The notes: generated by a model from the sequence alone, not told the origin. Positions 1 to 64,000 are shown, counted from the stretch's first letter. The stretch: 64,000 bases of DNA from an uncultured Puniceicoccaceae bacterium (GCA_963933925.1 CAWVWU010000001.1:1231-65230), one strand, 5' to 3'. Numbers and translations: made by a program.

Positions 1-259
1 GCTCCACAAGGTCTAGACTATAGGCAGGGCTTTTCGGTTTGAAGATCAAACCATCATATTGCTTGTAGCCTTGGGCTACGGGGTTCCAGCAAATGCCTTT
101 GATGTTGTAGGCTTCGCCGCTGACCGCCAACCGTCCGTTACTTATCTCGACGTTTGAATTTTCCGGTGAGACAGATCTCGTGTCTCCAGTGTTACACGCG
201 GTGAGTAAAACTATAATCGGTAAGAAATAGAGAGGGATGGGAGCGAAAAGGAGTTTCAT
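1..259 (-). CDS. Lipoprotein, probable glycoside hydrolase (GH2/TIM-barrel-like N-terminus); runs off the left edge
   Basis: Manual translation from ATG 259: MKLLFAPIPLYFLPIIVLLTAC (lipobox) ...NGRLAVSGEAYNIKGICWNPV..., open to position 1; not in the ORF track. Confidence 0.5.
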   Translation of the reverse strand, partial: MKLLFAPIPLYFLPIIVLLTACNTGDTRSVSPENSNVEISNGRLAVSGEAYNIKGICWNPVAQGYKQYDGLIFKPKSPAYSLDLVE

Positions 260-626
260 GACTGCATATATAGATTGCATTAAATCGCGCCTAAAACAAG
301 GAAATTGATGAACAGTATAACATTTAGTTTTAAACGGCGAGGATGGTGAGGAGTGATCCGGCTGTTATTAGCTACGCCATCTCCGCTTCGTTTCGTCTCA
401 CTGCGTTCGTTGGGGTGGTCTCCCGCATGCGGGATCGGTACTCGTTGATACGCCGAGACTAGATGGTGAGGGGGAGGGATGGAGCCCGACGTCGCGTGAC
501 CTACGAAGTTACCGAATATACTTATGAGTAGGTGGAGTCTTATTTAATGACATATTATTCTTAAGAGATTCAGCTGAATTGTACTTTCTGTGGACTTGAT
601 AGAGCCGCTTAAGTGAGGCCATTCCT

Positions 627-643
627 GTCTGACCCCTTTTGCG
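627..643 (+). repeat. J motif copy 1 (short)
   Basis: GTCTGACCCCTTTTGCG, about 70 nt from the stop of the 712-870 ORF. Confidence 0.5.
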
Positions 644-711
644 GGCTGTCCCGCAATCGATAGAAGCAGCTAAGGCGTTTTATCCAATTCCTGGGATAAG
701 GATAGAATGGT

Positions 712-870
712 TCACTTAGCGGAACTCCGTTCTTCAGAGTTCTGGCTACTTTCGTTGCTAGGCTCGTTGTCTTCAGTCGACTTTTGGTTGGCTATGGTGT
801 GGATCAATATTCCACCTCCAAAAATGAAGCAGACGATACACCCAATTACAAATAGTGTTAGATCACCCAT
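712..870 (-). CDS. Small single-TM protein (52 aa)
   Basis: Manual translation MGDLTLFVIGCIVCFIFGGGILIHTIANQKSTEDNEPSNESSQNSEERSSAK*; its ATG overlaps the end of the upstream ORF (AATGGGTGA), suggesting translational coupling. Confidence 0.55.
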   Translation of the reverse strand: MGDLTLFVIGCIVCFIFGGGILIHTIANQKSTEDNEPSNESSQNSEERSSAK

Positions 871-1051
871 TTCGCCTCCCAGTTAAAAAGAGCGTTCCTG
901 CTGCGCAGATCGAAGGCACCCAAATGCCCACGTATATGCCCTGTTGCTTGTTGCCGGTAAACCAAAGGTAGTTTGCCAGAATGAATGAGATGAATGCCGC
1001 AGCGAAGAAATACATTTTGGCGTTCTTGTCTGGATCAGATCGTTTTTTCAT
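863..1051 (-). CDS. Small two-TM membrane protein (62 aa)
   Basis: Two hydrophobic segments around WFTGNKQQGIYVGIWVPSI. Confidence 0.65.
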   Translation of the reverse strand: MKKRSDPDKNAKMYFFAAAFISFILANYLWFTGNKQQGIYVGIWVPSICAAGTLFLTGRRNG

Positions 1052-1174
1052 AATTTCAATTATAATCTCTACTTTAATTTAGAACTTTTCAGGAAGAATC
1101 TCACTCGTCGAATTCAGCGAAACGAGTATGGTTAAATTGAGCTCGGAAACAGCAGCAGTTGTTGTTATTGTTGG

Positions 1175-1540
1175 TCACTGCAAAACCAATACCACTACTA
1201 AAGCAGCTAACATTGAAGCCGCGGGCATGCTTTTCTTCAGCGGGTCGCGAATTTTAATATGAGCGACCAGCGCACCTAAAAGTAGAGTAGACATTCCTGC
1301 TGCTGCGAAGGGTGTTACTTCCTGTATGCCTATGCCCACAACGAGCAGAAGGGCAAATAAGAGCTTCGCAGAGCCGACAGTAACGAGAGTCCAACGAGGC
1401 AAGCCATATTCTTCGAACTCCTCCCTCATGTTGGTGGCGTTTCCGCCTCTCCAGGGAGTCGATTTGTTTAATCGGAGTGTCCAAACATTGATTACAGTCA
1501 GTGCAGCGCCGACTTGCAGAAAAATCTCTATTGGTTCCAT
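1175..1540 (-). CDS. DoxX-family membrane protein
   Basis: Four TM segments; MREEFEEYGLP...VGSAKL pattern typical of DoxX-like proteins. Confidence 0.75.
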   Translation of the reverse strand: MEPIEIFLQVGAALTVINVWTLRLNKSTPWRGGNATNMREEFEEYGLPRWTLVTVGSAKLLFALLLVVGIGIQEVTPFAAAGMSTLLLGALVAHIKIRDPLKKSMPAASMLAALVVVLVLQ

Positions 1541-1849
1541 ATTAATCCTATTGCTCCTGAGTTATGAGTTCAAATACTGTTCTTTGAAGCACTAAAGTAA
1601 CTAATAAGCTTCATGAACAAATATTGAATCTACTATGACTATAACAACAAGGCAATTAGGAGCTCAAAACTATCTATAAGTGGTTCATAAGTGATCCATG
1701 ATAGGTGGATTGTGGAGTCTCAAGGCCGATTCTCGATTCGCAGAAGATGACATGTGAGAAAGGGCATACGGCAAAAATCAAATTGATTTCGGTGACCAGA
1801 TCGTATCAGGCCCTACATTATTGAGGACGGTCTTTTTATTCTAAAAGGT

Positions 1850-1944
1850 GGAGATTGTATTTTGGGATGCTTTGATCGAGGGCGACTCTTTTGTCTTTGT
1901 CGGGGTGATTAGGTCTTGTTCGAAAAAAATGGGGGAGTGAGTGG
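1850..1944 (+). repeat. Repeat C copy 1 (degenerate gene-end remnant)
   Basis: GCTTTGATCGAGGGCGACTC(T/A)TTGTCTTTGTCG...GTGATTAGGTCTTGTTCGAAAAAA..GGGGGAGTGAGTGG shared with 8342-8435. Confidence 0.85.
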
Positions 1945-2000
1945 ATCGAACCGAAAATTGACATTTGATCTATTTCTACCCCTTCATTTTGATTTTTGAA

Positions 2001-2014
2001 GTCTGCCCCTTTTG
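2001..2014 (+). repeat. J motif copy 2 (short)
   Basis: GTCTGCCCCTTTTG, 10 nt from the stop at 2024. Confidence 0.45.
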
Positions 2015-2023
2015 GGAGGGGTG

Positions 2024-2506
2024 TTAGCGGGTTTTGGGATTCGTTAGTAGGCGAAAGATTAGGGCGTGTGATACGAGGAGGAAGGGGACGAGTATGGCGG
2101 GGATGAAGAAGGTGGACCCCATCATTTTGACGGCTCCTAGATATGTGCCGATACTGACTGCGACGATGAGGTCGGCGGTTCCCACGATATTGAATACCCA
2201 GATCGCGGGATTGGCCCAGTGTCGCTTAGTGCGTAGAGCGTAGATCGCGATGAATGCCAACACTGCACTTAAGAGATCACCATAGGCGGTGGGATTGGCG
2301 AAGGTCGTTGGTAGGGGACTGGCGGTTACTCCTGGGATGAGGAAGGAAAGTCCTATGTAACGGAATGTATGCGGAAGTATTAGGATGACGAGGGCGCTTT
2401 CTGGGGTGATTTTTCGCAAAGCCGGCAATGCGTACCACTTGGCTATGAAGCCGTAAGCGATAAAACTGAAGAGGAAACAGATCGGTAGGATGAGGTCTAA
2501 TGGCAT
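2024..2506 (-). CDS. Hypothetical multi-pass membrane protein
   Basis: About five TM segments, PHTFRYIGLSFLIPG / AYGDL motifs; ATG at 2506 preferred over the track start at 2545. Confidence 0.7.
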   Translation of the reverse strand: MPLDLILPICFLFSFIAYGFIAKWYALPALRKITPESALVILILPHTFRYIGLSFLIPGVTASPLPTTFANPTAYGDLLSAVLAFIAIYALRTKRHWANPAIWVFNIVGTADLIVAVSIGTYLGAVKMMGSTFFIPAILVPFLLVSHALIFRLLTNPKTR

Positions 2507-2590
2507 GGCAATGAATTTGTTTTTGGTTAAATGATGTATATACAACTAATGGTGAAAAAGTGGATGTTGTTGGTTGTGAAAGGGGACGCA

Positions 2591-3067
2591 TTAATCGGCG
2601 TCCTGAAGCGCGGTGTAGCTGAGGTGGATGCCTTCGGTGCCTTCGGATCCGAGGGTCTTTTGAACCTGAGCTTGGGCTTCTTGCCAGAGAGGAAGGGCTT
2701 TGAGTAGGAGCTTCTTGCCTTTGGGGGTTACGCTGAGCTGCTGGCTGCGTGCGCTTTCGCCGGGGGCAACGTCTATATAGCCGAAGGCCTCAAGGCGGTT
2801 GATGTTGCGGCTGAGGGTGGATTTTTCGAGTCCGAGTTTCTGGGACAGTTCTTTGGGGGAGACAGTTCTGAGGCGGGTGATCGCGACGATTAAGGTGAGT
2901 TGGTTGCCTGTGATATTGAGTTTACTCAAGGCCGTGTCGTAGATGGCCGTAAGCTGACGACCTACACATCGAGCTCTCAGGCCGAGGCATTGCTCGGCGA
3001 TCTGCTTGGCTGCTTTCTCTAGGCTGCGTTCGGTAGATTGTTTCATGCTCATTGGTTGTAGATACAA
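2591..3067 (-). CDS. MarR-family winged-HTH regulator
   Basis: CLGLRAR...YDTAL...ELSQKLGLEKSTLSRNINRLEAFGYI...LTPKG. Confidence 0.85.
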   Translation of the reverse strand: MYLQPMSMKQSTERSLEKAAKQIAEQCLGLRARCVGRQLTAIYDTALSKLNITGNQLTLIVAITRLRTVSPKELSQKLGLEKSTLSRNINRLEAFGYIDVAPGESARSQQLSVTPKGKKLLLKALPLWQEAQAQVQKTLGSEGTEGIHLSYTALQDAD

Positions 3068-3197
3068 CTAACGCGGCGATTGCAAGGTTGATTGCGTGGG
3101 TTTTTTCTTTGTCTTGGCTTTTCAAAACCTTCTAAGAGGCACTTTGGGTAGGGAAGGGCGGGGAATAAGTTGAAGTCGATGACTATCAATATAGAAA

Positions 3198-3220
3198 TAT
3201 CAATAAGCACAGTCTGGCCC
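3198..3220 (+). repeat. J motif copy 3
   Basis: TATCAATAAGCACAGTCTGGCCC, near-match to 7990-8013; 38 nt from the lactonase stop. Confidence 0.6.
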
Positions 3221-3257
3221 GAATGGCGCTCACTTAAGCGACTTTTCGCTTAGGAAG

Positions 3258-4370
3258 CTAGTTCCTGAACAGGATGCAAATCGAGCCCGGAACGCTGATG
3301 ATATTTCGGGTTTGGAAAGTGAGTCCTCCGGTGTCCTGGTCGATTGCAAATACGGCAACTGTATTGGAGTGCTGACCGGCTGCGAGCAGCCATTTTGCAC
3401 TCGGGTCGAGATTGATGTTTCGTGGGAAGGACCCGCGAATGGCTTCCACTTCAAGGACCTTGAGTTGACCCGTTTTGGGGTTGGCTTGGTATACGGTGAC
3501 AGTGTCGTTTCCTCGGTTGGCGGAGTAGACGAATTCGCGATTGGGGTGGACTAAGATTTCTGAAGCCGAATTGAACGCTTCCTTATCCTTAACTTCTTCG
3601 CTTAAAGCCGCGGTAGTCGAACGCATCTGGGCTGTTCCGGTATTAGCGTTGTAGGCGAAAGTGGTGACGGATAGGGTGAGCTCGTTGAGTAGGTATATGA
3701 ATTTTCCGTCTGCTGAGAAACGCATGTGGCGAGGTCCGGAACCCGGAAGCGCTTGGATGTGACCATGAGGCACGATAGAGGGTGTGTGAGTATCCACTTT
3801 ATAAACAATAATCTGGTCTTTGCCAAGATCGGGTACGAACGCGAATTTCCCATCTGGCGAGTAGCCAGTCCAGTGAGGGTGAGGTGAATCTTGGCGTCTC
3901 TTGACGACTTTCGAGCCGCCTTCGTGTTTTATTAGTTGGCCCCGCGGTTCAATCGAGCCATCTGCAGCAATCGGAAAGAGGGCGACGGAACCGCTTCTAT
4001 ATTGGGCGGTAAGGAGGAACTTGCCCGATGGGTGAACGGAAATGTGGGCCGCGCCGCCGTTGCCGATCGCTTCGGTATTCAGAAGGGTGAGTTTGCCAAC
4101 AGAGTCGATTGAATAGGCAGCGACGCAAGGTTCGCCATCGTTGGCGACCGCATAGAGGTGGGACTGTTTAGTATCCATGGCAAGGAATCCAGGAGAACCG
4201 ATTTCAGCAGCTACGGCTGCTGAGCTAAGCTTGCCGCTTTCGGTGTCCAATGTCGCCTGGTAGATGCCCTTTGAATTGCTTCCGCTAGTGCCAAAGTAAA
4301 CATCAACGACTTTGGCCGATACTGGGATTGAAAGTGAAAGGGTGAGTGAAAGTAAGAGTAGATTTCGCAT
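3258..4370 (-). CDS. pgl: Secreted lactonase family beta-propeller (6-phosphogluconolactonase-like)
   Basis: Signal peptide; RQDSPHPH, PDLGKD, GSGPRHMRF, NRGND, GSFPRNINL motifs. Confidence 0.85.
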   Translation of the reverse strand: MRNLLLLSLTLSLSIPVSAKVVDVYFGTSGSNSKGIYQATLDTESGKLSSAAVAAEIGSPGFLAMDTKQSHLYAVANDGEPCVAAYSIDSVGKLTLLNTEAIGNGGAAHISVHPSGKFLLTAQYRSGSVALFPIAADGSIEPRGQLIKHEGGSKVVKRRQDSPHPHWTGYSPDGKFAFVPDLGKDQIIVYKVDTHTPSIVPHGHIQALPGSGPRHMRFSADGKFIYLLNELTLSVTTFAYNANTGTAQMRSTTAALSEEVKDKEAFNSASEILVHPNREFVYSANRGNDTVTVYQANPKTGQLKVLEVEAIRGSFPRNINLDPSAKWLLAAGQHSNTVAVFAIDQDTGGLTFQTRNIISVPGSICILFRN

Positions 4371-4478
4371 GATGTGACTGGATTTTGGTTGGGGTGTGAT
4401 AGGAAAGTCGAAACAAGGACTTCGATCGTATTACAATTGATTGTGGGACGTCTCTTGTCTCCGGGCCCTTTTCGTTTT

Positions 4479-4521
4479 TGTTATAACATTACGAGAGGGC
4501 TCCTTTTGCAAGTGAAGCGAG
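4479..4521 (+). repeat. J motif copy 4
   Basis: TGTTATAACATTACGAGAGGGCTCCTTTTGCAAGTGAAGCGAG, preceded by GGGCCCTTTTCGTTTT as in copies 8 and 9. Confidence 0.8.
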
Positions 4522-4578
4522 TCCCCCGATTCATGATTTAAGGAGCGAGCTTCACTCCCTAGGATTTGAGTTCGGTGA

Positions 4579-4734
4579 TCAGATCATGATGGCTGTGGTC
4601 TCTTTGGTAAGAGGAAAACTCTTCCCTTGGGGAATTACAAAGTAGCCCTTGGTGGCATTTAGGGTGTTGAAACTTTCGGTGAAGCCACGGCCGGGGTGCT
4701 CGCAAGACGTTTTTGTAGAGTTGTCTGGAGTTAT
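4579..4734 (-). pseudogene. C-terminal gene remnant, possibly of a DUF4143-type ATP-binding protein
   Basis: Manual translation ...RGFTESFNTLNATKGYFVIPQGKSFPLTKETTAIMI*; family resemblance recalled from memory only. Confidence 0.3.
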
Positions 4735-4859
4735 CGAAGAGTCATTAAAGTGGCAAATTCGGAATAGATTCCTAAAAAGCGAGATTTAATAATCTGATTA
4801 GGGAGCAAGGAATGGTGTGGGGTAGGTGAGGACTTTGTCTCGTTTGGCTTCCGGTAAAA

Positions 4860-5942
4860 TTAGTCGAGAAGCTTTCTTTCGCGTTGAAGCTCTGCTTTGA
4901 GTTCTTCTTCGCTTGGTAGAATGGTACGGTATTTTGATGCAAAGAGTTGCTCGTTTTCTTTGAGGACAGAGTATTGCACCATGGTTTCGTCTTTATCGGC
5001 ACAAAGAATAATGCCGATCGTGGGGTTGTCGTCTTCACCGCGTTTGAGATCGTCGAACATGCGAACATACATGTCCATTTGTCCAATGTCCTGATGCTTC
5101 AGTTTTTCGGTTTTCAGGTCGAGTATTACGAAGCATTTTAGCAGGTAATTGTAGAAAACGAGATCGATATAGAAGTGGCTTGTCTCGGTGCTGATACGCA
5201 TTTGACGGGCGACAAAGGAAAAGCCACCGCCCAGCTCCAAGAGGAATTTTTGCAGATCGTTGATCAGTGCAGTTTCAAGTTCCTTTTCGTGGGTGCTCGG
5301 GTCCTCGGGGAGATTTAGAAACTCCAGAATGTACGGGTCTTTGAGGTGGGAGAGTTTCGCTGTTTTGCCTTTCGTCGAGGAATCCGAGGATTGAGTGGAG
5401 AGCAAGCGTTGGAATGACTGTGTCTTTATCTGGCGTTCCAGCTCTCTGACGCTCCAGTTGTTTTTCTTCGATTGTTCGAGGTAGTAGGTTCTAGCACTCT
5501 CGTCTTTCTCCCTCATAATGAGGCAGTTGTGACTCCAGCTCAATTCGCTAGACAGTGTGTAGCGAATTCCTTTTTCCGGGCAGCTAAGAAAGAACTGCCG
5601 CATATTTCTAAGATTCGCGAGGGAGAAGCCTTTGCCAAATTCAGTCGTTAGATTTTTAGAGAGTTCTTCGAGGGTTCGTTTGCCATAACCTGCTTTGTCT
5701 GAGCCGCCTTGCTCCTCTTTTACGATGCGTTCACCAACGCACCAATAGGCGCCTACCATCCTGGAGTTGACGGCTTGGACGGCTTGGTTACGTGCGTGAT
5801 CTAGAATCTCTCGGATTTCTGAGAAGAATTCGTTGGCATCGCTGGTTGGTGATTCTCGTTCATGATTGCTGGTGGAAAAGGTTACAGAGCTACCGAGGAA
5901 TACTTGATAGATGTAGTCGATCGCTTTGCGAGCAGTGGTCAA
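4860..5942 (-). CDS. yhcG: YhcG/DUF1016 PD-(D/E)XK nuclease
   Basis: AYWCVGERIV, LSWSH, WSVRELERQI, KDPYILEFL, FYIDLVFY, DIGQMDMYV, PTIGIILC; true start may be downstream of 5942. Confidence 0.9.
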   Translation of the reverse strand: MTTARKAIDYIYQVFLGSSVTFSTSNHERESPTSDANEFFSEIREILDHARNQAVQAVNSRMVGAYWCVGERIVKEEQGGSDKAGYGKRTLEELSKNLTTEFGKGFSLANLRNMRQFFLSCPEKGIRYTLSSELSWSHNCLIMREKDESARTYYLEQSKKNNWSVRELERQIKTQSFQRLLSTQSSDSSTKGKTAKLSHLKDPYILEFLNLPEDPSTHEKELETALINDLQKFLLELGGGFSFVARQMRISTETSHFYIDLVFYNYLLKCFVILDLKTEKLKHQDIGQMDMYVRMFDDLKRGEDDNPTIGIILCADKDETMVQYSVLKENEQLFASKYRTILPSEEELKAELQRERKLLD

Positions 5943-6055
5943 GCATTCCTTGACAACTGAATCTATCGCGGGGGCTTGTGTGAAAATGGACTAATTCTAT
6001 CGTTTGTTTCCCGCTCTCGTAAACGCACAATTCAAGGAGCGAGCTTCCCATTTGC

Positions 6056-6550
6056 TTACCTCCACTTGTAGGTTGTTTTCTCTTCGATTGTGAGGTCTGA
6101 CTTTAAGCTGAGAGATTGCATGAAGGTTGTCAGTTCTGTCTCTGGTATTTTGTTTTTGGGGATAATCAGATTGGCGGCTTGTTTTAGTTTTATAAGAAAC
6201 AGGTTCTCAAGTTCGGTGAGTGATTCTAGGGCTGTGTACTTGATACTTCCGTTGCTTTCGGGTGTTTCAGAGTAGAGGGTATCATCTTCAATGCGAAGTA
6301 TTGCTTCGAGTTCGATCAGACCTTTTTTAGTCTCGGCAATATGCTTTTTGAAGTGTCTTCGGTACTTCCACCTCAGGAGAGGGTTACTGACAACCAACCA
6401 ACCAATCGCTGCACTTGCAAAGCCTATGGCTAATCCCGTTTCGTTGTTGGCGAAGGCGAATGCACTGATACCCGCGTAGATTACGATGCCCCATATTTTC
6501 GATCGTGTTCGTTGAGACCGATGCGTTTTCGTGATGGTCGAAGAGTACAT
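6056..6550 (-). CDS. YcxB-family membrane protein
   Basis: Two TM helices, then ELENLFLIKLKQAANLIIPK; paralogous to 21282-21830. Confidence 0.6.
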   Translation of the reverse strand: MYSSTITKTHRSQRTRSKIWGIVIYAGISAFAFANNETGLAIGFASAAIGWLVVSNPLLRWKYRRHFKKHIAETKKGLIELEAILRIEDDTLYSETPESNGSIKYTALESLTELENLFLIKLKQAANLIIPKNKIPETELTTFMQSLSLKSDLTIEEKTTYKWR

Positions 6551-6600
6551 TTGAAAGTGAATATCTGCACCCTTTGTTGGGCTCTTGTGGTCATGTCGCC

Positions 6601-6790
6601 TTCGGCTCGGTAGCCACCCCGCAGCCCTTCGACAAGCTCAGGCTCTGCGACAAGCTGTCGACTACGTCGATCTCGGATGAACCGAGACGAGGCATCACTG
6701 CAAACAAACGCTTCGCGCTTCGGGGCTTGATGAATCGCAAAATAGTGTATCGAAGCAAGCTTCGAGGAATGAACCCAGTTGCGATTCAAG
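6601..6790. repeat. Cluster of REP-like short palindromic elements
   Basis: CCCTTCGACAAGCTCAGG, TCTCGGATGAACCGAGA hairpin, CGAAGCAAGCTTCG palindrome. Confidence 0.45.
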
Positions 6791-6951
6791 GAGATCGGCT
6801 TCGCTTAAGCTATATTTGATTTCTTGGCTCATGTTTGTAATTGCTGATTAAGGTGTGCTTTTTTTCGAGAGGGTTATTTTCATGGCAAAGCATGAAGGTG
6901 GTTTTTGGGGGCGGATCGTGGAGAAGGGTGTTGGGGTGTTTGGGGCCTAAA

Positions 6952-6992
6952 TGTCAAACATTACGACCTGCCCGCTTTGCGAGTGGAGCGAG
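6952..6992 (+). repeat. J motif copy 5
   Basis: TGTCAAACATTACGACCTGCCCGCTTTGCGAGTGGAGCGAG, preceded by GTTTGGGGCCT; 23 nt from the rsuA stop. Confidence 0.8.
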
Positions 6993-7014
6993 CCCCCCCC
7001 CCCCGGTGTTAGGT

Positions 7015-7713
7015 TTAGGGATTTGGATTTGAGAAGGACTGCACTTCATCGTTTGTTAGAAATCGCCAGTCTCCGAGGGGGACGTCGAGTGATATCTCCC
7101 CGATTTTCTCGCGGTGCAATGAGATGACTCGATTACCGACGGCTGAGAACATGCGTTTGACCTGGTGGTATTTACCTTCGGTGATCGTTAATCTAGCTTC
7201 TTTCGGACCAAGGATTTGTAAGTTTGCTGGTAGAGTTAATTTGGATTCGCCTTGTAGTTGAAATCCACTCTTAAACCGTTCGATCAAGCCTTCCGTTAGA
7301 TCTCGAGATAGACCGACACGATACACTTTCTGACAGTTATTCGCTGGTGTGATAATATCGAATGTCCAACGACCATTGTCGGTGATCAGTACTAAACCCG
7401 TGGTATCGGCATCCAATCGCCCGGCTACATGTAATTCTGAAACCTTCTCGATCTCCAAGGAATTGAAGAGAGACGGATAGGCTCCATCGGCATTCGAGCA
7501 AATCGTGCCCGAGGGTTTGTGCATCAGAAGGTAACGGAAGCTCCGCGTTTTCAGTAATGTGCCATTGAGAGTGATCGTATTATTCTCGTGCACCTGTGCA
7601 GCCTCGTCAGTGATCGTATCACCATTGACCTTCAGTTGGCCATTGTGGATGCATTGAACCGCTTCAGACCTCGTGTATTCGGTACTTTTGCAAACAAATC
7701 TATCTAGGCGCAT
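7015..7713 (-). CDS. rsuA: 16S rRNA pseudouridine(516) synthase
   Basis: N-terminal S4 domain MRLDRF; HKPSG, AGRLDADTTGL catalytic Asp, EGKYHQVKRMF. Confidence 0.9.
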   Translation of the reverse strand: MRLDRFVCKSTEYTRSEAVQCIHNGQLKVNGDTITDEAAQVHENNTITLNGTLLKTRSFRYLLMHKPSGTICSNADGAYPSLFNSLEIEKVSELHVAGRLDADTTGLVLITDNGRWTFDIITPANNCQKVYRVGLSRDLTEGLIERFKSGFQLQGESKLTLPANLQILGPKEARLTITEGKYHQVKRMFSAVGNRVISLHREKIGEISLDVPLGDWRFLTNDEVQSFSNPNP

Positions 7714-7738
7714 GAGAAGGGTTTTTTCCTGTGGGAAT

Positions 7739-7756
7739 TGAAGATTGAAGGGTGAG
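7739..7756 (+). repeat. TGAA-led heptamer repeat
   Basis: TGAAGAT TGAAGGG TGAG upstream of rsuA. Confidence 0.4.
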
Positions 7757-7820
7757 CTCTTCGATGGGCTCAGGATCTACGAGGGTGTGTTTTTTTTAAC
7801 CACGGAAGGGGTGCTGTGAA

Positions 7821-8017
7821 TTTTTTAACCGCCCATCCGCTATGCGGATTCGAGGACGCTGAGAGGGGGAGGTACTCTGATTTTGGGATCGAATCTTCAA
7901 TTTGTAATTTTCATTTACCGCTTGGTGGTGTTTTTCGGGGGCGGTGTATTGATTCGAAACTGACTCTTGAGATTGTTCCGGAGACATTATGTCAATAAAC
8001 ACAGTCTGAGCCCTTTG
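7821..8017 (+). repeat. Direct repeat B copy 1 (ends in J motif copy 6, 7990-8017)
   Basis: Ungapped match to 8529-8725 (offset 708); I count 7 mismatches over the first 178 nt. Confidence 0.95.
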
Positions 8018-8340
8018 TAGCCTACGGCGATAGTGGCGGATGGGTTGTAGTGAGCGGTATGGTAGTTTTTGCTGTCGGCGGCAGTTATTCGAAATTTTCG
8101 AACAACTGAATCTTCGGAGAGTTCATTGTCTTCGAAGATCTTCTTGATGTGATAGTTGATGGTGTGCGTTTTGACGTCGTAGAGCTCTCCCATCATCTTT
8201 TGGCTGAGCCAGATGTCTTCGTTCTCGTAGATCGCTTCGACGCCGCCTTCGCCAGTGGCGGCAATGAAGGTTAGGTACTCGACGGCTGAGGAGCGAACGA
8301 TGGAGGCGGGCTTCTTCTTTTTGTCGGGATCTTTGCTCAT
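7987..8340 (-). pseudogene. rhuM: RhuM-family (virulence RhuM-like) gene, 3'-truncated
   Basis: SSAVEYLTFIAATGEGGVEAIYENEDIWLSQKMMGELYDV...VRKFRITAADSKNY...AVGYK, then leaves homology inside J copy 6. Confidence 0.8.
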
Positions 8341-8341
8341 G

Positions 8342-8435
8342 GGAGGTTGTGTTTGAGGAAGCTTTGATCGAGGGCGACTCTATTGTCTTTGTCGAGGGTG
8401 ATTAGGTCTTGTTCGAAAAAAGGGGGAGTGAGTGG
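8342..8435 (+). repeat. Repeat C copy 2
   Basis: Matches 1850-1944; minus strand reads ...FFEQDLITLDKDNRVALDQSFLKHNLP*, with the stop overlapping the rhuM ATG (ATGA). Confidence 0.85.
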
Positions 8436-8528
8436 GGGAGAGTCGAAAAATGGACCTTCGATGTTTGAGTCCTTTCTTGTCAGGCGGTGACTTTGCTCAG
8501 TACAGGTCAGGATCTGCGAGTTGTGCTA

Positions 8529-8725
8529 TTTTTTAACCGCCCATCCGCTATGCGGATTCGAGGACGCTGAGAGGGGGAGGTACTTTGATTTTGGGATCGA
8601 ATCTTCAATTTGTAATTTTCAATTACCGCTTGGTGGTATTTTACGGGGGCGGTGTATTGATTCGAAACTGACTCTTGAGACTGTTCCGGAGATATCATGT
8701 CAATAAGTACAGCTTGCCCCCTTTG
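8529..8725 (+). repeat. Direct repeat B copy 2 (ends in J motif copy 7, 8698-8738)
   Basis: Ungapped match to 7821-8017; continues CGAGTGCAGGGAG. Confidence 0.95.
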
Positions 8726-8787
8726 CGAGTGCAGGGAGCACTTTAAGCGTTACTTATGTCAATGGATCGTATGTTGGATATTTGGTG

Positions 8788-9762
8788 CTATTTGTCGCAG
8801 CATTTTTTGTATTTCTTTCCGCTACCGCAGGGGCAGGGGTCGTTGCGACCGACTTTGGGGGTGTCTCTAATGAAGGGTTGGTTGGAGGTCTCAGTAGGTG
8901 TGGAAAATGTGGGAAGGGGTTCCTCGTCGAAATTGTCCTCTTCGAGGTCTTTGTCTTCATCGAGATCGGTATCTTTGAATATTTCGTCGTAGAACTCTTT
9001 TTCTTTTTTAGCGGAGGCTTCGGTGAAGCAGTGCCAGGTTGAGAGTTCTTCGTGGGGGTGTTTTAGGAGGCGAAAAGTATTATCGGGAGAGTCTATTGGA
9101 TCCTTCTTTTGGAAGGCTTCTTCTATCTGTTCTTGGGAGTAGAAAGGCATGAAAGGGAAGCCTATTTCGTATTGGTCTTTTATGTGGGGGATGTGCTCTT
9201 CGATGAGAAAGGAGGTGGAGAGCTGTATGGCTGTGTTGCGGAGAACTTCGGGGGCGTCTTTGAGGGTGGATGTGTAGAGAGAATCTAAGTACGAAGTGAG
9301 GATGTCTCGGGAGATTTGTTTGTGGTGATGCAGGATGCCGATGGCACCGAGGGCGGCACTTCGGGAGTATTCGGTGACCCCGTCGTCGTCGACAAGAGCA
9401 TAGAGCTCTAGGGGTGAATCGAAGAAGCAGGCTGCCAGGATTTTGTCGAAGCCTTCACTTATAATGTCGTCGAATTCGTCTTCGGCTTCTTGGCTGTGGG
9501 CTATTTTCGAGAGGACGGTGCGGGCGGAGGTTTCTTTAAAGTGGCCAAGGAGATAGAAGGCGTAGAAGTGAAGCATGTAGTCGTCTTCAAATAATTCGTC
9601 GGGGTCTTCGAGTAGACTGCGTTCGAGGGCTTTGATGAGGTGGGGGATCGCTTCATCTTTACGATCGATGACGGCTTGAATATCATCTGCGGGATAGGGC
9701 CGTTTTAGGGAATAGATTTTTTGAAGGAAATCCGGGAGAGATTCGTAGAATTCTAATGGCAT
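8788..9762 (-). CDS. DUF1186-domain protein with C-terminal SEC-C motif
   Basis: [17 protein letters not shown]-terminal domain, acidic linker, [20 protein letters not shown]. Confidence 0.8.
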
Positions 9763-9988
9763 GGGATGTGGATGGTAAAAGTGAATGAGAAGCGTTTGTA
9801 GGGGATGAAAGCAAATGGAACGAGATCGTCAATGAGGACTGCGGTTTTTCTATGAGGGGAAGAGCCTTTAAATTGAGATCATTTGTGTGAGTAGAGCGAG
9901 TTTGGAAAGGATTTGGGGGCATTGGCCATTACCGAAATGCGCGGGATTGATTTGGAGGTGTAAGATCCGTCGTCTCTCTATCGAGCTT

Positions 9989-10080
9989 CAGTCTTCGCTC
10001 AAAGAGCTACGCCCCGACAGGATGCCGAGACTGGGAGAGATTTGGTTTCAGATTTCGCTCTCTGAGCTACGACCGACAGG
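9989..10080 (+). repeat. Two tandem REP-like units, 60 nt apart
   Basis: CAGTCTTCGCTCAAAGAGCTACGCCCCGACAGG (9989-10021) and CAGATTTCGCTCTCTGAGCTACGACCGACAGG (10049-10080). Confidence 0.7.
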
Positions 10081-10194
10081 GTGCTATTGTTTTAACAGCT
10101 GAGGAGGCTAAGGGTCACGGAGGATCTTGATTCGGTTGCGGTTTTGGGGGAACCACGGATTGAGACGGATGTGGGTTTGAGCCTTTGAGAAAGG

Positions 10195-11199
10195 CTATTT
10201 GGATAGGTTATTTATTTCTGCTTCTAGTTCAGTTAATCCGGCAACGATTTTTTCAAACGATGGACGCCGCCCGAAGATCATATCCTGCATGGCTGAATAA
10301 TCTTTGCCCATTGCGTTGAGAATATTGCTTGGCGGTATTAGTTTAAAGGTGCTCGGTTTTGCGGCATCATAGTTTGCCCAGGTTCTCGGGTAGAATCTCT
10401 TCTTAAAAAGAACCACATCATGCAGAAGGGGTAAGTTGCCTAACGCGTCCGACTTCAGCTGTTTATCTGAAGCCATCAGATGGAGGTCGTAATAGTGTCG
10501 GGAGTATCGCTCGGGAATGACTGAAGATTCGGGGCGGTGCGCTTCGTGATGTAGGATAGTCGCCTTTTCCCAGAAGGTGCGTTCGGCATCGATTGCACGA
10601 ACAGGGCAGATCGGGTCGTCGAATTGATCTGGGAAATCCTCGGCAGCGTAGGGTGTAATCGTATGCTCCGAATGCGGCAGCCAAGATGCCAATGGACCGA
10701 TTTCCAATTGAATGTATGGCAAAAGGCCACTCGTATCCACTGTATGAGGATAGGCAATGCGAACGACATGCCCTTGATCCTTTTCACCGGCTTTCACTTC
10801 CAGTTCGCAATGCGAGCCGAGTGCGTCTCTCAGGAGCGGCAACATTTTTTTGGTGATATGCTCCCGGGCCTTTTCGTTCAGCTCCTCATTGAGCTTTTGC
10901 TGTTTCGTCTTTGACCGTTCACCCATCGGGTCTTGTTCGCCGCTCGCTATTCTCCAATCTAGAACCAAGTCGATGTCTTCGGAAAAGCGGTCGATGAGTC
11001 CGTAGACCTTCGATAGGCTGGTGCCGCCTTTGAAGATTAGTTGTTTTGAAAGCTCTGGGTGCTCGAACAAGTGCTTCAGCGTCCAGCAGACCCAGAAGTC
11101 CTTTTCCACGATGGCACTCGTTCCCATTCCGCGCTGTTACGCCGTCACCATAAACAGTTCATTGCGATCTTTCGCCGAGAGTGCCGCAACGCGATTCAC
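10195..11199 (-). pseudogene. abiEii: AbiEii-family nucleotidyltransferase toxin with in-frame TAA at codon 21
   Basis: GTG start 11199 overlaps the antitoxin TGA; MNRVAALSAKDRNELFMVTA*QRGMGTSAIVEKDFWV...FKGGTSLSK...RFSEDIDL...ERTFWEK...RHYYDL. Confidence 0.85.
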
Positions 11200-11807
11200 G
11201 ATGCGTTCTCCTTGGCTATGGTTCGTATGATATCAGACACCCAAGCGGGAGCCGTTTTTGTGTCTCGAAGGATTTTATCCCACTTGGGCGAGGTGATCGC
11301 GTCCTGAAGCTTCTTTCGAATGCCTGCAGTGATGCGATCTTGTCCCAAAGCCTTTAGCGCCTGAACGACTAGTTCGCTTTCGCCGTGTTTGAATCCGGAT
11401 TCTTTTAAGATCCGTTTTTTGAATGCCAGTTCTCGTTTTCCGATCGCAAAGGTTTTACTGGGCCCATCGGACAAGTAAATTGCTTGAGCTGGAACCTGTG
11501 TTGAAAGTCCCAGAATATTGAGTGCTGTATTTTCAGAAGGCTGTATGCGCCAACCCGATTTGCGTGCCAGGGCCTGGGCTACTTGCTTAATATCTGGTTC
11601 CATCGGACCGTTGATCAGTTTGCTTGTTCGAGGGTAGTCGTATAAGCCGAGCAGTACCCTTCGAATCGTCCCCTTGGCTTCCAAGTTCGTCAGCGCCTTG
11701 CGGGCAGAATCGTCGCTTCCAATATCCAAAAAATCGTTTTTAGAAAATGCCCAACCCCTATGATTGGCATAAATTCTCTTAACTATCTTGTTTTCAATGG
11801 ATTCCAT
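11196..11807 (-). CDS. AbiEi-type antitoxin (DUF6088-like)
   Basis: N-terminal HTH (ARKALTNL...IRRVLLGLYDYP), ALNILGLSTQVP; coupled to AbiEii. Confidence 0.8.
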   Translation of the reverse strand: MESIENKIVKRIYANHRGWAFSKNDFLDIGSDDSARKALTNLEAKGTIRRVLLGLYDYPRTSKLINGPMEPDIKQVAQALARKSGWRIQPSENTALNILGLSTQVPAQAIYLSDGPSKTFAIGKRELAFKKRILKESGFKHGESELVVQALKALGQDRITAGIRKKLQDAITSPKWDKILRDTKTAPAWVSDIIRTIAKENAS

Positions 11808-11902
11808 CGTTTTAATATGGTCTAAAAATTCACAGATTGCACGGCTATTTTGTGAAATTATTTAAGCGATTTTATACGGAGGATGGAGCCTGCGGTAAAT
11901 GA

Positions 11903-11930
11903 TGAATTATGAATGCTGAGGTCTGAGTTT
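11903..11930 (+). repeat. TGAA-led heptamer repeat x4
   Basis: TGAATTA TGAATGC TGAGGTC TGAGTTT. Confidence 0.6.
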
Positions 11931-12020
11931 TGTTTAGGTGTATTTTCAGAGGTGTTTCAATTGAGGGGGGAGGTGTTTTTTGTCTAGAAATTACCTTGGG
12001 AGCGGTGGGTTTGGAGGTTT

Positions 12021-12401
12021 AGAACCGTCCCGCTTAGGGGGAAATGCGAATACATGCGTACCGAGGCTGTAAGCCGACACATGAGGATCCCGCATGCGGG
12101 AGACGAAATATGATGAGGATGTTTTTGTTTAACCGTCCCGCTTAGCGGGATAAACTAAAGGCAGATTAGAAATTTGGTGGTTTTTTAACCGCCCATCCGC
12201 AATGCGGATTCGAAGACGCTACTTCGACTTTGCTCAGTACAGGTAAGGTCGCGAAGATTGAGAAGTGTTTTGGGGATTTCTTAGGTTGTGCTATTTTTTT
12301 TGACCACGAATTAGACGAATTAGACGAATCTTGATGTGGTTGTTATGGTTGTGTGTTTTTAACCGCTAAATTCACTAAAGGACGCTAAGGTCGCAAAGAG
12401 G
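12021..12401 (+). repeat. Array of five AACCRC + 9-10-nt periodic elements, three with nested hairpins
   Basis: Units at about 12021, 12127, 12181, 12290 and 12348, e.g. GACCACGAATTAGACGAATTAGACGAATC. Confidence 0.7.
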
Positions 12402-12606
12402 TATGTTTCTTTCTCTGGTTGTGGGTGTTTGCCCGTGCGTCGCCCTTTGGGATATGCAGGGTTCGAGCTTTGCTCGAAGGGGGTGAAGATGATGTCCATC
12501 GACGCACTTCGTTTGCTGCTTCGACTGAGCTCAGCACAAGTCAGGATTTTCGAGAGGGTGATCTGTTGGGCTTCTTTGCTTTGAAAATGTTCTTGGACGC
12601 TTTGGT

Positions 12607-12731
12607 GGGTGTCGTGTTCTTTGAGTTCTTTGGAGAGGATTAGGCGGTAGCGGGGATCAAGGCGATAGTTTGGGGCCTTTCGTTTTTTGTTATAACATTA
12701 CGAGCTGGCTCCTTTTTGCGAGCGGACCGAG
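12607..12731 (+). repeat. Direct repeat A copy 1 (ends in J motif copy 8, 12688-12731)
   Basis: ...TTTGAGTTC.TTGGAGAGGATTAGGCGGTAGCGGGGATCAAGGCGAT.GTTTGGGGCCTTTCGTTTTT..., matches 14389-14511. Confidence 0.95.
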
Positions 12732-12814
12732 TCCCGACCTTGTTTTACCTCAAGTATTATAGCCAAGGTTTCTCGCGAACGTTCAGGGAGTTCATCTTTT
12801 GAACTGAGTGCGTA

Positions 12815-14200
12815 TTAAGCTACGGAATCCAAAGTAGAAGTGATCGCGTCTAGGTTTTTCTGGGCGGTTTTGCGGAGGTCGGAGAACAGGTGGGCTTCTG
12901 CGATGAAACGGGACCAGAATCGTTGGGCAGCTTGAGCAGCGGGGATCCAGGTTGGGAGTTCTTCGGGGCGTGGAGGGTGGACTTCGATTGGGCGAGTGGG
13001 GAGGTCGCCGGTGCGTTGAGGAGCGTACCGCATCGGTAGCATGTCGTAAATGGGACAGAGCTTGAGGGGGAGTTCTGGAGTTAGGAAGAGGCTGAGGTTC
13101 CCTAGATGTCTGTCGGAGTTGCCAATGAGGCGGCCAAAGTGGTCGAAGGTGGCTATGTGGTCGGCGTCGGTTTGGCTAAGCCAGGATTTCTGGACGAGGG
13201 TTTGAGATGAGAGTGTCCAGGATTGGTCGAGTGGCTCGCCGAGTCCAGCGAGGACGGTGCGTAGCATGAGTGTGGGGATGCGGCCGTGACGTCCTGATCG
13301 GTCGAAGCGTTCGACCTCGAGAAAGGTTCGCTGATTTGTCGGGACAAATTCTGTCAGAGGGCTGGGTAAGCCAATATTGGCAAGTTCTTCGGAAGCGATG
13401 GCTTCGGCTTTTAGGAGGTCGGCCCAACGGCGACCTGCATCGGTTTGGAGTGAGCCGGAGAATTTTACGATTACGTGGCGGAAGCGATCGTCTGAGGTAC
13501 GAATGCAGGCTGTTAATTTGGGTTGTTCTCCGCCGGCGGAAGAGTTGGGGAGGTCGTCTCCTTCAGATATGTTGTGAGCGATGAGTTCGTAGCTTCTTCT
13601 TCGGTCGGCTTCGTCAATGAATGGGGACTGACTTTTAGCTTGGAGGAAAGTGTCTATCGCTTGGCCGCCAAGGATGAAATGTCCTGGGGTATCGTTGCCG
13701 TGTGAGAGGATTGCGGTAAGGGCTTCGTCGATATTCCAGTTTTCAGGATTGGTCCCGATCCTGAGAGTTGGGCCATGGGTGTGAGCGAGCAGGCGGCCGA
13801 GGTAGCCCTGTGGTCGCATGTCGTCTAGAAACCATGGGAGGTCAGGAAATAGATGGGGGTGGTCCTCGCCGTTGAGGAGGTAGGCGTAGTCTTCATTATT
13901 CCCTTTCGGCTCAAGATAGAATTCGCCTTGATGGAGTGCATGGAGTGTCGCAGCTACCTGTGCCTGGCCGGTCTTGTCGATTTGGTAGAGGTTCCAGCTC
14001 GAGTCCTTGTCGTTGAGACGCCGTTGGAGGGCGTAGCGGGCTCGGCGTGTTCGGCCGATTCGGAGGATGTTTTTGGAGGCTCCGAGTGCTCGGGAAACGG
14101 TGGGCTGGCTAACCCCTAGCTGGCGGGCGATGTCCGATGAGGACATTGAGCCTTGGCTGGCGAGGAGGCGTTCGATGGGTATTGTGTGTTTTTGATTCAA
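12815..14200 (-). CDS. yjjJ: HipA-like kinase with N-terminal HTH (YjjJ/HipH type)
   Basis: N-terminal HTH (DIARQLGVSQPTVSRAL), PWFLDDMRPQGYLGR, SSAGGEQPK, VKFS, ERFDR, GNSDRHLGN, PIYDMLPM. Confidence 0.85.
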   Translation of the reverse strand: MNQKHTIPIERLLASQGSMSSSDIARQLGVSQPTVSRALGASKNILRIGRTRRARYALQRRLNDKDSSWNLYQIDKTGQAQVAATLHALHQGEFYLEPKGNNEDYAYLLNGEDHPHLFPDLPWFLDDMRPQGYLGRLLAHTHGPTLRIGTNPENWNIDEALTAILSHGNDTPGHFILGGQAIDTFLQAKSQSPFIDEADRRRSYELIAHNISEGDDLPNSSAGGEQPKLTACIRTSDDRFRHVIVKFSGSLQTDAGRRWADLLKAEAIASEELANIGLPSPLTEFVPTNQRTFLEVERFDRSGRHGRIPTLMLRTVLAGLGEPLDQSWTLSSQTLVQKSWLSQTDADHIATFDHFGRLIGNSDRHLGNLSLFLTPELPLKLCPIYDMLPMRYAPQRTGDLPTRPIEVHPPRPEELPTWIPAAQAAQRFWSRFIAEAHLFSDLRKTAQKNLDAITSTLDSVA

Positions 14201-14388
14201 AATGAATAAAACTATGAATAGTTTAAGTCACTTATAGTCAATGATAATAGAGCTATATATGTATGTTATATGAATAGATTATTGAAGAAATGATATTTCC
14301 TCCCTTTGGAACATAAAAAATGTGCAAACGTACATTTTGAAACAAGACATTCGACGATCCTCTGACTGCCCGTGTAAGGGCTGGTACG

Positions 14389-14511
14389 GGGTGTAGTGCT
14401 CTTTGAGTTCCTTGGAGAGGATTAGGCGGTAGCGGGGATCAAGGCGATCGTTTGGGGCCTTTCGTTTTTGTTAAAACATTACGACCCGACCCCTTTTGCG
14501 AGCGGAGCGAG
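14389..14511 (+). repeat. Direct repeat A copy 2 (ends in J motif copy 9, 14469-14511)
   Basis: Matches 12607-12731. Confidence 0.95.
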
Positions 14512-14597
14512 CCTCTGCGTCGAGAGTTCAGACTCGTGCCAGGATTTGAGGGGCTGTTGCCGGTCGGTTGCCATCTATCAAGATTTAAGAGCTGTCC

Positions 14598-17500
14598 CTA
14601 TTTTTTTGGGAGTCGAGAAAGAGACGGTGGATTGGGGGTCTTGTAGTATACTTCGCAAATGGGGATTCCCCATTCTGTTTGGTGGAGAGCGTTTTTGGCA
14701 TGGTCGTTCTCTCCGTCGCTGGATTTCCTGATGTGGATTCCAATGACGGTCACTTTCAGGATACCATCGATCCGTCTACGCCAGTTTTCGACTCCTTTTC
14801 TGGATAGACAGGCGACCGTTATGCCCTCGTCGTTCCTTATTTCAATTCGGACCTGTTCCTCAGGTGTCGAATAAGAATGTAAGTGAACGAGCTCGTTGGT
14901 TTGAAGTCTCTCTATTGCTAGCAGGCTTCCGTTTCCGTTCCGGCGTGTAGCCGCGAAATCGATCCACAGTTCGTCTAGGCTTAGCAGACTACATCTAATT
15001 TCGAGCTTATCTGCGGATGATCGATCGGTGTCTATTCGTCGTTCGATCGTGTCAGGAGAAACTATTTCTTCGACGAATCTGTTTCCGGATTCATTGAGCC
15101 GAACGATGGCCAAAGATTTTTTAGCGCGCGTCATCGCCACGTAGAAGATTCGCCGCTCTTCCTCGATCTCACGCCGGGAGTTCGTTCTTGGGTTCCAGGC
15201 TCCGTCCAGAATGAATACGTGATCGAATTCGAGGCCCTTTGCCTTGTGGGCAGTCGATAGCCGAACGCCTTCGCGGGAGGAGTTTCTGTCCTTCTCGGTA
15301 ACCATTTCGCTAAAGAAAAGGTCTATGTCGGCTACCCGTTGTTCGGTTCCTCCAGTTTCGCCGTAAAACGAGCTCGCGATACTTTCGAGGACTTGTCCAT
15401 GGGGGTCGTTCAGGTCGTTGGTTGAAAGGAAATCCCGAAGCTTCTCCTGAAGCTGTACTCCAGTCCAGAATTCGTCTCTCTTAGCCTTTAGGGACTCGAT
15501 CCAGCGATGGATCGTCCTTGCCCGCCTGAGTCTAGGCATGCCCTCTTCCCCGAGGATCGCGACGGCCACGCCGGCGTCCTCCAGGATCAGTCGCACAATG
15601 GTCAGTGCCTGGTTGGTGCGGGCGAAAACGCAGAAGTCTTTCCAATCAGCATCCACTAGGATACCCTTGAGGCGGAATATCTCCGCAACGCAGGCTTCCG
15701 CTTGGTGCACTCTACCATCGGCTTCGATAATCTGTACCCGTCCTTTTGCGATCGGATCTAGTTCTTCCAGTATCCCGCCAGCGTGCTCGGCTCGCCGATC
15801 TCGATTCCGCTGGATGGGGTATTCGATCTTCATCCGATCCTTGTTGAGCGAAATCAGATGATTGGAAGCAGCTATGATATTTTCGGTCGATCGGTAGTTC
15901 TCGATTAGGTAGTGACGTTCGATGAAACTCGACTCGTTACCACCTTCGCCAACGCTATTTGCGTAGTCCGTTTCGTAGCGGCGTATGAATTCGACGTTCG
16001 CTCCCGCGAATCCGTATATGCTCTGGTCGTCATCGCCGACTGCCATGATGCTTAGCTTGTCCTCTTCCGATTCCTTCGACTTTCCCGCGATGAGGGAGAC
16101 CAGTTCGTATGCGTCCGGCCCGATGTCCTGGTATTCGTCTACGAGGATGTGGGTGAGGTTTCCGACCAGCTTTTCGCGGAATTCGTCCGCCTCCATTCCG
16201 ATCGGCACCTCTTCGCTTTTCAGCATTCGATTGGCCGCAGGGATAAGCTCTTCGAATGAAAGTTTTCCATCTCCTACTCCTTCGTCGAGGTCGGCCATGG
16301 TTCGGCCTAGGATCTTCAGGGCCAAGCCGTGGAAGGTCTGAATCGTAACCGCCGAGGCATCCTTTTCAACAAGTCCCCAAAGGCGGCGGCGAATATCGAG
16401 CGCCGCGAATCGGTTGAAGCACAGAATGACGATGCCTTGGCCTCTCACTCTGTCCACGCGTAGCAACCACGCGCACCTATGTACGATAACGCGCGTCTTG
16501 CCTGAGCCAGGACCGGCTAGAGTGAGAATGTTATTCCGCTCCCGAGAGGCGACAATAGCCTGTTGTTTGGGATTGCCGAGGCTTTCGTAAATCTTGCGGT
16601 AGGACTCTATTCCTGTCGCATACTCCAGATACTTTTCCTTTCCCGTAAAAAACCGTTTGATGAACCGGTCGCCCTCCATTCGGAAGTACTCTTTAATGAA
16701 GTGCAGATGCGTCCCGATTTCCTTGATGCCCTTGTTGGCATACTCTCCGATAATGTGGACTTGCAGGATCTTCTCCACGAAATGTACTGCGAGCGGTGCA
16801 TAGTCTCCGTTGGTAAACAAGCGCGCCCGTCGCCCTTTTTTGTGATCCTTCAGGTACAAGGTCATGGCAGAGGTGATGAGCGACTTGCCCTGCTGCAGCT
16901 CTATGACCTTGCTGTCGTGCATCCAAAGCAACGCGTGGTGCAGCGCTTCCGGAAGGCTCTTAACTTGCTTGGCAATTCCGGACAAGTCTCCGACCACATG
17001 ATCGACGAGCTCCGATTCGCTAAACGAAACGATATCGTCCGGTCTTGTTTCGTGCTTAGATTGTAGCAGGTCGAGTATCAGAGCCGCGAGATCCCTTCGG
17101 ATCGCCGAGAGGCGAAGTACTTCGTCCCATGTGCTCCGGAGAAGGAACTTCATCGTATCGGATGAGGATTGGCTGACTTCGACTCCCGGTATGCCGTTTT
17201 CGAGTTTGGTCCAATCGTCTCTAAGGTACTTGACCGTTCTCCCTAACGTATCGGCGTGGGACCGAAGCCCGCTTCGGCAAAGCGCCTCGTTCGCCTTGCG
17301 AAGGTTCAGAATACAGGCGCCATCCACTGCAGGTTCCTCGACTTGCATGAGCTTAATAAGCGCGGCTTCCAGTTGCGAGAGGAGCAGGAGCTTCTTCGAC
17401 GGGCTTTGGTTTCCTGATTGTAGAAACGCAGTGAAGAGCAGGTCCTTCTTCAGCAGCGCTGCTTCGGGTTTCGCCATCTCGTTCAAGACCCGGAATACCA

Positions 17501-19901
17501 CGGTATTTAAACTTGTGATACGCGGGTCTCGCTTCTTCGCCCGTTCGAATTCCTGCTGCATCTCCTCTATTTGAGAAAACTGGCTCAGTTCGGAGCTTTT
17601 GTTCTCAGGCATCTCGAAGAACTGCTCCATCACAGCCATCCACAGCCGGTTCTGTTCGATGGTCAGGTTCAGCCTATGAATCCTTTCCCTTGCTTCTTCC
17701 TGGTCCCTGACGAGCGCTCTTGCTTGAAAAACGCGAGAGCGGTTCTCCCGCCGTTCGAGGAAGTCCTGGCGTTCCAGCAAGGCGATCGCGGTTTGAGTCT
17801 TCGTCTTTCGATTGCCGCCCTGTTCTCCGTCGAAGGAAATGCCGCTCGACGATTTGCTCGACAGGATTTCGTCAACGGTCAGCACGATCGCGCCGTTTTC
17901 GTCCGACCTCGCGCTTCGGATCGTTCTCCAGATTATCTGGATGTCCTTTTTGGTTATCTTAGAGAATGCTACGAAGCTGTGCTGAGTTTCGAGGTCTCCC
18001 TCGTTGAAGAGCAGGATGCATTCTGCTTCCGCCCCGTCCCGGCCGGCTCTGCCAGCTTCCTGAAGGTAGTTCTCCAGCGAGCCAGGTGAATCCACGTGAA
18101 TGACATAGCGAATATCCGGCTTGTCCACTCCCATTCCGAACGCGTTGGTCGATACGATGATCTTAAGCGTTCCACCGAGGAATCCTTCCAGAATTTGCTT
18201 CTTTTCCTCGGATTCCAGTCCGGCGTGATAGGCCTTGGCTTTCCATCCCTTGAGGCAAAGGTTCTCCGCGTATTCCTGCGTTGTGGCGCGGGTTGCGGCG
18301 AATATAACGACCGATCCCTTGTCTTCATAGACTGGAATCTCGCCGTAGTAGCTTGAAAGGATTTCAACTACCCTTTGCTGTTTGGCCGAAGAGTTAACGC
18401 TTTCGACTGTATAGTTAAGGTTGTCTCTGTCCGTACCGCCATCGTTCAGGGCGATCTTTACCCCAAGCTCCGTTTCGAAATGGGAGCAGATGTCATCCTT
18501 GACATCCTTTTTGGCGGTTGCTGTCAGGGCCATTATTATGGGGCAGTCCAACCCTTGCTCCTCGGCAAGCTTGCGGATGAATTTGGCAGCATAGAGGTAG
18601 TCCGGGCGAAAGTCGTGGCCCCACTTGGAAAGACAATGGGCCTCGTCGAAGATCCAGAAGGCGATCTCGCGATTCTTGATTGCATTCCTAAAGGCGTTGC
18701 TGCGCAACTGTTCCGGCGCCACATAGATCAGGCCGACGCTGCCGTGGGAGATGTCGTGCAGGCACGCCTGGCGTTCGAGAGGGGTCAGCATGCCGTAGAG
18801 GGCGTTGCAGTGCAGGATACCAACGCGGCTTCTCAGATTCTCCACTTGATCCTTCATCAAGGACTGTAGTGGCGAAACGATGACCGAAAGCGCCCCGGTG
18901 CATTCGTATCGATGGAGAGCGGGTATTTGGAAGCAGATCGATTTGCCGCCGCCAGTCGGTAAAATAGAGAGGCTCGATTCCCCTTGCATAGCGATAGCTA
19001 CGATCTGTTCCTGCAGGCTCTTGTCCGGCTCTCCCGGGACGCAAGGTTCAGCCCGAAATGAAGGGAAATGGAAATAGCGTTGCAGGGACTTGGCCGGCGA
19101 ATGCATCTCCGAGCAGTAGACGCATTCCGCCAAACCGCAGTGGACGGTACGAACGGCGTGCAGGTAGCCCCGAATCTTTGGAAAGCGGTGGCAGAGCCAG
19201 TAGGGAAGGACTGAATCGGCTCCGGCCACGTTAAGCCAGGAGTGTATGAATCCGTAGACGAGGTAGTCTTCGGGTTCAGCAATGCTCGGCAGGTTTTCGT
19301 GGCAGCACCTGCCGTAATTGAGGGACTTGAAACTCGCTATAAAGCTCGTGCTTTGGCAATCTGCTTCGTCGCCTTGGGCGGTAGTCGGCTCTTGCGAGCC
19401 TAGGAGTTTAAGCAATCTAGCGGTACCTGGAAGCCCAGCCGCGAGGAAAGTCGTCGCGTAGAATCCTAGGTCGACCGGGCTGGACTTGGATAGCGCGATG
19501 ACGCACTCTTGCAGCACTTTGGAGCAGCAGGTTGAATCCGCGACGGGATCGTTGCGGGAGGCGCTGACAAGTTTCCCTTCCTTTACAAGTGCATGGTAAG
19601 GTTTCTTGGGAAACGCCAGCGGCGATAGCAAAAGCGTATCCAATCGCTTTTCTTTCATTATGCTTCCGAATGGAGTCTTCTCCAGAAGTGGGAAATCGTG
19701 GAGCAACGAATTATGCCCGCATACGAAATCCGCTTCGTTGGCCCAGATTCGCAGGATAGGCAACGCTTCCTGGACCGCTTTGGCATTGCTCGCCCTCAGT
19801 GGCTTTCGATCTCCGAATACAGCGCCTAGTCCGTAGATCGTACCTTCGTCACTGGTTTCTATATCGAGAAATAGGATACGTTCAATTGCTGGATTCATCA
19901 A
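14598..19901 (-). CDS. Multidomain DnaQ-like exonuclease + RecQ (SF2) helicase + UvrD/Rep (SF1) helicase fusion, 1767 aa
   Basis: FLDIETS/GHNSLLHD (DEDD-like); PTGGGKS, DEAHC..WGHDFRPDY, TATA, QEAGRAGRDG (RecQ); AGPGSGKT, VDEYQD, GDDDQSIY, NYRS, STAHKAKGLEF, YVAMTRA (UvrD). Confidence 0.9.
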   Translation of the reverse strand: MMNPAIERILFLDIETSDEGTIYGLGAVFGDRKPLRASNAKAVQEALPILRIWANEADFVCGHNSLLHDFPLLEKTPFGSIMKEKRLDTLLLSPLAFPKKPYHALVKEGKLVSASRNDPVADSTCCSKVLQECVIALSKSSPVDLGFYATTFLAAGLPGTARLLKLLGSQEPTTAQGDEADCQSTSFIASFKSLNYGRCCHENLPSIAEPEDYLVYGFIHSWLNVAGADSVLPYWLCHRFPKIRGYLHAVRTVHCGLAECVYCSEMHSPAKSLQRYFHFPSFRAEPCVPGEPDKSLQEQIVAIAMQGESSLSILPTGGGKSICFQIPALHRYECTGALSVIVSPLQSLMKDQVENLRSRVGILHCNALYGMLTPLERQACLHDISHGSVGLIYVAPEQLRSNAFRNAIKNREIAFWIFDEAHCLSKWGHDFRPDYLYAAKFIRKLAEEQGLDCPIIMALTATAKKDVKDDICSHFETELGVKIALNDGGTDRDNLNYTVESVNSSAKQQRVVEILSSYYGEIPVYEDKGSVVIFAATRATTQEYAENLCLKGWKAKAYHAGLESEEKKQILEGFLGGTLKIIVSTNAFGMGVDKPDIRYVIHVDSPGSLENYLQEAGRAGRDGAEAECILLFNEGDLETQHSFVAFSKITKKDIQIIWRTIRSARSDENGAIVLTVDEILSSKSSSGISFDGEQGGNRKTKTQTAIALLERQDFLERRENRSRVFQARALVRDQEEARERIHRLNLTIEQNRLWMAVMEQFFEMPENKSSELSQFSQIEEMQQEFERAKKRDPRITSLNTVVFRVLNEMAKPEAALLKKDLLFTAFLQSGNQSPSKKLLLLSQLEAALIKLMQVEEPAVDGACILNLRKANEALCRSGLRSHADTLGRTVKYLRDDWTKLENGIPGVEVSQSSSDTMKFLLRSTWDEVLRLSAIRRDLAALILDLLQSKHETRPDDIVSFSESELVDHVVGDLSGIAKQVKSLPEALHHALLWMHDSKVIELQQGKSLITSAMTLYLKDHKKGRRARLFTNGDYAPLAVHFVEKILQVHIIGEYANKGIKEIGTHLHFIKEYFRMEGDRFIKRFFTGKEKYLEYATGIESYRKIYESLGNPKQQAIVASRERNNILTLAGPGSGKTRVIVHRCAWLLRVDRVRGQGIVILCFNRFAALDIRRRLWGLVEKDASAVTIQTFHGLALKILGRTMADLDEGVGDGKLSFEELIPAANRMLKSEEVPIGMEADEFREKLVGNLTHILVDEYQDIGPDAYELVSLIAGKSKESEEDKLSIMAVGDDDQSIYGFAGANVEFIRRYETDYANSVGEGGNESSFIERHYLIENYRSTENIIAASNHLISLNKDRMKIEYPIQRNRDRRAEHAGGILEELDPIAKGRVQIIEADGRVHQAEACVAEIFRLKGILVDADWKDFCVFARTNQALTIVRLILEDAGVAVAILGEEGMPRLRRARTIHRWIESLKAKRDEFWTGVQLQEKLRDFLSTNDLNDPHGQVLESIASSFYGETGGTEQRVADIDLFFSEMVTEKDRNSSREGVRLSTAHKAKGLEFDHVFILDGAWNPRTNSRREIEEERRIFYVAMTRAKKSLAIVRLNESGNRFVEEIVSPDTIERRIDTDRSSADKLEIRCSLLSLDELWIDFAATRRNGNGSLLAIERLQTNELVHLHSYSTPEEQVRIEIRNDEGITVACLSRKGVENWRRRIDGILKVTVIGIHIRKSSDGENDHAKNALHQTEWGIPICEVYYKTPNPPSLSRLPKK

Positions 19902-19952
19902 TTCGAGGAAACGATAGTGTGAAAAACTAGACGCGATAAGGAGGTTGGTTCT

Positions 19953-20966
19953 TCAACGATCATTTGAAGTGGATGGGTGTGGGATGCACGCTGCTTTGGT
20001 TGGTTTCAGTTTTTTGATGGCCTCGCGTAGGTATTTGAAGTTTATGTTTTCTCCTTCGAACATTGGGTATCTAACTCCATCGATGGTGATGCTAAATTTC
20101 TTTTTTGATAAATCGCACTGGTAGGTCGCCTTACAGGTAATCGTTTCGCTTACATTAGTGTGATCCAAAATATAAGTACGAATACTGTTTAGAGCATCTT
20201 TGAGTGGGGTTATTGTCGTGTTGTTCGTTGCTGAAGTATATTTAGATCTATTCTCTTGGACCTGAAAAAAGATAGAAATCACAATTGCGGCTTCTTTGGG
20301 TTTTTCTTGTTTGAGTAGTCTTCCAACGAGTTCTGTTGAACCTATTAAAAAGAGTATCTCTTCGACGGATTTAGAGTTGGCGTGGAAGTCTGTTGCTCGT
20401 TCCTCTATGGAAAGAAGACGTCTTGCTGCTTCGAATTGTTGTTTCCCAAAGCCCGATCCATTAAACAAATCGTGATTAATATCGTTGATTTTTAGGAAGA
20501 ACGTGTTGCGTGCCAGCGAGTGCTCGTAACTGAAACGCAATGTAGCATCTTCGTCTATTTTAAGCGTCTTTGTCAGAAATTCATTTATTGCACCCGCTAG
20601 ACTAATAGCCGGCATTATAGATAGGATATTGAGAGACGGCCGTTTTGAAGAAATCTTTCCGAATCTTGCATCGAAGTCTTGTTGATAGAAGTGTGCTAGG
20701 ATCGCACTTGCTCTAATCGCTGCGGAAGCATCACCTTTCTTAAGAAGGTCTGAGACGAGGTCGAATACTCCATGAAAGAAGAGAACAGCCTCCGTGTTCG
20801 TTGGCTTTTCATCGCGTTTGATTTCTGTCTTGGGAACTTGCTTTGGTTTGTTTTGCTTTGGTGGTTCTTTATCGAGCTGGATTTGACACTTTGGGTTTGT
20901 TATGACGAGGACGATTGAGATCGGATGGACGACGTAAGCCCTTCCACTAAAAGCTCTTTCTATCAT
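19953..20966 (-). CDS. Hypothetical protein with two-fold internal domain duplication
   Basis: 337-aa ORF, visibly AT-rich, 52 nt upstream of the helicase fusion; repeated units starting EAVLFFHG and EEILFLIG; start uncertain. Confidence 0.65.
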   Translation of the reverse strand: MIERAFSGRAYVVHPISIVLVITNPKCQIQLDKEPPKQNKPKQVPKTEIKRDEKPTNTEAVLFFHGVFDLVSDLLKKGDASAAIRASAILAHFYQQDFDARFGKISSKRPSLNILSIMPAISLAGAINEFLTKTLKIDEDATLRFSYEHSLARNTFFLKINDINHDLFNGSGFGKQQFEAARRLLSIEERATDFHANSKSVEEILFLIGSTELVGRLLKQEKPKEAAIVISIFFQVQENRSKYTSATNNTTITPLKDALNSIRTYILDHTNVSETITCKATYQCDLSKKKFSITIDGVRYPMFEGENINFKYLREAIKKLKPTKAACIPHPSTSNDR

Positions 20967-21251
20967 GTGTGTGCCACTATTAGTTTTTGGGCACTTCCCG
21001 GTGGTGTTGTATTATCTATACCTTTTGTTGTGTTTGGGGCGATGGCCTATCCAACCATTGTGCTATTCTGGCTCGGTATCTTGTGTGGTTTTGTCGGTCT
21101 AGTGGGTATATTGAAATACGGGCGGAAGGGGCTTTTGTGGAAAAGTTTAGCCGGGGTTTTTATACCTGTTTTTGTGTTTATCTGTGCTGTGACCAGTTTC
21201 GCGGATTCGTTGGATGGTTTTATGGACAATTTTAAAGAAGGAATTGATTGA
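20925..21251 (+). CDS. Small membrane protein
   Basis: Three hydrophobic segments; start uncertain because it overlaps the divergent ORF by 42 nt. Confidence 0.5.
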   Translation: MDDVSPSTKSSFYHVCATISFWALPGGVVLSIPFVVFGAMAYPTIVLFWLGILCGFVGLVGILKYGRKGLLWKSLAGVFIPVFVFICAVTSFADSLDGFMDNFKEGID

Positions 21252-21281
21252 GCAATAAGGGCTCTTTTGTTCTTCCGGGGG

Positions 21282-21830
21282 CTATTTCCAGGGGCGGGTG
21301 CTGTCGTTGGTGATGGGGCGTGTGCTTTGTTGAGAGAGAGTTTGGATAAAGGCGTCTAGCTCGCCAGATATGATACCGTCTTTGGGGATCATTATGGAGT
21401 TGGTGTTCTCTAGGTTAACGAGGTAAAGACTTTTTATTTCGGTAATGGATTGGATTGACGCGAATTGGGCGGTGCCGCCGAGGTTGAGTTCTTGGGAATT
21501 AAGGCCAGTCGCGTCGAGGGAGAGAGTGGCTTCGACGCCGATGTTGGAGCCTTCCATTTTGTGTATTTGCTTTTTGAAGTGTTGGGTGAAGCGCCAATGG
21601 GTGTACTTCTTGTTGAAGATAAACCAGAGGCCGCAGTAGAAGAGCAAGCAGGCGGACATGGTGGTTTCGCCGCGGATAAAGGCGAAGAATCCGAGGAGTG
21701 CACCGAGCAGAATCGGGAGTAGAAGAGTGCGAAAGCGTTGTTGGCAATGACTTGGAATTAGGAGCGTGGTGTACATCTGAAACTCGAGGTAGTCGGTTTC
21801 GGTAAGACTGTATCGAATTGAGGAAGTCAT
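21282..21830 (-). CDS. YcxB-family membrane protein
   Basis: YSLTETDYLEFQMY, two TM helices, EIKSLYLVNLENTNSIMIPK. Confidence 0.7.
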   Translation of the reverse strand: MTSSIRYSLTETDYLEFQMYTTLLIPSHCQQRFRTLLLPILLGALLGFFAFIRGETTMSACLLFYCGLWFIFNKKYTHWRFTQHFKKQIHKMEGSNIGVEATLSLDATGLNSQELNLGGTAQFASIQSITEIKSLYLVNLENTNSIMIPKDGIISGELDAFIQTLSQQSTRPITNDSTRPWK

Positions 21831-22172
21831 GAATGGGAGAAATAGGAAATTCGTTTCGAGTATGGGGCGTGGGGTCGTTGTACCTGTATTTTTATAACCT
21901 TTTGGGGTGGGTTGATTCTAATCCGATGATCAACCATGCACAATTCGCTTTCTTTATAACTCGGGCTGTTGAGCTTGAAAACGTGCCATGCTTTCGGAGT
22001 TCGTCGAATGACGATTGGAATTTGTTAAGGGGAATTGATCTGGGTATTCACTTCAAGGTGGATACCTGTTTTTTTTGTGGCGTTGGCGACGTGGTCGTCG
22101 GCGTTCTCGTGAGAGGGGCAGCCTTCGGCAGGACCTCTAACTAGCAGAGCTAGTTAGAAGTCTTGGCGAAAC

Positions 22173-22529
22173 TGGTGGAGGTGGCGGGAATTGAACCCGC
22201 GTCCCTCGAGCCTTTGCGCAAGGCGTCTACATGTTTGTCTTCGTTTTTATTCTCGCTAATACAGACGCGACGAAACCGCGCTTCTGTATTCGCTAGCCCA
22301 CTGAGGAAGTACGATTTAGGCGCAGCAGATAGCCACCTAAACTATGCTCGTTGTCGTCGCTCCACTCTACCTAACGAGTATCAGTAGGGGAACGTAGCTG
22401 AACTAAGCAGCTAGAGGCATTTCTTCAAATGTGCCATTTAGTTTTTTTGATGGAAGATTAAAGAGGCCAACCATCATCCTCTACATGCAGCCAGACGCTC
22501 CAACAAAAGGTCGAATCCAGAACACCCCC
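22173..22529 (-). ncRNA. ssrA: tmRNA
   Basis: 5' GGGGGUGUUCUGGAUUCGAC; 3' GACGCGGGUUCAAUUCCCGCCACCUCCACCA; tag ORF 22435-22403 encodes GTFEEMPLAA*; 357 nt. Confidence 0.97.
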
Positions 22530-22555
22530 AGTAGCGAGCAGAGCTCGCGAAAGTA

Positions 22556-22583
22556 TGAATATTGAAGTGTGAATTGTGAAATT
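22556..22583 (+). repeat. TGAA-led heptamer repeat x4
   Basis: TGAATAT TGAAGTG TGAATTG TGAAATT, just 5' of tmRNA. Confidence 0.65.
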
Positions 22584-22721
22584 CAGACTTCGACTTGTTG
22601 TGAGATACCGCTTTCGCGGTAGTTTGACTTGTGGTCAAAGAACGTAAAAGAGAGATAATCGCGCGTGTTTTGGTGGAAATCAAGGTTGATTACGTGCGAG
22701 GATGTTTATTTATTTTGTGTA

Positions 22722-24209
22722 ATGGCAACTGATACTTCCCCTGATCTTCTTTCCTCTGTCGCTAATTATTTTTCTCGTGCGTGGGAGGTGGCCTCGGGGC
22801 CGTTTAGCTCTGAGAACCTCATGGTGGAGCTGGGGGCGATTGGAGGGGCGTTTGCCTTGGCGATTGTACTCTCACTGGTGTTGAGGCCGCTGTGTAATCG
22901 AATTACGGAGGCTATCGAGGAGCGGGATGACTGGATCGAAGGGATTGTTGATTGGCTGAGTGATAATTTGTTTAGGCTATTGCTGGCGTGTCTGTTGTGG
23001 TCGGCGTCGCTGGCGTTGGATTCGCATAGTGTGGGGTCGGTGGTTGTGGTTTCAGTCCCTGCGGAGTCTAGTGAAGCGGTGGTGACGGCTGCTGAAGGTG
23101 GGGCGGTGTTGGTTGAGCAGGGGCAGTCGATTCCGGGAGGGACCCGAGTTGTGGAGCGGAATTTTCTCTTGATTCGTGCGTTAGCGAGTTTGGCTACTTT
23201 GTTCTTTGTGTCGGGGGCACTGCCAACGCGAATGCTTTCGACTGCCTATTTTAAGGTATTCTTTTTTGTTTTGGCGATCGGACTTGTGTTGAATTTGGTG
23301 GGCCTTTGGGTACCGGTTCGAGACGGATTGAACGAGATTAAGCTGTTGCCAGTGAGTGAATCGACTGAGACGCGCGTTACGGTGCTGTCGTTGTTGAAGG
23401 GGATTTTGGCCATCATGTTGATGATACCTGCGTGTCGTGGGCTTTTGTCTCTTTTGGATCGTCGTGTTGAGAAGATGGACGCGGTTTCGCCTGTATTGCG
23501 TGTTCTGATTTCCAAGTTTATCTCGGTCTTAGTCATTATTTTGGCGGTGCTGTTTGGAATTAGCTCCTTGGGTGTTAATTTGTCTGCTTTGGCGGTGCTT
23601 GGTGGTGCGGTTGGTTTAGGACTAGGGTTTGGTTTTCAGAAGGTGGTTTCGAATTTGATTAGTGGGGTGATTTTGTTGACGGATCGGTCGATTAAGCCGG
23701 GCGATGTAATCGAAGTGGGTACGACCTATGGGTGGATCAATAAGTTGAGTGCTCGTTATGTGTCGGTGTTAACTCGGGATGGAACGGAGTTTTTGATACC
23801 GAACGAGACATTGATTACGGAGAAGGTGACTAATTGGTCGTTCAGTGATGATCGGGTGCGGGTGCGGGTGAAGTTTGGAGCATCGTATAATGCTGATCCG
23901 CGCGAGGTTATGGCTATGGCAGTTGAGGCGGGCAGGGCTTGTAAACGTGTTATTCCGGAGAAGGAACCAGTGTGTTGGATGCTTGGCTACGGTGATAGTT
24001 CGATAGATTTTGAGTTAAGAGTTTGGATACGTGACCCTGCAGAGGGGATTGGTAGCTTACGTAGTGAGATATTGTTACGACTTTGGGATATGTTTAAGGC
24101 GCGTGGAATTGAGATACCGTTTCCACAGCGTGATTTGCATATTCGTAGTGGGCTGCCGGCGAAAGGGGTATCTCGTGAAGAGTTTGGATCCACGAATAAA
24201 CGCCGATAG
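22722..24209 (+). CDS. mscS: MscS-family mechanosensitive channel
   Basis: GAVGLGLGFGFQKVVSNLISGVILL.DRSIKPGD, IPNE, GDSSIDFEL, IEIPFPQRDLH; ATG 22722 preferred. Confidence 0.9.
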   Translation: MATDTSPDLLSSVANYFSRAWEVASGPFSSENLMVELGAIGGAFALAIVLSLVLRPLCNRITEAIEERDDWIEGIVDWLSDNLFRLLLACLLWSASLALDSHSVGSVVVVSVPAESSEAVVTAAEGGAVLVEQGQSIPGGTRVVERNFLLIRALASLATLFFVSGALPTRMLSTAYFKVFFFVLAIGLVLNLVGLWVPVRDGLNEIKLLPVSESTETRVTVLSLLKGILAIMLMIPACRGLLSLLDRRVEKMDAVSPVLRVLISKFISVLVIILAVLFGISSLGVNLSALAVLGGAVGLGLGFGFQKVVSNLISGVILLTDRSIKPGDVIEVGTTYGWINKLSARYVSVLTRDGTEFLIPNETLITEKVTNWSFSDDRVRVRVKFGASYNADPREVMAMAVEAGRACKRVIPEKEPVCWMLGYGDSSIDFELRVWIRDPAEGIGSLRSEILLRLWDMFKARGIEIPFPQRDLHIRSGLPAKGVSREEFGSTNKRR

Positions 24210-24336
24210 ACACGGGATTTGTTGGCTTGTGTTTTTCTTGCTCACGAAGTTCACGAATATGCACGAAGACTGTGGGGGAGAATCAACACGGATATTATTG
24301 GGGCACTGTAACCTTTCCTGAATGTGGCGATGAGCC

Positions 24337-24365
24337 AAAAAAAAGACGCCCGGGTGGGCGTCTTG
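24337..24365 (-). terminator. Rho-independent terminator of mdh
   Basis: AAGACGCCC-GGGT-GGGCGTCTT hairpin with a U-run on the minus strand. Confidence 0.8.
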
Positions 24366-24395
24366 AAATGTTTGATTGGGTTGCGTCTTCTCTTA

Positions 24396-25376
24396 TTAGA
24401 GGAGGTCGCTGACCATTACCTTCTCTTCGCTGAGTTCGGCTTCGGTGGCTTTCGCTTTTTCGAGGCTGAAGTCATTGAGTTCTAGGCCTTCAACTACGGA
24501 TAGTTTTTTGCCGTCACTCTTCATTGGGTAGGAGTAGATGAGTCCCTTCTCGATGCCGTATTGACCATCTGAGCAAATGCCTACGCTGAACACATCGTCG
24601 GCTGGAGTTGGCGTAATAATTGAGCGTACAGTGTCGATTGCCGCGTTGGCAGCAGACGCAGCAGATGAGAGGCCACGTGCCTTGATGATCGCGGCACCGC
24701 GTTGTTGTACGGTTGGGATAAAGCTATCCTTGAACCATGCATCATCTCCGATGACTTCGGTGGCTGCTTTGCCGCCGATCTTTGTTTCGAAGTAATTGGG
24801 GTACATGGTTGAGGAATGGTTACCCCAGATTGCGAGATTCTTGACTTCGGTCGTGTCGACACCTGCCTTGATGGCGAGTTGTGACTTGGCGCGATTTTCG
24901 TCGAGCTTGGTCATCGCGAACCAACGATCCTTAGGAATGTCGGGTGCGTTGTTCATGGCGATCAAGCAATTGGTATTACAAGGATTGCCAACAACGAGGG
25001 TGCGGATGTCCGAAGCGGCGTTCGCTTGGATTGCCTTACCTTGGGAGGTGAAAATCTTACCGTTAATTCCTAGAAGGTCGGCACGTTCCATTCCCGCTTT
25101 GCGGGGTACGCTTCCAACAAGGAGTGCCCAGCTTGCGCTGTCGAATCCTTCGTTTACATCACAGGTTGGTACGATTCCTTTGAGGAGGGGAAATGCACAG
25201 TCTTGGAGCTCCATGACTACGCCTTCGAGGGCTTTCATGCCAGGCTCGATTTCAATCAGTCGTAATATGACTGGTTGATCGGGGCCTAGTAGTTGTCCCG
25301 ACGCAATGCGGAACAGCAGGGAATAACCAATTTGACCGGCGGCGCCGGTCACTGCAACGTGGACAGGTTGTTTCAT
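24396..25376 (-). CDS. mdh: Malate dehydrogenase
   Basis: [48 protein letters not shown]. Confidence 0.97.
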
Positions 25377-25508
25377 AGCTTTGGGAGGTTATGAGTCTTG
25401 CTTATAGAATGCGATTAAAAACTCCCCTGCTTAGGGAGTTCTTAACGTGTGCTTTTAACTTAGATAAGCTTGGGTTATAGGTATCCATCAATAACCCGAT
25501 TTTAAGGC

Positions 25509-26600
25509 TTATGCTTTGGCGAAGCGTACTTCTAGGCTTTTGTATGCTTTGGTTACGGATTCTTCGGTCGTTGCCCAATCGATACATCCGTCTGTTATAG
25601 AGACGCCGTATTTAAGATTTTCCTTGGGAGCTGGGAAAGATTGGTTGCCGGTTCCGAGGTTGCTTTCGATCATCGTACCGGTGATGGCGTTGTTGCCATC
25701 GGTGATTTGCTGGATGACCTCTTCGAAGACAGCGGGTTGGCGTTGTGGATCTTTTGAGCTGTTGGCGTGGCTGCAGTCGACCATGATTGTTGCCTTGAGG
25801 CCTGCCTTTTCGATTTCTTGCACGGCTTTATTCACGCTGGCTGCGTCGAAGTTGGGCCCGTCTTTTCCTCCACGTAGAACGACGTGGCAGTCAGGGTTAC
25901 CGTTAGTCGTTACTTCGGAGGCTTGGCCTTGGGTGTTGATGCCGAGGAAAGTCTGTTTGTGGCTTGCGGCCTTAATAGCGTTGATTGCTACGGGGAGTCC
26001 GCCATCTGTGCCGTTTTTGAAGCCTACTGGCATGGAGAGTCCTGAAGCCATTTGGCGGTGAGTCTGTGACTCAGTGGTGCGGGCTCCGATCGCGGACCAT
26101 GAAACGAGGTCTGCGATGTACTGGGGAGTGATTGGGTCGAGAAGCTCTGTCGCGGTGGGGAGTTTGAGGTCGATGACTTGGCGTAGAAAGACTCGGGCGA
26201 CCTTGAGTCCCTTGGTGATGTTGCTACTGCCGTCGAGGTCTGGATCCATGATAAGCCCCTTCCAGCCGATGGAAGTACGTGGCTTTTCGAAGTAGACGCG
26301 CATCACAAGAAGAATGCGGTCTTTTATCTTCTCGTTTAGTTCGGCGAGCTTCTTGGCGTAGTCGAGACCAGCTTCGGTGTCGTGAATGGAGCAAGGCCCT
26401 ATTACTAGAAGGAGACGTGGGTCCTCTCCGAATATGATGCGTCTGATCTCTTCGCGGCTTTGGTTGATAAACTCCGCCTGTTCTTCGGTTTTCGCGATTT
26501 CGCCCATGAGCGAATCTGGAGTAGGAAGAGCGATCGTTTCGATCACGTTTATGTCTGAGGTCTTGTTCACTGTTCCGATAGTTGGAAGAGTGTGAGACAA
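25509..26600 (-). CDS. 3-deoxy-7-phosphoheptulonate (DAHP) synthase, class I-alpha (AroF/G/H type)
   Basis: GPCSIHD, RVYFEKPRT.IGWKGL, IGARTTESQTHR, GFKNGTDG, DCSHANS, SITDGC; TTG start. Confidence 0.95.
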   Translation of the reverse strand: MSHTLPTIGTVNKTSDINVIETIALPTPDSLMGEIAKTEEQAEFINQSREEIRRIIFGEDPRLLLVIGPCSIHDTEAGLDYAKKLAELNEKIKDRILLVMRVYFEKPRTSIGWKGLIMDPDLDGSSNITKGLKVARVFLRQVIDLKLPTATELLDPITPQYIADLVSWSAIGARTTESQTHRQMASGLSMPVGFKNGTDGGLPVAINAIKAASHKQTFLGINTQGQASEVTTNGNPDCHVVLRGGKDGPNFDAASVNKAVQEIEKAGLKATIMVDCSHANSSKDPQRQPAVFEEVIQQITDGNNAITGTMIESNLGTGNQSFPAPKENLKYGVSITDGCIDWATTEESVTKAYKSLEVRFAKA

Positions 26601-26652
26601 ATTTCAAACAGGAAGTTGCACAGTTATCAGGAAATTGCTGGTATTTGGGCAG

Positions 26653-26744
26653 AAAAAAGGCGGATCGCCTACCCCTAAGCGATCCGCCACTCGTTTTCTT
26701 AGTTACCCCAAATTCTCGCTAGGCGAGAAAGTGTTAAAATTCAT
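26653..26744 (-). promoter_or_regulatory. Candidate transcription attenuator: leader peptide plus terminator upstream of DAHP synthase
   Basis: Leader ORF 26744-26703 MNFNTFSPSENLG*; terminator GGCGGATCGC-TTAGGGGTAG-GCGATCCGCC-TTTTTT (26688-26653) in the 5' region of the gene. Confidence 0.55.
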
Positions 26745-26812
26745 TGACGGCTTTAATTACGCAGGGCTTGGTCTCTGTCAATGAATTATCCAAATATTTT
26801 ATAAAAAAAGTG

Positions 26813-27748
26813 ATGAAAGAGAGTTTAGACCGATATTTTTACAAACCAAAGGGGTTACTAAGGGTATTTGGGCCTGACGCAGCGGGATTTCTGCAAGGAC
26901 AGTTTAGTAATGATCTCTCTGGAGAGGCTGGAAAGTGTGTTTATGGATATTGGTTGAATCGTAAGGGGAAGGTTTTGGCTGATAGTTTTGTTCTGAAGGA
27001 GTCTGAGGAAACGTTTTGGTTGGTGAGTTATGAGTGTTTATCAGCTGTGATCGCAGAGCGGCTGGATTCCTATATTATAATGGACGATGTCGAAGTGGAG
27101 ATTTTGTCTGAGGCATATGGAGCGTTTTCGGTTTGGGGTGAGGATTTGGAATCTGCTGCTTTGCCTAATGAAGTTGATGTGCCGGCACAGGGTGAGTTTT
27201 CGAGTTTCGAAGGAGGGTTTTGTTTTCGAGGCGTTCGTGGAGGAGGTTTTCCTTCGATTGAAATCGTTCAGATTGCTGATTCTGGGGCGAGTGTCCTTGA
27301 TGTTTTGGCACGGGATCCAGGTATTCATGATTTGACTTCGATGGATGTAGATAATTTTTCGATAGTAGAGGATCGTCCAATTCCTCCACGTGCGTTTGGC
27401 GAGACTGATTTGCCGCAAGAAACGTCAATGGGAATTGATGCGATTTCATATAATAAGGGCTGTTATTTGGGGCAGGAAGTTATGGCTCGAATAAAGTCGA
27501 TGGGGCGAGTTCGTCGTCAGCTCATTCCCGCACAGTTGAATGGGCTTATTTCTGTTGGGACAGAATCCCGTGAGGTGAAAAGCTCGGCTGGAATAAAAGT
27601 CGGTGATTTCAGGGCCTTGACGAATGATGGGGTGGATACATATGGCTTTGTGATGCTTAAGTCTGGCCAGAGATTGGAGGACTGTCATCTAGAAGGACTC
27701 TCAGGGAATTTTGTGTCTTTAAGAGAGTATGGGGCTGAGGACATATAA
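26813..27748 (+). CDS. ygfZ: YgfZ/GcvT-like folate-binding protein
   Basis: DAAGFLQGQFSND, LNRKGKVLAD, ISYNKGCYLGQEVMAR; ATG 26813 preferred. Confidence 0.9.
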   Translation: MKESLDRYFYKPKGLLRVFGPDAAGFLQGQFSNDLSGEAGKCVYGYWLNRKGKVLADSFVLKESEETFWLVSYECLSAVIAERLDSYIIMDDVEVEILSEAYGAFSVWGEDLESAALPNEVDVPAQGEFSSFEGGFCFRGVRGGGFPSIEIVQIADSGASVLDVLARDPGIHDLTSMDVDNFSIVEDRPIPPRAFGETDLPQETSMGIDAISYNKGCYLGQEVMARIKSMGRVRRQLIPAQLNGLISVGTESREVKSSAGIKVGDFRALTNDGVDTYGFVMLKSGQRLEDCHLEGLSGNFVSLREYGAEDI

Positions 27749-27975
27749 TGACGCGGGAAGAGGAAATTGAGAGATTGGCTCAGGTGTTTGTGAATTTGGG
27801 TACGCAGAGCGAGCAGGGTGTTGTGATGGCAAAGCAGATGCTGAAGCGCGCAGATCAGCTGTCTGAAGAGCGCTCGATCCCTAGGACGGAGGCTCTCGAT
27901 CACCTCATGAAGGTGTTAATTGCGGGGCGAAAAGGGGAGTCATACCCCTCAAATGGCGATTTTAGGGACTCTTAG
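27748..27975 (+). CDS. Hypothetical helical protein (75 aa)
   Basis: ATG shares its A with the ygfZ stop (TAATG); MAKQMLKRADQLSEER. Confidence 0.7.
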   Translation: MTREEEIERLAQVFVNLGTQSEQGVVMAKQMLKRADQLSEERSIPRTEALDHLMKVLIAGRKGESYPSNGDFRDS

Positions 27976-28102
27976 GGCAAAAAATAGCATTTTTTTTGGG
28001 TCTTCGAATACAATTCCATTGACGCCCAACGTGTAGGGGATTCGCTAGAGACTGTTTTGTACATCTTCGTACCCCTTACTTAATTAATTAATATCTTAAT
28101 AT

Positions 28103-28417
28103 ATGAATAAGTCCGAATTAGTTGCTGAAATCCAAAAGAACCTAGGTGATTGCTCAAAAGCTGAAGCTGAAAAGGCATTGGCCGCGGTTACCAGCTCAAT
28201 CAAAACCGCTGTTAAAAAGGCAGGAAAAGAAGTTAAGCTTCGTGATCCTGATTCTAAGGCAGCTGTTGCTATCCAGATCATCGGGTTTGGTACGTTCTCC
28301 GTTACTAAGCGTGCTGCTCGTTCTGGAATCAACCCACTCACTAAGGCTCCTTTGAAGATCAAGGCGAGCAAGGCAGTTAAGTTCAAAGCGGGTGCAGGTC
28401 TTAAGGATCAGCTCTAA
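28103..28417 (+). CDS. hup: HU-family DNA-binding protein with an insertion
   Basis: MNKSELVAEI, IGFGTFSV.KRAARSGINP.T, IKASKAVKFKAGAGLK. Confidence 0.93.
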   Translation: MNKSELVAEIQKNLGDCSKAEAEKALAAVTSSIKTAVKKAGKEVKLRDPDSKAAVAIQIIGFGTFSVTKRAARSGINPLTKAPLKIKASKAVKFKAGAGLKDQL

Positions 28418-28445
28418 GCTTTATTCTTTGTAATAATTTTTTGGA

Positions 28446-28477
28446 AACCCACGGTGTTATACCGTGGGTTTTTTTTT
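28446..28477 (+). terminator. Rho-independent terminator of HU
   Basis: AACCCACGGT-GTTAT-ACCGTGGGTT followed by a T-run. Confidence 0.9.
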
Positions 28478-28803
28478 GTGTATCGATGGGGTCTTATGCT
28501 TGGATTTGTGTCAAATCGACGAATACGGAAGACTTGAATCCGAGGGGGCTATTGCTGTTTGAATTTTCGACAGAGAGAAGGCTGCTGATCGTTTGTTTAA
28601 AACGTGAATGGATGGCTATAAAGTCGGATCTTTAAATGAGTGAAATTGGACTTTTTTGAAACGGCACTTGCGATGCATTTTGAGCTACGAAGGGTCAGCT
28701 AAAGACGCGACGTTTCGCGAAAGTAGCTTTCTTCATTGTGGTGATGTGCGTGTGGAGAAAAACGGTGGGGGCTAGTGCTCTTTCTTGAAAGAGGGTGTTC
28801 ATT

Positions 28804-29700
28804 CTAGGTGAGGAGTTCAGCGACAAGTTCGAAGTACTTGTCTACTTCGGTTTCTAGAAAAAGGAGATAGACGAGTGCACCAGCGGCTAGCATGGGTCCG
28901 AAGGGAGTTCTTACACCAACTATCTTGTTTTCGTTTTCCTCGGTTTTTGGCTTCTTTTTAAGAAGCAGTTTAAAGGGGAGATAGACCATTAAGGCTATGG
29001 TGCCGATTGCTGCTCCTCCGAATAGAGCAAATACGGCTCCTTGCCAGCCGGCGAAAGCACCGATTGCTCCGAGGAGTTTGACATCTCCGAAGCCCATAGC
29101 CTCCTTTCTCAGGATGACTTCAGCTGTGAGGGCGAGCCATAGGATGAGCCCGGACCCGATGAAGAGTCCCGTGATGGCGTCGGTGAATGAGCGAATGCAG
29201 GCGACAGAGAAAGGTTCGACTGAGTGGCCATGTAACGCGGGGATGAATGCTGAGAGTAAAATTCCGAAAAATGCGGTGCCGATTGAGAATCGGTCGGGGA
29301 TTTCCATGGTATCCCAATCGATGAAGCTGGCACAGACCATAAGAGATATGAAGAACATGATGCAGGCTGCTTTGGCTGCGGGGAGTTCAATCCATGCGAA
29401 TAGGAATAAGGCTCCGGTGAGGGCTTCAACCATGGGGTAGCGGATGGAGTAGGGCTGCTTGCAGCAGCGTGCTCGGCCGCGAAGGATAAACCAACTGAGA
29501 ATGGGGATGTTGTCGTAAGCGGCTATCTTCTTGCCACAGGAGCAGGTCGAGCCCGGGTGAACTATCGATTTTTTAGCAGGTATCCTGTAGATGCATACAT
29601 TGAGGAAGCTACCAACGATCGCTCCAAATATGAAGATCATGACTTGGAAGAACCAGGGGAACTCGGCGTTAACCGTTTGAAAGTCTTGTATTAGGGACAT
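28804..29700 (-). CDS. pilD: Prepilin peptidase / N-methyltransferase
   Basis: GSFLNVCIYRIP, DNIPILSWFILRGRARCC, IDWD, MGFGDVKL, PFGPMLA. Confidence 0.92.
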   Translation of the reverse strand: MSLIQDFQTVNAEFPWFFQVMIFIFGAIVGSFLNVCIYRIPAKKSIVHPGSTCSCGKKIAAYDNIPILSWFILRGRARCCKQPYSIRYPMVEALTGALFLFAWIELPAAKAACIMFFISLMVCASFIDWDTMEIPDRFSIGTAFFGILLSAFIPALHGHSVEPFSVACIRSFTDAITGLFIGSGLILWLALTAEVILRKEAMGFGDVKLLGAIGAFAGWQGAVFALFGGAAIGTIALMVYLPFKLLLKKKPKTEENENKIVGVRTPFGPMLAAGALVYLLFLETEVDKYFELVAELLT

Positions 29701-29715
29701 CTAATTGGGGAGGGG

Positions 29716-30636
29716 TTAGCTGATGGTGCTGCGTGCAGCGTCGAGCATGGTTTCGGTGCGTGGTTCGACGCCGGTCCAGTGACTGAGGGACTTGGCACCT
29801 TGGAAGGCGAGCATTGTGAGTCCGTTTGCGGCATTGCCGCCTTGGTTTGTTACGGTCTCCATTAGTTTTGTCATTGGGGGATTGTAGACCATGTCGTAGA
29901 GGTCGATGGCAGACGAAAGTGCTCCGGCGTTCAGGGGGAGGGGGTCGTCGGGCTTCATGCCGAGGGACGTCGCGTTGATCATGAGAGCGTGACTCGGGAT
30001 CTGGAATTCTGGATCAGTGGGGGCTGAGCCGCTGATTTTTACGTGTTCTGCTTGGGGGAGACATTTGATCGATTTGATGAGAGCGGAGAGTCGATCTTGG
30101 TTACGGTTTATGATGTGGAGGCGGGAGCAATTGCTTTGCAGGCATTGCACTGCGGCGGCTCTAGCGGCGCCCCCTGCTCCGAGAAGGACGACGGAGCTGC
30201 CGGAAATTGTCCGGCCAAGTTCTTGTTTTATACCGGCCTCAAGGCCATAGCCGTCTGTATTGAATCCAATGTATCCATCGCCTGAGAGCATTAATGTGTT
30301 GATGGCACCGATTGGTTGTGCGGCAGGGTCGATGGATTTTACGCCGTCGATGGCGATGGTTTTGTGTGGAACCGTGAGATTTATACCATGAAAGCCTTTT
30401 TTTCTAAAGAGAGGGAGACTTGTTAAGAGTTTTTCTGGTGGGACTTCGAAGCGGAAGTAGCGCCAAGTCTTGAAGCGTGGGTCGGCTTCGCTTAGTTCCG
30501 CGAGCACTGTATTGTGCATGATCGGACTGATGGAATGTCGGATCGGGTAGCCGAGGACAGCTAGGCTGGTGCCGCTGAAATTCCATTGATTGAGGTCGTC
30601 GAGAGTGTAAGTGGCTTCAGAGTCGTAGTTCTCCAT
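29716..30636 (-). CDS. aroE: Shikimate dehydrogenase
   Basis: GYPIRHSISP.MHN, GINLTVPHK, NTDGYG, GAGGAARA, INATSLG, DMVYNP. Confidence 0.92.
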   Translation of the reverse strand: MENYDSEATYTLDDLNQWNFSGTSLAVLGYPIRHSISPIMHNTVLAELSEADPRFKTWRYFRFEVPPEKLLTSLPLFRKKGFHGINLTVPHKTIAIDGVKSIDPAAQPIGAINTLMLSGDGYIGFNTDGYGLEAGIKQELGRTISGSSVVLLGAGGAARAAAVQCLQSNCSRLHIINRNQDRLSALIKSIKCLPQAEHVKISGSAPTDPEFQIPSHALMINATSLGMKPDDPLPLNAGALSSAIDLYDMVYNPPMTKLMETVTNQGGNAANGLTMLAFQGAKSLSHWTGVEPRTETMLDAARSTIS

Positions 30637-30687
30637 TCGCGATCAACGCAAACCTAAGGGCATCCTGCGAGCGAGAAAAAAAGGCGT

Positions 30688-31548
30688 TTAGAATCCGTTG
30701 TGATTGCGATCTACTGTTTGGAATTCACTCACGAAGCGTTGAAAGGTTTGTGCGAAATCTGCTTGTCCGGCTTGGTTGTAGTGACTGACGAGATTGCGGC
30801 AACTGCGGCAGAGGATTTCTCTGATGGTGGTGGGGACGAGTACGCTTGGGTCGGTTATGAAGCCGATTGTGCCGTTGTTTTGGAGGAGTTCTTCTCCGGT
30901 CCAGAGTTTGCCGCTATCGAATGGATCGATAAAGAGGGCTTGGGGCGTTTCGTAGCATCCGACAATGAAGTGTCCCGGGATGGCGACGCCTTCGAGGTCG
31001 AGTCCTAATCTACCGGCTACTAGTATATAGAGGATGGACAGACTTATTGGTAGTCCGGTCTTTTGTTTAAGAATCTCTGGGAGAAAGCTGTTTTTGGGGT
31101 TGGTGTAGTCTTCTCGATTTCCACGAAATTCCATCTCGTGGAAAAGGATTCGATTTATGACGAGGAGTTTGTCGCGTGGGCTGGCCGGTTCGATGAGGAG
31201 TTGACGGCAGCGGAAAGCAATTTGATCGAGGGACTTGCAGACGTCGCCGGTGGCTAGGCTGCGATTGGCGATGCGGAGGCTTCCGCTTTCGAGTTCATAG
31301 CGTTCGGACTGGATGAATTTGATGAACTCGGAGATTGGGTTATCTTTATCGAGTTCGGAGAGAAACCAACGTGCGTGCCAGCTCAAGAGTCGATTTGGGC
31401 GTTTTGCGATGGTATTGAGGAAGTCGAATCCTTGGGGTCCCATACGAATGAATTCGTCAATAAGTTGGGTCCTCACCCACGGTGAGGGATCGTCGATCAG
31501 ATCGAGTAAAGCTTCTTCGCGTTCGATTGTTAGACTACCGTTTCGCAC
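30688..31548 (-). CDS. SirB1 / transglutaminase-like (Transglut_core2) protein
   Basis: FRGNREDYTNPKNSFL, GLPISLSILY, GVAIPGHF, FIDPF. Confidence 0.8.
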   Translation of the reverse strand: MRNGSLTIEREEALLDLIDDPSPWVRTQLIDEFIRMGPQGFDFLNTIAKRPNRLLSWHARWFLSELDKDNPISEFIKFIQSERYELESGSLRIANRSLATGDVCKSLDQIAFRCRQLLIEPASPRDKLLVINRILFHEMEFRGNREDYTNPKNSFLPEILKQKTGLPISLSILYILVAGRLGLDLEGVAIPGHFIVGCYETPQALFIDPFDSGKLWTGEELLQNNGTIGFITDPSVLVPTTIREILCRSCRNLVSHYNQAGQADFAQTFQRFVSEFQTVDRNHNGF

Positions 31549-31794
31549 GATTTAGATTATCGTTGAGTGGAATTTCTTTCGCAACCTCAATGACTTCTAA
31601 AGCTTGTAAATTGCCGTAAATTACGGATGTCCGAAGGGACGAGTGAGTCTATTGGTATGGGGAATTAGGCAGTGCTACTCACAAAATTGATAAAATTTCG
31701 TTAGTCGATTTTAGAAACCGAAAATGCTGTCGATGTAATGAACAAGGAATCATCCAAACTCTAATTAAGAAAGGAATCTTAACTCTAAAAGGGC

Positions 31795-32004
31795 ATGGAA
31801 CAGCTCTATCCATTAAATATCATTGAACGGCGTTTTCCGGTTTTGCGCGAGCAGCGCGAAAAAGCGGAACGCGAAGCAGTCGATGGAAATTCGCGAATGC
31901 AGCAAGGACCCGAGGAATCGGAGGTCGGTGATGAACCGGGCTTATATTCCAGTCTCCCTTATGAAGGGGGAGAGGCGGGAAAGCACTTAAACACTTTGGC
32001 TTGA
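31795..32004 (+). CDS. Possible small hypothetical protein
   Basis: AAAGGG just before the ATG; charged sequence; overlaps the convergent receiver gene by 18 nt. Confidence 0.3.
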   Translation: MEQLYPLNIIERRFPVLREQREKAEREAVDGNSRMQQGPEESEVGDEPGLYSSLPYEGGEAGKHLNTLA

Positions 32005-32400
32005 AAGCGTTGCACTAGAAAATTTCTCGACTCCCGCGGTTAGCGTGTCGACAAAACTCATCGAATGGAATGGTTTAGAAATCATTCCAGCGATTCTTCT
32101 GTGTCCGATTCGGTCGTGCATTTCGTCTGAACCGCAGCCGCTTATTAGAAAAATGGGCAGGTCGTCTTTTATTAGGGTTAGTTCGTCAAATAGTTCTTCT
32201 CCTCGCTTGCCTCCTAGATTGAGATCAATGATCGCTGCTGAGATGGATCCTTTATTGTGGGATAGGATCTCTATTGCTTCGTCCGAATTGGATGCGATTG
32301 ATACGGCTTTTTTGCGTACCTCAAGGAGCGTCTTTAGTAGCGTTCGCATTCCTTCGTCGTCGTCGACGACCAAATATGTTTCGTGGTCGGTAGTTAGCAT
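31987..32400 (-). CDS. Stand-alone response regulator receiver domain
   Basis: LVVDDD, IIDLNL (phospho-Asp), LISG, ISKPF. Confidence 0.85.
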   Translation of the reverse strand: MLTTDHETYLVVDDDEGMRTLLKTLLEVRKKAVSIASNSDEAIEILSHNKGSISAAIIDLNLGGKRGEELFDELTLIKDDLPIFLISGCGSDEMHDRIGHRRIAGMISKPFHSMSFVDTLTAGVEKFSSATLSSQSV

Positions 32401-32734
32401 AGAGTATGTTCTCTAGAGTATCGGAGCGAGTGCTCTAATGTTTATGACGAATTTGGTAAAAAGGATTGAATCAACCGGATTTCACGGATGATAGCGTTCA
32501 TCCTCTTTGGAAAACCCTGTAAAAAGCAGAATTACTGAAAAGGGAAAAGCGTTTAACGTTTTTTTGCAATTCGAAACTGTAGCATGAGGCGTGGATTGTG
32601 AATTTTTCTACGTTTAGAGGGTATGTTGGTATTTTGATCGTGTTGGGAAGCAGGATACGGTTGTGTTTACCTGTTCTTTTCGAACCGCATGGGTTGTCTC
32701 CCTAAAATGGTTTGCTTTTCGAGCGGTGGAGAGA

Positions 32735-33403
32735 ATGCTCCGACTAATAGTGAGGAAGAAGGCAAAGATTTTAGGATTGGGTGGAGCATTTGTATTGCTT
32801 GGGATTGCGGTGCTTCTCTTTTATTTGGAGGAGATAATGGCTTTCGACCTCGAAGCGTTTAAGGAGTTGATTGTCGGTTATGGTCCGTTGCCCTTTTTTG
32901 GTGTTATGTTTGTGGCCTTGTTTTTCGGATCACCAGTGACGCCGTTTCTCGTATTGGCTGGGATCTATGGTTTGGAAGTAGCTATTACGGGCTGTCTCTT
33001 TGCCATTACGTTAAATGTAATGTTGACTTGGTTCGTATCTGGGAGGTGGCTACGACCGTTCTTTGAACGTCTTGTCGAACGATTTGGTTACAAAATCCCT
33101 CATTTTAGAAAGCGTGATATGATTCAGGCTGGTGTCCTTATCCGTCTGACTCCGGGGCTTCCGTTTGTGCTACAGAATTATTTACTGGGATTGGCTCGGA
33201 TGCCCTTCAAGTGGTACCTGATTGTTTCGCTACCGATTGTTTATATAATGGATGTGAGTGTCATTTTGTTTGGTGATGCTCTATTGCGCGGAGATGTCGG
33301 GGTTATCGTCGTGGCGGTATTCTTGATACTGATGATTAGTTTCCTTGTGCGCGTGGTCCACAATCGATTGAAGACGAAGGATTTGGAATCGCAGTTGGGA
33401 TGA
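32735..33403 (+). CDS. VTT/DedA (TVP38-like) membrane protein
   Basis: LIRLTPGLPFVLQNYLLG; ATG 32735 preferred. Confidence 0.8.
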   Translation: MLRLIVRKKAKILGLGGAFVLLGIAVLLFYLEEIMAFDLEAFKELIVGYGPLPFFGVMFVALFFGSPVTPFLVLAGIYGLEVAITGCLFAITLNVMLTWFVSGRWLRPFFERLVERFGYKIPHFRKRDMIQAGVLIRLTPGLPFVLQNYLLGLARMPFKWYLIVSLPIVYIMDVSVILFGDALLRGDVGVIVVAVFLILMISFLVRVVHNRLKTKDLESQLG

Positions 33404-34746
33404 ATTTTGAGGATCAGTTCGAGGATGATTCTAAAACCGTTTCTGAATACACTCGGGCGATCAAAGGTGTTTTAGAGAAGGGAATCCCGCCCGCCTGGGT
33501 CCGGGGTGAAATCTCTAATTTCCGCAAGCAGGCGAGTGGTCATCTGTATTTCAGCTTAAAGGATTCAGGGAGTCAGTTGCCTGCGGTTATGTTTCGCGGG
33601 AATGCGACACGTTTGGGTTTTGAGGTTGATAACGGAGTTGAGGTTTCGGCTTTTGGAGAGTTGAGCGTCTATGAACCTCATGGGCGTTATCAGTTTATCA
33701 TCCGAGGGATGGAGGAGAGTGGTTCGGGGCGATTGCACCGAGCATTTGAACAATTAAAGAAGAAACTTTCGGCGGAGGGTCTTTTTGATGCGGATCGCAA
33801 AAAGACATTTCCTTCGCTTCCTCTTCGGGTGGCGTTTGTAACTTCGCCTAGCGGAGCGGCTGCTCAGGATTTTATCCGAATTCTAAAGCGTCGTGAATGG
33901 GGTGGGAGTTTGACGATTATTCCGGCACGCGTTCAAGGGCGAGAAGCTGCTGATGAGATTTGCTCTGGGATTGAGTTTGCGGAGAAGTCGGGGCTTTTCG
34001 ATCTCGTCGTTATTGGACGTGGTGGCGGGAGTCTTGAGGACTTGTGGTGTTTTAATGAGGAGCGGGTGGCTCGAGCGGTGGCAGCTTGTGGGCTTCCGAT
34101 CGTTTCGGCTGTGGGGCATGAAATCGATTTTACTTTGTCCGATTTTGCAGCGGATGTTCGGGCGGAGACGCCTTCTGCTGCTGCGGAATTGCTGACGAGT
34201 GCTTACTTGGAGAAATTGGAACGCCTTGAAAATGCGGCGATAGATTTTGAAGAAGGTGCCGAGGCCGTTTTGAGAGATCGGGCGTTAGTGCTGGAGCGTT
34301 TGTTGAATCGTTTGAAGGGGTCGGCTCCGTTTGACTTGGTTGAGAAGTGCTTTCTGCGCTTCGACGATATTTCGAACCGTCTCGAAGCGGTAGCGGAGAG
34401 TCGTTTGTCGGGGAAGGGGCGTCGTTTGAATGCTCTGGGATCGCGTTTCCTGATGAATGATCCGTCGGCTCGGATTGAGTTGACTAGCTCTCGCTTGGAT
34501 GGACTGAAAGAACGTATGAATGCGATCGTTGACCGTGAGTTGGTGAAGCGATCGAATTCTTGTGCGTCTCTGGGGAATTCTTTGAAAATGTTGAGTCCGC
34601 AAGCTATATTAGATCGCGGATTTTCAGTGCTTACTGGGAAAGACGGTGGGGTGTTGTCTAAGATGTCTGATCTCCAAGGTGAGACTCAGGTTAAAGCGAC
34701 GTTAAGTGATGGCAGCGTGTCTTTGGATGTGCGCCCGGAGAATTGA
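33400..34746 (+). CDS. xseA: Exodeoxyribonuclease VII large subunit
   Basis: WVRGEISNF..SGHLYFSLKD, GRGGGSLEDLWCFNEE, SAVGHEIDFTLSDF.AD.RAETPSAAAE. Confidence 0.95.
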   Translation: MNFEDQFEDDSKTVSEYTRAIKGVLEKGIPPAWVRGEISNFRKQASGHLYFSLKDSGSQLPAVMFRGNATRLGFEVDNGVEVSAFGELSVYEPHGRYQFIIRGMEESGSGRLHRAFEQLKKKLSAEGLFDADRKKTFPSLPLRVAFVTSPSGAAAQDFIRILKRREWGGSLTIIPARVQGREAADEICSGIEFAEKSGLFDLVVIGRGGGSLEDLWCFNEERVARAVAACGLPIVSAVGHEIDFTLSDFAADVRAETPSAAAELLTSAYLEKLERLENAAIDFEEGAEAVLRDRALVLERLLNRLKGSAPFDLVEKCFLRFDDISNRLEAVAESRLSGKGRRLNALGSRFLMNDPSARIELTSSRLDGLKERMNAIVDRELVKRSNSCASLGNSLKMLSPQAILDRGFSVLTGKDGGVLSKMSDLQGETQVKATLSDGSVSLDVRPEN

Positions 34747-34970
34747 TTTTTAGTTAGGCGTTGAGCTTCACTTGCACTGATGAAGATTATCCGTGGCGAG
34801 AGGCCATTTCATTTGATTGGTGGCATTCTTGAAGTAGATTTTGACGATAGGGCTCTGCTGCGTGCTCCCGCGGAATGCGGGATCACGCCCTACCTACGAC
34901 GGACTAAGTGAAAATGGTCTAGAAACAAAATCGCCTCGATGGGTGAGAATCGAGGCGTTGAAAAAATGTG

Positions 34971-35372
34971 TTATGCGGCTTTTGAAATTTCGTCCAAAAT
35001 CCGTGACGCGAGTGGGACGTTGGAGACTTTGAGGATGAGGCGTGAGGAGGCCCCTTCGTCGTCGACCGTGGCGTAGACGTAGTCGATATTAACTCCGGAA
35101 GATGCAAGGAGGCGGGTTATTTCTGCGAGGCGTCCTTTACTATCTTGAAGCCGGATCGAGATGATTTGTTCCTGTTGGGTATCGTATCCTTTTCCGAGCA
35201 GAAATTCAGTGCTTCCGATCGGGTCGCAGGTTGTTAATCTCATGACGCCGGAGTCGAGAGAAACTGAGCGAATGTGGAAGCCGGCATTGGAGAGTTCTTC
35301 ACTGATGTTAGCGATTTGTCCGAGTTCGTCTTTTAGGGTGACGGAAAGCTGCGTTTCTATTTCAAATTTCAT
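34971..35372 (-). CDS. Tandem ACT-domain protein
   Basis: QLSVTLKDELGQIA; DSKGRLAEITRLLASSGVNIDYVY. Confidence 0.8.
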   Translation of the reverse strand: MKFEIETQLSVTLKDELGQIANISEELSNAGFHIRSVSLDSGVMRLTTCDPIGSTEFLLGKGYDTQQEQIISIRLQDSKGRLAEITRLLASSGVNIDYVYATVDDEGASSRLILKVSNVPLASRILDEISKAA

Positions 35373-35630
35373 GGGGGTGGATAAGAGCGGATTGTGAATT
35401 GAAGCGTTGCTTCGTCCTCAAAAATAAAAAAGTCGGAATCGATTGATTCCGAAGGGAAGTTAAGTGCCTAAGGGAAAATCTTAACAAGTCAAGAGATGGG
35501 AATAGAGAGCAGCAGGCGTCTGGGTGTGATTTAGGAGCAGGGAGATCGGTTAAGCTTATCGTGTTTAAGAGGATATGAGAAACAACAATAGGGGCTAATA
35601 TTTTCTAAATATCCTTGAAGGCGATTGGGG

Positions 35631-37415
35631 TTACCCTGGAGTTCGATTGGGCTTTTTGAGATTGGAAAGGGATTCTGCGAGGCCGCCGCTCCGGTTTCGT
35701 TTGAGCCATGTTGTTTCAAATTCCCGGCAGAGGTTATCGAGTTCTATTTGGGAATCTGGAGTAGGCCACGGGGTAGTGCTTTTGAGGGCGATGCCTTTGT
35801 GGCAACTGAATAGGAGTAGGTTGGTTGCGAGTGCGAGTTCGTTCTTTAGGAGGGCTTCGTGAGAAATTATAGGACTGATGGCTGCTAGGTTGTCCTGGAT
35901 AGAGGAGAGTTCTTTAGAGACTGATTCGAGAGCTTTGAGTGAAAAGGGTGCGAGGAATTCGTATGCTTCTTCGGGGGGAAGGAAGAGGTTACGGTTGAGT
36001 GGGGTGGCATTTTCGAGGTCGACCTTTAGGGGGTTGTTAACAGTGCCGAGGCGTTGGATGATTTCTAGGAATGCTGGGTTGTTAGTCTGTAGGAGAACTT
36101 CGTTAACAATGAGGCTGTGGTCTTGGTTATGTTCTGCTTTGAAGTTCCATCCGAGGAGAGCGGCCTGTGCGATGGCGGGGTAACTGAAGAGCTGGGCTTG
36201 GTGGTGGCCGAGGTCTCCCCAGTCGGTGAGAAGGAAACCGATGGCGTTGTTGTGGATTCCTTGCTCTAGGGCTTCGTTGACATTGCGGATCGAGTTGTCC
36301 CAGCGTCCGCCGATGCTGTTCCAGGTGGAAGTTCCGGGGGCGACGTAGTAGGGGATTTTGGCGTCGCGGAATTTGCGGCACTGTTCCTCGAAGGGATGAC
36401 CGGCTTCGTATCCCCAGAGGAGAGCGGTTGTGCCGTCGGGAAGTTCGTTAATGAGGCTGGGGTCTTCGAGGATTATGTCCCCCCAGAAAAGGCTGGTTTT
36501 GCCGCGAGCAGCGACGAGGGATTGGACTTGTTTTAGGAATTCGAGGTAGACGCGTTGTTTGCTTGTTTGCTCGACCTGGGGTTTACTCCAGCCTTGGCCG
36601 AGTTCCCAGGGTTCATCTCCTCCGATGTTGAATTGGGTGCTGCGGAAATTGGGGAGAAATTCGTCGAAGAGTTTTTCGAGGAATTCGAGGGAAGCGTCGT
36701 TTGGTTTTAAGGTGCTACCAAAGGGGCGTTTTCCAGAGATGGGGTGGATGAAGCCGTCGGGGCATTCGGCGAGGTGGAGGTAGTTCTCGTGTTTGAGCCA
36801 GCGTTCGAAGTGGCCGAAGGTATTTTGGTTGGGGACGAGCTCGATGAATTGTGCGGCACAGGCGTCGTCGATTTTTTGGATCTCTTCGGCTGTGTAGGGG
36901 GAGGCGTCTTGCCAGACTTCTTGGTGTTTTCTGTAGGCGAAGGTGTGCTCGGTATAGAGTTGGAGCTGGGTGTAGCGGAGGGCGGCCAGTTGGGAAATGA
37001 GTTCAAAAATGGAATCTAGGCTTGGGACTTTGCAGCGACTGATGTCGAGCATGAAGCCTCGGTTTGGGAGGTCGGGGCAGTCGTTGATTTCCAGGCAGGG
37101 GAGTTGACCGGTTGGGGTTTGTTTAACGAGTTGGGCGAGGGTTAGAAGTCCGTAGTGGAGACCTTGTTCGCTAGGGCTTGCGAGCGAGACGTTGGTTGGA
37201 GTTATGGAGAGGTGGTAGCCTTGTGGTTTGGATTGCTTGGTGTCTATGAAAAGGGATACTGTGCTGGCTTGGGTGTGTAGGGGATCGTTGAATGTGTCTA
37301 TTTTGTTTTGTAGGAGCTCGTTAGTGCTGAAGTTTGCTTCGGCACGAAGACTTGTGTAGGTGAATAGTTGTGACGCATCGATGGTGATCGACTGAGGTTT
37401 GGGGTAGAGTTGCAT
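35631..37415 (-). CDS. GH20-family beta-N-acetylhexosaminidase
   Basis: RGFMLDISR, QLYTEHTF, PNQNTFGH, GGDEPW catalytic DE pair, TDWGDLGH. Confidence 0.85.
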   Translation of the reverse strand: MQLYPKPQSITIDASQLFTYTSLRAEANFSTNELLQNKIDTFNDPLHTQASTVSLFIDTKQSKPQGYHLSITPTNVSLASPSEQGLHYGLLTLAQLVKQTPTGQLPCLEINDCPDLPNRGFMLDISRCKVPSLDSIFELISQLAALRYTQLQLYTEHTFAYRKHQEVWQDASPYTAEEIQKIDDACAAQFIELVPNQNTFGHFERWLKHENYLHLAECPDGFIHPISGKRPFGSTLKPNDASLEFLEKLFDEFLPNFRSTQFNIGGDEPWELGQGWSKPQVEQTSKQRVYLEFLKQVQSLVAARGKTSLFWGDIILEDPSLINELPDGTTALLWGYEAGHPFEEQCRKFRDAKIPYYVAPGTSTWNSIGGRWDNSIRNVNEALEQGIHNNAIGFLLTDWGDLGHHQAQLFSYPAIAQAALLGWNFKAEHNQDHSLIVNEVLLQTNNPAFLEIIQRLGTVNNPLKVDLENATPLNRNLFLPPEEAYEFLAPFSLKALESVSKELSSIQDNLAAISPIISHEALLKNELALATNLLLFSCHKGIALKSTTPWPTPDSQIELDNLCREFETTWLKRNRSGGLAESLSNLKKPNRTPG

Positions 37416-37421
37416 CGGGCT

Positions 37422-38138
37422 TTAAGAGCGTTCTGGGCAAAGACGTTTTATGAGGCTGGGAAATTGAGTGATCGAGCCGAGTTCGTGGAAGCGATCGTTG
37501 TCGGTCGGTGGGGAATCGACGCGTTCGTGTTGCCAGGTGAGGCGGTAGGGGATGTGGACTGCGTGCCCGCCGAGGTCGAGGATGGGGAGGCAGTCGGATT
37601 TGATCGAGTTTCCGACCATGAGGAATTCTTCGGGGGAGATGTTGTTGCGTTGGAGGACGCGGGCGTAGTCTTCGACCTTTTTGTCGGAGACGACTTCGAT
37701 GTGATCGAAGCAATGGGCGAGACCGGAGCGGGCTATTTTGCGCTCTTGGTCCCGGAGGTCACCTTTTGTGATGAGGATGAGGTGGTGGGTTCTTGAGAGT
37801 TCTTGTACGACTTCGTTTACTCCGTCGAGAAGTTCAACGGGGTGGTTGAGCATATCCTTGCAGCGTTGGATAAGGCGGTGGATTTCTTCGACATCAATTT
37901 TACCTTCGGTGAGGCTGATGGCGGTTTCGATTGATGATAGGGTGAAACTTTTTATACCGTATCCATATATATCGAGATTTTTCATCTCGGTTTCGAAGAG
38001 GCGTTTTTCGACCGTGTCGGCGTCGTGATACTCGGAAAGGAGTTCGCAGTAGGCTTTGTGGTGGTCTTCGAAGATGTTTTCGTTGTGCCAGAGCGTGTCG
38101 TCGGCATCGAGACCTATGGTGGTGATTGGGCGTGTCAT
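37422..38138 (-). CDS. HAD-superfamily hydrolase
   Basis: GLDADDTLWHNE, ITKGD, MVGNSIKSD; ATG 38138 overlaps the truC TGA (ATGA). Confidence 0.85.
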   Translation of the reverse strand: MTRPITTIGLDADDTLWHNENIFEDHHKAYCELLSEYHDADTVEKRLFETEMKNLDIYGYGIKSFTLSSIETAISLTEGKIDVEEIHRLIQRCKDMLNHPVELLDGVNEVVQELSRTHHLILITKGDLRDQERKIARSGLAHCFDHIEVVSDKKVEDYARVLQRNNISPEEFLMVGNSIKSDCLPILDLGGHAVHIPYRLTWQHERVDSPPTDNDRFHELGSITQFPSLIKRLCPERS

Positions 38139-38854
38139 GGCGATAGTTCGGTGAGCTCGAGGATCTTTTGAAAGTCTGTGGCGACGGGGCACTGTATGTC
38201 GATCGCTTCTTCGGTGAAAGGATGAGTGAATTCGAGTCGAGTGGCGGCGAGCATGAGGCGGATGAAATCGTAACGTTCTCGGAGGATCAAGTTGAGTGTG
38301 TTGTCGCCGTGGCGGGTGTCTCCGATGATTGGGTGGTGGATGTGGTCGAGGTGGCGACGGAGTTGGTGACGTCGTCCCGTCTTAGGGTGTAGTTGGACGA
38401 GGGAGTAACGGGTGGAGTCGTAACGGCCCGTTGAGTAGGGGAGCTCGGATTGAGCGAGGGTGGTGAAGGCGGTTTGGGCTTCTTGGCTCGCTTCGTGTTT
38501 GTTGGGTCCTTTGAAGTCGTTGAGTTTACGAAGAGGATGGTCGATGAGGCCTTCTTGGGGGGAGTGGCCGCGGACGATTGCCCAATAGGTTTTAGTGAGT
38601 TCGCAGGCTTCGAATTTTCGTTTAAGGGCGACCATGGCTTCGTGGTCGAGGGCGAACATAAGGAGGCCTGAAGTGGGGCGGTCTATGCGGTGGACGGGAT
38701 AGACGGGGGTGCCCAGCTGAGCGTGGAGGGTTTGAAGTGCGATGGGGGCGTCATCTTTGGCCGCGATATCGCTGCGGTGGACGAGCATGCCCGCTGGCTT
38801 GTGAATCGCGACGTAACGGTCGTCTTGATACGCAATTTCTAGAGGGTCGGGCAT
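38135..38854 (-). CDS. truC: RluA-family pseudouridine synthase, TruC-like
   Basis: HKPAGMLVHRS, VHRIDRPTSG, PKTGRRHQLRRH, IIGDTRHG. Confidence 0.8.
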   Translation of the reverse strand: MPDPLEIAYQDDRYVAIHKPAGMLVHRSDIAAKDDAPIALQTLHAQLGTPVYPVHRIDRPTSGLLMFALDHEAMVALKRKFEACELTKTYWAIVRGHSPQEGLIDHPLRKLNDFKGPNKHEASQEAQTAFTTLAQSELPYSTGRYDSTRYSLVQLHPKTGRRHQLRRHLDHIHHPIIGDTRHGDNTLNLILRERYDFIRLMLAATRLEFTHPFTEEAIDIQCPVATDFQKILELTELSP

Positions 38855-38868
38855 TTGGGTATCATGTT

Positions 38869-39017
38869 GGTGCTATTTGTTTTTTTAACCACAAAAGGCA
38901 CAAGAATCACAAAAGATTAGGTTGTGCTTTTGTTTAACCGCTGAGAATTCGGAGAGTTTCTTGGGTTGTGCTCTGTATTTAACCGCTAATGAATGCCAAT
39001 GGATGCGAATGTTTTTG
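38869..39017 (+). repeat. Tandem array of three GGT(T)GTGCT..TTTAACCRC + periodic-tail units
   Basis: Units 38869-38919, 38920-38963 and 38964-39017. Confidence 0.75.
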
Positions 39018-39024
39018 GGTGTGG

Positions 39025-40041
39025 TTATTGGTCGTGAGGATTATTAGAGATAGGGTTGCCCGCTTTAAGGCGATTGGCCTCTATTTGTTGCCAGTGGTAG
39101 AGACTGCCGTCTTTGCCCTTTTTGAGTGATTTCCAGAGTGCCTTTTCGTCGCGTTTTTGGAGCTCGAAATCTCTGAGGCCGTGGGTGTCGCAGCTGAGGA
39201 GCTTTGTGTAGCCCTTGAATTGTCGAGGGCGGCCGATTACCCGGCTGTTTCCGCTCGCGGTTTGTTGAGAGGCGTTTGGATCCGCTTCGAGTGCGATGAA
39301 GCTGTAGGGGAGGCTTCGGAGATCGATGTTCATGATGCGGGCGAAGTGCGACCATTCGCCTTCAGTGAATGCTTCCACTGGGGAGGGGGCGAAAAAGTGG
39401 CACCAATGGCGGCCGTTGACTTCGTCAAGGAGGGGGCACTGGGCAGCGTGCTCGCAGGGAGCGAGGATGCGGAAGCGGTCACGGAGCAGTTCGCGTTGTT
39501 GGACCAGCATACGGCTGCTGTCGTAAGTGCCCGGCTCGACCCATAGGATTTGCTTGGCTCGGGCGGCGAGATTTGAAAGGGATTGGCGGCTATCGTAGGC
39601 GAGTTCGTTGAGCACGTGGCTGGCGACGAAAAGAGCTCCATCGGCCACTTCAAAGAGATCGTCCTCGGTCGCGATGATTACCTTTACGTGAGGGTGGGCC
39701 TCTTCAATTCGAGCTTTAGCGAATGATTTTGCGAGGGGAGAGTGGTCCCAGAGGGTGACCTCTTTTATTTGTTGGGCTTCGTCTTCGTCGAGGATGGTGA
39801 GAGTCGCGATTCCGGTGCCGCAGCCCCAATCGAGCAATTTGTCGCAGTTGAGCTGCCAGCCTTTTTGCTGGGCTTGGCGGATGGCGGCTTCCCATTTCCA
39901 GCCAATTCGTGCGGCGAAGAATCGGTGGTAGTGCTCGAGATCGTCCTCCGAGGTCCAATAGGCCCCCTGGGTACGTGCGGTGCTGATGAAATTTTGCCTC
40001 AATCTGTCGAGGATTTGCCAATCTGTAACTGTGCTGCTCAT
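39025..40041 (-). CDS. Rsm22/METTL17-like SAM-dependent methyltransferase
   Basis: LDWGCGTG, SHVLNEL, VEPGT, APCEHAAQCPL...WCHF, FKGYTKLLSC. Confidence 0.8.
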   Translation of the reverse strand: MSSTVTDWQILDRLRQNFISTARTQGAYWTSEDDLEHYHRFFAARIGWKWEAAIRQAQQKGWQLNCDKLLDWGCGTGIATLTILDEDEAQQIKEVTLWDHSPLAKSFAKARIEEAHPHVKVIIATEDDLFEVADGALFVASHVLNELAYDSRQSLSNLAARAKQILWVEPGTYDSSRMLVQQRELLRDRFRILAPCEHAAQCPLLDEVNGRHWCHFFAPSPVEAFTEGEWSHFARIMNIDLRSLPYSFIALEADPNASQQTASGNSRVIGRPRQFKGYTKLLSCDTHGLRDFELQKRDEKALWKSLKKGKDGSLYHWQQIEANRLKAGNPISNNPHDQ

Positions 40042-40090
40042 GGAAGGAGCGAATAGTTGGCAGATTTTTGGCGTCTGTCGATAGGGGAAA

Positions 40091-40125
40091 TGAAGATTGA
40101 TTTGTGAATGTTGGGTAGTGAAATT
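40091..40125 (+). repeat. TG-led heptamer repeat x5
   Basis: TGAAGAT TGATTTG TGAATGT TGGGTAG TGAAATT. Confidence 0.55.
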
Positions 40126-40184
40126 CTTTTGAGGGAATCGTTCTTGAAATGGATCAAGAGGCTGTCTTGATCGTTTTTCAGATA

Positions 40185-41924
40185 ATGAAAACGATTTGGC
40201 GTGTCTCGGGATTTCTTTTTAAGTACAAGTGGCTGTTTTGGTTGACCATAGGTTTGGCGATCGGGAGTACGCTCTTTGCTATGTCAGTTCCACTGGTGAT
40301 TCGTCATATATTTGACGAAATCGTTAAGCCGAAGAAGTTGGATCTGTTGCCGTGGGCTGTGGTTGCTTTGGCCTCGTGCTATTTGTTTGGAGAGATGCTT
40401 AATTCGTTGCGAATACGCGTTAATAATACGGTTGAGCAGAAGGTGTTGATCGATTTAAGAAAGGCTCTGCATGATAAGCTACTCATTTTACCGATTGGTT
40501 TTTTCGATAATCGTAAGTCTGGGGATATCGCTTCTCGGGTAATCGAAGATGTTCAGGAGGTGGAACGCGTTATTCTGGATGGATCAGAACAAGGGAGTAA
40601 GGCGTTGTTGATGGTTTTCGGCGTGTCGGGGATCATGTTCTATTTTGAGCCCTTACTCGCGACCCTGATGGTTTTGCCGATTCCATTGATGTTGGTGATG
40701 TCGCGCATCCATTTTATTGTAACGAAGAAGAATTGGTCTAAAGTGCGTGAAAGTTCAGGGGCATTGAATTCGTTGTTGATTGAGGACATTCAAGGAAATC
40801 GTTTGATTAATTCATTTGGTCTTCAGGAGCGGGAACGTAGCCGATTTATGGCTCAGGCTCTTGAGTTGAAGGAGCGTACTTTGAAGGCGATGTATCGTTG
40901 GTCGATCCATGGGCCGAGTACGAATTTTATCGTAAGTCTTGGTATGGTCGCGGTTGTTGGGTATGGGGGGTACTTGCATGGGGTCGATCCAGTGGCGTTT
41001 ACAATGGGGGAGTTTGTCATGTTTTTCTCTTTTTGTTCTTTGCTCTATATGCCCTTGAATCAATTGAACGGGTTGGTTCATCTTTTTGCGGCGGGTAAGG
41101 CTTCTGGGGAGCGCGTATTTGAGCTGCTTGATTATCCGGTAGATATTGAGAATGTAGATACTCCTGAGACGTTTCCTTCGGGATTGTTGAAAATGGAATA
41201 TCACGATGTGAATTTCCAGTATGCGGGGCGCGATGAATTGTTGAGCGAATTTAGCTTGGAGCTTCCGGCAGGGCAAGTTACCGCCTTGGTGGGGCATACG
41301 GGGGCAGGGAAGTCGACAGTGGCGAACTTGTTGCAGCGTTATTATGATGTGACTTCTGGGTCGGTTACTATAAACGGAATCGATGTCCGAGAGTTGGCTC
41401 TTGAGGATTTGCGTAAGAATATTGGAGTTGTGGCTCAGGATCCGTTTCTTTTCGATGGATCGATTCGAGATAATTTATTGCTCGCGAAGGAAGATGCTTC
41501 AGCTGAGGAATTGGAAAACTCACTTCGAGGAGCGGCGGCGTGGGAGTTTGTTGAGGACTTACCCGAGAAGATGGATACGCTTATTGGAGAGCGTGGGATT
41601 CGCTTGAGTATGGGCGAGAAACAACGTTTGACGATTGCCCGCGTGATTTTGAGAAATCCGCCTTTGGTAATTCTAGATGAGGCGACCTCAAGTGTGGATA
41701 CGTTAACGGAAGCGAAAATTCAGGAGGCGGTGAATGCTTTGGTTAAGGAGCGAACTACTTTGGTGATCGCTCACCGTTTATCTACAGTTAGCCGGGCGGA
41801 TCAGATCGTTGTTCTCGAGAAGGGAAGAATTGCGGAGAAGGGATCGCATTCGGAGTTGCTAGCTTTGGACGGCCACTATGCGAGATTGTGGAAGACGCAG
41901 ACGGATCAAATTCCTGAGGGGTGA
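40185..41924 (+). CDS. ABC exporter, fused permease/ATPase (MsbA-like)
   Basis: TM domain; GHTGAGKST, LSMGEKQR signature variant, ILDEATS, IAHRLST. Confidence 0.92.
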   Translation: MKTIWRVSGFLFKYKWLFWLTIGLAIGSTLFAMSVPLVIRHIFDEIVKPKKLDLLPWAVVALASCYLFGEMLNSLRIRVNNTVEQKVLIDLRKALHDKLLILPIGFFDNRKSGDIASRVIEDVQEVERVILDGSEQGSKALLMVFGVSGIMFYFEPLLATLMVLPIPLMLVMSRIHFIVTKKNWSKVRESSGALNSLLIEDIQGNRLINSFGLQERERSRFMAQALELKERTLKAMYRWSIHGPSTNFIVSLGMVAVVGYGGYLHGVDPVAFTMGEFVMFFSFCSLLYMPLNQLNGLVHLFAAGKASGERVFELLDYPVDIENVDTPETFPSGLLKMEYHDVNFQYAGRDELLSEFSLELPAGQVTALVGHTGAGKSTVANLLQRYYDVTSGSVTINGIDVRELALEDLRKNIGVVAQDPFLFDGSIRDNLLLAKEDASAEELENSLRGAAAWEFVEDLPEKMDTLIGERGIRLSMGEKQRLTIARVILRNPPLVILDEATSSVDTLTEAKIQEAVNALVKERTTLVIAHRLSTVSRADQIVVLEKGRIAEKGSHSELLALDGHYARLWKTQTDQIPEG

Positions 41925-42064
41925 GGGGAGGTTTTTCGAATGGCTATGTTTTCCTATTTTTATAGACAGAGTTACAACTTTTCTGTTTTTGTGAATTACC
42001 GGATGGGTCCTCGAGGCGATTATTGAGCCTCTCCCGACCGAATTTATTTGTGAGGCGAAGCAAT

Positions 42065-43375
42065 ATGGCAGCAGAAAGAGTTGGAATGATGAGGCGATTG
42101 ATTACCCGTGGAGTGGCTGTTCTTTCAATTCTTTTCATTGGAGGATGTGCGACTAAGAGTTCGATGACGCTTATGCCAACGCCAGTTCTTTATGAAGCGG
42201 ATGGACTAGAGCCCTTTTCGCACATTACGGATTCGTTGCGTACCCCGTTGACGAACGTGTTCTATGCGACAAATCGTGCACATCGGGCTCACGACAGCGG
42301 TAAACCTTATGGCAATGGCGTCGAGGACGAGTTGCACCTTGGTCGTGCTGCTGTGCGGATTGGGGAGCCCCATTACTCGTGGGATGATGTTGTCCAGGTT
42401 TCACTTTTCAATCCTCCCGAAAGTAAAGTCCCAGTGTTTCTAGAAGAGGTAGCTCATTGGGGCTCGGTTACGCACCGGGCTTCTGACGATATCGTCACTT
42501 GGCAGGAGGAAAGTCACGAGCAGTTTATCGCAGAGATCAATACTGAGCTGAAGCTTCACCCCGACCGGGAGATAATGCTGTATGTGCACGGTACCAAGAC
42601 CCCGTTTAATCTAGGGGTATCTATGGCCGGCGAAATCGATCACTTTGCCGGCAAGGACTTTGTTGGCGTTGCGTTCTCGTGGCCGGCACATCACAACATT
42701 CTCTATTACCTGTCCCGAATCGACGTGCACCGCGCCCAGCATTCAAGCGAAGCACTGCGTGACCTGATTCGTTTATTGGCCGAGAAAACGGTGGCGAACC
42801 GCATCAATGTGCTTTGCTGGTCGGCAGGTGGCCGGGTGGTGTCTAAGGCGTTGTTTGAGCTCAAGGAACGCCACCCCGAGCTGGATCGGCAATCGCTGAA
42901 GGATCGTTACCGTATTGGTTCTGTGGTGTTCGCCGCGGCCGATGTTGAGGTGGACCGGTTCATGGAGCGTCTTCCGGCTGCCAGCGAGATCGCGGAGCAA
43001 GTGGTGATCACGGTGACTGACGAAGATGTTGCTCTCAATGCAGCCAAAAAGTTTATGTATGGTCCAGATCGGATTGGTACAGTCGAAGCTGAACAAGCGG
43101 AAATCGATTTCATTGAGAGTCACCATCTGAAAAACGTCGAAATTGTCGACGTTTCTCATGGCCGGGAAAAACGCGGTTTCGATATTAATGGGCATCACTA
43201 TTGGTACCGGCACCCTTGGAGCAGTAGTGATATTATTCTGTTAATGCGTACCGATCTCTCCCCTGCCGATCGGGGGTTAAGCCCCTCGGGGATCGAGGGA
43301 CTTTGGTATCTAGATCCCGACTACCCGAGCAAGGTCCGTGCGGCAGCTCGCTCTGAGTTGGGTGATACATGGTAG
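42065..43375 (+). CDS. DUF900-family alpha/beta hydrolase lipoprotein
   Basis: Lipobox IGGC; FYATNR, LYVHG, FSWP, LCWSAG nucleophile elbow, FAAADV; start could be 42086. Confidence 0.8.
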   Translation: MAAERVGMMRRLITRGVAVLSILFIGGCATKSSMTLMPTPVLYEADGLEPFSHITDSLRTPLTNVFYATNRAHRAHDSGKPYGNGVEDELHLGRAAVRIGEPHYSWDDVVQVSLFNPPESKVPVFLEEVAHWGSVTHRASDDIVTWQEESHEQFIAEINTELKLHPDREIMLYVHGTKTPFNLGVSMAGEIDHFAGKDFVGVAFSWPAHHNILYYLSRIDVHRAQHSSEALRDLIRLLAEKTVANRINVLCWSAGGRVVSKALFELKERHPELDRQSLKDRYRIGSVVFAAADVEVDRFMERLPAASEIAEQVVITVTDEDVALNAAKKFMYGPDRIGTVEAEQAEIDFIESHHLKNVEIVDVSHGREKRGFDINGHHYWYRHPWSSSDIILLMRTDLSPADRGLSPSGIEGLWYLDPDYPSKVRAAARSELGDTW

Positions 43376-43478
43376 CCTGTTTCGATCCAGAGCGTTCCTG
43401 TCAAACGACTAGAACATTAGAATGCTGATCTACTATTTCGATGAGGTTCGAAAGGACCGGATTGACAACGTGAAATGG

Positions 43479-44024
43479 TCAATTGGGAATTATATTGGTG
43501 GGGGTGCCGTCTATGGTGGATTGGTTTTTTTCTTTCCAGTAGTTGGTGATACCTTCGTCGCCTTTGGCGTCGGACCATTTGCGGAGGGTGTCGCGTTCGC
43601 CTTGTAGTTCCATTAGAGGGACGGCGTAACCGCAGGAGGTTTGAACGGTGTCGATATCGACAATGAATATTTGACGCTTCCCGTGTTGTTCGTTCCAGAG
43701 AGAACTATATTGGTTCCATTCCTTGTCGTGTGTATGGAGTACTTTGGCGGTGCCGTAGACGCGTAGGATGAGAGGGGCCTTTTCGAAGGAGCACCACATG
43801 ATGGTCATGCGTTCGTTCTCTTGGATGTGTCCGGCGGTTTCGTTCCCACTTCCTGTCATGTTGAGCCAGGCGATACGTTTTGGAGCGAGGACCTTTAAGC
43901 TGTCCATGCCTTTGGGCGATAGGTTGATGCGACCTTCTTCGAGAGCGGTGGCTACGAAGAAAATCGCTTGTTTGTCGATGAATGCAGTGTGCTTTTCTGT
44001 GAGTTCAGGGAATTGTTCGGCCAC
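43479..44024 (-). CDS. Pyridoxamine 5'-phosphate oxidase-like FMN-binding protein
   Basis: FFVATA, NLSPKG, TGSGNET, VQTSCGYAVP; GTG 44024 preferred. Confidence 0.85.
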   Translation of the reverse strand: MAEQFPELTEKHTAFIDKQAIFFVATALEEGRINLSPKGMDSLKVLAPKRIAWLNMTGSGNETAGHIQENERMTIMWCSFEKAPLILRVYGTAKVLHTHDKEWNQYSSLWNEQHGKRQIFIVDIDTVQTSCGYAVPLMELQGERDTLRKWSDAKGDEGITNYWKEKNQSTIDGTPTNIIPN

Positions 44025-44053
44025 GGCTTGAAGTGTGAAATGGAAATTGGGGG

Positions 44054-44663
44054 TTAGCCTGCTTTGCTGGAGGCGGCCCAGATGTTGATGTCGCCTTCTT
44101 TTGCGTAGTGGTCGATTGCGGCGAGCTCTTCGGAAGTGAAGGTTAGGTTGTTGAGGGCTTCGACGTTTTCTTGGATTTGGCTGGGCTTGCTTGCTCCGAT
44201 GAGGGCTGTTGTTACGACGGGGTCGCGGAGTACCCAAGCGAGGGCCATTTGAGAGAGGGTTTGACCGCGTTTTTCTGCGATTGAATTGAGGCCTCGGATA
44301 CGTTCGATATTCGCTTCGCTGAGGAAACCGTCTCGGAAGGAGGGGGCTCCGCTGGCTGCACGTGAATCTTCCGGGACTCCTTTGAGATATTTGTCGGTGA
44401 GCATTCCTTGAGCGAGCGGGGAAAAGACGATGCTTCCCATCTTGGCTTCTTTCATTGCGTCCATTACATCGCCTTCTATCCAGCGGTTGAGCATGGAGTA
44501 GGAGGGTTGATGGATGAGGCAGGGAGTGCCGAGGTCTTTAAGAATCGCTGCGGCTTCGCGGGTCTTTTGAGCAGAGTCCGAGAGAAAGTGCGGGAAGCTG
44601 GAGGCCGCTGTTGCCGCAGCGGCGGTAAGTCATGGAGTCGTAGCGATTGGAAGCAGGTGTCAT
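44054..44663 (-). pseudogene. Aldo-keto reductase (YghZ/GPR type) with a large internal deletion and frameshift
   Basis: MTPASNRYDSMTYRRCGNSGLQLPALSLGL joined out of frame to AQKTREAAAILKDLGTPCLIHQPSYSMLNRW...FSPLAQG.LT.KYL. Confidence 0.85.
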
Positions 44664-44670
44664 AGGATAA

Positions 44671-44691
44671 TGAATGGTGAAAAGTGAAATG
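44671..44691 (+). repeat. TGAA-led heptamer repeat x3
   Basis: TGAATGG TGAAAAG TGAAATG, immediately upstream of the AKR start. Confidence 0.6.
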
Positions 44692-44902
44692 GAGAGAGGG
44701 TTTAACTGAAGAATGTAATGATTACATGTCTTGTCACATTGTTCCCCGAGTGTCGATCTCTGGTCTTGGTAGGAGAAACGGAGTGACGAATGAAATGACA
44801 TTTTTATCGCAAAATAATGCGAATTTTTAAGACGAAGCCGAGGAAGACCGGCTTCGTTACTTCCACTAGACCAATGTTCCCCCCGAGGCCAAGGCTATGT
44901 CG

Positions 44903-46406
44903 CTATAGGGCTCTTTTTGGGGCGGGGATTCGAATTTTTTGAGTGAGGTCGGTTCCCGGGCCGATTGAGGGCCAGGGGAGATCGCCCCAGAAGTCTGGTT
45001 TTTGGGTGAAATAGATGGAGGCTGGGAGGGGAGCCTCGTCGGTCGGATCTTTGTGGTCGGGCTTGGAGAGGGTTATGTTCTCTAGGAGGCTTGTGTGGTG
45101 AACGGTGATGTTGGGTTGGATCGTACCTTCTATGAGAACGTTTCCGATAATCCTCATATGGTGAGAATGGTCGCGAACTTTTATGTAGGTGAGGACTTGG
45201 TTGCGGAAGAAGGTGGTGTCAGGGCCAATGGGTCCCCAGTGGTCGGCGATGTCGATGTATTCGACGATGTTGCCCTCGAAGAGGTTTTGGTAGGGGTAGT
45301 GGCCGTGTAGGGATATATCGCAAATGAGGGGTTTGTCTAACGGGGTGCGACGACGGGTGTGGGAGTAGTTGTAGGCGAATACGTTTCCATTGGATCCTTT
45401 TTTTGCCATCATGGAGTGGCGAAGGTCGTGAAGGATGTTGTCGATGTAGAGGCAGTCGACCGCCATGTTTCCGGCAACCATTCCGTATCCGTTTCCGCCT
45501 GATCCGTAATTGAATCCGTGACTGACTTCGGTGCCTTGAACGGTGATGAATCGACTGTGGTTTACCCAAATATGACCGCGAGACGCCATGTATGATTTGC
45601 AGTCTTTTACCCACGAGTTTAGGGCATTTTCGAAACCAATGGCACTGTCTGTTGAAGGGTCGATGCGTTCAATACTGAGGTTTTCAACGCCTGCATTTTC
45701 CACGGGAGTGATCTTTCGGATACGTGGATTGAGTTCGAGATAGTAGTTGAGACGAAGAGGAGTATCTATGCTGATGCCTTCCTCGGTGATGTTGGTGATT
45801 GTGATGATCTGTGCGAGGGATTGTTGACCGTAGCTTTTGTTCCAGCGACTTTCTGTGTACATGAGGTGGGGATCGTTTTCTGAGAAAACTTCGATCATGT
45901 CGCCGATTTCGAGTCCCACTCTTTGGTCGGTTGCGAGGAGGGAGTCGCCTTTGTAGTGGATCTTAGAGAGAGGGCGACCAACGGCCTCCATTTGACCTTC
46001 GAATCTGATTGAGCCATGAGCGGGGCGTTCCGGCAGGGAATATTTCGTCGGGAAGGGTTAAGTTAAAACGAAGGTGGGTTCCTTGGGATCCTCTAAGAAC
46101 GGTACCACTCCTCATTTTAAGATGTTGAGTGAGTTCGTAGGTTCCTTCTGGGAGGAGTACGGCACCGGGAATCTTGATAGAATCGAGTGCGTCTTGGATG
46201 CAACCAGCGGGATCGTCGGATTTCGTGAGCTTTTCTTTCGAAATCGAAATCTGAGTCGCGACCGTGGGGATGCCTCCTCGAACGCCAGCGTCCCACTTCG
46301 GGAGGTCTTCAAATTTCCATGGTGGTGGAATTATCGGTGCTGCGATGGAACTTAGAGGGAGTGATCCGATGAGGAAGGATAGAGTCGCTAGAATTGAAAA
46401 ACGCAT
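44903..46406 (-). pseudogene. Secreted pectate-lyase-like beta-helix protein split by a +1 frameshift
   Basis: Signal peptide, DAGVRGGIP, IQDALD, LLPEGTY, VLRG in frame 1; continues HGSIRFEGQMEAV in another frame after the C4 run at 46022-46025. Confidence 0.7.
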
Positions 46407-46635
46407 AATTGACAAATTTGCGGTGAATTCGGCGTTTTTCAAGTCAGGTCGGCTCGAATATTGGGAGATGAGGACTTAGACGTATTTTTTAAATGAAGTG
46501 GAGGTGCTGTGGACTGTGTTCGGGTGTTGGTGCTTTCAATTTCATTACCTGGTTGCGAATGGTATGCGGATATTGCCGTGCTACCTCGTTTGGTTGTGGT
46601 GGGTGCCGACGTAGCGTCAGCGTTCCAGGGTGGGA

Positions 46636-49600
46636 CTATTTGATTTGGTAGACTTCGGCGAGTGCGATGCCTTCTCCGGATTTGTTTTGGACGATGACCG
46701 TGTAAAGTCCTTCGGGGAGTTGAACGAATAGTGCGGCGTCTTTTGATTCTTTTTGGAGTTCCATGGCTCCGACGTAGTCGGAGGAGACTTCGGCGAGGGA
46801 AGCAGAGTCACTCAGTTGCCAATCATCGTTGGTTCCTACGAGTTCGAAACCGCCTTCAGGCAACATCCGAAATACCGAGAGAATTGGGTCCTCGAGGTAT
46901 TCAATGACGCCATGCTCAGAAAGGGTAGGACCTACTGCACGAATTAGCAGTGTGGTGGGATCTGCACTTTCTAAGTAGAAGCCTGCAATGAGAGAACCTT
47001 CGTCGACTGAGCTCACATGTGCTCTGGTGGAGATGTTTAAGAGATTTTCTCCGTAGATTTCTGCGAGGGCGATATTTGAAGAGCTGCCCTCTGGGTAGGT
47101 GATCGCAGTGTATGCTCCCGGTGCCAAGGTAGTGAGTTCGGCGGCGTCCTTTGAGTTTTCATCCAGGTCGAAAGCTCCGCGTTCGAGGGAAGCGGCTTTT
47201 ATGGATCCTGCGTTTGGGCTTTCGTTCCAATTGTCATTTCCGATGATCATTGGATTTTCTGAGCTGGTATCCTCGTTGAATTGATAGAGTTCGAATCGAG
47301 GGTTTTCTTCGAAATTCGCGATGTTTTGGTTGGCTAGGCTAGGGCCGACGCTGCGGATTAGGATGTTTGAATCCTCGTCGCCGTCGATCACGAAGCCTGC
47401 GATAGTGAGGCGTTCGCCTTCGCCTAGTTTACTTCGGGAGGACAGATTGAGTAGGCCTCGTTCCGGCTTTAGATTGTTGGTCATCCGTTGGACTTTGAGG
47501 AAGGATTCGAGGCCGACGCGGGCACCGAGTTTGCGTCCGATGAAATCGTCTGCGGGGACGTGGATTCCGCCGTAGAGTCGAGACTCTCCTGCTTCGTCGG
47601 CAGCGTCGTAGTAAGTGGCCCATTGTAGGACGAGGTCTTCGCTGGGCCCCGCTTCGAATTCTAAAAATCCGTTTTTAGGGAATGTGTATTCGCCGAGTCC
47701 TCCCGGGAAGAAGGGGGATCCTGTGAGTAGGGTGAGGACTTCGGCCCCGGCACGGCTGAAGGTACTGTGTCCTGAAACGTATGCGGCAAATGCGGGTGTG
47801 ACGAAGGTGCTTCGCTGGTAGGGGAACCAATCGATTGCGAGAATCCAGTCGACGCCCCCGACTTGTGTGTAGTGGTCTTCTGGTTCGCCGGCCCACGATA
47901 GGATGGCGATTTCGCCAATATGGTCGGCGAGGTGATCATGTCTCCCTCCTGATGCGGCACTGTTATCCGTGATGACTTCGATTAGATTTTCAATGAGAGG
48001 TAGACCGTTTTCGCTGTATGAGGGGAGGGAGGAGTCTGTTGACTGTCCAAAGCCTCCCATGTAGCGGATCATTGATATTGGTCGGCTGTAGTCGTATTGG
48101 CGTTTTAATGTCCATGCGGCAACCGCACCATCGTGCATCGCTCCGTTGAGGGTGAGGTAGGCACGGATTTCCCATTCGAGAGGATTTATTTCGTCGCCTT
48201 GACCTGCGAAGCGGCGTTCGAAGTCGGGGTGTTCGGATATTTGATTTAGGAGGGTGTTCCAATGGCCTGGAGGCGTTTCGGAAGCTGGGCCGTCTGCCCA
48301 AAATTCTGCGAGGATGCGTCCGTAGTCCGCTCGCTTTACGCTATTCTCTGCGTAGGGCTGCATTGTCGTGGGATTGAAGGCACGTCCTTGTCCGTTGTTG
48401 GTGGCAAGGTCGTTGTTGAGATGAGCTCCGGGGGAGATGTCGATGTATTCACCATCTGACGGGTCGAGGGCAGCTGAGTAGCGGATGACCTCGACTACGG
48501 CATCTACGAATTCCTGATGAGTGTCGCCGCCGAACTGAGGGGGAGCACCCGGGTCGATCGCGATCGTATTTGAGGAGGTCTTGGAAATCGCGAAGGTGTC
48601 GACTTCTCTCCAGTTGACGCCGAGGAAGGTTTGAATGGATTCGCCTACTTGGATGCCGTTTTGAAGGACTAGGTATTCGAAGGCGAGAGGTTGCCAGCGA
48701 TTGAGATCGACCATGTCGGTACCGCTGAGTTCGAGGAGAAGTTCCTCGTTTATGGCTTCGTATCCGCTGGTGTCGGCATAGCCATTTTCTTCATTGGATC
48801 CGTCTTGGAGGGCGATTTCAAGGATGGTGGTACCGATGCGATTTCCGATCGCTTCCGCTGTATCTCCGATAATTCCTTGGTTTGTTGGATCGTATCCAAG
48901 CTGTTCCATCAGCCAGGTGAAGCCAAAGAGGGAGGAGTCCTTGCCGGGGCTATTTTTGTAGCGCTCGCTGAGTACGCGGAACGTAGCGTAGCTGATGACC
49001 TTTTTCTGGAATGCTTGGCGTTCTTGTTCGTCTGTCGGTACCTCGAACTCTTCTTTGACGAATGCCGGTTCGACCTCTAGCCATGCATTGTGTTCGCAGG
49101 CCCAATAGGCATCCCACATGGCAGCGGAGGTGTGGTAGAGGTTTCGGCTGTGGACGGTGGGATCTGGATAGTCTTTGCGGATTGCGTCGAGGAGAAAGTC
49201 GTTCCAGAGGCGGGCTACAGTGTGGCTTGATACGTCGAGACTGGTGGAGACGGTGGCTTCCGCTGAATAGGTGGTTCCTTTTGAATTGATGAATTTGGCA
49301 CGATAGCTTCCCGCGTCATATGGGGTTAGCTTTTTGATGTGAAAGGTTGCTCCCGTGGCTCCTGGGATTGGGACTCCGTCCTTTTCCCAGACGATTACCG
49401 GTGCGGGTTGTCCATTGCCTTCGGCAAAGAGATCGAGTCGATCACCGACTGAAAAGGATCCGCCGACAGGGGCGGTCGTGACTGTGGGTACGAATTGTTC
49501 GACGAATTGTTCGACGAGGTTCAGTACTTGGTTGGCTGCGGTGTCTGTGAGCGTTTGTACGACGCCTGAGGGCCATGTGACTTCGATGGTGTCCGCGACA

Positions 49601-51096
49601 GATGCGGTACCGAGTCCGAAATGGAGGTAGGGTTCGCGTTGGCCGATGTAGGCGTTGGTTGGGTTGTAGAGGTGGGTCTGCGTTTTGTCTCCGGTAGTGA
49701 GCTTTACGATGCAGCCGTATCCATCTCGGTTGGCAACTGTGCCTTGGAATGAGAGTCTGAGGTAGTTGTTTCCGTTTGTGGAGGCGTCACTTTGGTAGAG
49801 GATAGGGTGATCACCGGTGTTGGTGATAAAGAGGTCTTCGTCGCCATCCTTTTCATAGTCAAATACGACAATGGCTTTTCCTAGCTTTCTATCATTAATT
49901 CCTGAGCCGATTGTTTTGTTGATGAACGTTCCATCTGATTGCTTGACTAAGAGGGTTGTTGGATCGTCAACGGCATCAACATAAGGGTTGGTGTCGGGAT
50001 TTGTCCCCGCTGAGACAATCGATCCGTTTGTTACTATGAGGTCTGGATCTCCGTCGTTGTCGTATTCGAAAAACGAGGCACCCCAGCCCCAATCTGTACG
50101 TGCAACTCTAGCCTCTGTAGCTGATTCTCTGAATCGTCTGTTTCCTAGGTTTTTGTAGAGCTTGTTCCCGGTGTGAGTTCCATCGCGGACATTAGAGAAG
50201 CGGTCATAGATGGAGGTTATGAAAATATCCAGTTTGCCGTCTTGGTCGTAATCGACGATGGCTACACCCATCCCGTTTTCGTCTAATCCCATTCCTGAGG
50301 CGTCGGTGCTTTCGGTGAAGGTTCCGTTGCCATTGTTCCAGTACATCTGGCTGGTTCCGAAGTCTGAGACGAGTACCAGATCGGGCCATCCGTCACCATC
50401 AAGGTCTCCCCACCCACTAGAGAAACCAAAGTGCATGTTTCGACTTTTGGGTTGGGTTAGGCCTGCTTGTTCTGTCACGTTTTCGAAGTGGGCGGCTTGA
50501 TCCTCTCCTTTATTGTGCAAAAGCACGGAGTGCTTTACATTGTCAGCATTACTCGGAACTCCCCACTCGGAGACGTAGATGTCTAGGTAGCCATCGAGAT
50601 CAAAATCAACAACGCCCACGCTGAATCCACGGTGTGGCTCTAGGGTCGTTTCTATTGCAGCTCCCCGTGACAGGGCTTCTTCTGAAAAGACTCCCGCACC
50701 GTTGTTGATGAATAGATAGTAGCGGTTCCCTAATACGGGAATTATAAAAATGTCTTGGTCGCCGTCGTTGTCGAAGTCTCCTGTGCCGAATCCACCGACG
50801 TCTTGCACACTGCTGATTCCTCGAGTCGAGGCTTCTTCGCTGAAGGTGCCATCGCCTTGGTTTAAAAAGAGGAGGGGGGAGGCGTTGGCCCTTGCTGTTA
50901 GGATGTCTGTGTATCCATCTCCGTTTACATCGACAGCCGTCGCTCCCGCGTGCTTTGAGCTCTTAGATTCTGACTGTAAATGGTCTAGGCCGGATTCGAC
51001 AGTTATGTCGCTGAAATTGGCCAGAAGGTTGGATGGTATAAGCAGGCTGCTTGTAAGGAATAGATAAGTTGTTAGTTGAAGGAAAGGAGGGCGCAT
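46636..51096 (-). CDS. Secreted FG-GAP/CRTAC1 + ASPIC-UnbV + Ig-like + vanadium-dependent haloperoxidase + Opitutae-type C-terminal domain
   Basis: DVNGDG/DFDNDGD repeats; LHFGLG..IEVTWPSG; WEKDG..DAGSY; K....RP (WTLKRQYDYSRP), YVSGHS, SRLYGGIH; LLNLSSR/LLNISTR. Confidence 0.85.
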   Translation of the reverse strand: MRPPFLQLTTYLFLTSSLLIPSNLLANFSDITVESGLDHLQSESKSSKHAGATAVDVNGDGYTDILTARANASPLLFLNQGDGTFSEEASTRGISSVQDVGGFGTGDFDNDGDQDIFIIPVLGNRYYLFINNGAGVFSEEALSRGAAIETTLEPHRGFSVGVVDFDLDGYLDIYVSEWGVPSNADNVKHSVLLHNKGEDQAAHFENVTEQAGLTQPKSRNMHFGFSSGWGDLDGDGWPDLVLVSDFGTSQMYWNNGNGTFTESTDASGMGLDENGMGVAIVDYDQDGKLDIFITSIYDRFSNVRDGTHTGNKLYKNLGNRRFRESATEARVARTDWGWGASFFEYDNDGDPDLIVTNGSIVSAGTNPDTNPYVDAVDDPTTLLVKQSDGTFINKTIGSGINDRKLGKAIVVFDYEKDGDEDLFITNTGDHPILYQSDASTNGNNYLRLSFQGTVANRDGYGCIVKLTTGDKTQTHLYNPTNAYIGQREPYLHFGLGTASVADTIEVTWPSGVVQTLTDTAANQVLNLVEQFVEQFVPTVTTAPVGGSFSVGDRLDLFAEGNGQPAPVIVWEKDGVPIPGATGATFHIKKLTPYDAGSYRAKFINSKGTTYSAEATVSTSLDVSSHTVARLWNDFLLDAIRKDYPDPTVHSRNLYHTSAAMWDAYWACEHNAWLEVEPAFVKEEFEVPTDEQERQAFQKKVISYATFRVLSERYKNSPGKDSSLFGFTWLMEQLGYDPTNQGIIGDTAEAIGNRIGTTILEIALQDGSNEENGYADTSGYEAINEELLLELSGTDMVDLNRWQPLAFEYLVLQNGIQVGESIQTFLGVNWREVDTFAISKTSSNTIAIDPGAPPQFGGDTHQEFVDAVVEVIRYSAALDPSDGEYIDISPGAHLNNDLATNNGQGRAFNPTTMQPYAENSVKRADYGRILAEFWADGPASETPPGHWNTLLNQISEHPDFERRFAGQGDEINPLEWEIRAYLTLNGAMHDGAVAAWTLKRQYDYSRPISMIRYMGGFGQSTDSSLPSYSENGLPLIENLIEVITDNSAASGGRHDHLADHIGEIAILSWAGEPEDHYTQVGGVDWILAIDWFPYQRSTFVTPAFAAYVSGHSTFSRAGAEVLTLLTGSPFFPGGLGEYTFPKNGFLEFEAGPSEDLVLQWATYYDAADEAGESRLYGGIHVPADDFIGRKLGARVGLESFLKVQRMTNNLKPERGLLNLSSRSKLGEGERLTIAGFVIDGDEDSNILIRSVGPSLANQNIANFEENPRFELYQFNEDTSSENPMIIGNDNWNESPNAGSIKAASLERGAFDLDENSKDAAELTTLAPGAYTAITYPEGSSSNIALAEIYGENLLNISTRAHVSSVDEGSLIAGFYLESADPTTLLIRAVGPTLSEHGVIEYLEDPILSVFRMLPEGGFELVGTNDDWQLSDSASLAEVSSDYVGAMELQKESKDAALFVQLPEGLYTVIVQNKSGEGIALAEVYQIK

Positions 51097-51289
51097 TATC
51101 TATATTCTCGATGGATTTGAATCAGGAACGGCCTTACTTGGCGAAAGGGCCGGCAATCTGGATATACTTATTTAAGTTTTATAACCGCGAATAAATGCAA
51201 ATAGATGCGAATGTTTTCGGGTTATGAGGGGGTGGCTATCGTTATGCGATCAGAGTATCGGGAAGTTACTGCTTCTACGATAGAGGTTT

Positions 51290-51324
51290 AAAAAAAAGAA
51301 CGGCGCCCTTTTGAGGCGCCGTTC
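51290..51324 (-). terminator. Rho-independent terminator of the TBDR gene
   Basis: GAACGGCGCC-7 nt-GGCGCCGTTC hairpin with a U8 run on the minus strand. Confidence 0.9.
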
Positions 51325-51360
51325 AGGTTTAAAAAACAAACTATACTAAGCGCTCACGAA

Positions 51361-54300
51361 TTAGAATGAGAATGTATTTGCGAGTGTCCACGTTCTTTGT
51401 GGAGCAATACGAGATGTCGCAGCCGATCCGTCTACACTTACTGTAACAGGGATCAATTCTTCCTTAGCAGTTACGTTGCTAATGTTGAGCTGAATCTTCC
51501 AATCCACCTTGTCAGAAAGGTTGATTGTGTAGTTCGCCCAAAGGTCGAGAGCTGTCTCTGCGGGACCGTAATATGGCTTATTGATGTTGTACATTTCGTC
51601 TCCAATTTCGAGGCCAAATTCCTCGATAGCTTCGGCCGCGAGTGTTCCTTCGTATCCCACTGCTACCTTGTCTTGCCAGCGAATCGCTCCACCGACATTG
51701 AGACCTTTAAGACCCCCTTCATCGAAGCTGTAGTTGGTGATCAAGTTTGCTCTCCACTTACGGAGTTCCGGAACTCCAGCTCTGTTGATGAGAGCACTTG
51801 CAAGGTAGTTGGCGTAGAATTCCTGACCGTACTTGGCTTGAAGCGTTTCCCAGTTTGAGTTTTGGCCGTTGTACAACATTACTTGTCCGTAATCACCTTT
51901 ATACAGATCCCAACGTTCCTTTACATAACCCGCGTAAGAGCCTGCTATGTTGAAGCGTTGTGCGTCGACCTTTGCAGCGTTGAGCATGATGTTCCAGTTC
52001 TTTGTAGGTTGGTAGAAGAGTTCGTACTCTGTACCTTTGGAAATGAAGTCACTGGTAACCGAGAAGTTTGCAGGTTCGCCCTGCCATGCAGCTGCCTGAT
52101 CGGGCCCGCCCCAAGTATCATTACCTGTAAGATCATCAAAACGTTGATTCCAGAATTGCTCGATATCGGTGCTTGGTCGATTAGCTGGATCGAAGATGGT
52201 GGCAATTGCAGCTTCTTGTCGTGATAACGCAGCAGCTACTGTTTCGTCGGCGTTTGGCTCATATCGGAGAACTTCGATAGCTGGGTCGATATACGTATTT
52301 ACGTACTGCCCGCCTGTATCTGGATTTATACGAGCGACTTCCACACCATCCTCTGTATCGAAGATAGGACCAAGCGGATGATTTGGGTCTGTATCCATTG
52401 CGAAGTTTGCCTCGAAGCCATGAGTGCCATTTATCGTCTGTAAGGCACTCCAACGACCCACGCCTTCTCCAAATCCAATCATGTATGAATTGGCAATTGA
52501 AGAACCTGATAGCGTTGCGTTCTTAACGCTGGTTTCGTATCGATTGATCTTGAAGTGTAGCTTATCGTCGAGAGCTGAGATGGTTAGTCCGAATTCTTCA
52601 GTTTCTCCTGTTTGATTTGGAACAGCGACCCCATCGATACCGAGACGACTCGCATCTGGTCTGAAGTTTTCTGAATTAGCGTAGGACAAGCTCAACTGCG
52701 TTCCTCCGAGGGCTTCAGTTACAGATTCCGGTGCGTGAAACACTACACTGTAGGTGCTTGTGGTTTCGCTCACTGAATTGTAGGTTGCCCCATTGGAACT
52801 TGCTTCTGCTTGAGAAGCACTTCCTGGTAGATTCCATCCGCTTGCATAGGGAAGAACAGTACCTGACCCTGCCTCCGGACCTTCGGGAGCAGCACCCGCA
52901 TTGGATGAATCGACAGAGTCTTTACGTACCGCAACCATTGGGACAACGAGACCGTCGAACAACCAACTCTGCCATATGAGAGCTGTGGATTCGACTTCAT
53001 TTCTAGCCTTGTTTGCTCGTTTGTAAATGGAACCGATATCTCCGTTGTCGTAACTCGATACGGTGAAAGGAGTTACTACGCCACCGTCAGTGATGATGGT
53101 TTGTGGTTGGTCGCTCCTGTGCGGGACAAGGTTGTAGCTGATCGGCTGAATGTTTGCTCCAGCTGCAGAGCTCATTCCTGACAGATCGTCGCTTAAGTAG
53201 ACCAAGTTTGAAAGGTAACGCGCCGCTCCATCAATTGATCCGGCATTGATGCCATTGGAAACATTGCGGACCCACGTCGTATTGAGTCTGTCGATTTTTT
53301 GGCTAGAATAGAGACCGGTGAACAAGTGACGACCGAGGAATCCTAGAGAGTCACTATCTGAGTCTGCAAAGTCGTAGTCATAAAATCCGGTTACGCGGAA
53401 TGTATCTCGATCTGTTGCGTTATTTCTATTGTTTTGAGATTCGCCTCCAGCGATGGCTCTTCCAGCATTAGGATTAGCAGTTCCGTCTGGAAATACTGAT
53501 ACTATATCAACGGAAATTGCCTGTCCCCAGTTATCCATGATGTTTACTTGACCATCTTGGTATTCTTGGCTGTCGAAGCCCACTTCGAGACCGAGGGTAT
53601 CATCCATCCACATGTGGGAATAGGTGAGGTTGTAGGCTGTCCAATCTTGCCATTCTTTCTTGTTGGGACCATCGAGCATATGGTTGTAGAAGTCGAAGAT
53701 GGATGCGTCTGAAAGTGTTTTGCTCTTGTAGCCTCCAATTTTTGAGAAGGGGAGTCCTGCACTCGCTGCGGCATCAGTCGCGTCGTCAATACCGAGGTAA
53801 TTTTGACCATCTGCAACCGCCATCACGTATCTTGATGGTGTGCCTGATCCGTCATAGATTGCAATCGGACCGTTGAAGATACGACCGAGGGCCTCGTTTC
53901 CGATGTAATTGCTTCCTGGACGTTCAGAGGAGGCGTATTCGCCGATTTCCGTGGCAGTGAAAGTGTTCTTGTACAATTCACCATTCGCAGAGTCGAACCA
54001 AGGAGTGATACGGTCAATCGGCGGGATATTACGAGGGCGATTCGCCTCGATTTCACCATCTTCGAAGTTGGCCGTCAATTTACCGTGAGAACTATCTGTT
54101 TTCAGGAAGTCTGGTGTCCATTGAGCAGATAGGAAAAAGCGGCTGTTTTCTTCGTATGCTTCTTTTTGTTGAAAGCCTTTGTCTGATTCTAGGGCTGAGA
54201 AGCGAATTGCCAATTGGTCTTGAATTAAGACTTTGTTGTAGTCGAAGGTGCCACGCGTTGTTCCGTCATTTCCGAAATCAATCCCTGCAGTTCCTTGGTC

Positions 54301-54873
54301 TGTAAATATAGCTGTCTTGAGACCTGCATTGATAACACCTGCTGGGCTTCCTAATCCGAAGAGAATGGAGTTCGCACCACGATTAATATCGATGCGATTA
54401 ACGTTGAAGGAATCCCAAGGGATGTCCGTGGCGTAGAAATTACGTGCGCTATCGGCAGCGGCTAGACCACGTATGCGATTTGCATTACTTGGGTTTCTTC
54501 GTTGATCGTCGCCGTCAACACGACTTCCGTCGCCTCCACCTGCGAAGTTTCCTTGTGATCCTCCGACCTCGGTACCGAGTGTATAGAGGAGGAGAGACTC
54601 ATTGTCTGTGGCTCCCGTATCGTCGAGGAACTCTTCGGTTACGACCGAAATTGCTGATCCGATATCTTTCAAGTCAGTGCGAAGACGTGTACCAGCGAGA
54701 GTGCTGGTGGCACGATAGCCGACGTCTTGGCTTGAATCGACTTCGAAAGGAGAGAGCTGGAATACTTCAGAAGCATCCTCGCTGGCATTGTCCTGCGAAT
54801 ACGCGTAGGGTGCGATGAACGGTAAACCCAAGGCTAAGAAGCTGAGGTTCCGTTTGTTGATAACTTTTTTCAT
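51361..54873 (-). CDS. TonB-dependent receptor (Opitutae type)
   Basis: FQLSPFEV, GYRATSTLAGTRLRTDLKD, RIDINRGANSILFGLGSPAG, C-terminal NTFSF; ATG 54873 preferred. Confidence 0.92.
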   Translation of the reverse strand: MKKVINKRNLSFLALGLPFIAPYAYSQDNASEDASEVFQLSPFEVDSSQDVGYRATSTLAGTRLRTDLKDIGSAISVVTEEFLDDTGATDNESLLLYTLGTEVGGSQGNFAGGGDGSRVDGDDQRRNPSNANRIRGLAAADSARNFYATDIPWDSFNVNRIDINRGANSILFGLGSPAGVINAGLKTAIFTDQGTAGIDFGNDGTTRGTFDYNKVLIQDQLAIRFSALESDKGFQQKEAYEENSRFFLSAQWTPDFLKTDSSHGKLTANFEDGEIEANRPRNIPPIDRITPWFDSANGELYKNTFTATEIGEYASSERPGSNYIGNEALGRIFNGPIAIYDGSGTPSRYVMAVADGQNYLGIDDATDAAASAGLPFSKIGGYKSKTLSDASIFDFYNHMLDGPNKKEWQDWTAYNLTYSHMWMDDTLGLEVGFDSQEYQDGQVNIMDNWGQAISVDIVSVFPDGTANPNAGRAIAGGESQNNRNNATDRDTFRVTGFYDYDFADSDSDSLGFLGRHLFTGLYSSQKIDRLNTTWVRNVSNGINAGSIDGAARYLSNLVYLSDDLSGMSSAAGANIQPISYNLVPHRSDQPQTIITDGGVVTPFTVSSYDNGDIGSIYKRANKARNEVESTALIWQSWLFDGLVVPMVAVRKDSVDSSNAGAAPEGPEAGSGTVLPYASGWNLPGSASQAEASSNGATYNSVSETTSTYSVVFHAPESVTEALGGTQLSLSYANSENFRPDASRLGIDGVAVPNQTGETEEFGLTISALDDKLHFKINRYETSVKNATLSGSSIANSYMIGFGEGVGRWSALQTINGTHGFEANFAMDTDPNHPLGPIFDTEDGVEVARINPDTGGQYVNTYIDPAIEVLRYEPNADETVAAALSRQEAAIATIFDPANRPSTDIEQFWNQRFDDLTGNDTWGGPDQAAAWQGEPANFSVTSDFISKGTEYELFYQPTKNWNIMLNAAKVDAQRFNIAGSYAGYVKERWDLYKGDYGQVMLYNGQNSNWETLQAKYGQEFYANYLASALINRAGVPELRKWRANLITNYSFDEGGLKGLNVGGAIRWQDKVAVGYEGTLAAEAIEEFGLEIGDEMYNINKPYYGPAETALDLWANYTINLSDKVDWKIQLNISNVTAKEELIPVTVSVDGSAATSRIAPQRTWTLANTFSF

Positions 54874-55521
54874 AATGTATATATGTAGCAAGTTTAGGTT
54901 TTTAGGTTGGGGGGTTATTGGACTAGATATTTGATCTAGGAAATTGTGGAAAGAATCAGGGTACAGTTATCCTGTGCTGACTGTTTATTGGGGTTGTTTT
55001 GTAAGACGAAGGTCTCGTTAAGTTTTTTAAAAATAGGTAAAGTTGTAGTATTGATTGAACGTTATTGGATTGGTCTGTTCTCACAATTCGCTAATCATTC
55101 GTATATAAGAGTAACCTGTTTTAGAGGGGTAAAACTTTAAGAGTGGTTTTTGTAGGGGAAAACGAACTATAAAAAATGGGTTTAAGGCGACGGGGTTGAA
55201 CTCTTTGTAGGGCTGTTCTTGAGGTCTTGTGTCGGGATATTCCCTTGTGTGGCATTAGAGTAGGAGTGCTTTTACGATTTGGGAGTCGAATGTTAGTATA
55301 TGGGGTTCTGTGAATTGAATATATTGGGGCAATTGTGTTTGAAATGATTCAGGGAAGGTTTTGGGGCTTAAGAATATTATTGGGGCTTGTTGGTTGGTCT
55401 GTATTTCTAGAAGAGTAGCTTCTTGGTTATGCTGTTGTGGGCTCGTTTTACTACTGTTGGTGTAAGCTTTTATTTGTATGTAAAATCGTGATATATTTCT
55501 GATGAAATAAATGATTTTGTT

Positions 55522-56616
55522 CTATCTCGCTTTTGTTTTTGTGGATGGGAGGAACACGTTACGTGTTATGTTTGGTGAGTTGTTCAGCTCCCATGGTTGA
55601 AGTTCGATCCAGCTGGGGTCGACGAGAGTCATGTTGTGGGAGTCGGAGGTGCCGCGTTGGAAGGTGTTAATCTTTCCTACGACTTGGTCGACTGCAGTGC
55701 GACCGACTCTATTGTGGTTTTGGTCGATCCCCCCGTAGGTGCGGGTGTTGTCATCGGCGTCTAGAGTTACGAAACGGCAATCGTGGCCGAGGGCTTCAGT
55801 GGCTTGCCAGGCACTCACGTCCAGGATGTTCCAGTTGCTCATTAGGGCATCCAAATTGTACTTGATGCAGTATTCTCTGACTTCGTCGTTGAGAGATTGC
55901 ATCTCTTTTACTTTAAAGACGAGAGGGGGGATCTTTTTGCTTGTTTCGTAGTTACGCTGTCCGATGTAGAACCCTCCAGTGAAGAGGTTTCGTGTGTGGA
56001 TTTCATCGTGTTCTGCGACTGCGAGGCCAATGCGTTTGATTCCGCGTTCCTGTAGTTTGCGCATTGCCATTCGAACAGCGAAGAGTTGGTTGCTGAGGAC
56101 GGCGTCGACTTCGAGGTCTACGGGGAGGAGATTGATTTTTACAGTCGAGTAGGCATCCCAATCGAGTTGGATGTCTGTATTAATATAGCTAAAAGCACTA
56201 AGAATGAGGCCAGGGATGGCACGTGTCTTTAATACGTTATCGAGTCCTTTGGAGCGTTGATAGTCACGACCATACCAGAAAATGTCTAAGCTATAGCCCA
56301 GTTCGTTGGCACGTTCGCGGGTGCTTCTGATGAGTTGTTCGTGTACGTGGCTTTCTTTGAGATGGGCTTCGCTGGCGAGGTTTATTACGAGGCCGAGAGA
56401 GTGGGCAGTTGGGGTGCTTTTTACCCGTTCGCGGTAATTGTTGAGAGCAGTGAGAGCGGGATCGGGACGATAGCCCATGCGAGTCGCGAGTGCTTTAATA
56501 CGCGTGCGTGTTTCCTCGGGAAGGCTGGGGTGATCTCTCAGTGCTAGAGATACTGTGGTTTGATGAACGCCTGCTTCAAGGGCGACATCTTTCATTACGA
56601 TGCGTTTGGGTGACAT
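55522..56616 (-). CDS. LacI-family transcriptional regulator
   Basis: MKDVALEAGVHQTTVSLALRDHP...MGYRPDPAL. Confidence 0.9.
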   Translation of the reverse strand: MSPKRIVMKDVALEAGVHQTTVSLALRDHPSLPEETRTRIKALATRMGYRPDPALTALNNYRERVKSTPTAHSLGLVINLASEAHLKESHVHEQLIRSTRERANELGYSLDIFWYGRDYQRSKGLDNVLKTRAIPGLILSAFSYINTDIQLDWDAYSTVKINLLPVDLEVDAVLSNQLFAVRMAMRKLQERGIKRIGLAVAEHDEIHTRNLFTGGFYIGQRNYETSKKIPPLVFKVKEMQSLNDEVREYCIKYNLDALMSNWNILDVSAWQATEALGHDCRFVTLDADDNTRTYGGIDQNHNRVGRTAVDQVVGKINTFQRGTSDSHNMTLVDPSWIELQPWELNNSPNITRNVFLPSTKTKAR

Positions 56617-56741
56617 AGGAAAGGGGTAAGGTTGAAGTGTTTGATTTTTGAGTTGGAGAACTACGCCTCGCAGGTGTTGTGCGAGGCGTAGCAGCCACTA
56701 ACTACTCTAACAAAAGAGAATTAAGGTAACTGGGGGGCGTT

Positions 56742-58157
56742 TTAAGATTCCGCTCGTCGTTTAGATAGTTCTCTTTCCATCTGTTTTTCGAGACGGCCGT
56801 CGATGCCGTAGGTCAGTACTATGATACTTGCGAGGAGGGCGATGCCGGAGGGTATGATCGAAATCATGTAGCGTAGACCTTGTATTGTCTCCGGGGATTG
56901 CTCGATATTGGCGACAAAGCCGTAGTAAGTAAGAAGGTAGCCTGCGAAGGCAGGGCCGATGGCCCAGCCCATCTTTTGCGAAAAGGTACCGGCAGAGAAG
57001 GTAAGTCCTGTGAAGCGTCGGCCGAATTTCCATTCAGAATAGTCAGCCGTATCTGCGATCATCGACCAGAATAGGGGCATTAGTGGACCCAGTAGGAATG
57101 AGGTGATGATCTGTATTGAAAAAATTAGTATGATGTCGCCTGCTTCTGCGAAATAGAAACATGCGGCAACGAAGGCACTGATTACGGTCAAGGCGAAGTA
57201 AGCGTTTCGCTTGCTACCGAAGAAGCGTGTCCACTTATTGGTGAAGGTGAGGCCAATTAGGGTGGCGACTGTGCCCAGTACATTGAATAGAGTGGCGAGT
57301 TTTGCGAATCGGCCTCCGTCTTCTACCTGACCCACAACGTAATATTTAAAATAGTAGAGGATTGCTGCATCGCGCAGGGCCATCCAAATGACGGTGCTGA
57401 CTCCGATGAATATTATGGCAACCCACGGTTTGTTTTTAACAAGCTGTGAGAGGTCTTTCTTGAAATCGCTTTTTTGATCTTTTGGGGGTTTTACGCGTTC
57501 TTTGGTGGAACGGAATGTGAAATAGAACAGGGCAGCTGCACAGAGCCCGTATAGAGTCATTGTCTTGACGTAGCCTGCTTGAGTTTCTGTTTCGCCGTCT
57601 CCGAGTTTTATGACGAGGAATAGGATGGTCCCTTGTACTACTATGTTTGCGGCGAATGCACCGACAAAGCGAAATGAGGCGAGCTGACTGCGTTGCTCTG
57701 AGCTCGGAGTCATCACTCCCATGAGTGCACCGTAGGGAATATTGATCGCGGTGTAGAAAATCATGGCGATGGAATAGGTCGCGTAGATGTAGATGATTTT
57801 CCATAGAGGGCTCCAATCTGGGATGGTGAAGATTGAAATGCCGCTTAGTACGAAAGGGACGATCATCCAAATGAGCCAGGGACGAAATTGACCGTGAGGG
57901 GATTTTGTGCGGTCGGCGAGAATCCCCATCAGGGGATCGTTGGCGGCGTCGAAAATTCGGGATGCGAGCATCATGGTGCCGATTACTGCGGCTCCGATTC
58001 CCATGATGTCGGTGTAGAAAAACATCAAAAAAGATGAGAACACCTTAAAGTAGAAAACCGAGGCCATGTCTCCGGCACCGTAACCGAGCTTTTCGATTAT
58101 CGATAACTTTTCGACCTTTGGAGACTGGTTGGTTGGGTTGGGGGAACTTGAATGCAC
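56742..58157 (-). CDS. GPH-family glycoside:cation symporter (MFS)
   Basis: EKLGYGAGD, DAANDPLMG..ADRT, INIPYGAL, ADTADYSEWK. Confidence 0.92.
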   Translation of the reverse strand: MHSSSPNPTNQSPKVEKLSIIEKLGYGAGDMASVFYFKVFSSFLMFFYTDIMGIGAAVIGTMMLASRIFDAANDPLMGILADRTKSPHGQFRPWLIWMIVPFVLSGISIFTIPDWSPLWKIIYIYATYSIAMIFYTAINIPYGALMGVMTPSSEQRSQLASFRFVGAFAANIVVQGTILFLVIKLGDGETETQAGYVKTMTLYGLCAAALFYFTFRSTKERVKPPKDQKSDFKKDLSQLVKNKPWVAIIFIGVSTVIWMALRDAAILYYFKYYVVGQVEDGGRFAKLATLFNVLGTVATLIGLTFTNKWTRFFGSKRNAYFALTVISAFVAACFYFAEAGDIILIFSIQIITSFLLGPLMPLFWSMIADTADYSEWKFGRRFTGLTFSAGTFSQKMGWAIGPAFAGYLLTYYGFVANIEQSPETIQGLRYMISIIPSGIALLASIIVLTYGIDGRLEKQMERELSKRRAES

Positions 58158-58600
58158 GGTAGTTTAATGGGGTTTGGATAGGTCATGGGGCGGGCTGATT
58201 GAGGTGGGAACTCAATCGTTAATTTGCCGTAAAGAAGCTAATAGCAAATTACTATTAAGAAAGAACCACAAGACAAGCTCTTACATAATAGTGCGTGTTC
58301 CGAAATTTTGAGTCTCCCCGCGGTTTTCCGAGGAGAAGCTCTCTTAGAGATCGTTAATTAAATAGGCTTCTTAGTATGTTCGTATCTTTTTCGACCAAAT
58401 TCACCGGCGGTTGCGGGATCATTTGCTTCGCCCTCTTCGCTTCGCTATGTGGATGTGCCATTTGGCACCCTTCAAATAGCAATCCGCTACGTTGATTGAA
58501 GAATCTAATTCAGCTACTCGTGGAGAGTTTATTAACGGTCTCTTAAATAAGAGCACTGGCTCGCTTTAATTTTTCTCTATCCGCTTTCAGGTTAAGGCAT

Positions 58601-60007
58601 ATGGAATTTCCAAAGACATTTGCCTGGGGTGCCGGAGCCTCGAGTTATCAGATCGAAGGTGCAGCGTTTGACGGAGGAAAGGGCTTGTCGATTTGGGACA
58701 AGTTTTGCCAGAGCCCGGGGAAAACGTACCATGGTCAGCGTGGTGATGTGGCTTGTGATCACTACAATCGGTTCGAAGGCGATGTCGCCTTGATGAAGGA
58801 GATTGGTTTGCAGGCGTATCGTTTTTCAGTGAGTTGGCCTCGGATCATGCCAAAGGGGTATGGTAAGGTGAATGAGGAGGGACTCGATTTCTACGATCGA
58901 TTGGTTGATAGCCTTTTAGCGGCGAATATTGATCCTTGGATTACGTTGTATCATTGGGAGTTGCCATGGCAGTTGCACCTTGAGGGAGGCTGGTTGAATC
59001 CGAGTATTTCGGATCGTTTTGCTGAGTATGCTGCAGTGGTTGCGAATCGTTTGTCGGATCGTGTGACGCGTTGGATCACTATAAACGAGGTCCAGGTTAT
59101 CGTTGGACTCGGTTATGGGAGTGGCCTTCATGCTCCGGGGCTTAAGCTTTCTCTGCATGAGATGCTTCAGGCCGGTCATCATGTGTTGTTGGCTCATGGT
59201 AAGGGGACGCAGGCGTTGCGTGCAAATGCGAAGCAGCCGATACTAATCGGAGGGGCTCCAGTGGGAGTCGTTGCCCGTCCACTGACTGAGTCGCCTGAGG
59301 ATATCGAAGCCGCTCGAATGGCTACATTTGATGTAACACCACCCAAGAGTACGGAGCCGGCTGAGATGCAGAATGGTATTTGGAATAGTGCTTGGTGGAT
59401 GGATCCTATGTTTAAGGGCGAGTATCCGGAAAGTGGATTAGACGCGTATCGTGAGCATTTGCCTGAGATGGCGGATGGCGATATGGATATCATTCATCAA
59501 CCTTTGGACTTTCTCGGCGCGAATATTTATCATGGTCGTACGATTAAATCTGACGGCGAGGGTGGCTACTCCGTTCTTAATATGCCTGATGGCAGCCCGT
59601 TGACCACTATGGGATGGGATGTTGTTCCCGATGTTCTGTATTGGGGAAGTAAGTATTTGTATGAGCGTTATGGGAAGCCGATTGTGGTTACTGAAAACGG
59701 TACAGCGGTTACGGATATTCCTGACGAGAATGGTGAGATTATCGATTCGGCTCGTTGTTCCTACCTCAAAGAGCACTTGAAGGGGTTTGCACGAGCGTCT
59801 TCTGAAGGGATTGATTGTCTCGGCTATTTCCATTGGTCGATTATGGACAATTTCGAATGGGACCGTGGCTTTTCGCAACGCTTTGGACTCGTGTACGTGA
59901 ATTACCAGACTCAAGAGCGGATTATGAAGCAATCGGCGAAGGAGTACCGGGATATTATTGCGAGCAATGGTGCTTTGTTAAGCGGCAAGAGTTCGGTTCA
60001 GGTATAG
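58601..60007 (+). CDS. GH1 beta-glucosidase
   Basis: SSYQIEGA, YRFSVSWPRI, LYHW, TINE acid/base, VTENG nucleophile, WSIMDNFEW. Confidence 0.95.
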   Translation: MEFPKTFAWGAGASSYQIEGAAFDGGKGLSIWDKFCQSPGKTYHGQRGDVACDHYNRFEGDVALMKEIGLQAYRFSVSWPRIMPKGYGKVNEEGLDFYDRLVDSLLAANIDPWITLYHWELPWQLHLEGGWLNPSISDRFAEYAAVVANRLSDRVTRWITINEVQVIVGLGYGSGLHAPGLKLSLHEMLQAGHHVLLAHGKGTQALRANAKQPILIGGAPVGVVARPLTESPEDIEAARMATFDVTPPKSTEPAEMQNGIWNSAWWMDPMFKGEYPESGLDAYREHLPEMADGDMDIIHQPLDFLGANIYHGRTIKSDGEGGYSVLNMPDGSPLTTMGWDVVPDVLYWGSKYLYERYGKPIVVTENGTAVTDIPDENGEIIDSARCSYLKEHLKGFARASSEGIDCLGYFHWSIMDNFEWDRGFSQRFGLVYVNYQTQERIMKQSAKEYRDIIASNGALLSGKSSVQV

Positions 60008-60238
60008 AGTGCTGGTTCTGTTCGGCGGTGCGATTGAGTACTGCCTAGGGGGGATCCGTTTTTTTTGGCAGGCATGTCCGTCGACCAGTGTTTTGAATGT
60101 TTATTGAGGTTCTTGGAAAGAGAGAACTTCTGTGTCTGCTATTCTGATAAGTGGAGGGGGAGTTTAAAAATTGTTAGATTTAGTCGTGTATGATTTGAGG
60201 CGTTGACCTGTTGTGGTGAATTGTTATGAGTTGTACTC

Positions 60239-60730
60239 ATGATGAATCCCCTTCGATGTGCTTTGTTTGCCCCTTTTCTTTGAGTCTTATCGACGCTTTT
60301 TGCTGATGTTTCGGATGAGCAGAGAATTCTAGAAATAGATGGGGCTTGGGAGAAGGCGTTCTTAATTAATGACATCACCTTTTTTGAGGAGAATTTGCAC
60401 CCCGGTTTTGTATGGGTGCATAATCACGTGGAGAGCGTGCAGGAAGGGAGGGAGGCGATTCTTGCAAAGTTAGGTCAGAATCAAAAACGTGACTTAGGGG
60501 TACCGGTAGAGGATCTTGGAAGTCGAACACCACGTGATGTGAAGGTCGTTGTCGGGGAGAATTCTGCGATTACCTATGGTTTTTTAATAAAGGCGTATTC
60601 TAAGAGGGTCTTGGCGAAGGGAAAGGAATCGTCTGATTCTGTTACTTATCACTTTATGCGCACTTACAGTAAGATGGGCGATCGGTGGTTGTTGTTGGGC
60701 AATCACACGATGCAAGTTCCAGAGGAGTGA
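60239..60730 (+). pseudogene. Secreted NTF2-like (DUF4440-like) protein with in-frame TGA in the signal peptide
   Basis: MMNPLRCALFAPFL*VLSTLFADVSDEQRILEIDGAWEKAF..., in frame with the track ORF 60395-60730; TGA at 60281-60283. Confidence 0.6.
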
Positions 60731-60861
60731 GGGGACGAGCTGACTTGGGCTTTGAAGTGTCCGTCGGGACGACGGACGCTACCATTGGGTTGTGAAGAAA
60801 TGGGGTCGAATATTTGATGGTACCTGGTTTTTTGGTGGGGGAGGCGATGTTCTTTATCGTC

Positions 60862-61050
60862 CTATCGGAACTGGTTGGCGGCTGGGAGGTATTCATAGTC
60901 TGATTCTGCGAGGCGTTGGCAAAGTCTTTCCTGGTCGACGTCGTGAGACTTGCAAAGTTCTTCGAGGGATTCGAAGTGGTTTCGTAATGCGGTGTTCACT
61001 ACTCCGATGAGGAGATTCGGGTCCATTGTGTATACTCGTGTCCAGTCCAT
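60862..61050 (-). CDS. DUF4250-family small protein
   Basis: MDPNLLIGVVNTALRNHFESLEELC...YEY...NQFR. Confidence 0.8.
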   Translation of the reverse strand: MDWTRVYTMDPNLLIGVVNTALRNHFESLEELCKSHDVDQERLCQRLAESDYEYLPAANQFR

Positions 61051-61102
61051 TGTTTGTGTTTTGAGATGATCGAAGTAAAATTTGTCGTTTTTTTGGCGGT
61101 CG

Positions 61103-62374
61103 TTAATCGAGTTGAGCCTTCCAAAGGCCTAGAGCGGGATTACTAATGTAAAAGATCTCTTCACCATTGATGATGTTCCAGCCGTCTTTCAATGTTTCCC
61201 ATTGATAGAGGTGCGACGTTTCTTGGAAGGGAGTGTAGTGGAAACCGACACCTTCGATCTCTTCTTGTGTCATCCCATCTCCAGGACAATAGGTGATGGT
61301 GAAGCGACCATTGCTCGTTCCTTTAATCAGGTGTCCGGCTGCGGAAAGTTTATTCGCTAAATCTGGATCGTCTTTGGCTGCTTGTAGTGTTTTGTCGGTA
61401 CCGCGGTAGCCGTGTCTCCGTATCAGTCGATCGATGTCGGGGTCTTCGCCGAATGTTTCAAGTCCGGGAGCCAATATAATCAGTTCCCCTTGATTGGCGA
61501 TAGCCATGCAGGTTCGATAGATTGATTTGTTCCCCAGCCATGTACTGGTGAACTTTTCAGGGTCTAAATAGACAATGCATTTTTTGATCGGGCGAGGAAG
61601 GTGGATTATATTTATCGCTTTGCTGAGATCGCAGGCTTGCGAGTACGTTTCGTAGTCGTCCCCGATATACAGGCCACGCATTACGAGGTCGTCTTCCTCC
61701 TTACCGATGACGGTGAGGATGAATTGAAGGTTAACTTTGTCTCTGACAAATTCATCGTAGCCTTTGTTGAGGGCACGGCGTACTGGGGTATTGGTTTCTC
61801 CAATAATGTTTTCCATGCCGCAGACTGCTCCGAGAAAATGCGACTTGTGGATGGTATCTCCACCGCCAGTTCCGATAAGAATGTTTTTCGTGTAGTTGGC
61901 CATGCCAATTACTTCGTGCGGAACGACTTGGCCGATGGAAATTATGAGGTCGTATTCTCCTTCGATAAGCTCTTTGTTAACACCGATTCCCATACTATAG
62001 GAGAGCTTTCCATTTGATATTTCTGAAATATAATCACCTGAAAGTTCTCCGAGGCGAACGACGTCTTCCTTCCATAGATGAGGTAAAAAATGGTCGTAGG
62101 GAATATCTGGTCCGAACATCTTGCGGCATTTTTCCTCGGACATAGGAAAGTGGGTGCCCAATGCTGGCATTATTCGAACATAAGATTTCGTCTTAAAATT
62201 CTCGTAGAGGTAGGCCGTTATTTCGCCCGCTTTGGAGTTGAGGCGAGTGATGTCGGGTGGAAGTAATAGCAACCGCTTGATGCCGCGATTTCGTGAAATA
62301 AGGTTATCGAGGTGGGCCTTGAGTTCGCTTTCGGAAATTATGCGTTCAGGACCGCCGTCCGATAGGATTTGCAT
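61103..62374 (-). CDS. Lactate racemase (LarA)-superfamily protein
   Basis: PPDITR, PALGTH, VVPHEVIGMANYTKN, IHKSH, IILAPG. Confidence 0.8.
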   Translation of the reverse strand: MQILSDGGPERIISESELKAHLDNLISRNRGIKRLLLLPPDITRLNSKAGEITAYLYENFKTKSYVRIMPALGTHFPMSEEKCRKMFGPDIPYDHFLPHLWKEDVVRLGELSGDYISEISNGKLSYSMGIGVNKELIEGEYDLIISIGQVVPHEVIGMANYTKNILIGTGGGDTIHKSHFLGAVCGMENIIGETNTPVRRALNKGYDEFVRDKVNLQFILTVIGKEEDDLVMRGLYIGDDYETYSQACDLSKAINIIHLPRPIKKCIVYLDPEKFTSTWLGNKSIYRTCMAIANQGELIILAPGLETFGEDPDIDRLIRRHGYRGTDKTLQAAKDDPDLANKLSAAGHLIKGTSNGRFTITYCPGDGMTQEEIEGVGFHYTPFQETSHLYQWETLKDGWNIINGEEIFYISNPALGLWKAQLD

Positions 62375-62548
62375 AGGAGTATCTTTACTTCGTTTGTAGA
62401 GCCACCTGCTCTTTAGATCCAGATTCGTGTTAGTAGAATCGAATGACTAATATCTATGGCGAAGGGTCGCATCGCTTGTTTCTGCGTTTTTGATTAGAAT
62501 GACGAATCGTTAGCTCTCGTGACCGGTTATTGCGAGATGATCCCCCAG

Positions 62549-63898
62549 TTAGTGTCCTCCGTCTATTCGTGAAACCAAGAAGGGTAGGAGTGTAATGCTG
62601 TAGATGATCAGAGCGTAGAGTAGAGTCTTATTTACTGTGGTAGAAGTTATTTTCCTGCGAACAAGCGTCATTTCCATATTGTGGTCTTGGAGGTCTTTAA
62701 GAGTCCTTGTTATGACGTAGAGCACTGGGAGAAATAGGGATAGGATAAAGCGATTCCCGATCGCGATGGGGGCGTACCATGCGTATAAGCTAAAATAGGC
62801 TGCAAAATACGACGAAATAAATCCTATCGTGGCCAGTGATCTAAGGTTGATCTGTGACCTTATGCGGGCCGAGTTTGCTGAAATGATGCCTCCAATAAGT
62901 AGGCTGTAGATTAGGATGAAATAGGAATAGCCATAAGTGACAAAGCCTACGCCGAGGGTTTGGATGGCACCTGTTAGATAACGTAGAGAGATCTGAGAGA
63001 GTGAATGTTCTTGGAGGTATTTTAGAGGGCTTGGGATTTCGTCGGCTGGCATATCGGGCCACGAGAATCTATCGTTGTAGGCTCTGGTGCCTTCCTTTGC
63101 CTCATCCCATGAGTCGTACCACATGTAGAACGTCGAGTTGACGTTGTAGAAATAGTGGCCGGTCATTTCTTTGCTGTTATTTATGTAGGGGAATATGACT
63201 GCGAGGTAGGTGGAGCCTATTAGGAGGGCACAAAGGACCCCTGAATGTTTCCAATCGAAGTTGTTTTTTTGGGGCTTAGCTGTTTCTCGATTTTTCCATC
63301 GGATGGCACTTGAGATGAGTATCCAAAAGACTCCTAGTAAGAGGCATGGGAGGACTGAAGCTTTTGTGAGGTGCCCTAGGCCGGCGATTGACCCGGTCGT
63401 GATGGCGAGTATCCAGTTTGGATTTTGTATGAGTCGATAAATCAGAACGAAGAGAAGAAACGAAAATCCATAAAAAATGGTCTCTGTCTGAAAATAGGGA
63501 GCTTTGAATGCGAAAACGCTCAGGAGTGCGATGAGGGAGGGGACGAGTGCGAATTCGAAGGAGGCATCTTTTCGAAATATAAGAAAAGCGATGAGTGTGA
63601 CGAGTAGGGCAGATATGATTCCAGCATTTTTTCCCCGCTCGAAGAGGGTTTGGTCGCTCATTTCCTCGTCGTAGAGAATGCTCATGAACATTGGGTAGAG
63701 AGGCATTCTGTTGCGGCCGCCGACGTAGTTGTAGTCTGAGGCAACTAACTCCTTGGAGTAGTTCATGTAGGCAGACTGGTCGTAGGCGTCTCGATCGGTG
63801 TTGATGAAATGCGACTGATGCTGCGCTCCCCAAATATAGAGGGAAATGGCGGCGAGTCCGACGAACCAATACTTTAGCTTTACCAATTTATCTCTCAC
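62549..63898 (-). CDS. Multi-pass membrane protein, GT-C/PMT-like glycosyltransferase candidate
   Basis: DQSAY, RMPLYP, QTETIF, LTKASVL pattern with many TM helices. Confidence 0.55.
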   Translation of the reverse strand: MRDKLVKLKYWFVGLAAISLYIWGAQHQSHFINTDRDAYDQSAYMNYSKELVASDYNYVGGRNRMPLYPMFMSILYDEEMSDQTLFERGKNAGIISALLVTLIAFLIFRKDASFEFALVPSLIALLSVFAFKAPYFQTETIFYGFSFLLFVLIYRLIQNPNWILAITTGSIAGLGHLTKASVLPCLLLGVFWILISSAIRWKNRETAKPQKNNFDWKHSGVLCALLIGSTYLAVIFPYINNSKEMTGHYFYNVNSTFYMWYDSWDEAKEGTRAYNDRFSWPDMPADEIPSPLKYLQEHSLSQISLRYLTGAIQTLGVGFVTYGYSYFILIYSLLIGGIISANSARIRSQINLRSLATIGFISSYFAAYFSLYAWYAPIAIGNRFILSLFLPVLYVITRTLKDLQDHNMEMTLVRRKITSTTVNKTLLYALIIYSITLLPFLVSRIDGGH

Positions 63899-64000
63899 GG
63901 TGTTCTTTGGTGAATAGAGCAGCCTCTCTGATTTACAATGAGAAATCGTAACTCCATTTCGCCTAGAGAGGTGCGGCTTTCATAGCAATTTTTTATCTCT

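Follow-up and report, generated by a model that had tools for sequence, protein, structure and literature searches.

We identified a giant single-chain protein that joins a DEDD-type exonuclease fold, an SF2 RecQ-type helicase, an SF1A UvrD-type helicase and a HIRAN-like domain. This combination is absent from PADLOC v2 and from the literature searched. The gene lies in a stretch of 64,000 nucleotides from an uncultured Puniceicoccaceae bacterium (GCA_963933925.1 CAWVWU010000001.1:1231-65230), hereafter the window. In hundreds of family members the exonuclease fold, Cys module, RecQ core, linker, UvrD module and HIRAN-like domain are kept together. As the family is widespread, mobile and often found beside anti-virus genes, it is a good, if unproven, candidate for defence or repair. 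We judge the chances to be about even that it is a self-contained, horizontally mobile helicase-nuclease for 3' DNA ends or forks, probably directed against phages or plasmids.

Gene and domain architecture

The reading frame is open without interruption across 1767 codons (14598 to 19901), in agreement with the single giant ORF described in the first-pass annotation, to which we add the strand. Its first codon is TTG (19901) and the next ATG; because homologues begin at methionine, the likely gene starts at the ATG, one codon inside (Table 1). All the motifs cited earlier were located in the translated protein. The gene (GC 0.535) is indeed richer in GC than the upstream ORF, as previously remarked, but it is itself compositionally ordinary, given that the housekeeping mdh and DAHP synthase genes stand at 0.52, and the surrounding island is a mosaic (0.416 to 0.563). 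Promoter and terminator scans around the gene gave counts equal to chance expectation. In a search for expression, related words were found in one marine-metagenome DNA run only, and in no RNA run.

Table 1. Coordinates of the gene, its domains and neighbouring features in the window
Feature	Coordinates	Strand	Residues (aa)	Basis or remark
Whole gene	14598..19898	-	1766 in all	ATG start; stop codon 14598-14600; identical protein P0001
DnaQ-like (DEDD) 3'-5' exonuclease fold, predicted	19479..19898	-	1-140	Alignment, AF2, Foldseek
Helical region ending in Cys cluster	19029..19478	-	141-290	Alignment, AF2 model
RecQ-family SF2 helicase core	17964..19028	-	291-645	Motifs 0-VI and aromatic-rich loop
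Family-specific linker	16599..17963	-	646-1100	Conservation; no confident match
UvrD/Rep/PcrA-type SF1A helicase	15069..16598	-	1101-1610	Motifs I-VI intact
Beta-rich C-terminal domain, HIRAN-like predicted fold	14601..15068	-	1611-1766	AF2, Foldseek
tmRNA gene	22173..22529	-		Edge of variable region; mscS, mdh and DAHP synthase (housekeeping) beyond
Upstream orphan ORF	19953..20966	-	337 in all	GC 0.416; not a conserved partner
125-nt element	14389..14512	-		Directly 3' of the gene
HTH and HipA_C kinase, YjjJ/HipH-like	12815..14200	-		Downstream gene; domain match
Second copy of the 125-nt element	12607-12731			
AbiE abortive-infection/TA pair	10195..11807	-		AbiEi 11196-11807, AbiEii 10195-11127; Pfam, PADLOC
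rhuM-like fragment	7987-8340			Sub-threshold, E 0.0065
yhcG	4860-5942			9 kb from the giant helicase gene

The DnaQ-like character proposed for the N-terminus is borne out at the level of fold. Its AF2 model has a pLDDT of 86.8, and the best-ranked Foldseek matches in the PDB are nearly all DnaQ-like exonuclease domains (probability about 1.0, E from about 6e-3 upward), among them those of Pol II, T7 polymerase, the TREX1-like Plex9.1, the Staphylococcus aureus DinG exonuclease and NrnC, with query-normalised TM-scores of only 0.24-0.43. A profile of this region matches the exonucleases 9l85 and 9mrc weakly, and residues 1-290 have no Pfam or NCBIfam match, for example to RNase_T or DNA_pol_A_exo1. 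The exonuclease motifs, assigned by motif pattern rather than by superposition, begin at residues 11 (LDIE), 61 (GHNSLLHD) and 116 (NDPVAD); D12 and E14 (Exo I), H62-N63 and H67-D68 (Exo II) and D121 (Exo III) do not vary among members with a complete N-terminus, nor do Y101, H102 and K106 in the alignment. D12, E14, D68 and D121 would be the four acidic residues that bind metal. The fifth DEDD catalytic residue in Exo III, whether His (H-x4-D) or Tyr (Y-x3-D), is absent in the family alignment: the DEDDh His position is Asn116, or Ser in some members, and the DEDDy Tyr position is D, N or H. The invariant Y101 and H102 sit elsewhere, in a segment of lower model confidence, AF2 being least confident at residues 100-120. 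Exonuclease activity is thus not assured, since the fifth residue is missing and the model is weakest in this very segment. On its predicted structure, the N-terminus of the giant helicase is a DEDD-type exonuclease fold.

The helical region that follows ends in a cluster in which C199, C254, C259 and C262 are invariant and H266 nearly so (CGLAECVYC at residue 254), forming a putative zinc finger ahead of the RecQ core. After the cluster comes RecQ motif 0 (F281, R282 ... Q296), and the core continues with PTGGGKS (314), DEAH (418), the aromatic loop HCLSKWGHDFRPDY (421) and QEAGRAGRD (613). It scores 285.7 bits with TIGR00614 (recQ_fam), against a curated cut-off of 219.8; Pfam DEAD and Helicase_C are also above cut-off, and profile matches in the PDB are to the cores of RecQ, RECQ5, BLM and WRN (E 1e-65 to 1e-90). 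With the RecQ equivalog models (TIGR01389, PRK11057) the scores stay well under cut-off. Matches to solved RecQ structures (Escherichia coli, Deinococcus radiodurans, human) stop at the end of the core, equivalent to E. coli RecQ residue 345, which bears out the earlier observation that the Cys motif of an RQC domain is lacking. Neither an RQC domain (Zn subdomain and winged helix) was found after the core, the linker profile matching no RecQ structure, nor an HRDC domain by Pfam at E<=0.1.

The linker, of about 450 residues, has a mean pairwise identity of 39% within the family and contains conserved blocks, including QQGKALITQAMT and QVHIMxEYA. Against PDB sequences it gave nothing credible (the best match, a kinase, has E 0.52), and in Pfam a few members have weak matches of winged helix-turn-helix type (DUF4194, DUF2398, MksE, TrmB and Penicillinase_R, E 1e-3 to 3e-2). 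The linker may possibly consist of tandem winged-helix modules; an RQC or HRDC domain concealed within it was looked for in PDB and Pfam and not found.

The UvrD-type module retains GPGSGKT (1129), DEYQD (1254), GDDDQSIY (1288), ENYRS (1333), TAHKAKGLEF (1549) and YVAMTRA (1586). Pfam UvrD-helicase (PF00580) scores 138.9 bits (cut-off 23) and UvrD_C (PF13361) 93.9 bits (cut-off 25.6), with further matches to AAA_19 and UvrD_C_2, and the PDB matches are to UvrD, PcrA, Rep and UvrD1 (E 1e-50 to 1e-67). As the equivalog models of UvrD, PcrA and Rep score far under cut-off, the module is an orthologue of none of them.

For the C-terminal tail, the predicted fold points to a HIRAN-like domain, as had been suggested. 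The AF2 model has a pLDDT of 83.6, and its top 13 Foldseek matches in the PDB are all HLTF HIRAN (4xzg, 5bnh, 4s0n, 6kcs) or lp_0118 (3k2y), with probabilities of 0.90-0.99 but E-values of only 0.03-0.12 and target TM-scores of 0.40-0.58; in BFVD, phage proteins are matched at E 2e-5 to 5e-3. Pfam HIRAN matches neither the whole protein nor 21 C-terminal segments of members at E<=10, the domain has no match among PDB sequences, and only W1706, W1743 and E1749 are invariant in the alignment. Judged by the model, the tail is probably a DNA-end-binding domain of HIRAN-like fold. A RecB/AddA-like PD-(D/E)xK nuclease at this position was considered and rejected, there being no sequence match and the fold resembling HIRAN instead.

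Distribution and mobility of the family

A profile of the N-terminal domain retrieved 1,729 clusters at 50% identity, 450 of them at E<=1e-30. Full-length matches are 1,680-1,900 aa long, more than 100 full-length homologues falling at 1720-1790 aa, and 30 sequences of 38-75% identity have all the catalytic motifs of the two ATPases unchanged. Apparent split versions (exonuclease-RecQ and UvrD-HIRAN) were dismissed, as the 1,000-1,400-aa matches to the N-terminal profile proved, in the cases inspected, to be gene calls with a truncation or frameshift. The family has members in Verrucomicrobiota, Pseudomonadota, Desulfuromonadales and Acidimicrobiia. Several carriers are culturable, including Allochromatium vinosum DSM 180, Cereibacter sphaeroides, Geopsychrobacter electrodiphilus and Tritonibacter scottomollicae, so the question of role is directly testable. 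In databases the family is named solely "RecQ family helicase". The first-pass annotation was aware of no named defence system of this architecture, and this holds for PADLOC v2.0.0, which has no full-length model and gives domain-level matches only (DpdF, PsyrT, GajB); our full-text literature search likewise returned no description of an exonuclease-RecQ-UvrD-HIRAN protein.

All-against-all BLASTP of the ORFs in 22 loci revealed no common neighbour gene, and relatives at 75% and 68% identity lie in unrelated gene contexts, indicating that the family is mobile and autonomous. Conserved housekeeping synteny, which had been named beforehand as evidence against a defence role, was looked for in these 22 loci, and no synteny of any sort was found. 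ORFs of 364 aa downstream of the gene in three loci (L001, L085, L090) were rejected as partners: the shared length is a coincidence, those of L001 and L085 at least being unrelated, and they form no cluster.

The absence of conserved chromosomal synteny would also suit a gene that serves a mobile element itself, as a replication, maintenance or competition factor of a plasmid or island, or as a helicase-nuclease for counter-defence, clearing away nucleoprotein of the host or rival replicons. The family is carried by 17 large plasmids or chromids, and IS elements, integrases, resolvases and TA modules adjoin it. Nevertheless we regard this explanation as unlikely, as no member was found in 50,697 phage records, the plasmid carriers are mostly typed as non-mobilizable megaplasmids or chromids, which are home also to accessory host genes, the loci read have no linkage to rep, par or tra, and many chromosomal copies have no mobile genes nearby.

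Gene contexts and the question of defence

It is gene context, read by hand at about 19 loci, that points to a probable role against phages or plasmids. Six of the 19 loci described have recognised defence systems within 10 kb, three more have probable ones, and six have housekeeping genes only. The window itself, with AbiE, hipH-like and yhcG genes and the tmRNA gene at its edge of the variable region, is one of the defence contexts. One locus (L085) combines a DISARM-like set (SNF2, MZB and an Eco57I-type methyltransferase) with GmrSD, HNH and an integrase, and another (L090) has type I restriction-modification, Dam and an integrase. Type I restriction-modification and HNH adjoin the member on an Allochromatium plasmid (L095), type I-D CRISPR-Cas lies at 4 kb on a Thiothrix plasmid (L094), and a PDC-S37/Hhe-like helicase gene abuts the family member in L011. 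Probable defence genes are a methyltransferase with SMC-like, UvrD and DUF429 genes (L001), AAA_21 with RloB (L086), and SNF2-NOV_C with Dam (L093). Four plasmid loci have only IS or TA genes, and TA or Abi neighbours are present in L096, L098 and L099. Five loci (L002, L084, L087, L088, L092) are plainly housekeeping-like; in L089 uvrC immediately precedes the gene, with holA and cinA nearby, and in L097 the gene lies beside topoisomerase and RNase HI genes.

A contig scan with generic RecQ peptide patterns returned 80 loci, only 13 of which belong to the family; some of the others served as the control set. PADLOC models of 38 families matched among 110 neighbours in the 13 genome loci, including PDC-S01, PDC-M21A/B, AriA (twice), PD-T4-4_A and PD-Lambda-2_B. 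Among 108 neighbours of ordinary recQ there were 21 model matches under only six family names, 17 of SNF2 type (ZorD, DpdE, DrmD) and the others DrmC, mad2 and BrxH. Family names are thus more varied around family members than around ordinary recQ. The anti-phage or anti-plasmid function proposed in the first-pass annotation has support by association only: roughly half of the loci have recognised or probable defence genes, but about a third are housekeeping-like and one member follows uvrC.

These latter loci are consistent with an alternative that we consider less likely but serious, namely an accessory enzyme of repair or fork processing, in which a WRN-like pairing of exonuclease and RecQ is combined with fork reversal of the HLTF/FBH1 type. 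Such an enzyme would be an optional gene of islands, chromids and plasmids, acting on host or plasmid forks, gaps and recombination intermediates. Exonuclease with RecQ, and HIRAN with a motor, are classic architectures of repair and fork remodelling (WRN, HLTF); WRN is among the strong PDB matches of the RecQ core, and the tail comes closest in fold to HLTF HIRAN. FBH1, of the UvrD family, is an enzyme of fork reversal (PMC12946210, PMC13252103). The uvrC and topoisomerase-RNase HI loci, the third of loci without nearby defence or mobile genes, and one member (P0101) that bears a LexA/UmuD-type S24 peptidase domain point the same way. Against repair, synteny with repair genes is not conserved, the distribution is patchy with close relatives at differing locations, and restriction-modification, CRISPR, Abi or DISARM-like genes frequently abut the family. 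Furthermore, no Verrucomicrobia-type LexA (SOS) box, TGTTC-N4-GAACA, was found near or upstream of the gene in the window, and the family lacks RQC and HRDC, the substrate-recognition domains of housekeeping RecQ.

Comparison with known systems

Fusions of a helicase with a nuclease recur both in bacterial immunity and in DNA repair. As in WRN (core match E about 3e-66), an N-terminal 3'-5' exonuclease of the DEDD superfamily precedes a RecQ core in one chain. In WRN, however, the exonuclease belongs to the RNase D/DEDDy group and the core is accompanied by RQC and HRDC; the family lacks these two domains and the canonical Tyr or His, and adds an SF1A motor and a HIRAN-like tail. S. aureus DinG, a bacterial protein, also has a DnaQ-like exonuclease at its N-terminus, joined to a helicase, and matches the N-terminal model in structure (9ii8_A, TM 0.43 on the query), but its helicase is an XPD-type SF2 enzyme, in a protein of about 900 aa without a second motor or a HIRAN-like domain. 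With HLTF and Rad5 the family would share the fusion of a HIRAN-like domain to a DNA motor, HLTF HIRAN and lp_0118 being the top fold matches. This likeness is at fold level, with no Pfam HIRAN, and the motors are single-strand DNA translocases (SF1A, RecQ) rather than an SNF2 double-strand translocase.

Among defence proteins, the best PADLOC matches of residues 270-660 are DpdF (341 bits) and PsyrT/RqlH (270 bits), whose cores are of RecQ type but lack the C-terminal domains classical in housekeeping RecQ. These proteins have partners of their own (PsyrA; the dpd cluster), whereas the family has no conserved partner and the match spans the core only. GajB, a UvrD-type SF1A defence module, is the best PADLOC match of residues 1110-1610 (159 bits). 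Gabija requires a separate nuclease, GajA, which was not seen among the models listed for neighbours of the family; here the nuclease is fused and DEDD-type. Nhi, Hna and Hhe are likewise large single polypeptides with helicase and nuclease, autonomous and found in defence islands. Each of them has a single motor, and their nucleases are of other types, whereas the family combines motors of two superfamilies with a DEDD exonuclease and a HIRAN-like domain. Finally, RecBCD and AddAB are dual-motor helicase-nucleases that load at DNA ends, and RecB and AddA are homologous to the UvrD-type module. RecBCD is multi-subunit, with motors of opposite polarity and a PD-(D/E)xK nuclease; the family differs in being a single chain with both motors from 3'-5' families, a DEDD nuclease and no evident apparatus for Chi recognition.

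Proposed mechanism

RecQ and UvrD motors both translocate 3' to 5' on single-stranded DNA, DEDD exonucleases take nucleotides off 3' ends, and HIRAN domains cap free 3'-OH DNA ends. RecQ-like (PsyrT, DpdF) and UvrD-like (GajB) modules already serve in defence systems. In the mechanism that we propose, the C-terminal domain, together with the UvrD motor next to it, would load at an exposed 3' end or a single-strand/double-strand junction. Such sites are offered by intermediates of rolling-circle or recombination-dependent replication, by nicks and gaps, and by forks that have stalled or regressed. The two motors of the same polarity, about 450 residues apart, could then engage the two arms, or the two strands, of this branched DNA, unwinding or regressing it, and the N-terminal exonuclease would degrade the freed 3'-ended strand. 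If the role is defence, replicating phage or plasmid DNA would be destroyed or stalled by a one-gene system that, like Nhi, Hna and Hhe, needs no partner protein. For the HIRAN domains of HipA-type TA modules in bacteria (HipL/HipN), a role in sensing the ends of phage DNA has been proposed (PMC8262856).

In the boldest form of this proposal, which we put forward tentatively, the protein would be a one-gene immune system not recognised before, in which a HIRAN-like sensor recognises free 3' ends or forks of foreign DNA in replication, the coupled RecQ and UvrD motors, of the same polarity, regress or unwind them, and the non-canonical DEDD domain erases the nascent strand. If true, a bacterial fusion of WRN-like and HLTF-like parts would be an antiviral effector, tying modules of eukaryotic fork remodelling to immunity in prokaryotes. 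The family comprises hundreds of clusters at 50% identity, spans several phyla and occurs on plasmids. A defence role would add a single-gene system and a route to the study of 3' ends and forks as non-self signals; a repair role would reveal a bacterial counterpart of WRN/HLTF-type fork processing. With either role, the protein offers a compact model for the cooperation of two motors of the same polarity.

Neighbourhood of the gene in the window

The neighbours named in the first-pass annotation were recovered in part: tmRNA, the yjjJ/hipH-like gene, AbiE and, at some distance, yhcG are present, but rhuM amounts to a sub-threshold fragment (Table 1). YjjJ/HipH-like proteins are monocistronic toxin-type kinases (PMC8262856). 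The AbiE pair matches Pfam AbiEii and DUF6088, and PADLOC AbiEii (3e-99) and AbiEi (3e-60); there were no matches to PsyrA, GajA or Dpd among the window neighbours.

These TA/Abi neighbours, like those of L096, L098 and L099, would fit an abortive-infection or toxin-type helicase resembling PsyrT/RqlH, genotoxic to the host and restrained in cis by a domain of its own or in trans by a variable neighbour. RqlH is reportedly genotoxic unless restrained by RqlI (Russell and Mulvey, 2015), and the PsyrT model does score the RecQ core. We consider this reading very doubtful, as the PsyrT likeness is limited to the generic RecQ core and no conserved small partner gene adjoins family members. The 337-aa ORF upstream was found in the window only, with no Pfam or PADLOC match and no homologue adjoining other members.

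An integrative island targeting tmRNA was considered and set aside, since no integrase was found (ORFs of at least 150 aa, 1 to 27.7 kb) and the tmRNA 3' end is not duplicated. The 125-nt element directly 3' of the giant helicase gene recurs with 90-95% identity 3' of the hipH-like gene. An integron-like cassette array was rejected as the source of these repeated 3' elements, as no IntI was found and the minimum free energy folds have no attC-like long hairpin. Shorter copies of the element lie 3' of yhcG, an rluA-like gene and a DUF1186 gene.

Two helicase motors and an exonuclease-like region in a single protein

On the minus strand of the window we identified an uninterrupted open reading frame of 1,767 codons, the first two of which are TTG and ATG. 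Because its homologues begin at methionine, we took the gene to encode 1,766 aa, and this giant protein is identical to a database entry, P0001. Every motif quoted in the first-pass annotation, which had read the frame as a nuclease joined to two helicases, was located on the protein in the order proposed there. Two complete helicase motif sets in a frame of such length are not a chance feature.

Both motors were recovered by Pfam above gathering cut-offs. The first belongs to the RecQ family (NCBIfam TIGR00614, 285.7 bits vs a cut-off of 219.8), and a family profile of 30 sequences matched the solved cores of RecQ, RECQ5, BLM, RECQ1 and WRN (E 1e-65 to 1e-90) as well as the structures of UvrD, PcrA and Rep (E 1e-50 to 1e-67). 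Scores against the NCBIfam equivalog models of RecQ, UvrD, PcrA and Rep were far under their cut-offs, indicating that the giant protein is orthologous to none of these. The RecQ structure matches stop with the helicase core, at E. coli RecQ residue 345, indicating that there is no RQC zinc and winged-helix module, and Pfam found no HRDC domain in the protein. The linker between the motors (family mean pairwise identity 39%) had no PDB match by sequence, and in a few members it gave weak winged-helix-type Pfam matches (DUF4194, DUF2398, MksE, TrmB and Penicillinase_R).

The N-terminal region (aa 1-290) had no Pfam match. In a 20-sequence alignment, residues D12, E14, H62, N63, H67, D68, D87, Y101, H102, K106, P118 and D121 were invariant, as were C199, C254, C259 and C262, with H266 nearly so. 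The AlphaFold2 model is confident (pLDDT 86.8, pTM 0.84), with an exonuclease-like beta-alpha half leading into helices. Nearly all top-ranked Foldseek matches in the PDB were DnaQ-like 3'-5' exonuclease domains, among them E. coli Pol II, T7 DNA polymerase, the TREX1 homologue Plex9.1, S. aureus DinG, NrnC and EXD2, with probabilities near 1.0, E-values of only about 6e-3 and TM scores of 0.24-0.43; a weak profile match to exonucleases 9l85/9mrc agrees with this fold. The alignment, model, Foldseek and profile matches thus support an exonuclease fold with four acidic metal ligands, bearing out at the fold level the DnaQ-like N-terminus proposed from sequence. The fifth exonuclease residue is non-canonical, with Asn116 at the position of the DEDDh histidine and no tyrosine at the DEDDy position. 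From sequence and model, we infer that the giant protein would have exonuclease activity.

Conservation is lowest at the C-terminus (30% identity), where W1706, W1743 and E1749 are invariant. The AF2 model of this part is confident in the core (pLDDT 83.6), and the best 13 PDB matches were all to the HLTF HIRAN domain or to the bacterial HIRAN-family protein lp_0118 (probability 0.90-0.99, E 0.03-0.12, TM on target 0.40-0.58), in keeping with an earlier suspicion of a HIRAN-like tail. In BFVD, the model matched small uncharacterised phage proteins (E 2e-5 to 5e-3). As these fold matches came with no Pfam HIRAN sequence match in any member examined, we name the domain HIRAN-like at the fold level only and regard it as a putative HIRAN domain. 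One family member, P0101 (1,949 aa), carries beyond this domain an extra LexA/UmuD-type Peptidase_S24 domain in its C-terminal about 180 aa, an arrangement suggestive of regulation through self-cleavage triggered by RecA*/ssDNA.

Coordinates of features of the giant gene, its protein, the surrounding window and selected loci of other family members (L numbers)
Feature	Location	Position	Details
Open reading frame	Window, minus	14598..19901	1,767 codons
Giant gene as taken	Window, minus	14598..19898	1,766 aa
Exonuclease-region motifs	Giant protein	aa 11; 61; 116	LDIE; GHNSLLHD; NDPVAD
Cys cluster	Giant protein	aa 254	CGLAECVYC
DEAD + Helicase_C	Giant protein	aa 295-622	
RecQ motifs I/II/VI	Giant protein	aa 314; 418; 613	PTGGGKS; DEAH; QEAGRAGRD
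RecQ aromatic-rich loop	Giant protein	aa 421	
Linker	Giant protein	aa 646-1100	
UvrD-helicase/AAA_19/UvrD_C	Giant protein	aa 1109-1599	
UvrD motifs I-VI	Giant protein	aa 1129; 1254; 1288; 1333; 1549; 1586	GPGSGKT; DEYQD; GDDDQSIY; ENYRS; TAHKAKGLEF; YVAMTRA
HIRAN-like C-terminus	Giant protein	aa 1611-1766	
Orphan ORF	Window, minus	19953-20966	337 aa
YcxB-like protein	Window, minus	21282-21830	adjoins tmRNA
Second YcxB-like protein	Window, minus	6056-6550	adjoins yhcG
HipA-type kinase	Window	12815-14200	HTH-HipA fusion (YjjJ/HipH-like)
HipA-type kinase	L098, Rhizobium ruizarguesonis pRlX2	15136-16732	separate HTH gene + HipA gene
Direct repeat, 125 nt	Window	14389-14512; 12607-12731	after giant gene; hipH-like gene
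Direct repeat, shorter copies	Window	4463-4525; 6956-6994; 8697-8739	after yhcG; rluA-like gene; DUF1186 gene
Second repeat family, 198 nt	Window	7820-8017; 8528-8725	93% identity
Second repeat family, third copy	Window	12181-12220	40 nt
Truncated RhuM-like ORF	Window	7987-8340	
DUF4011 helicase	L011, Tritonibacter scottomollicae	3975-9863	1,963 aa
'3'-5' exonuclease'	L094, Thiothrix pTfr153	15676-16257	
'3'-5' exonuclease'	L095, Allochromatium pALVIN01	22452-22959	

A widespread and mobile family

We identified more than 100 full-length homologues (1,720-1,790 aa, 38-75% identity) with identical Pfam architecture, in Opitutales and Puniceicoccaceae (Verrucomicrobiota), Desulfuromonadales (Geopsychrobacter, Pelobacter seleniigenes), Syntrophaceae, Sedimenticola and others; a scan of species-representative genomes added Methylobacter, Chromatiaceae, Pseudomonas sp. 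S30, Tritonibacter, Rhodobacter, Arenicellales and Acidimicrobiaceae. A profile built from the family-specific N-terminal region matched 1,729 clusters formed at 50% identity when E<=1e-3 was required, and 450 when the threshold was E<=1e-30, with full-length matches of 1,680-1,900 aa. Those shorter matches that were inspected proved to be truncated or frameshifted calls rather than genes split in nature. Where source annotation was given, it read only "RecQ family ATP-dependent DNA helicase".

Neither ATPase site varies across the family alignment, nor do the acidic exonuclease residues, indicating that all modules are under joint selection. Family members occur on 17 plasmid records and on no phage record, relatives at 75% and 68% identity have unrelated surroundings, and no neighbouring protein family is shared among the 22 loci compared. 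These data show which domains make up the protein and that they are kept together in a single mobile gene that has no partner.

Neighbours at other loci and possible role

Among 19 loci with readable neighbours, six place a recognised defence system no more than 10 kb from the gene: AbiE in the window; DISARM-like genes, GmrSD, HNH and an integrase at locus L085; type I R-M, Dam and an integrase at locus L090; adjacent type I R-M and HNH on Allochromatium pALVIN01; type I-D CRISPR-Cas on Thiothrix pTfr153; and an abutting PDC-S37/Hhe-like helicase in Tritonibacter. Probable defence genes were found at three further loci (L001, L086, L093), IS and TA genes at four plasmid loci (L096-L099), and housekeeping-like surroundings at the other six (L002, L084, L087, L088, L092 and L089, where the family member follows uvrC). 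As a rough control, PADLOC at E<=1e-15 returned 38 families, under a wide range of system names, from 110 neighbours at 13 genome loci. For 108 neighbours of ordinary recQ genes it returned 21 models that had no more than six names between them; 17 of these models were SNF2-type (ZorD, DpdE, DrmD), and the others were DrmC, mad2 and BrxH.

The Tritonibacter DUF4011 helicase (PADLOC PDC-S37 1,200 bits, Hhe E 1e-165) abuts the family member, stop and start overlapping, and two giant helicase genes thus lie in tandem. On both gammaproteobacterial plasmids with a family member, Thiothrix pTfr153 and Allochromatium pALVIN01, a small protein annotated '3'-5' exonuclease' is encoded by a separate gene within 9 kb.

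Motors of the RecQ and of the UvrD/SF1A kind travel along ssDNA in the 3'->5' direction, and exonucleases of the DEDD class degrade DNA starting at its 3' ends. The ligand of HIRAN domains is a free 3'-OH end (Kile et al. 2015 and Hishiki et al. 2020, as cited in PMC8262856). The simplest scheme consistent with all parts is that the protein would load at a 3' end or fork via its C-terminal domain and UvrD motor, that both motors would jointly unwind or regress branched DNA, and that the N-terminal exonuclease would degrade the released 3' strand. Gene mobility and gene neighbours make replicating foreign DNA the favoured target, to which we give roughly even odds, and a defence function is plausible, partly supported by gene context. 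The anatomy of the protein fits equally well an accessory enzyme of fork repair, similar in kind to WRN, HLTF and FBH1, a reading that we keep as a tentative alternative at lower odds; roles selfish to the carrying element, or of toxin type, are less likely still.

PADLOC v2.0.0 includes no full-length model for the giant protein. Its best matches are at domain level, DpdF and PsyrT to the RecQ core only and GajB to the UvrD part only, and the partner genes that define these systems are absent from the window neighbours and the 22 loci compared. The architecture was not described in a full-text literature search of incomplete coverage, so that an earlier description elsewhere is possible. We place the giant protein among the helicase-nuclease fusions of defence or repair, and do not regard it as categorically new.

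Surroundings of the giant gene in the window

The gene lies within a mosaic stretch (GC 0.416-0.563) adjoining the tmRNA gene, past which are mscS, mdh and a DAHP synthase gene. The genes, all on the minus strand, run in the order YcxB-like, orphan ORF, giant gene, YjjJ/HipH-like HTH-HipA kinase, AbiEi/AbiEii, DUF1186/SEC-C protein, RhuM fragment, RluA-like, second YcxB-like and YhcG. Both YcxB-like small proteins fall in this variable region. We found no integrase among ORFs of at least 150 aa in window 1 to 27.7 kb, and no duplicated tmRNA 3' end. The orphan ORF, directly upstream of the giant gene, has a GC content (0.416) much under that of its neighbours, no Pfam or PADLOC match and no homologue beside other family members. 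In two unrelated hosts a HipA-type kinase gene follows closely downstream of the giant gene, a recurrence that may be coincidence in TA-rich islands.

We additionally identified a direct repeat immediately 3' of five different island genes, always gene-oriented, with 90-95% identity between the 125-nt copies and the core GCTCGCTCCRCTCGCAAAAGGGGnCnGGTCGTAATGTT. No copy was found in the remaining window or in any fetched locus, and MFE folds gave no attC-like hairpin; the repeats may represent the ends of cassettes, scars left by recombination or copies of a REP-like element. One copy of a second repeat family overlaps the truncated RhuM-like ORF, and the perfect palindrome ATCCGCTATGCGGAT lies inside this second family.
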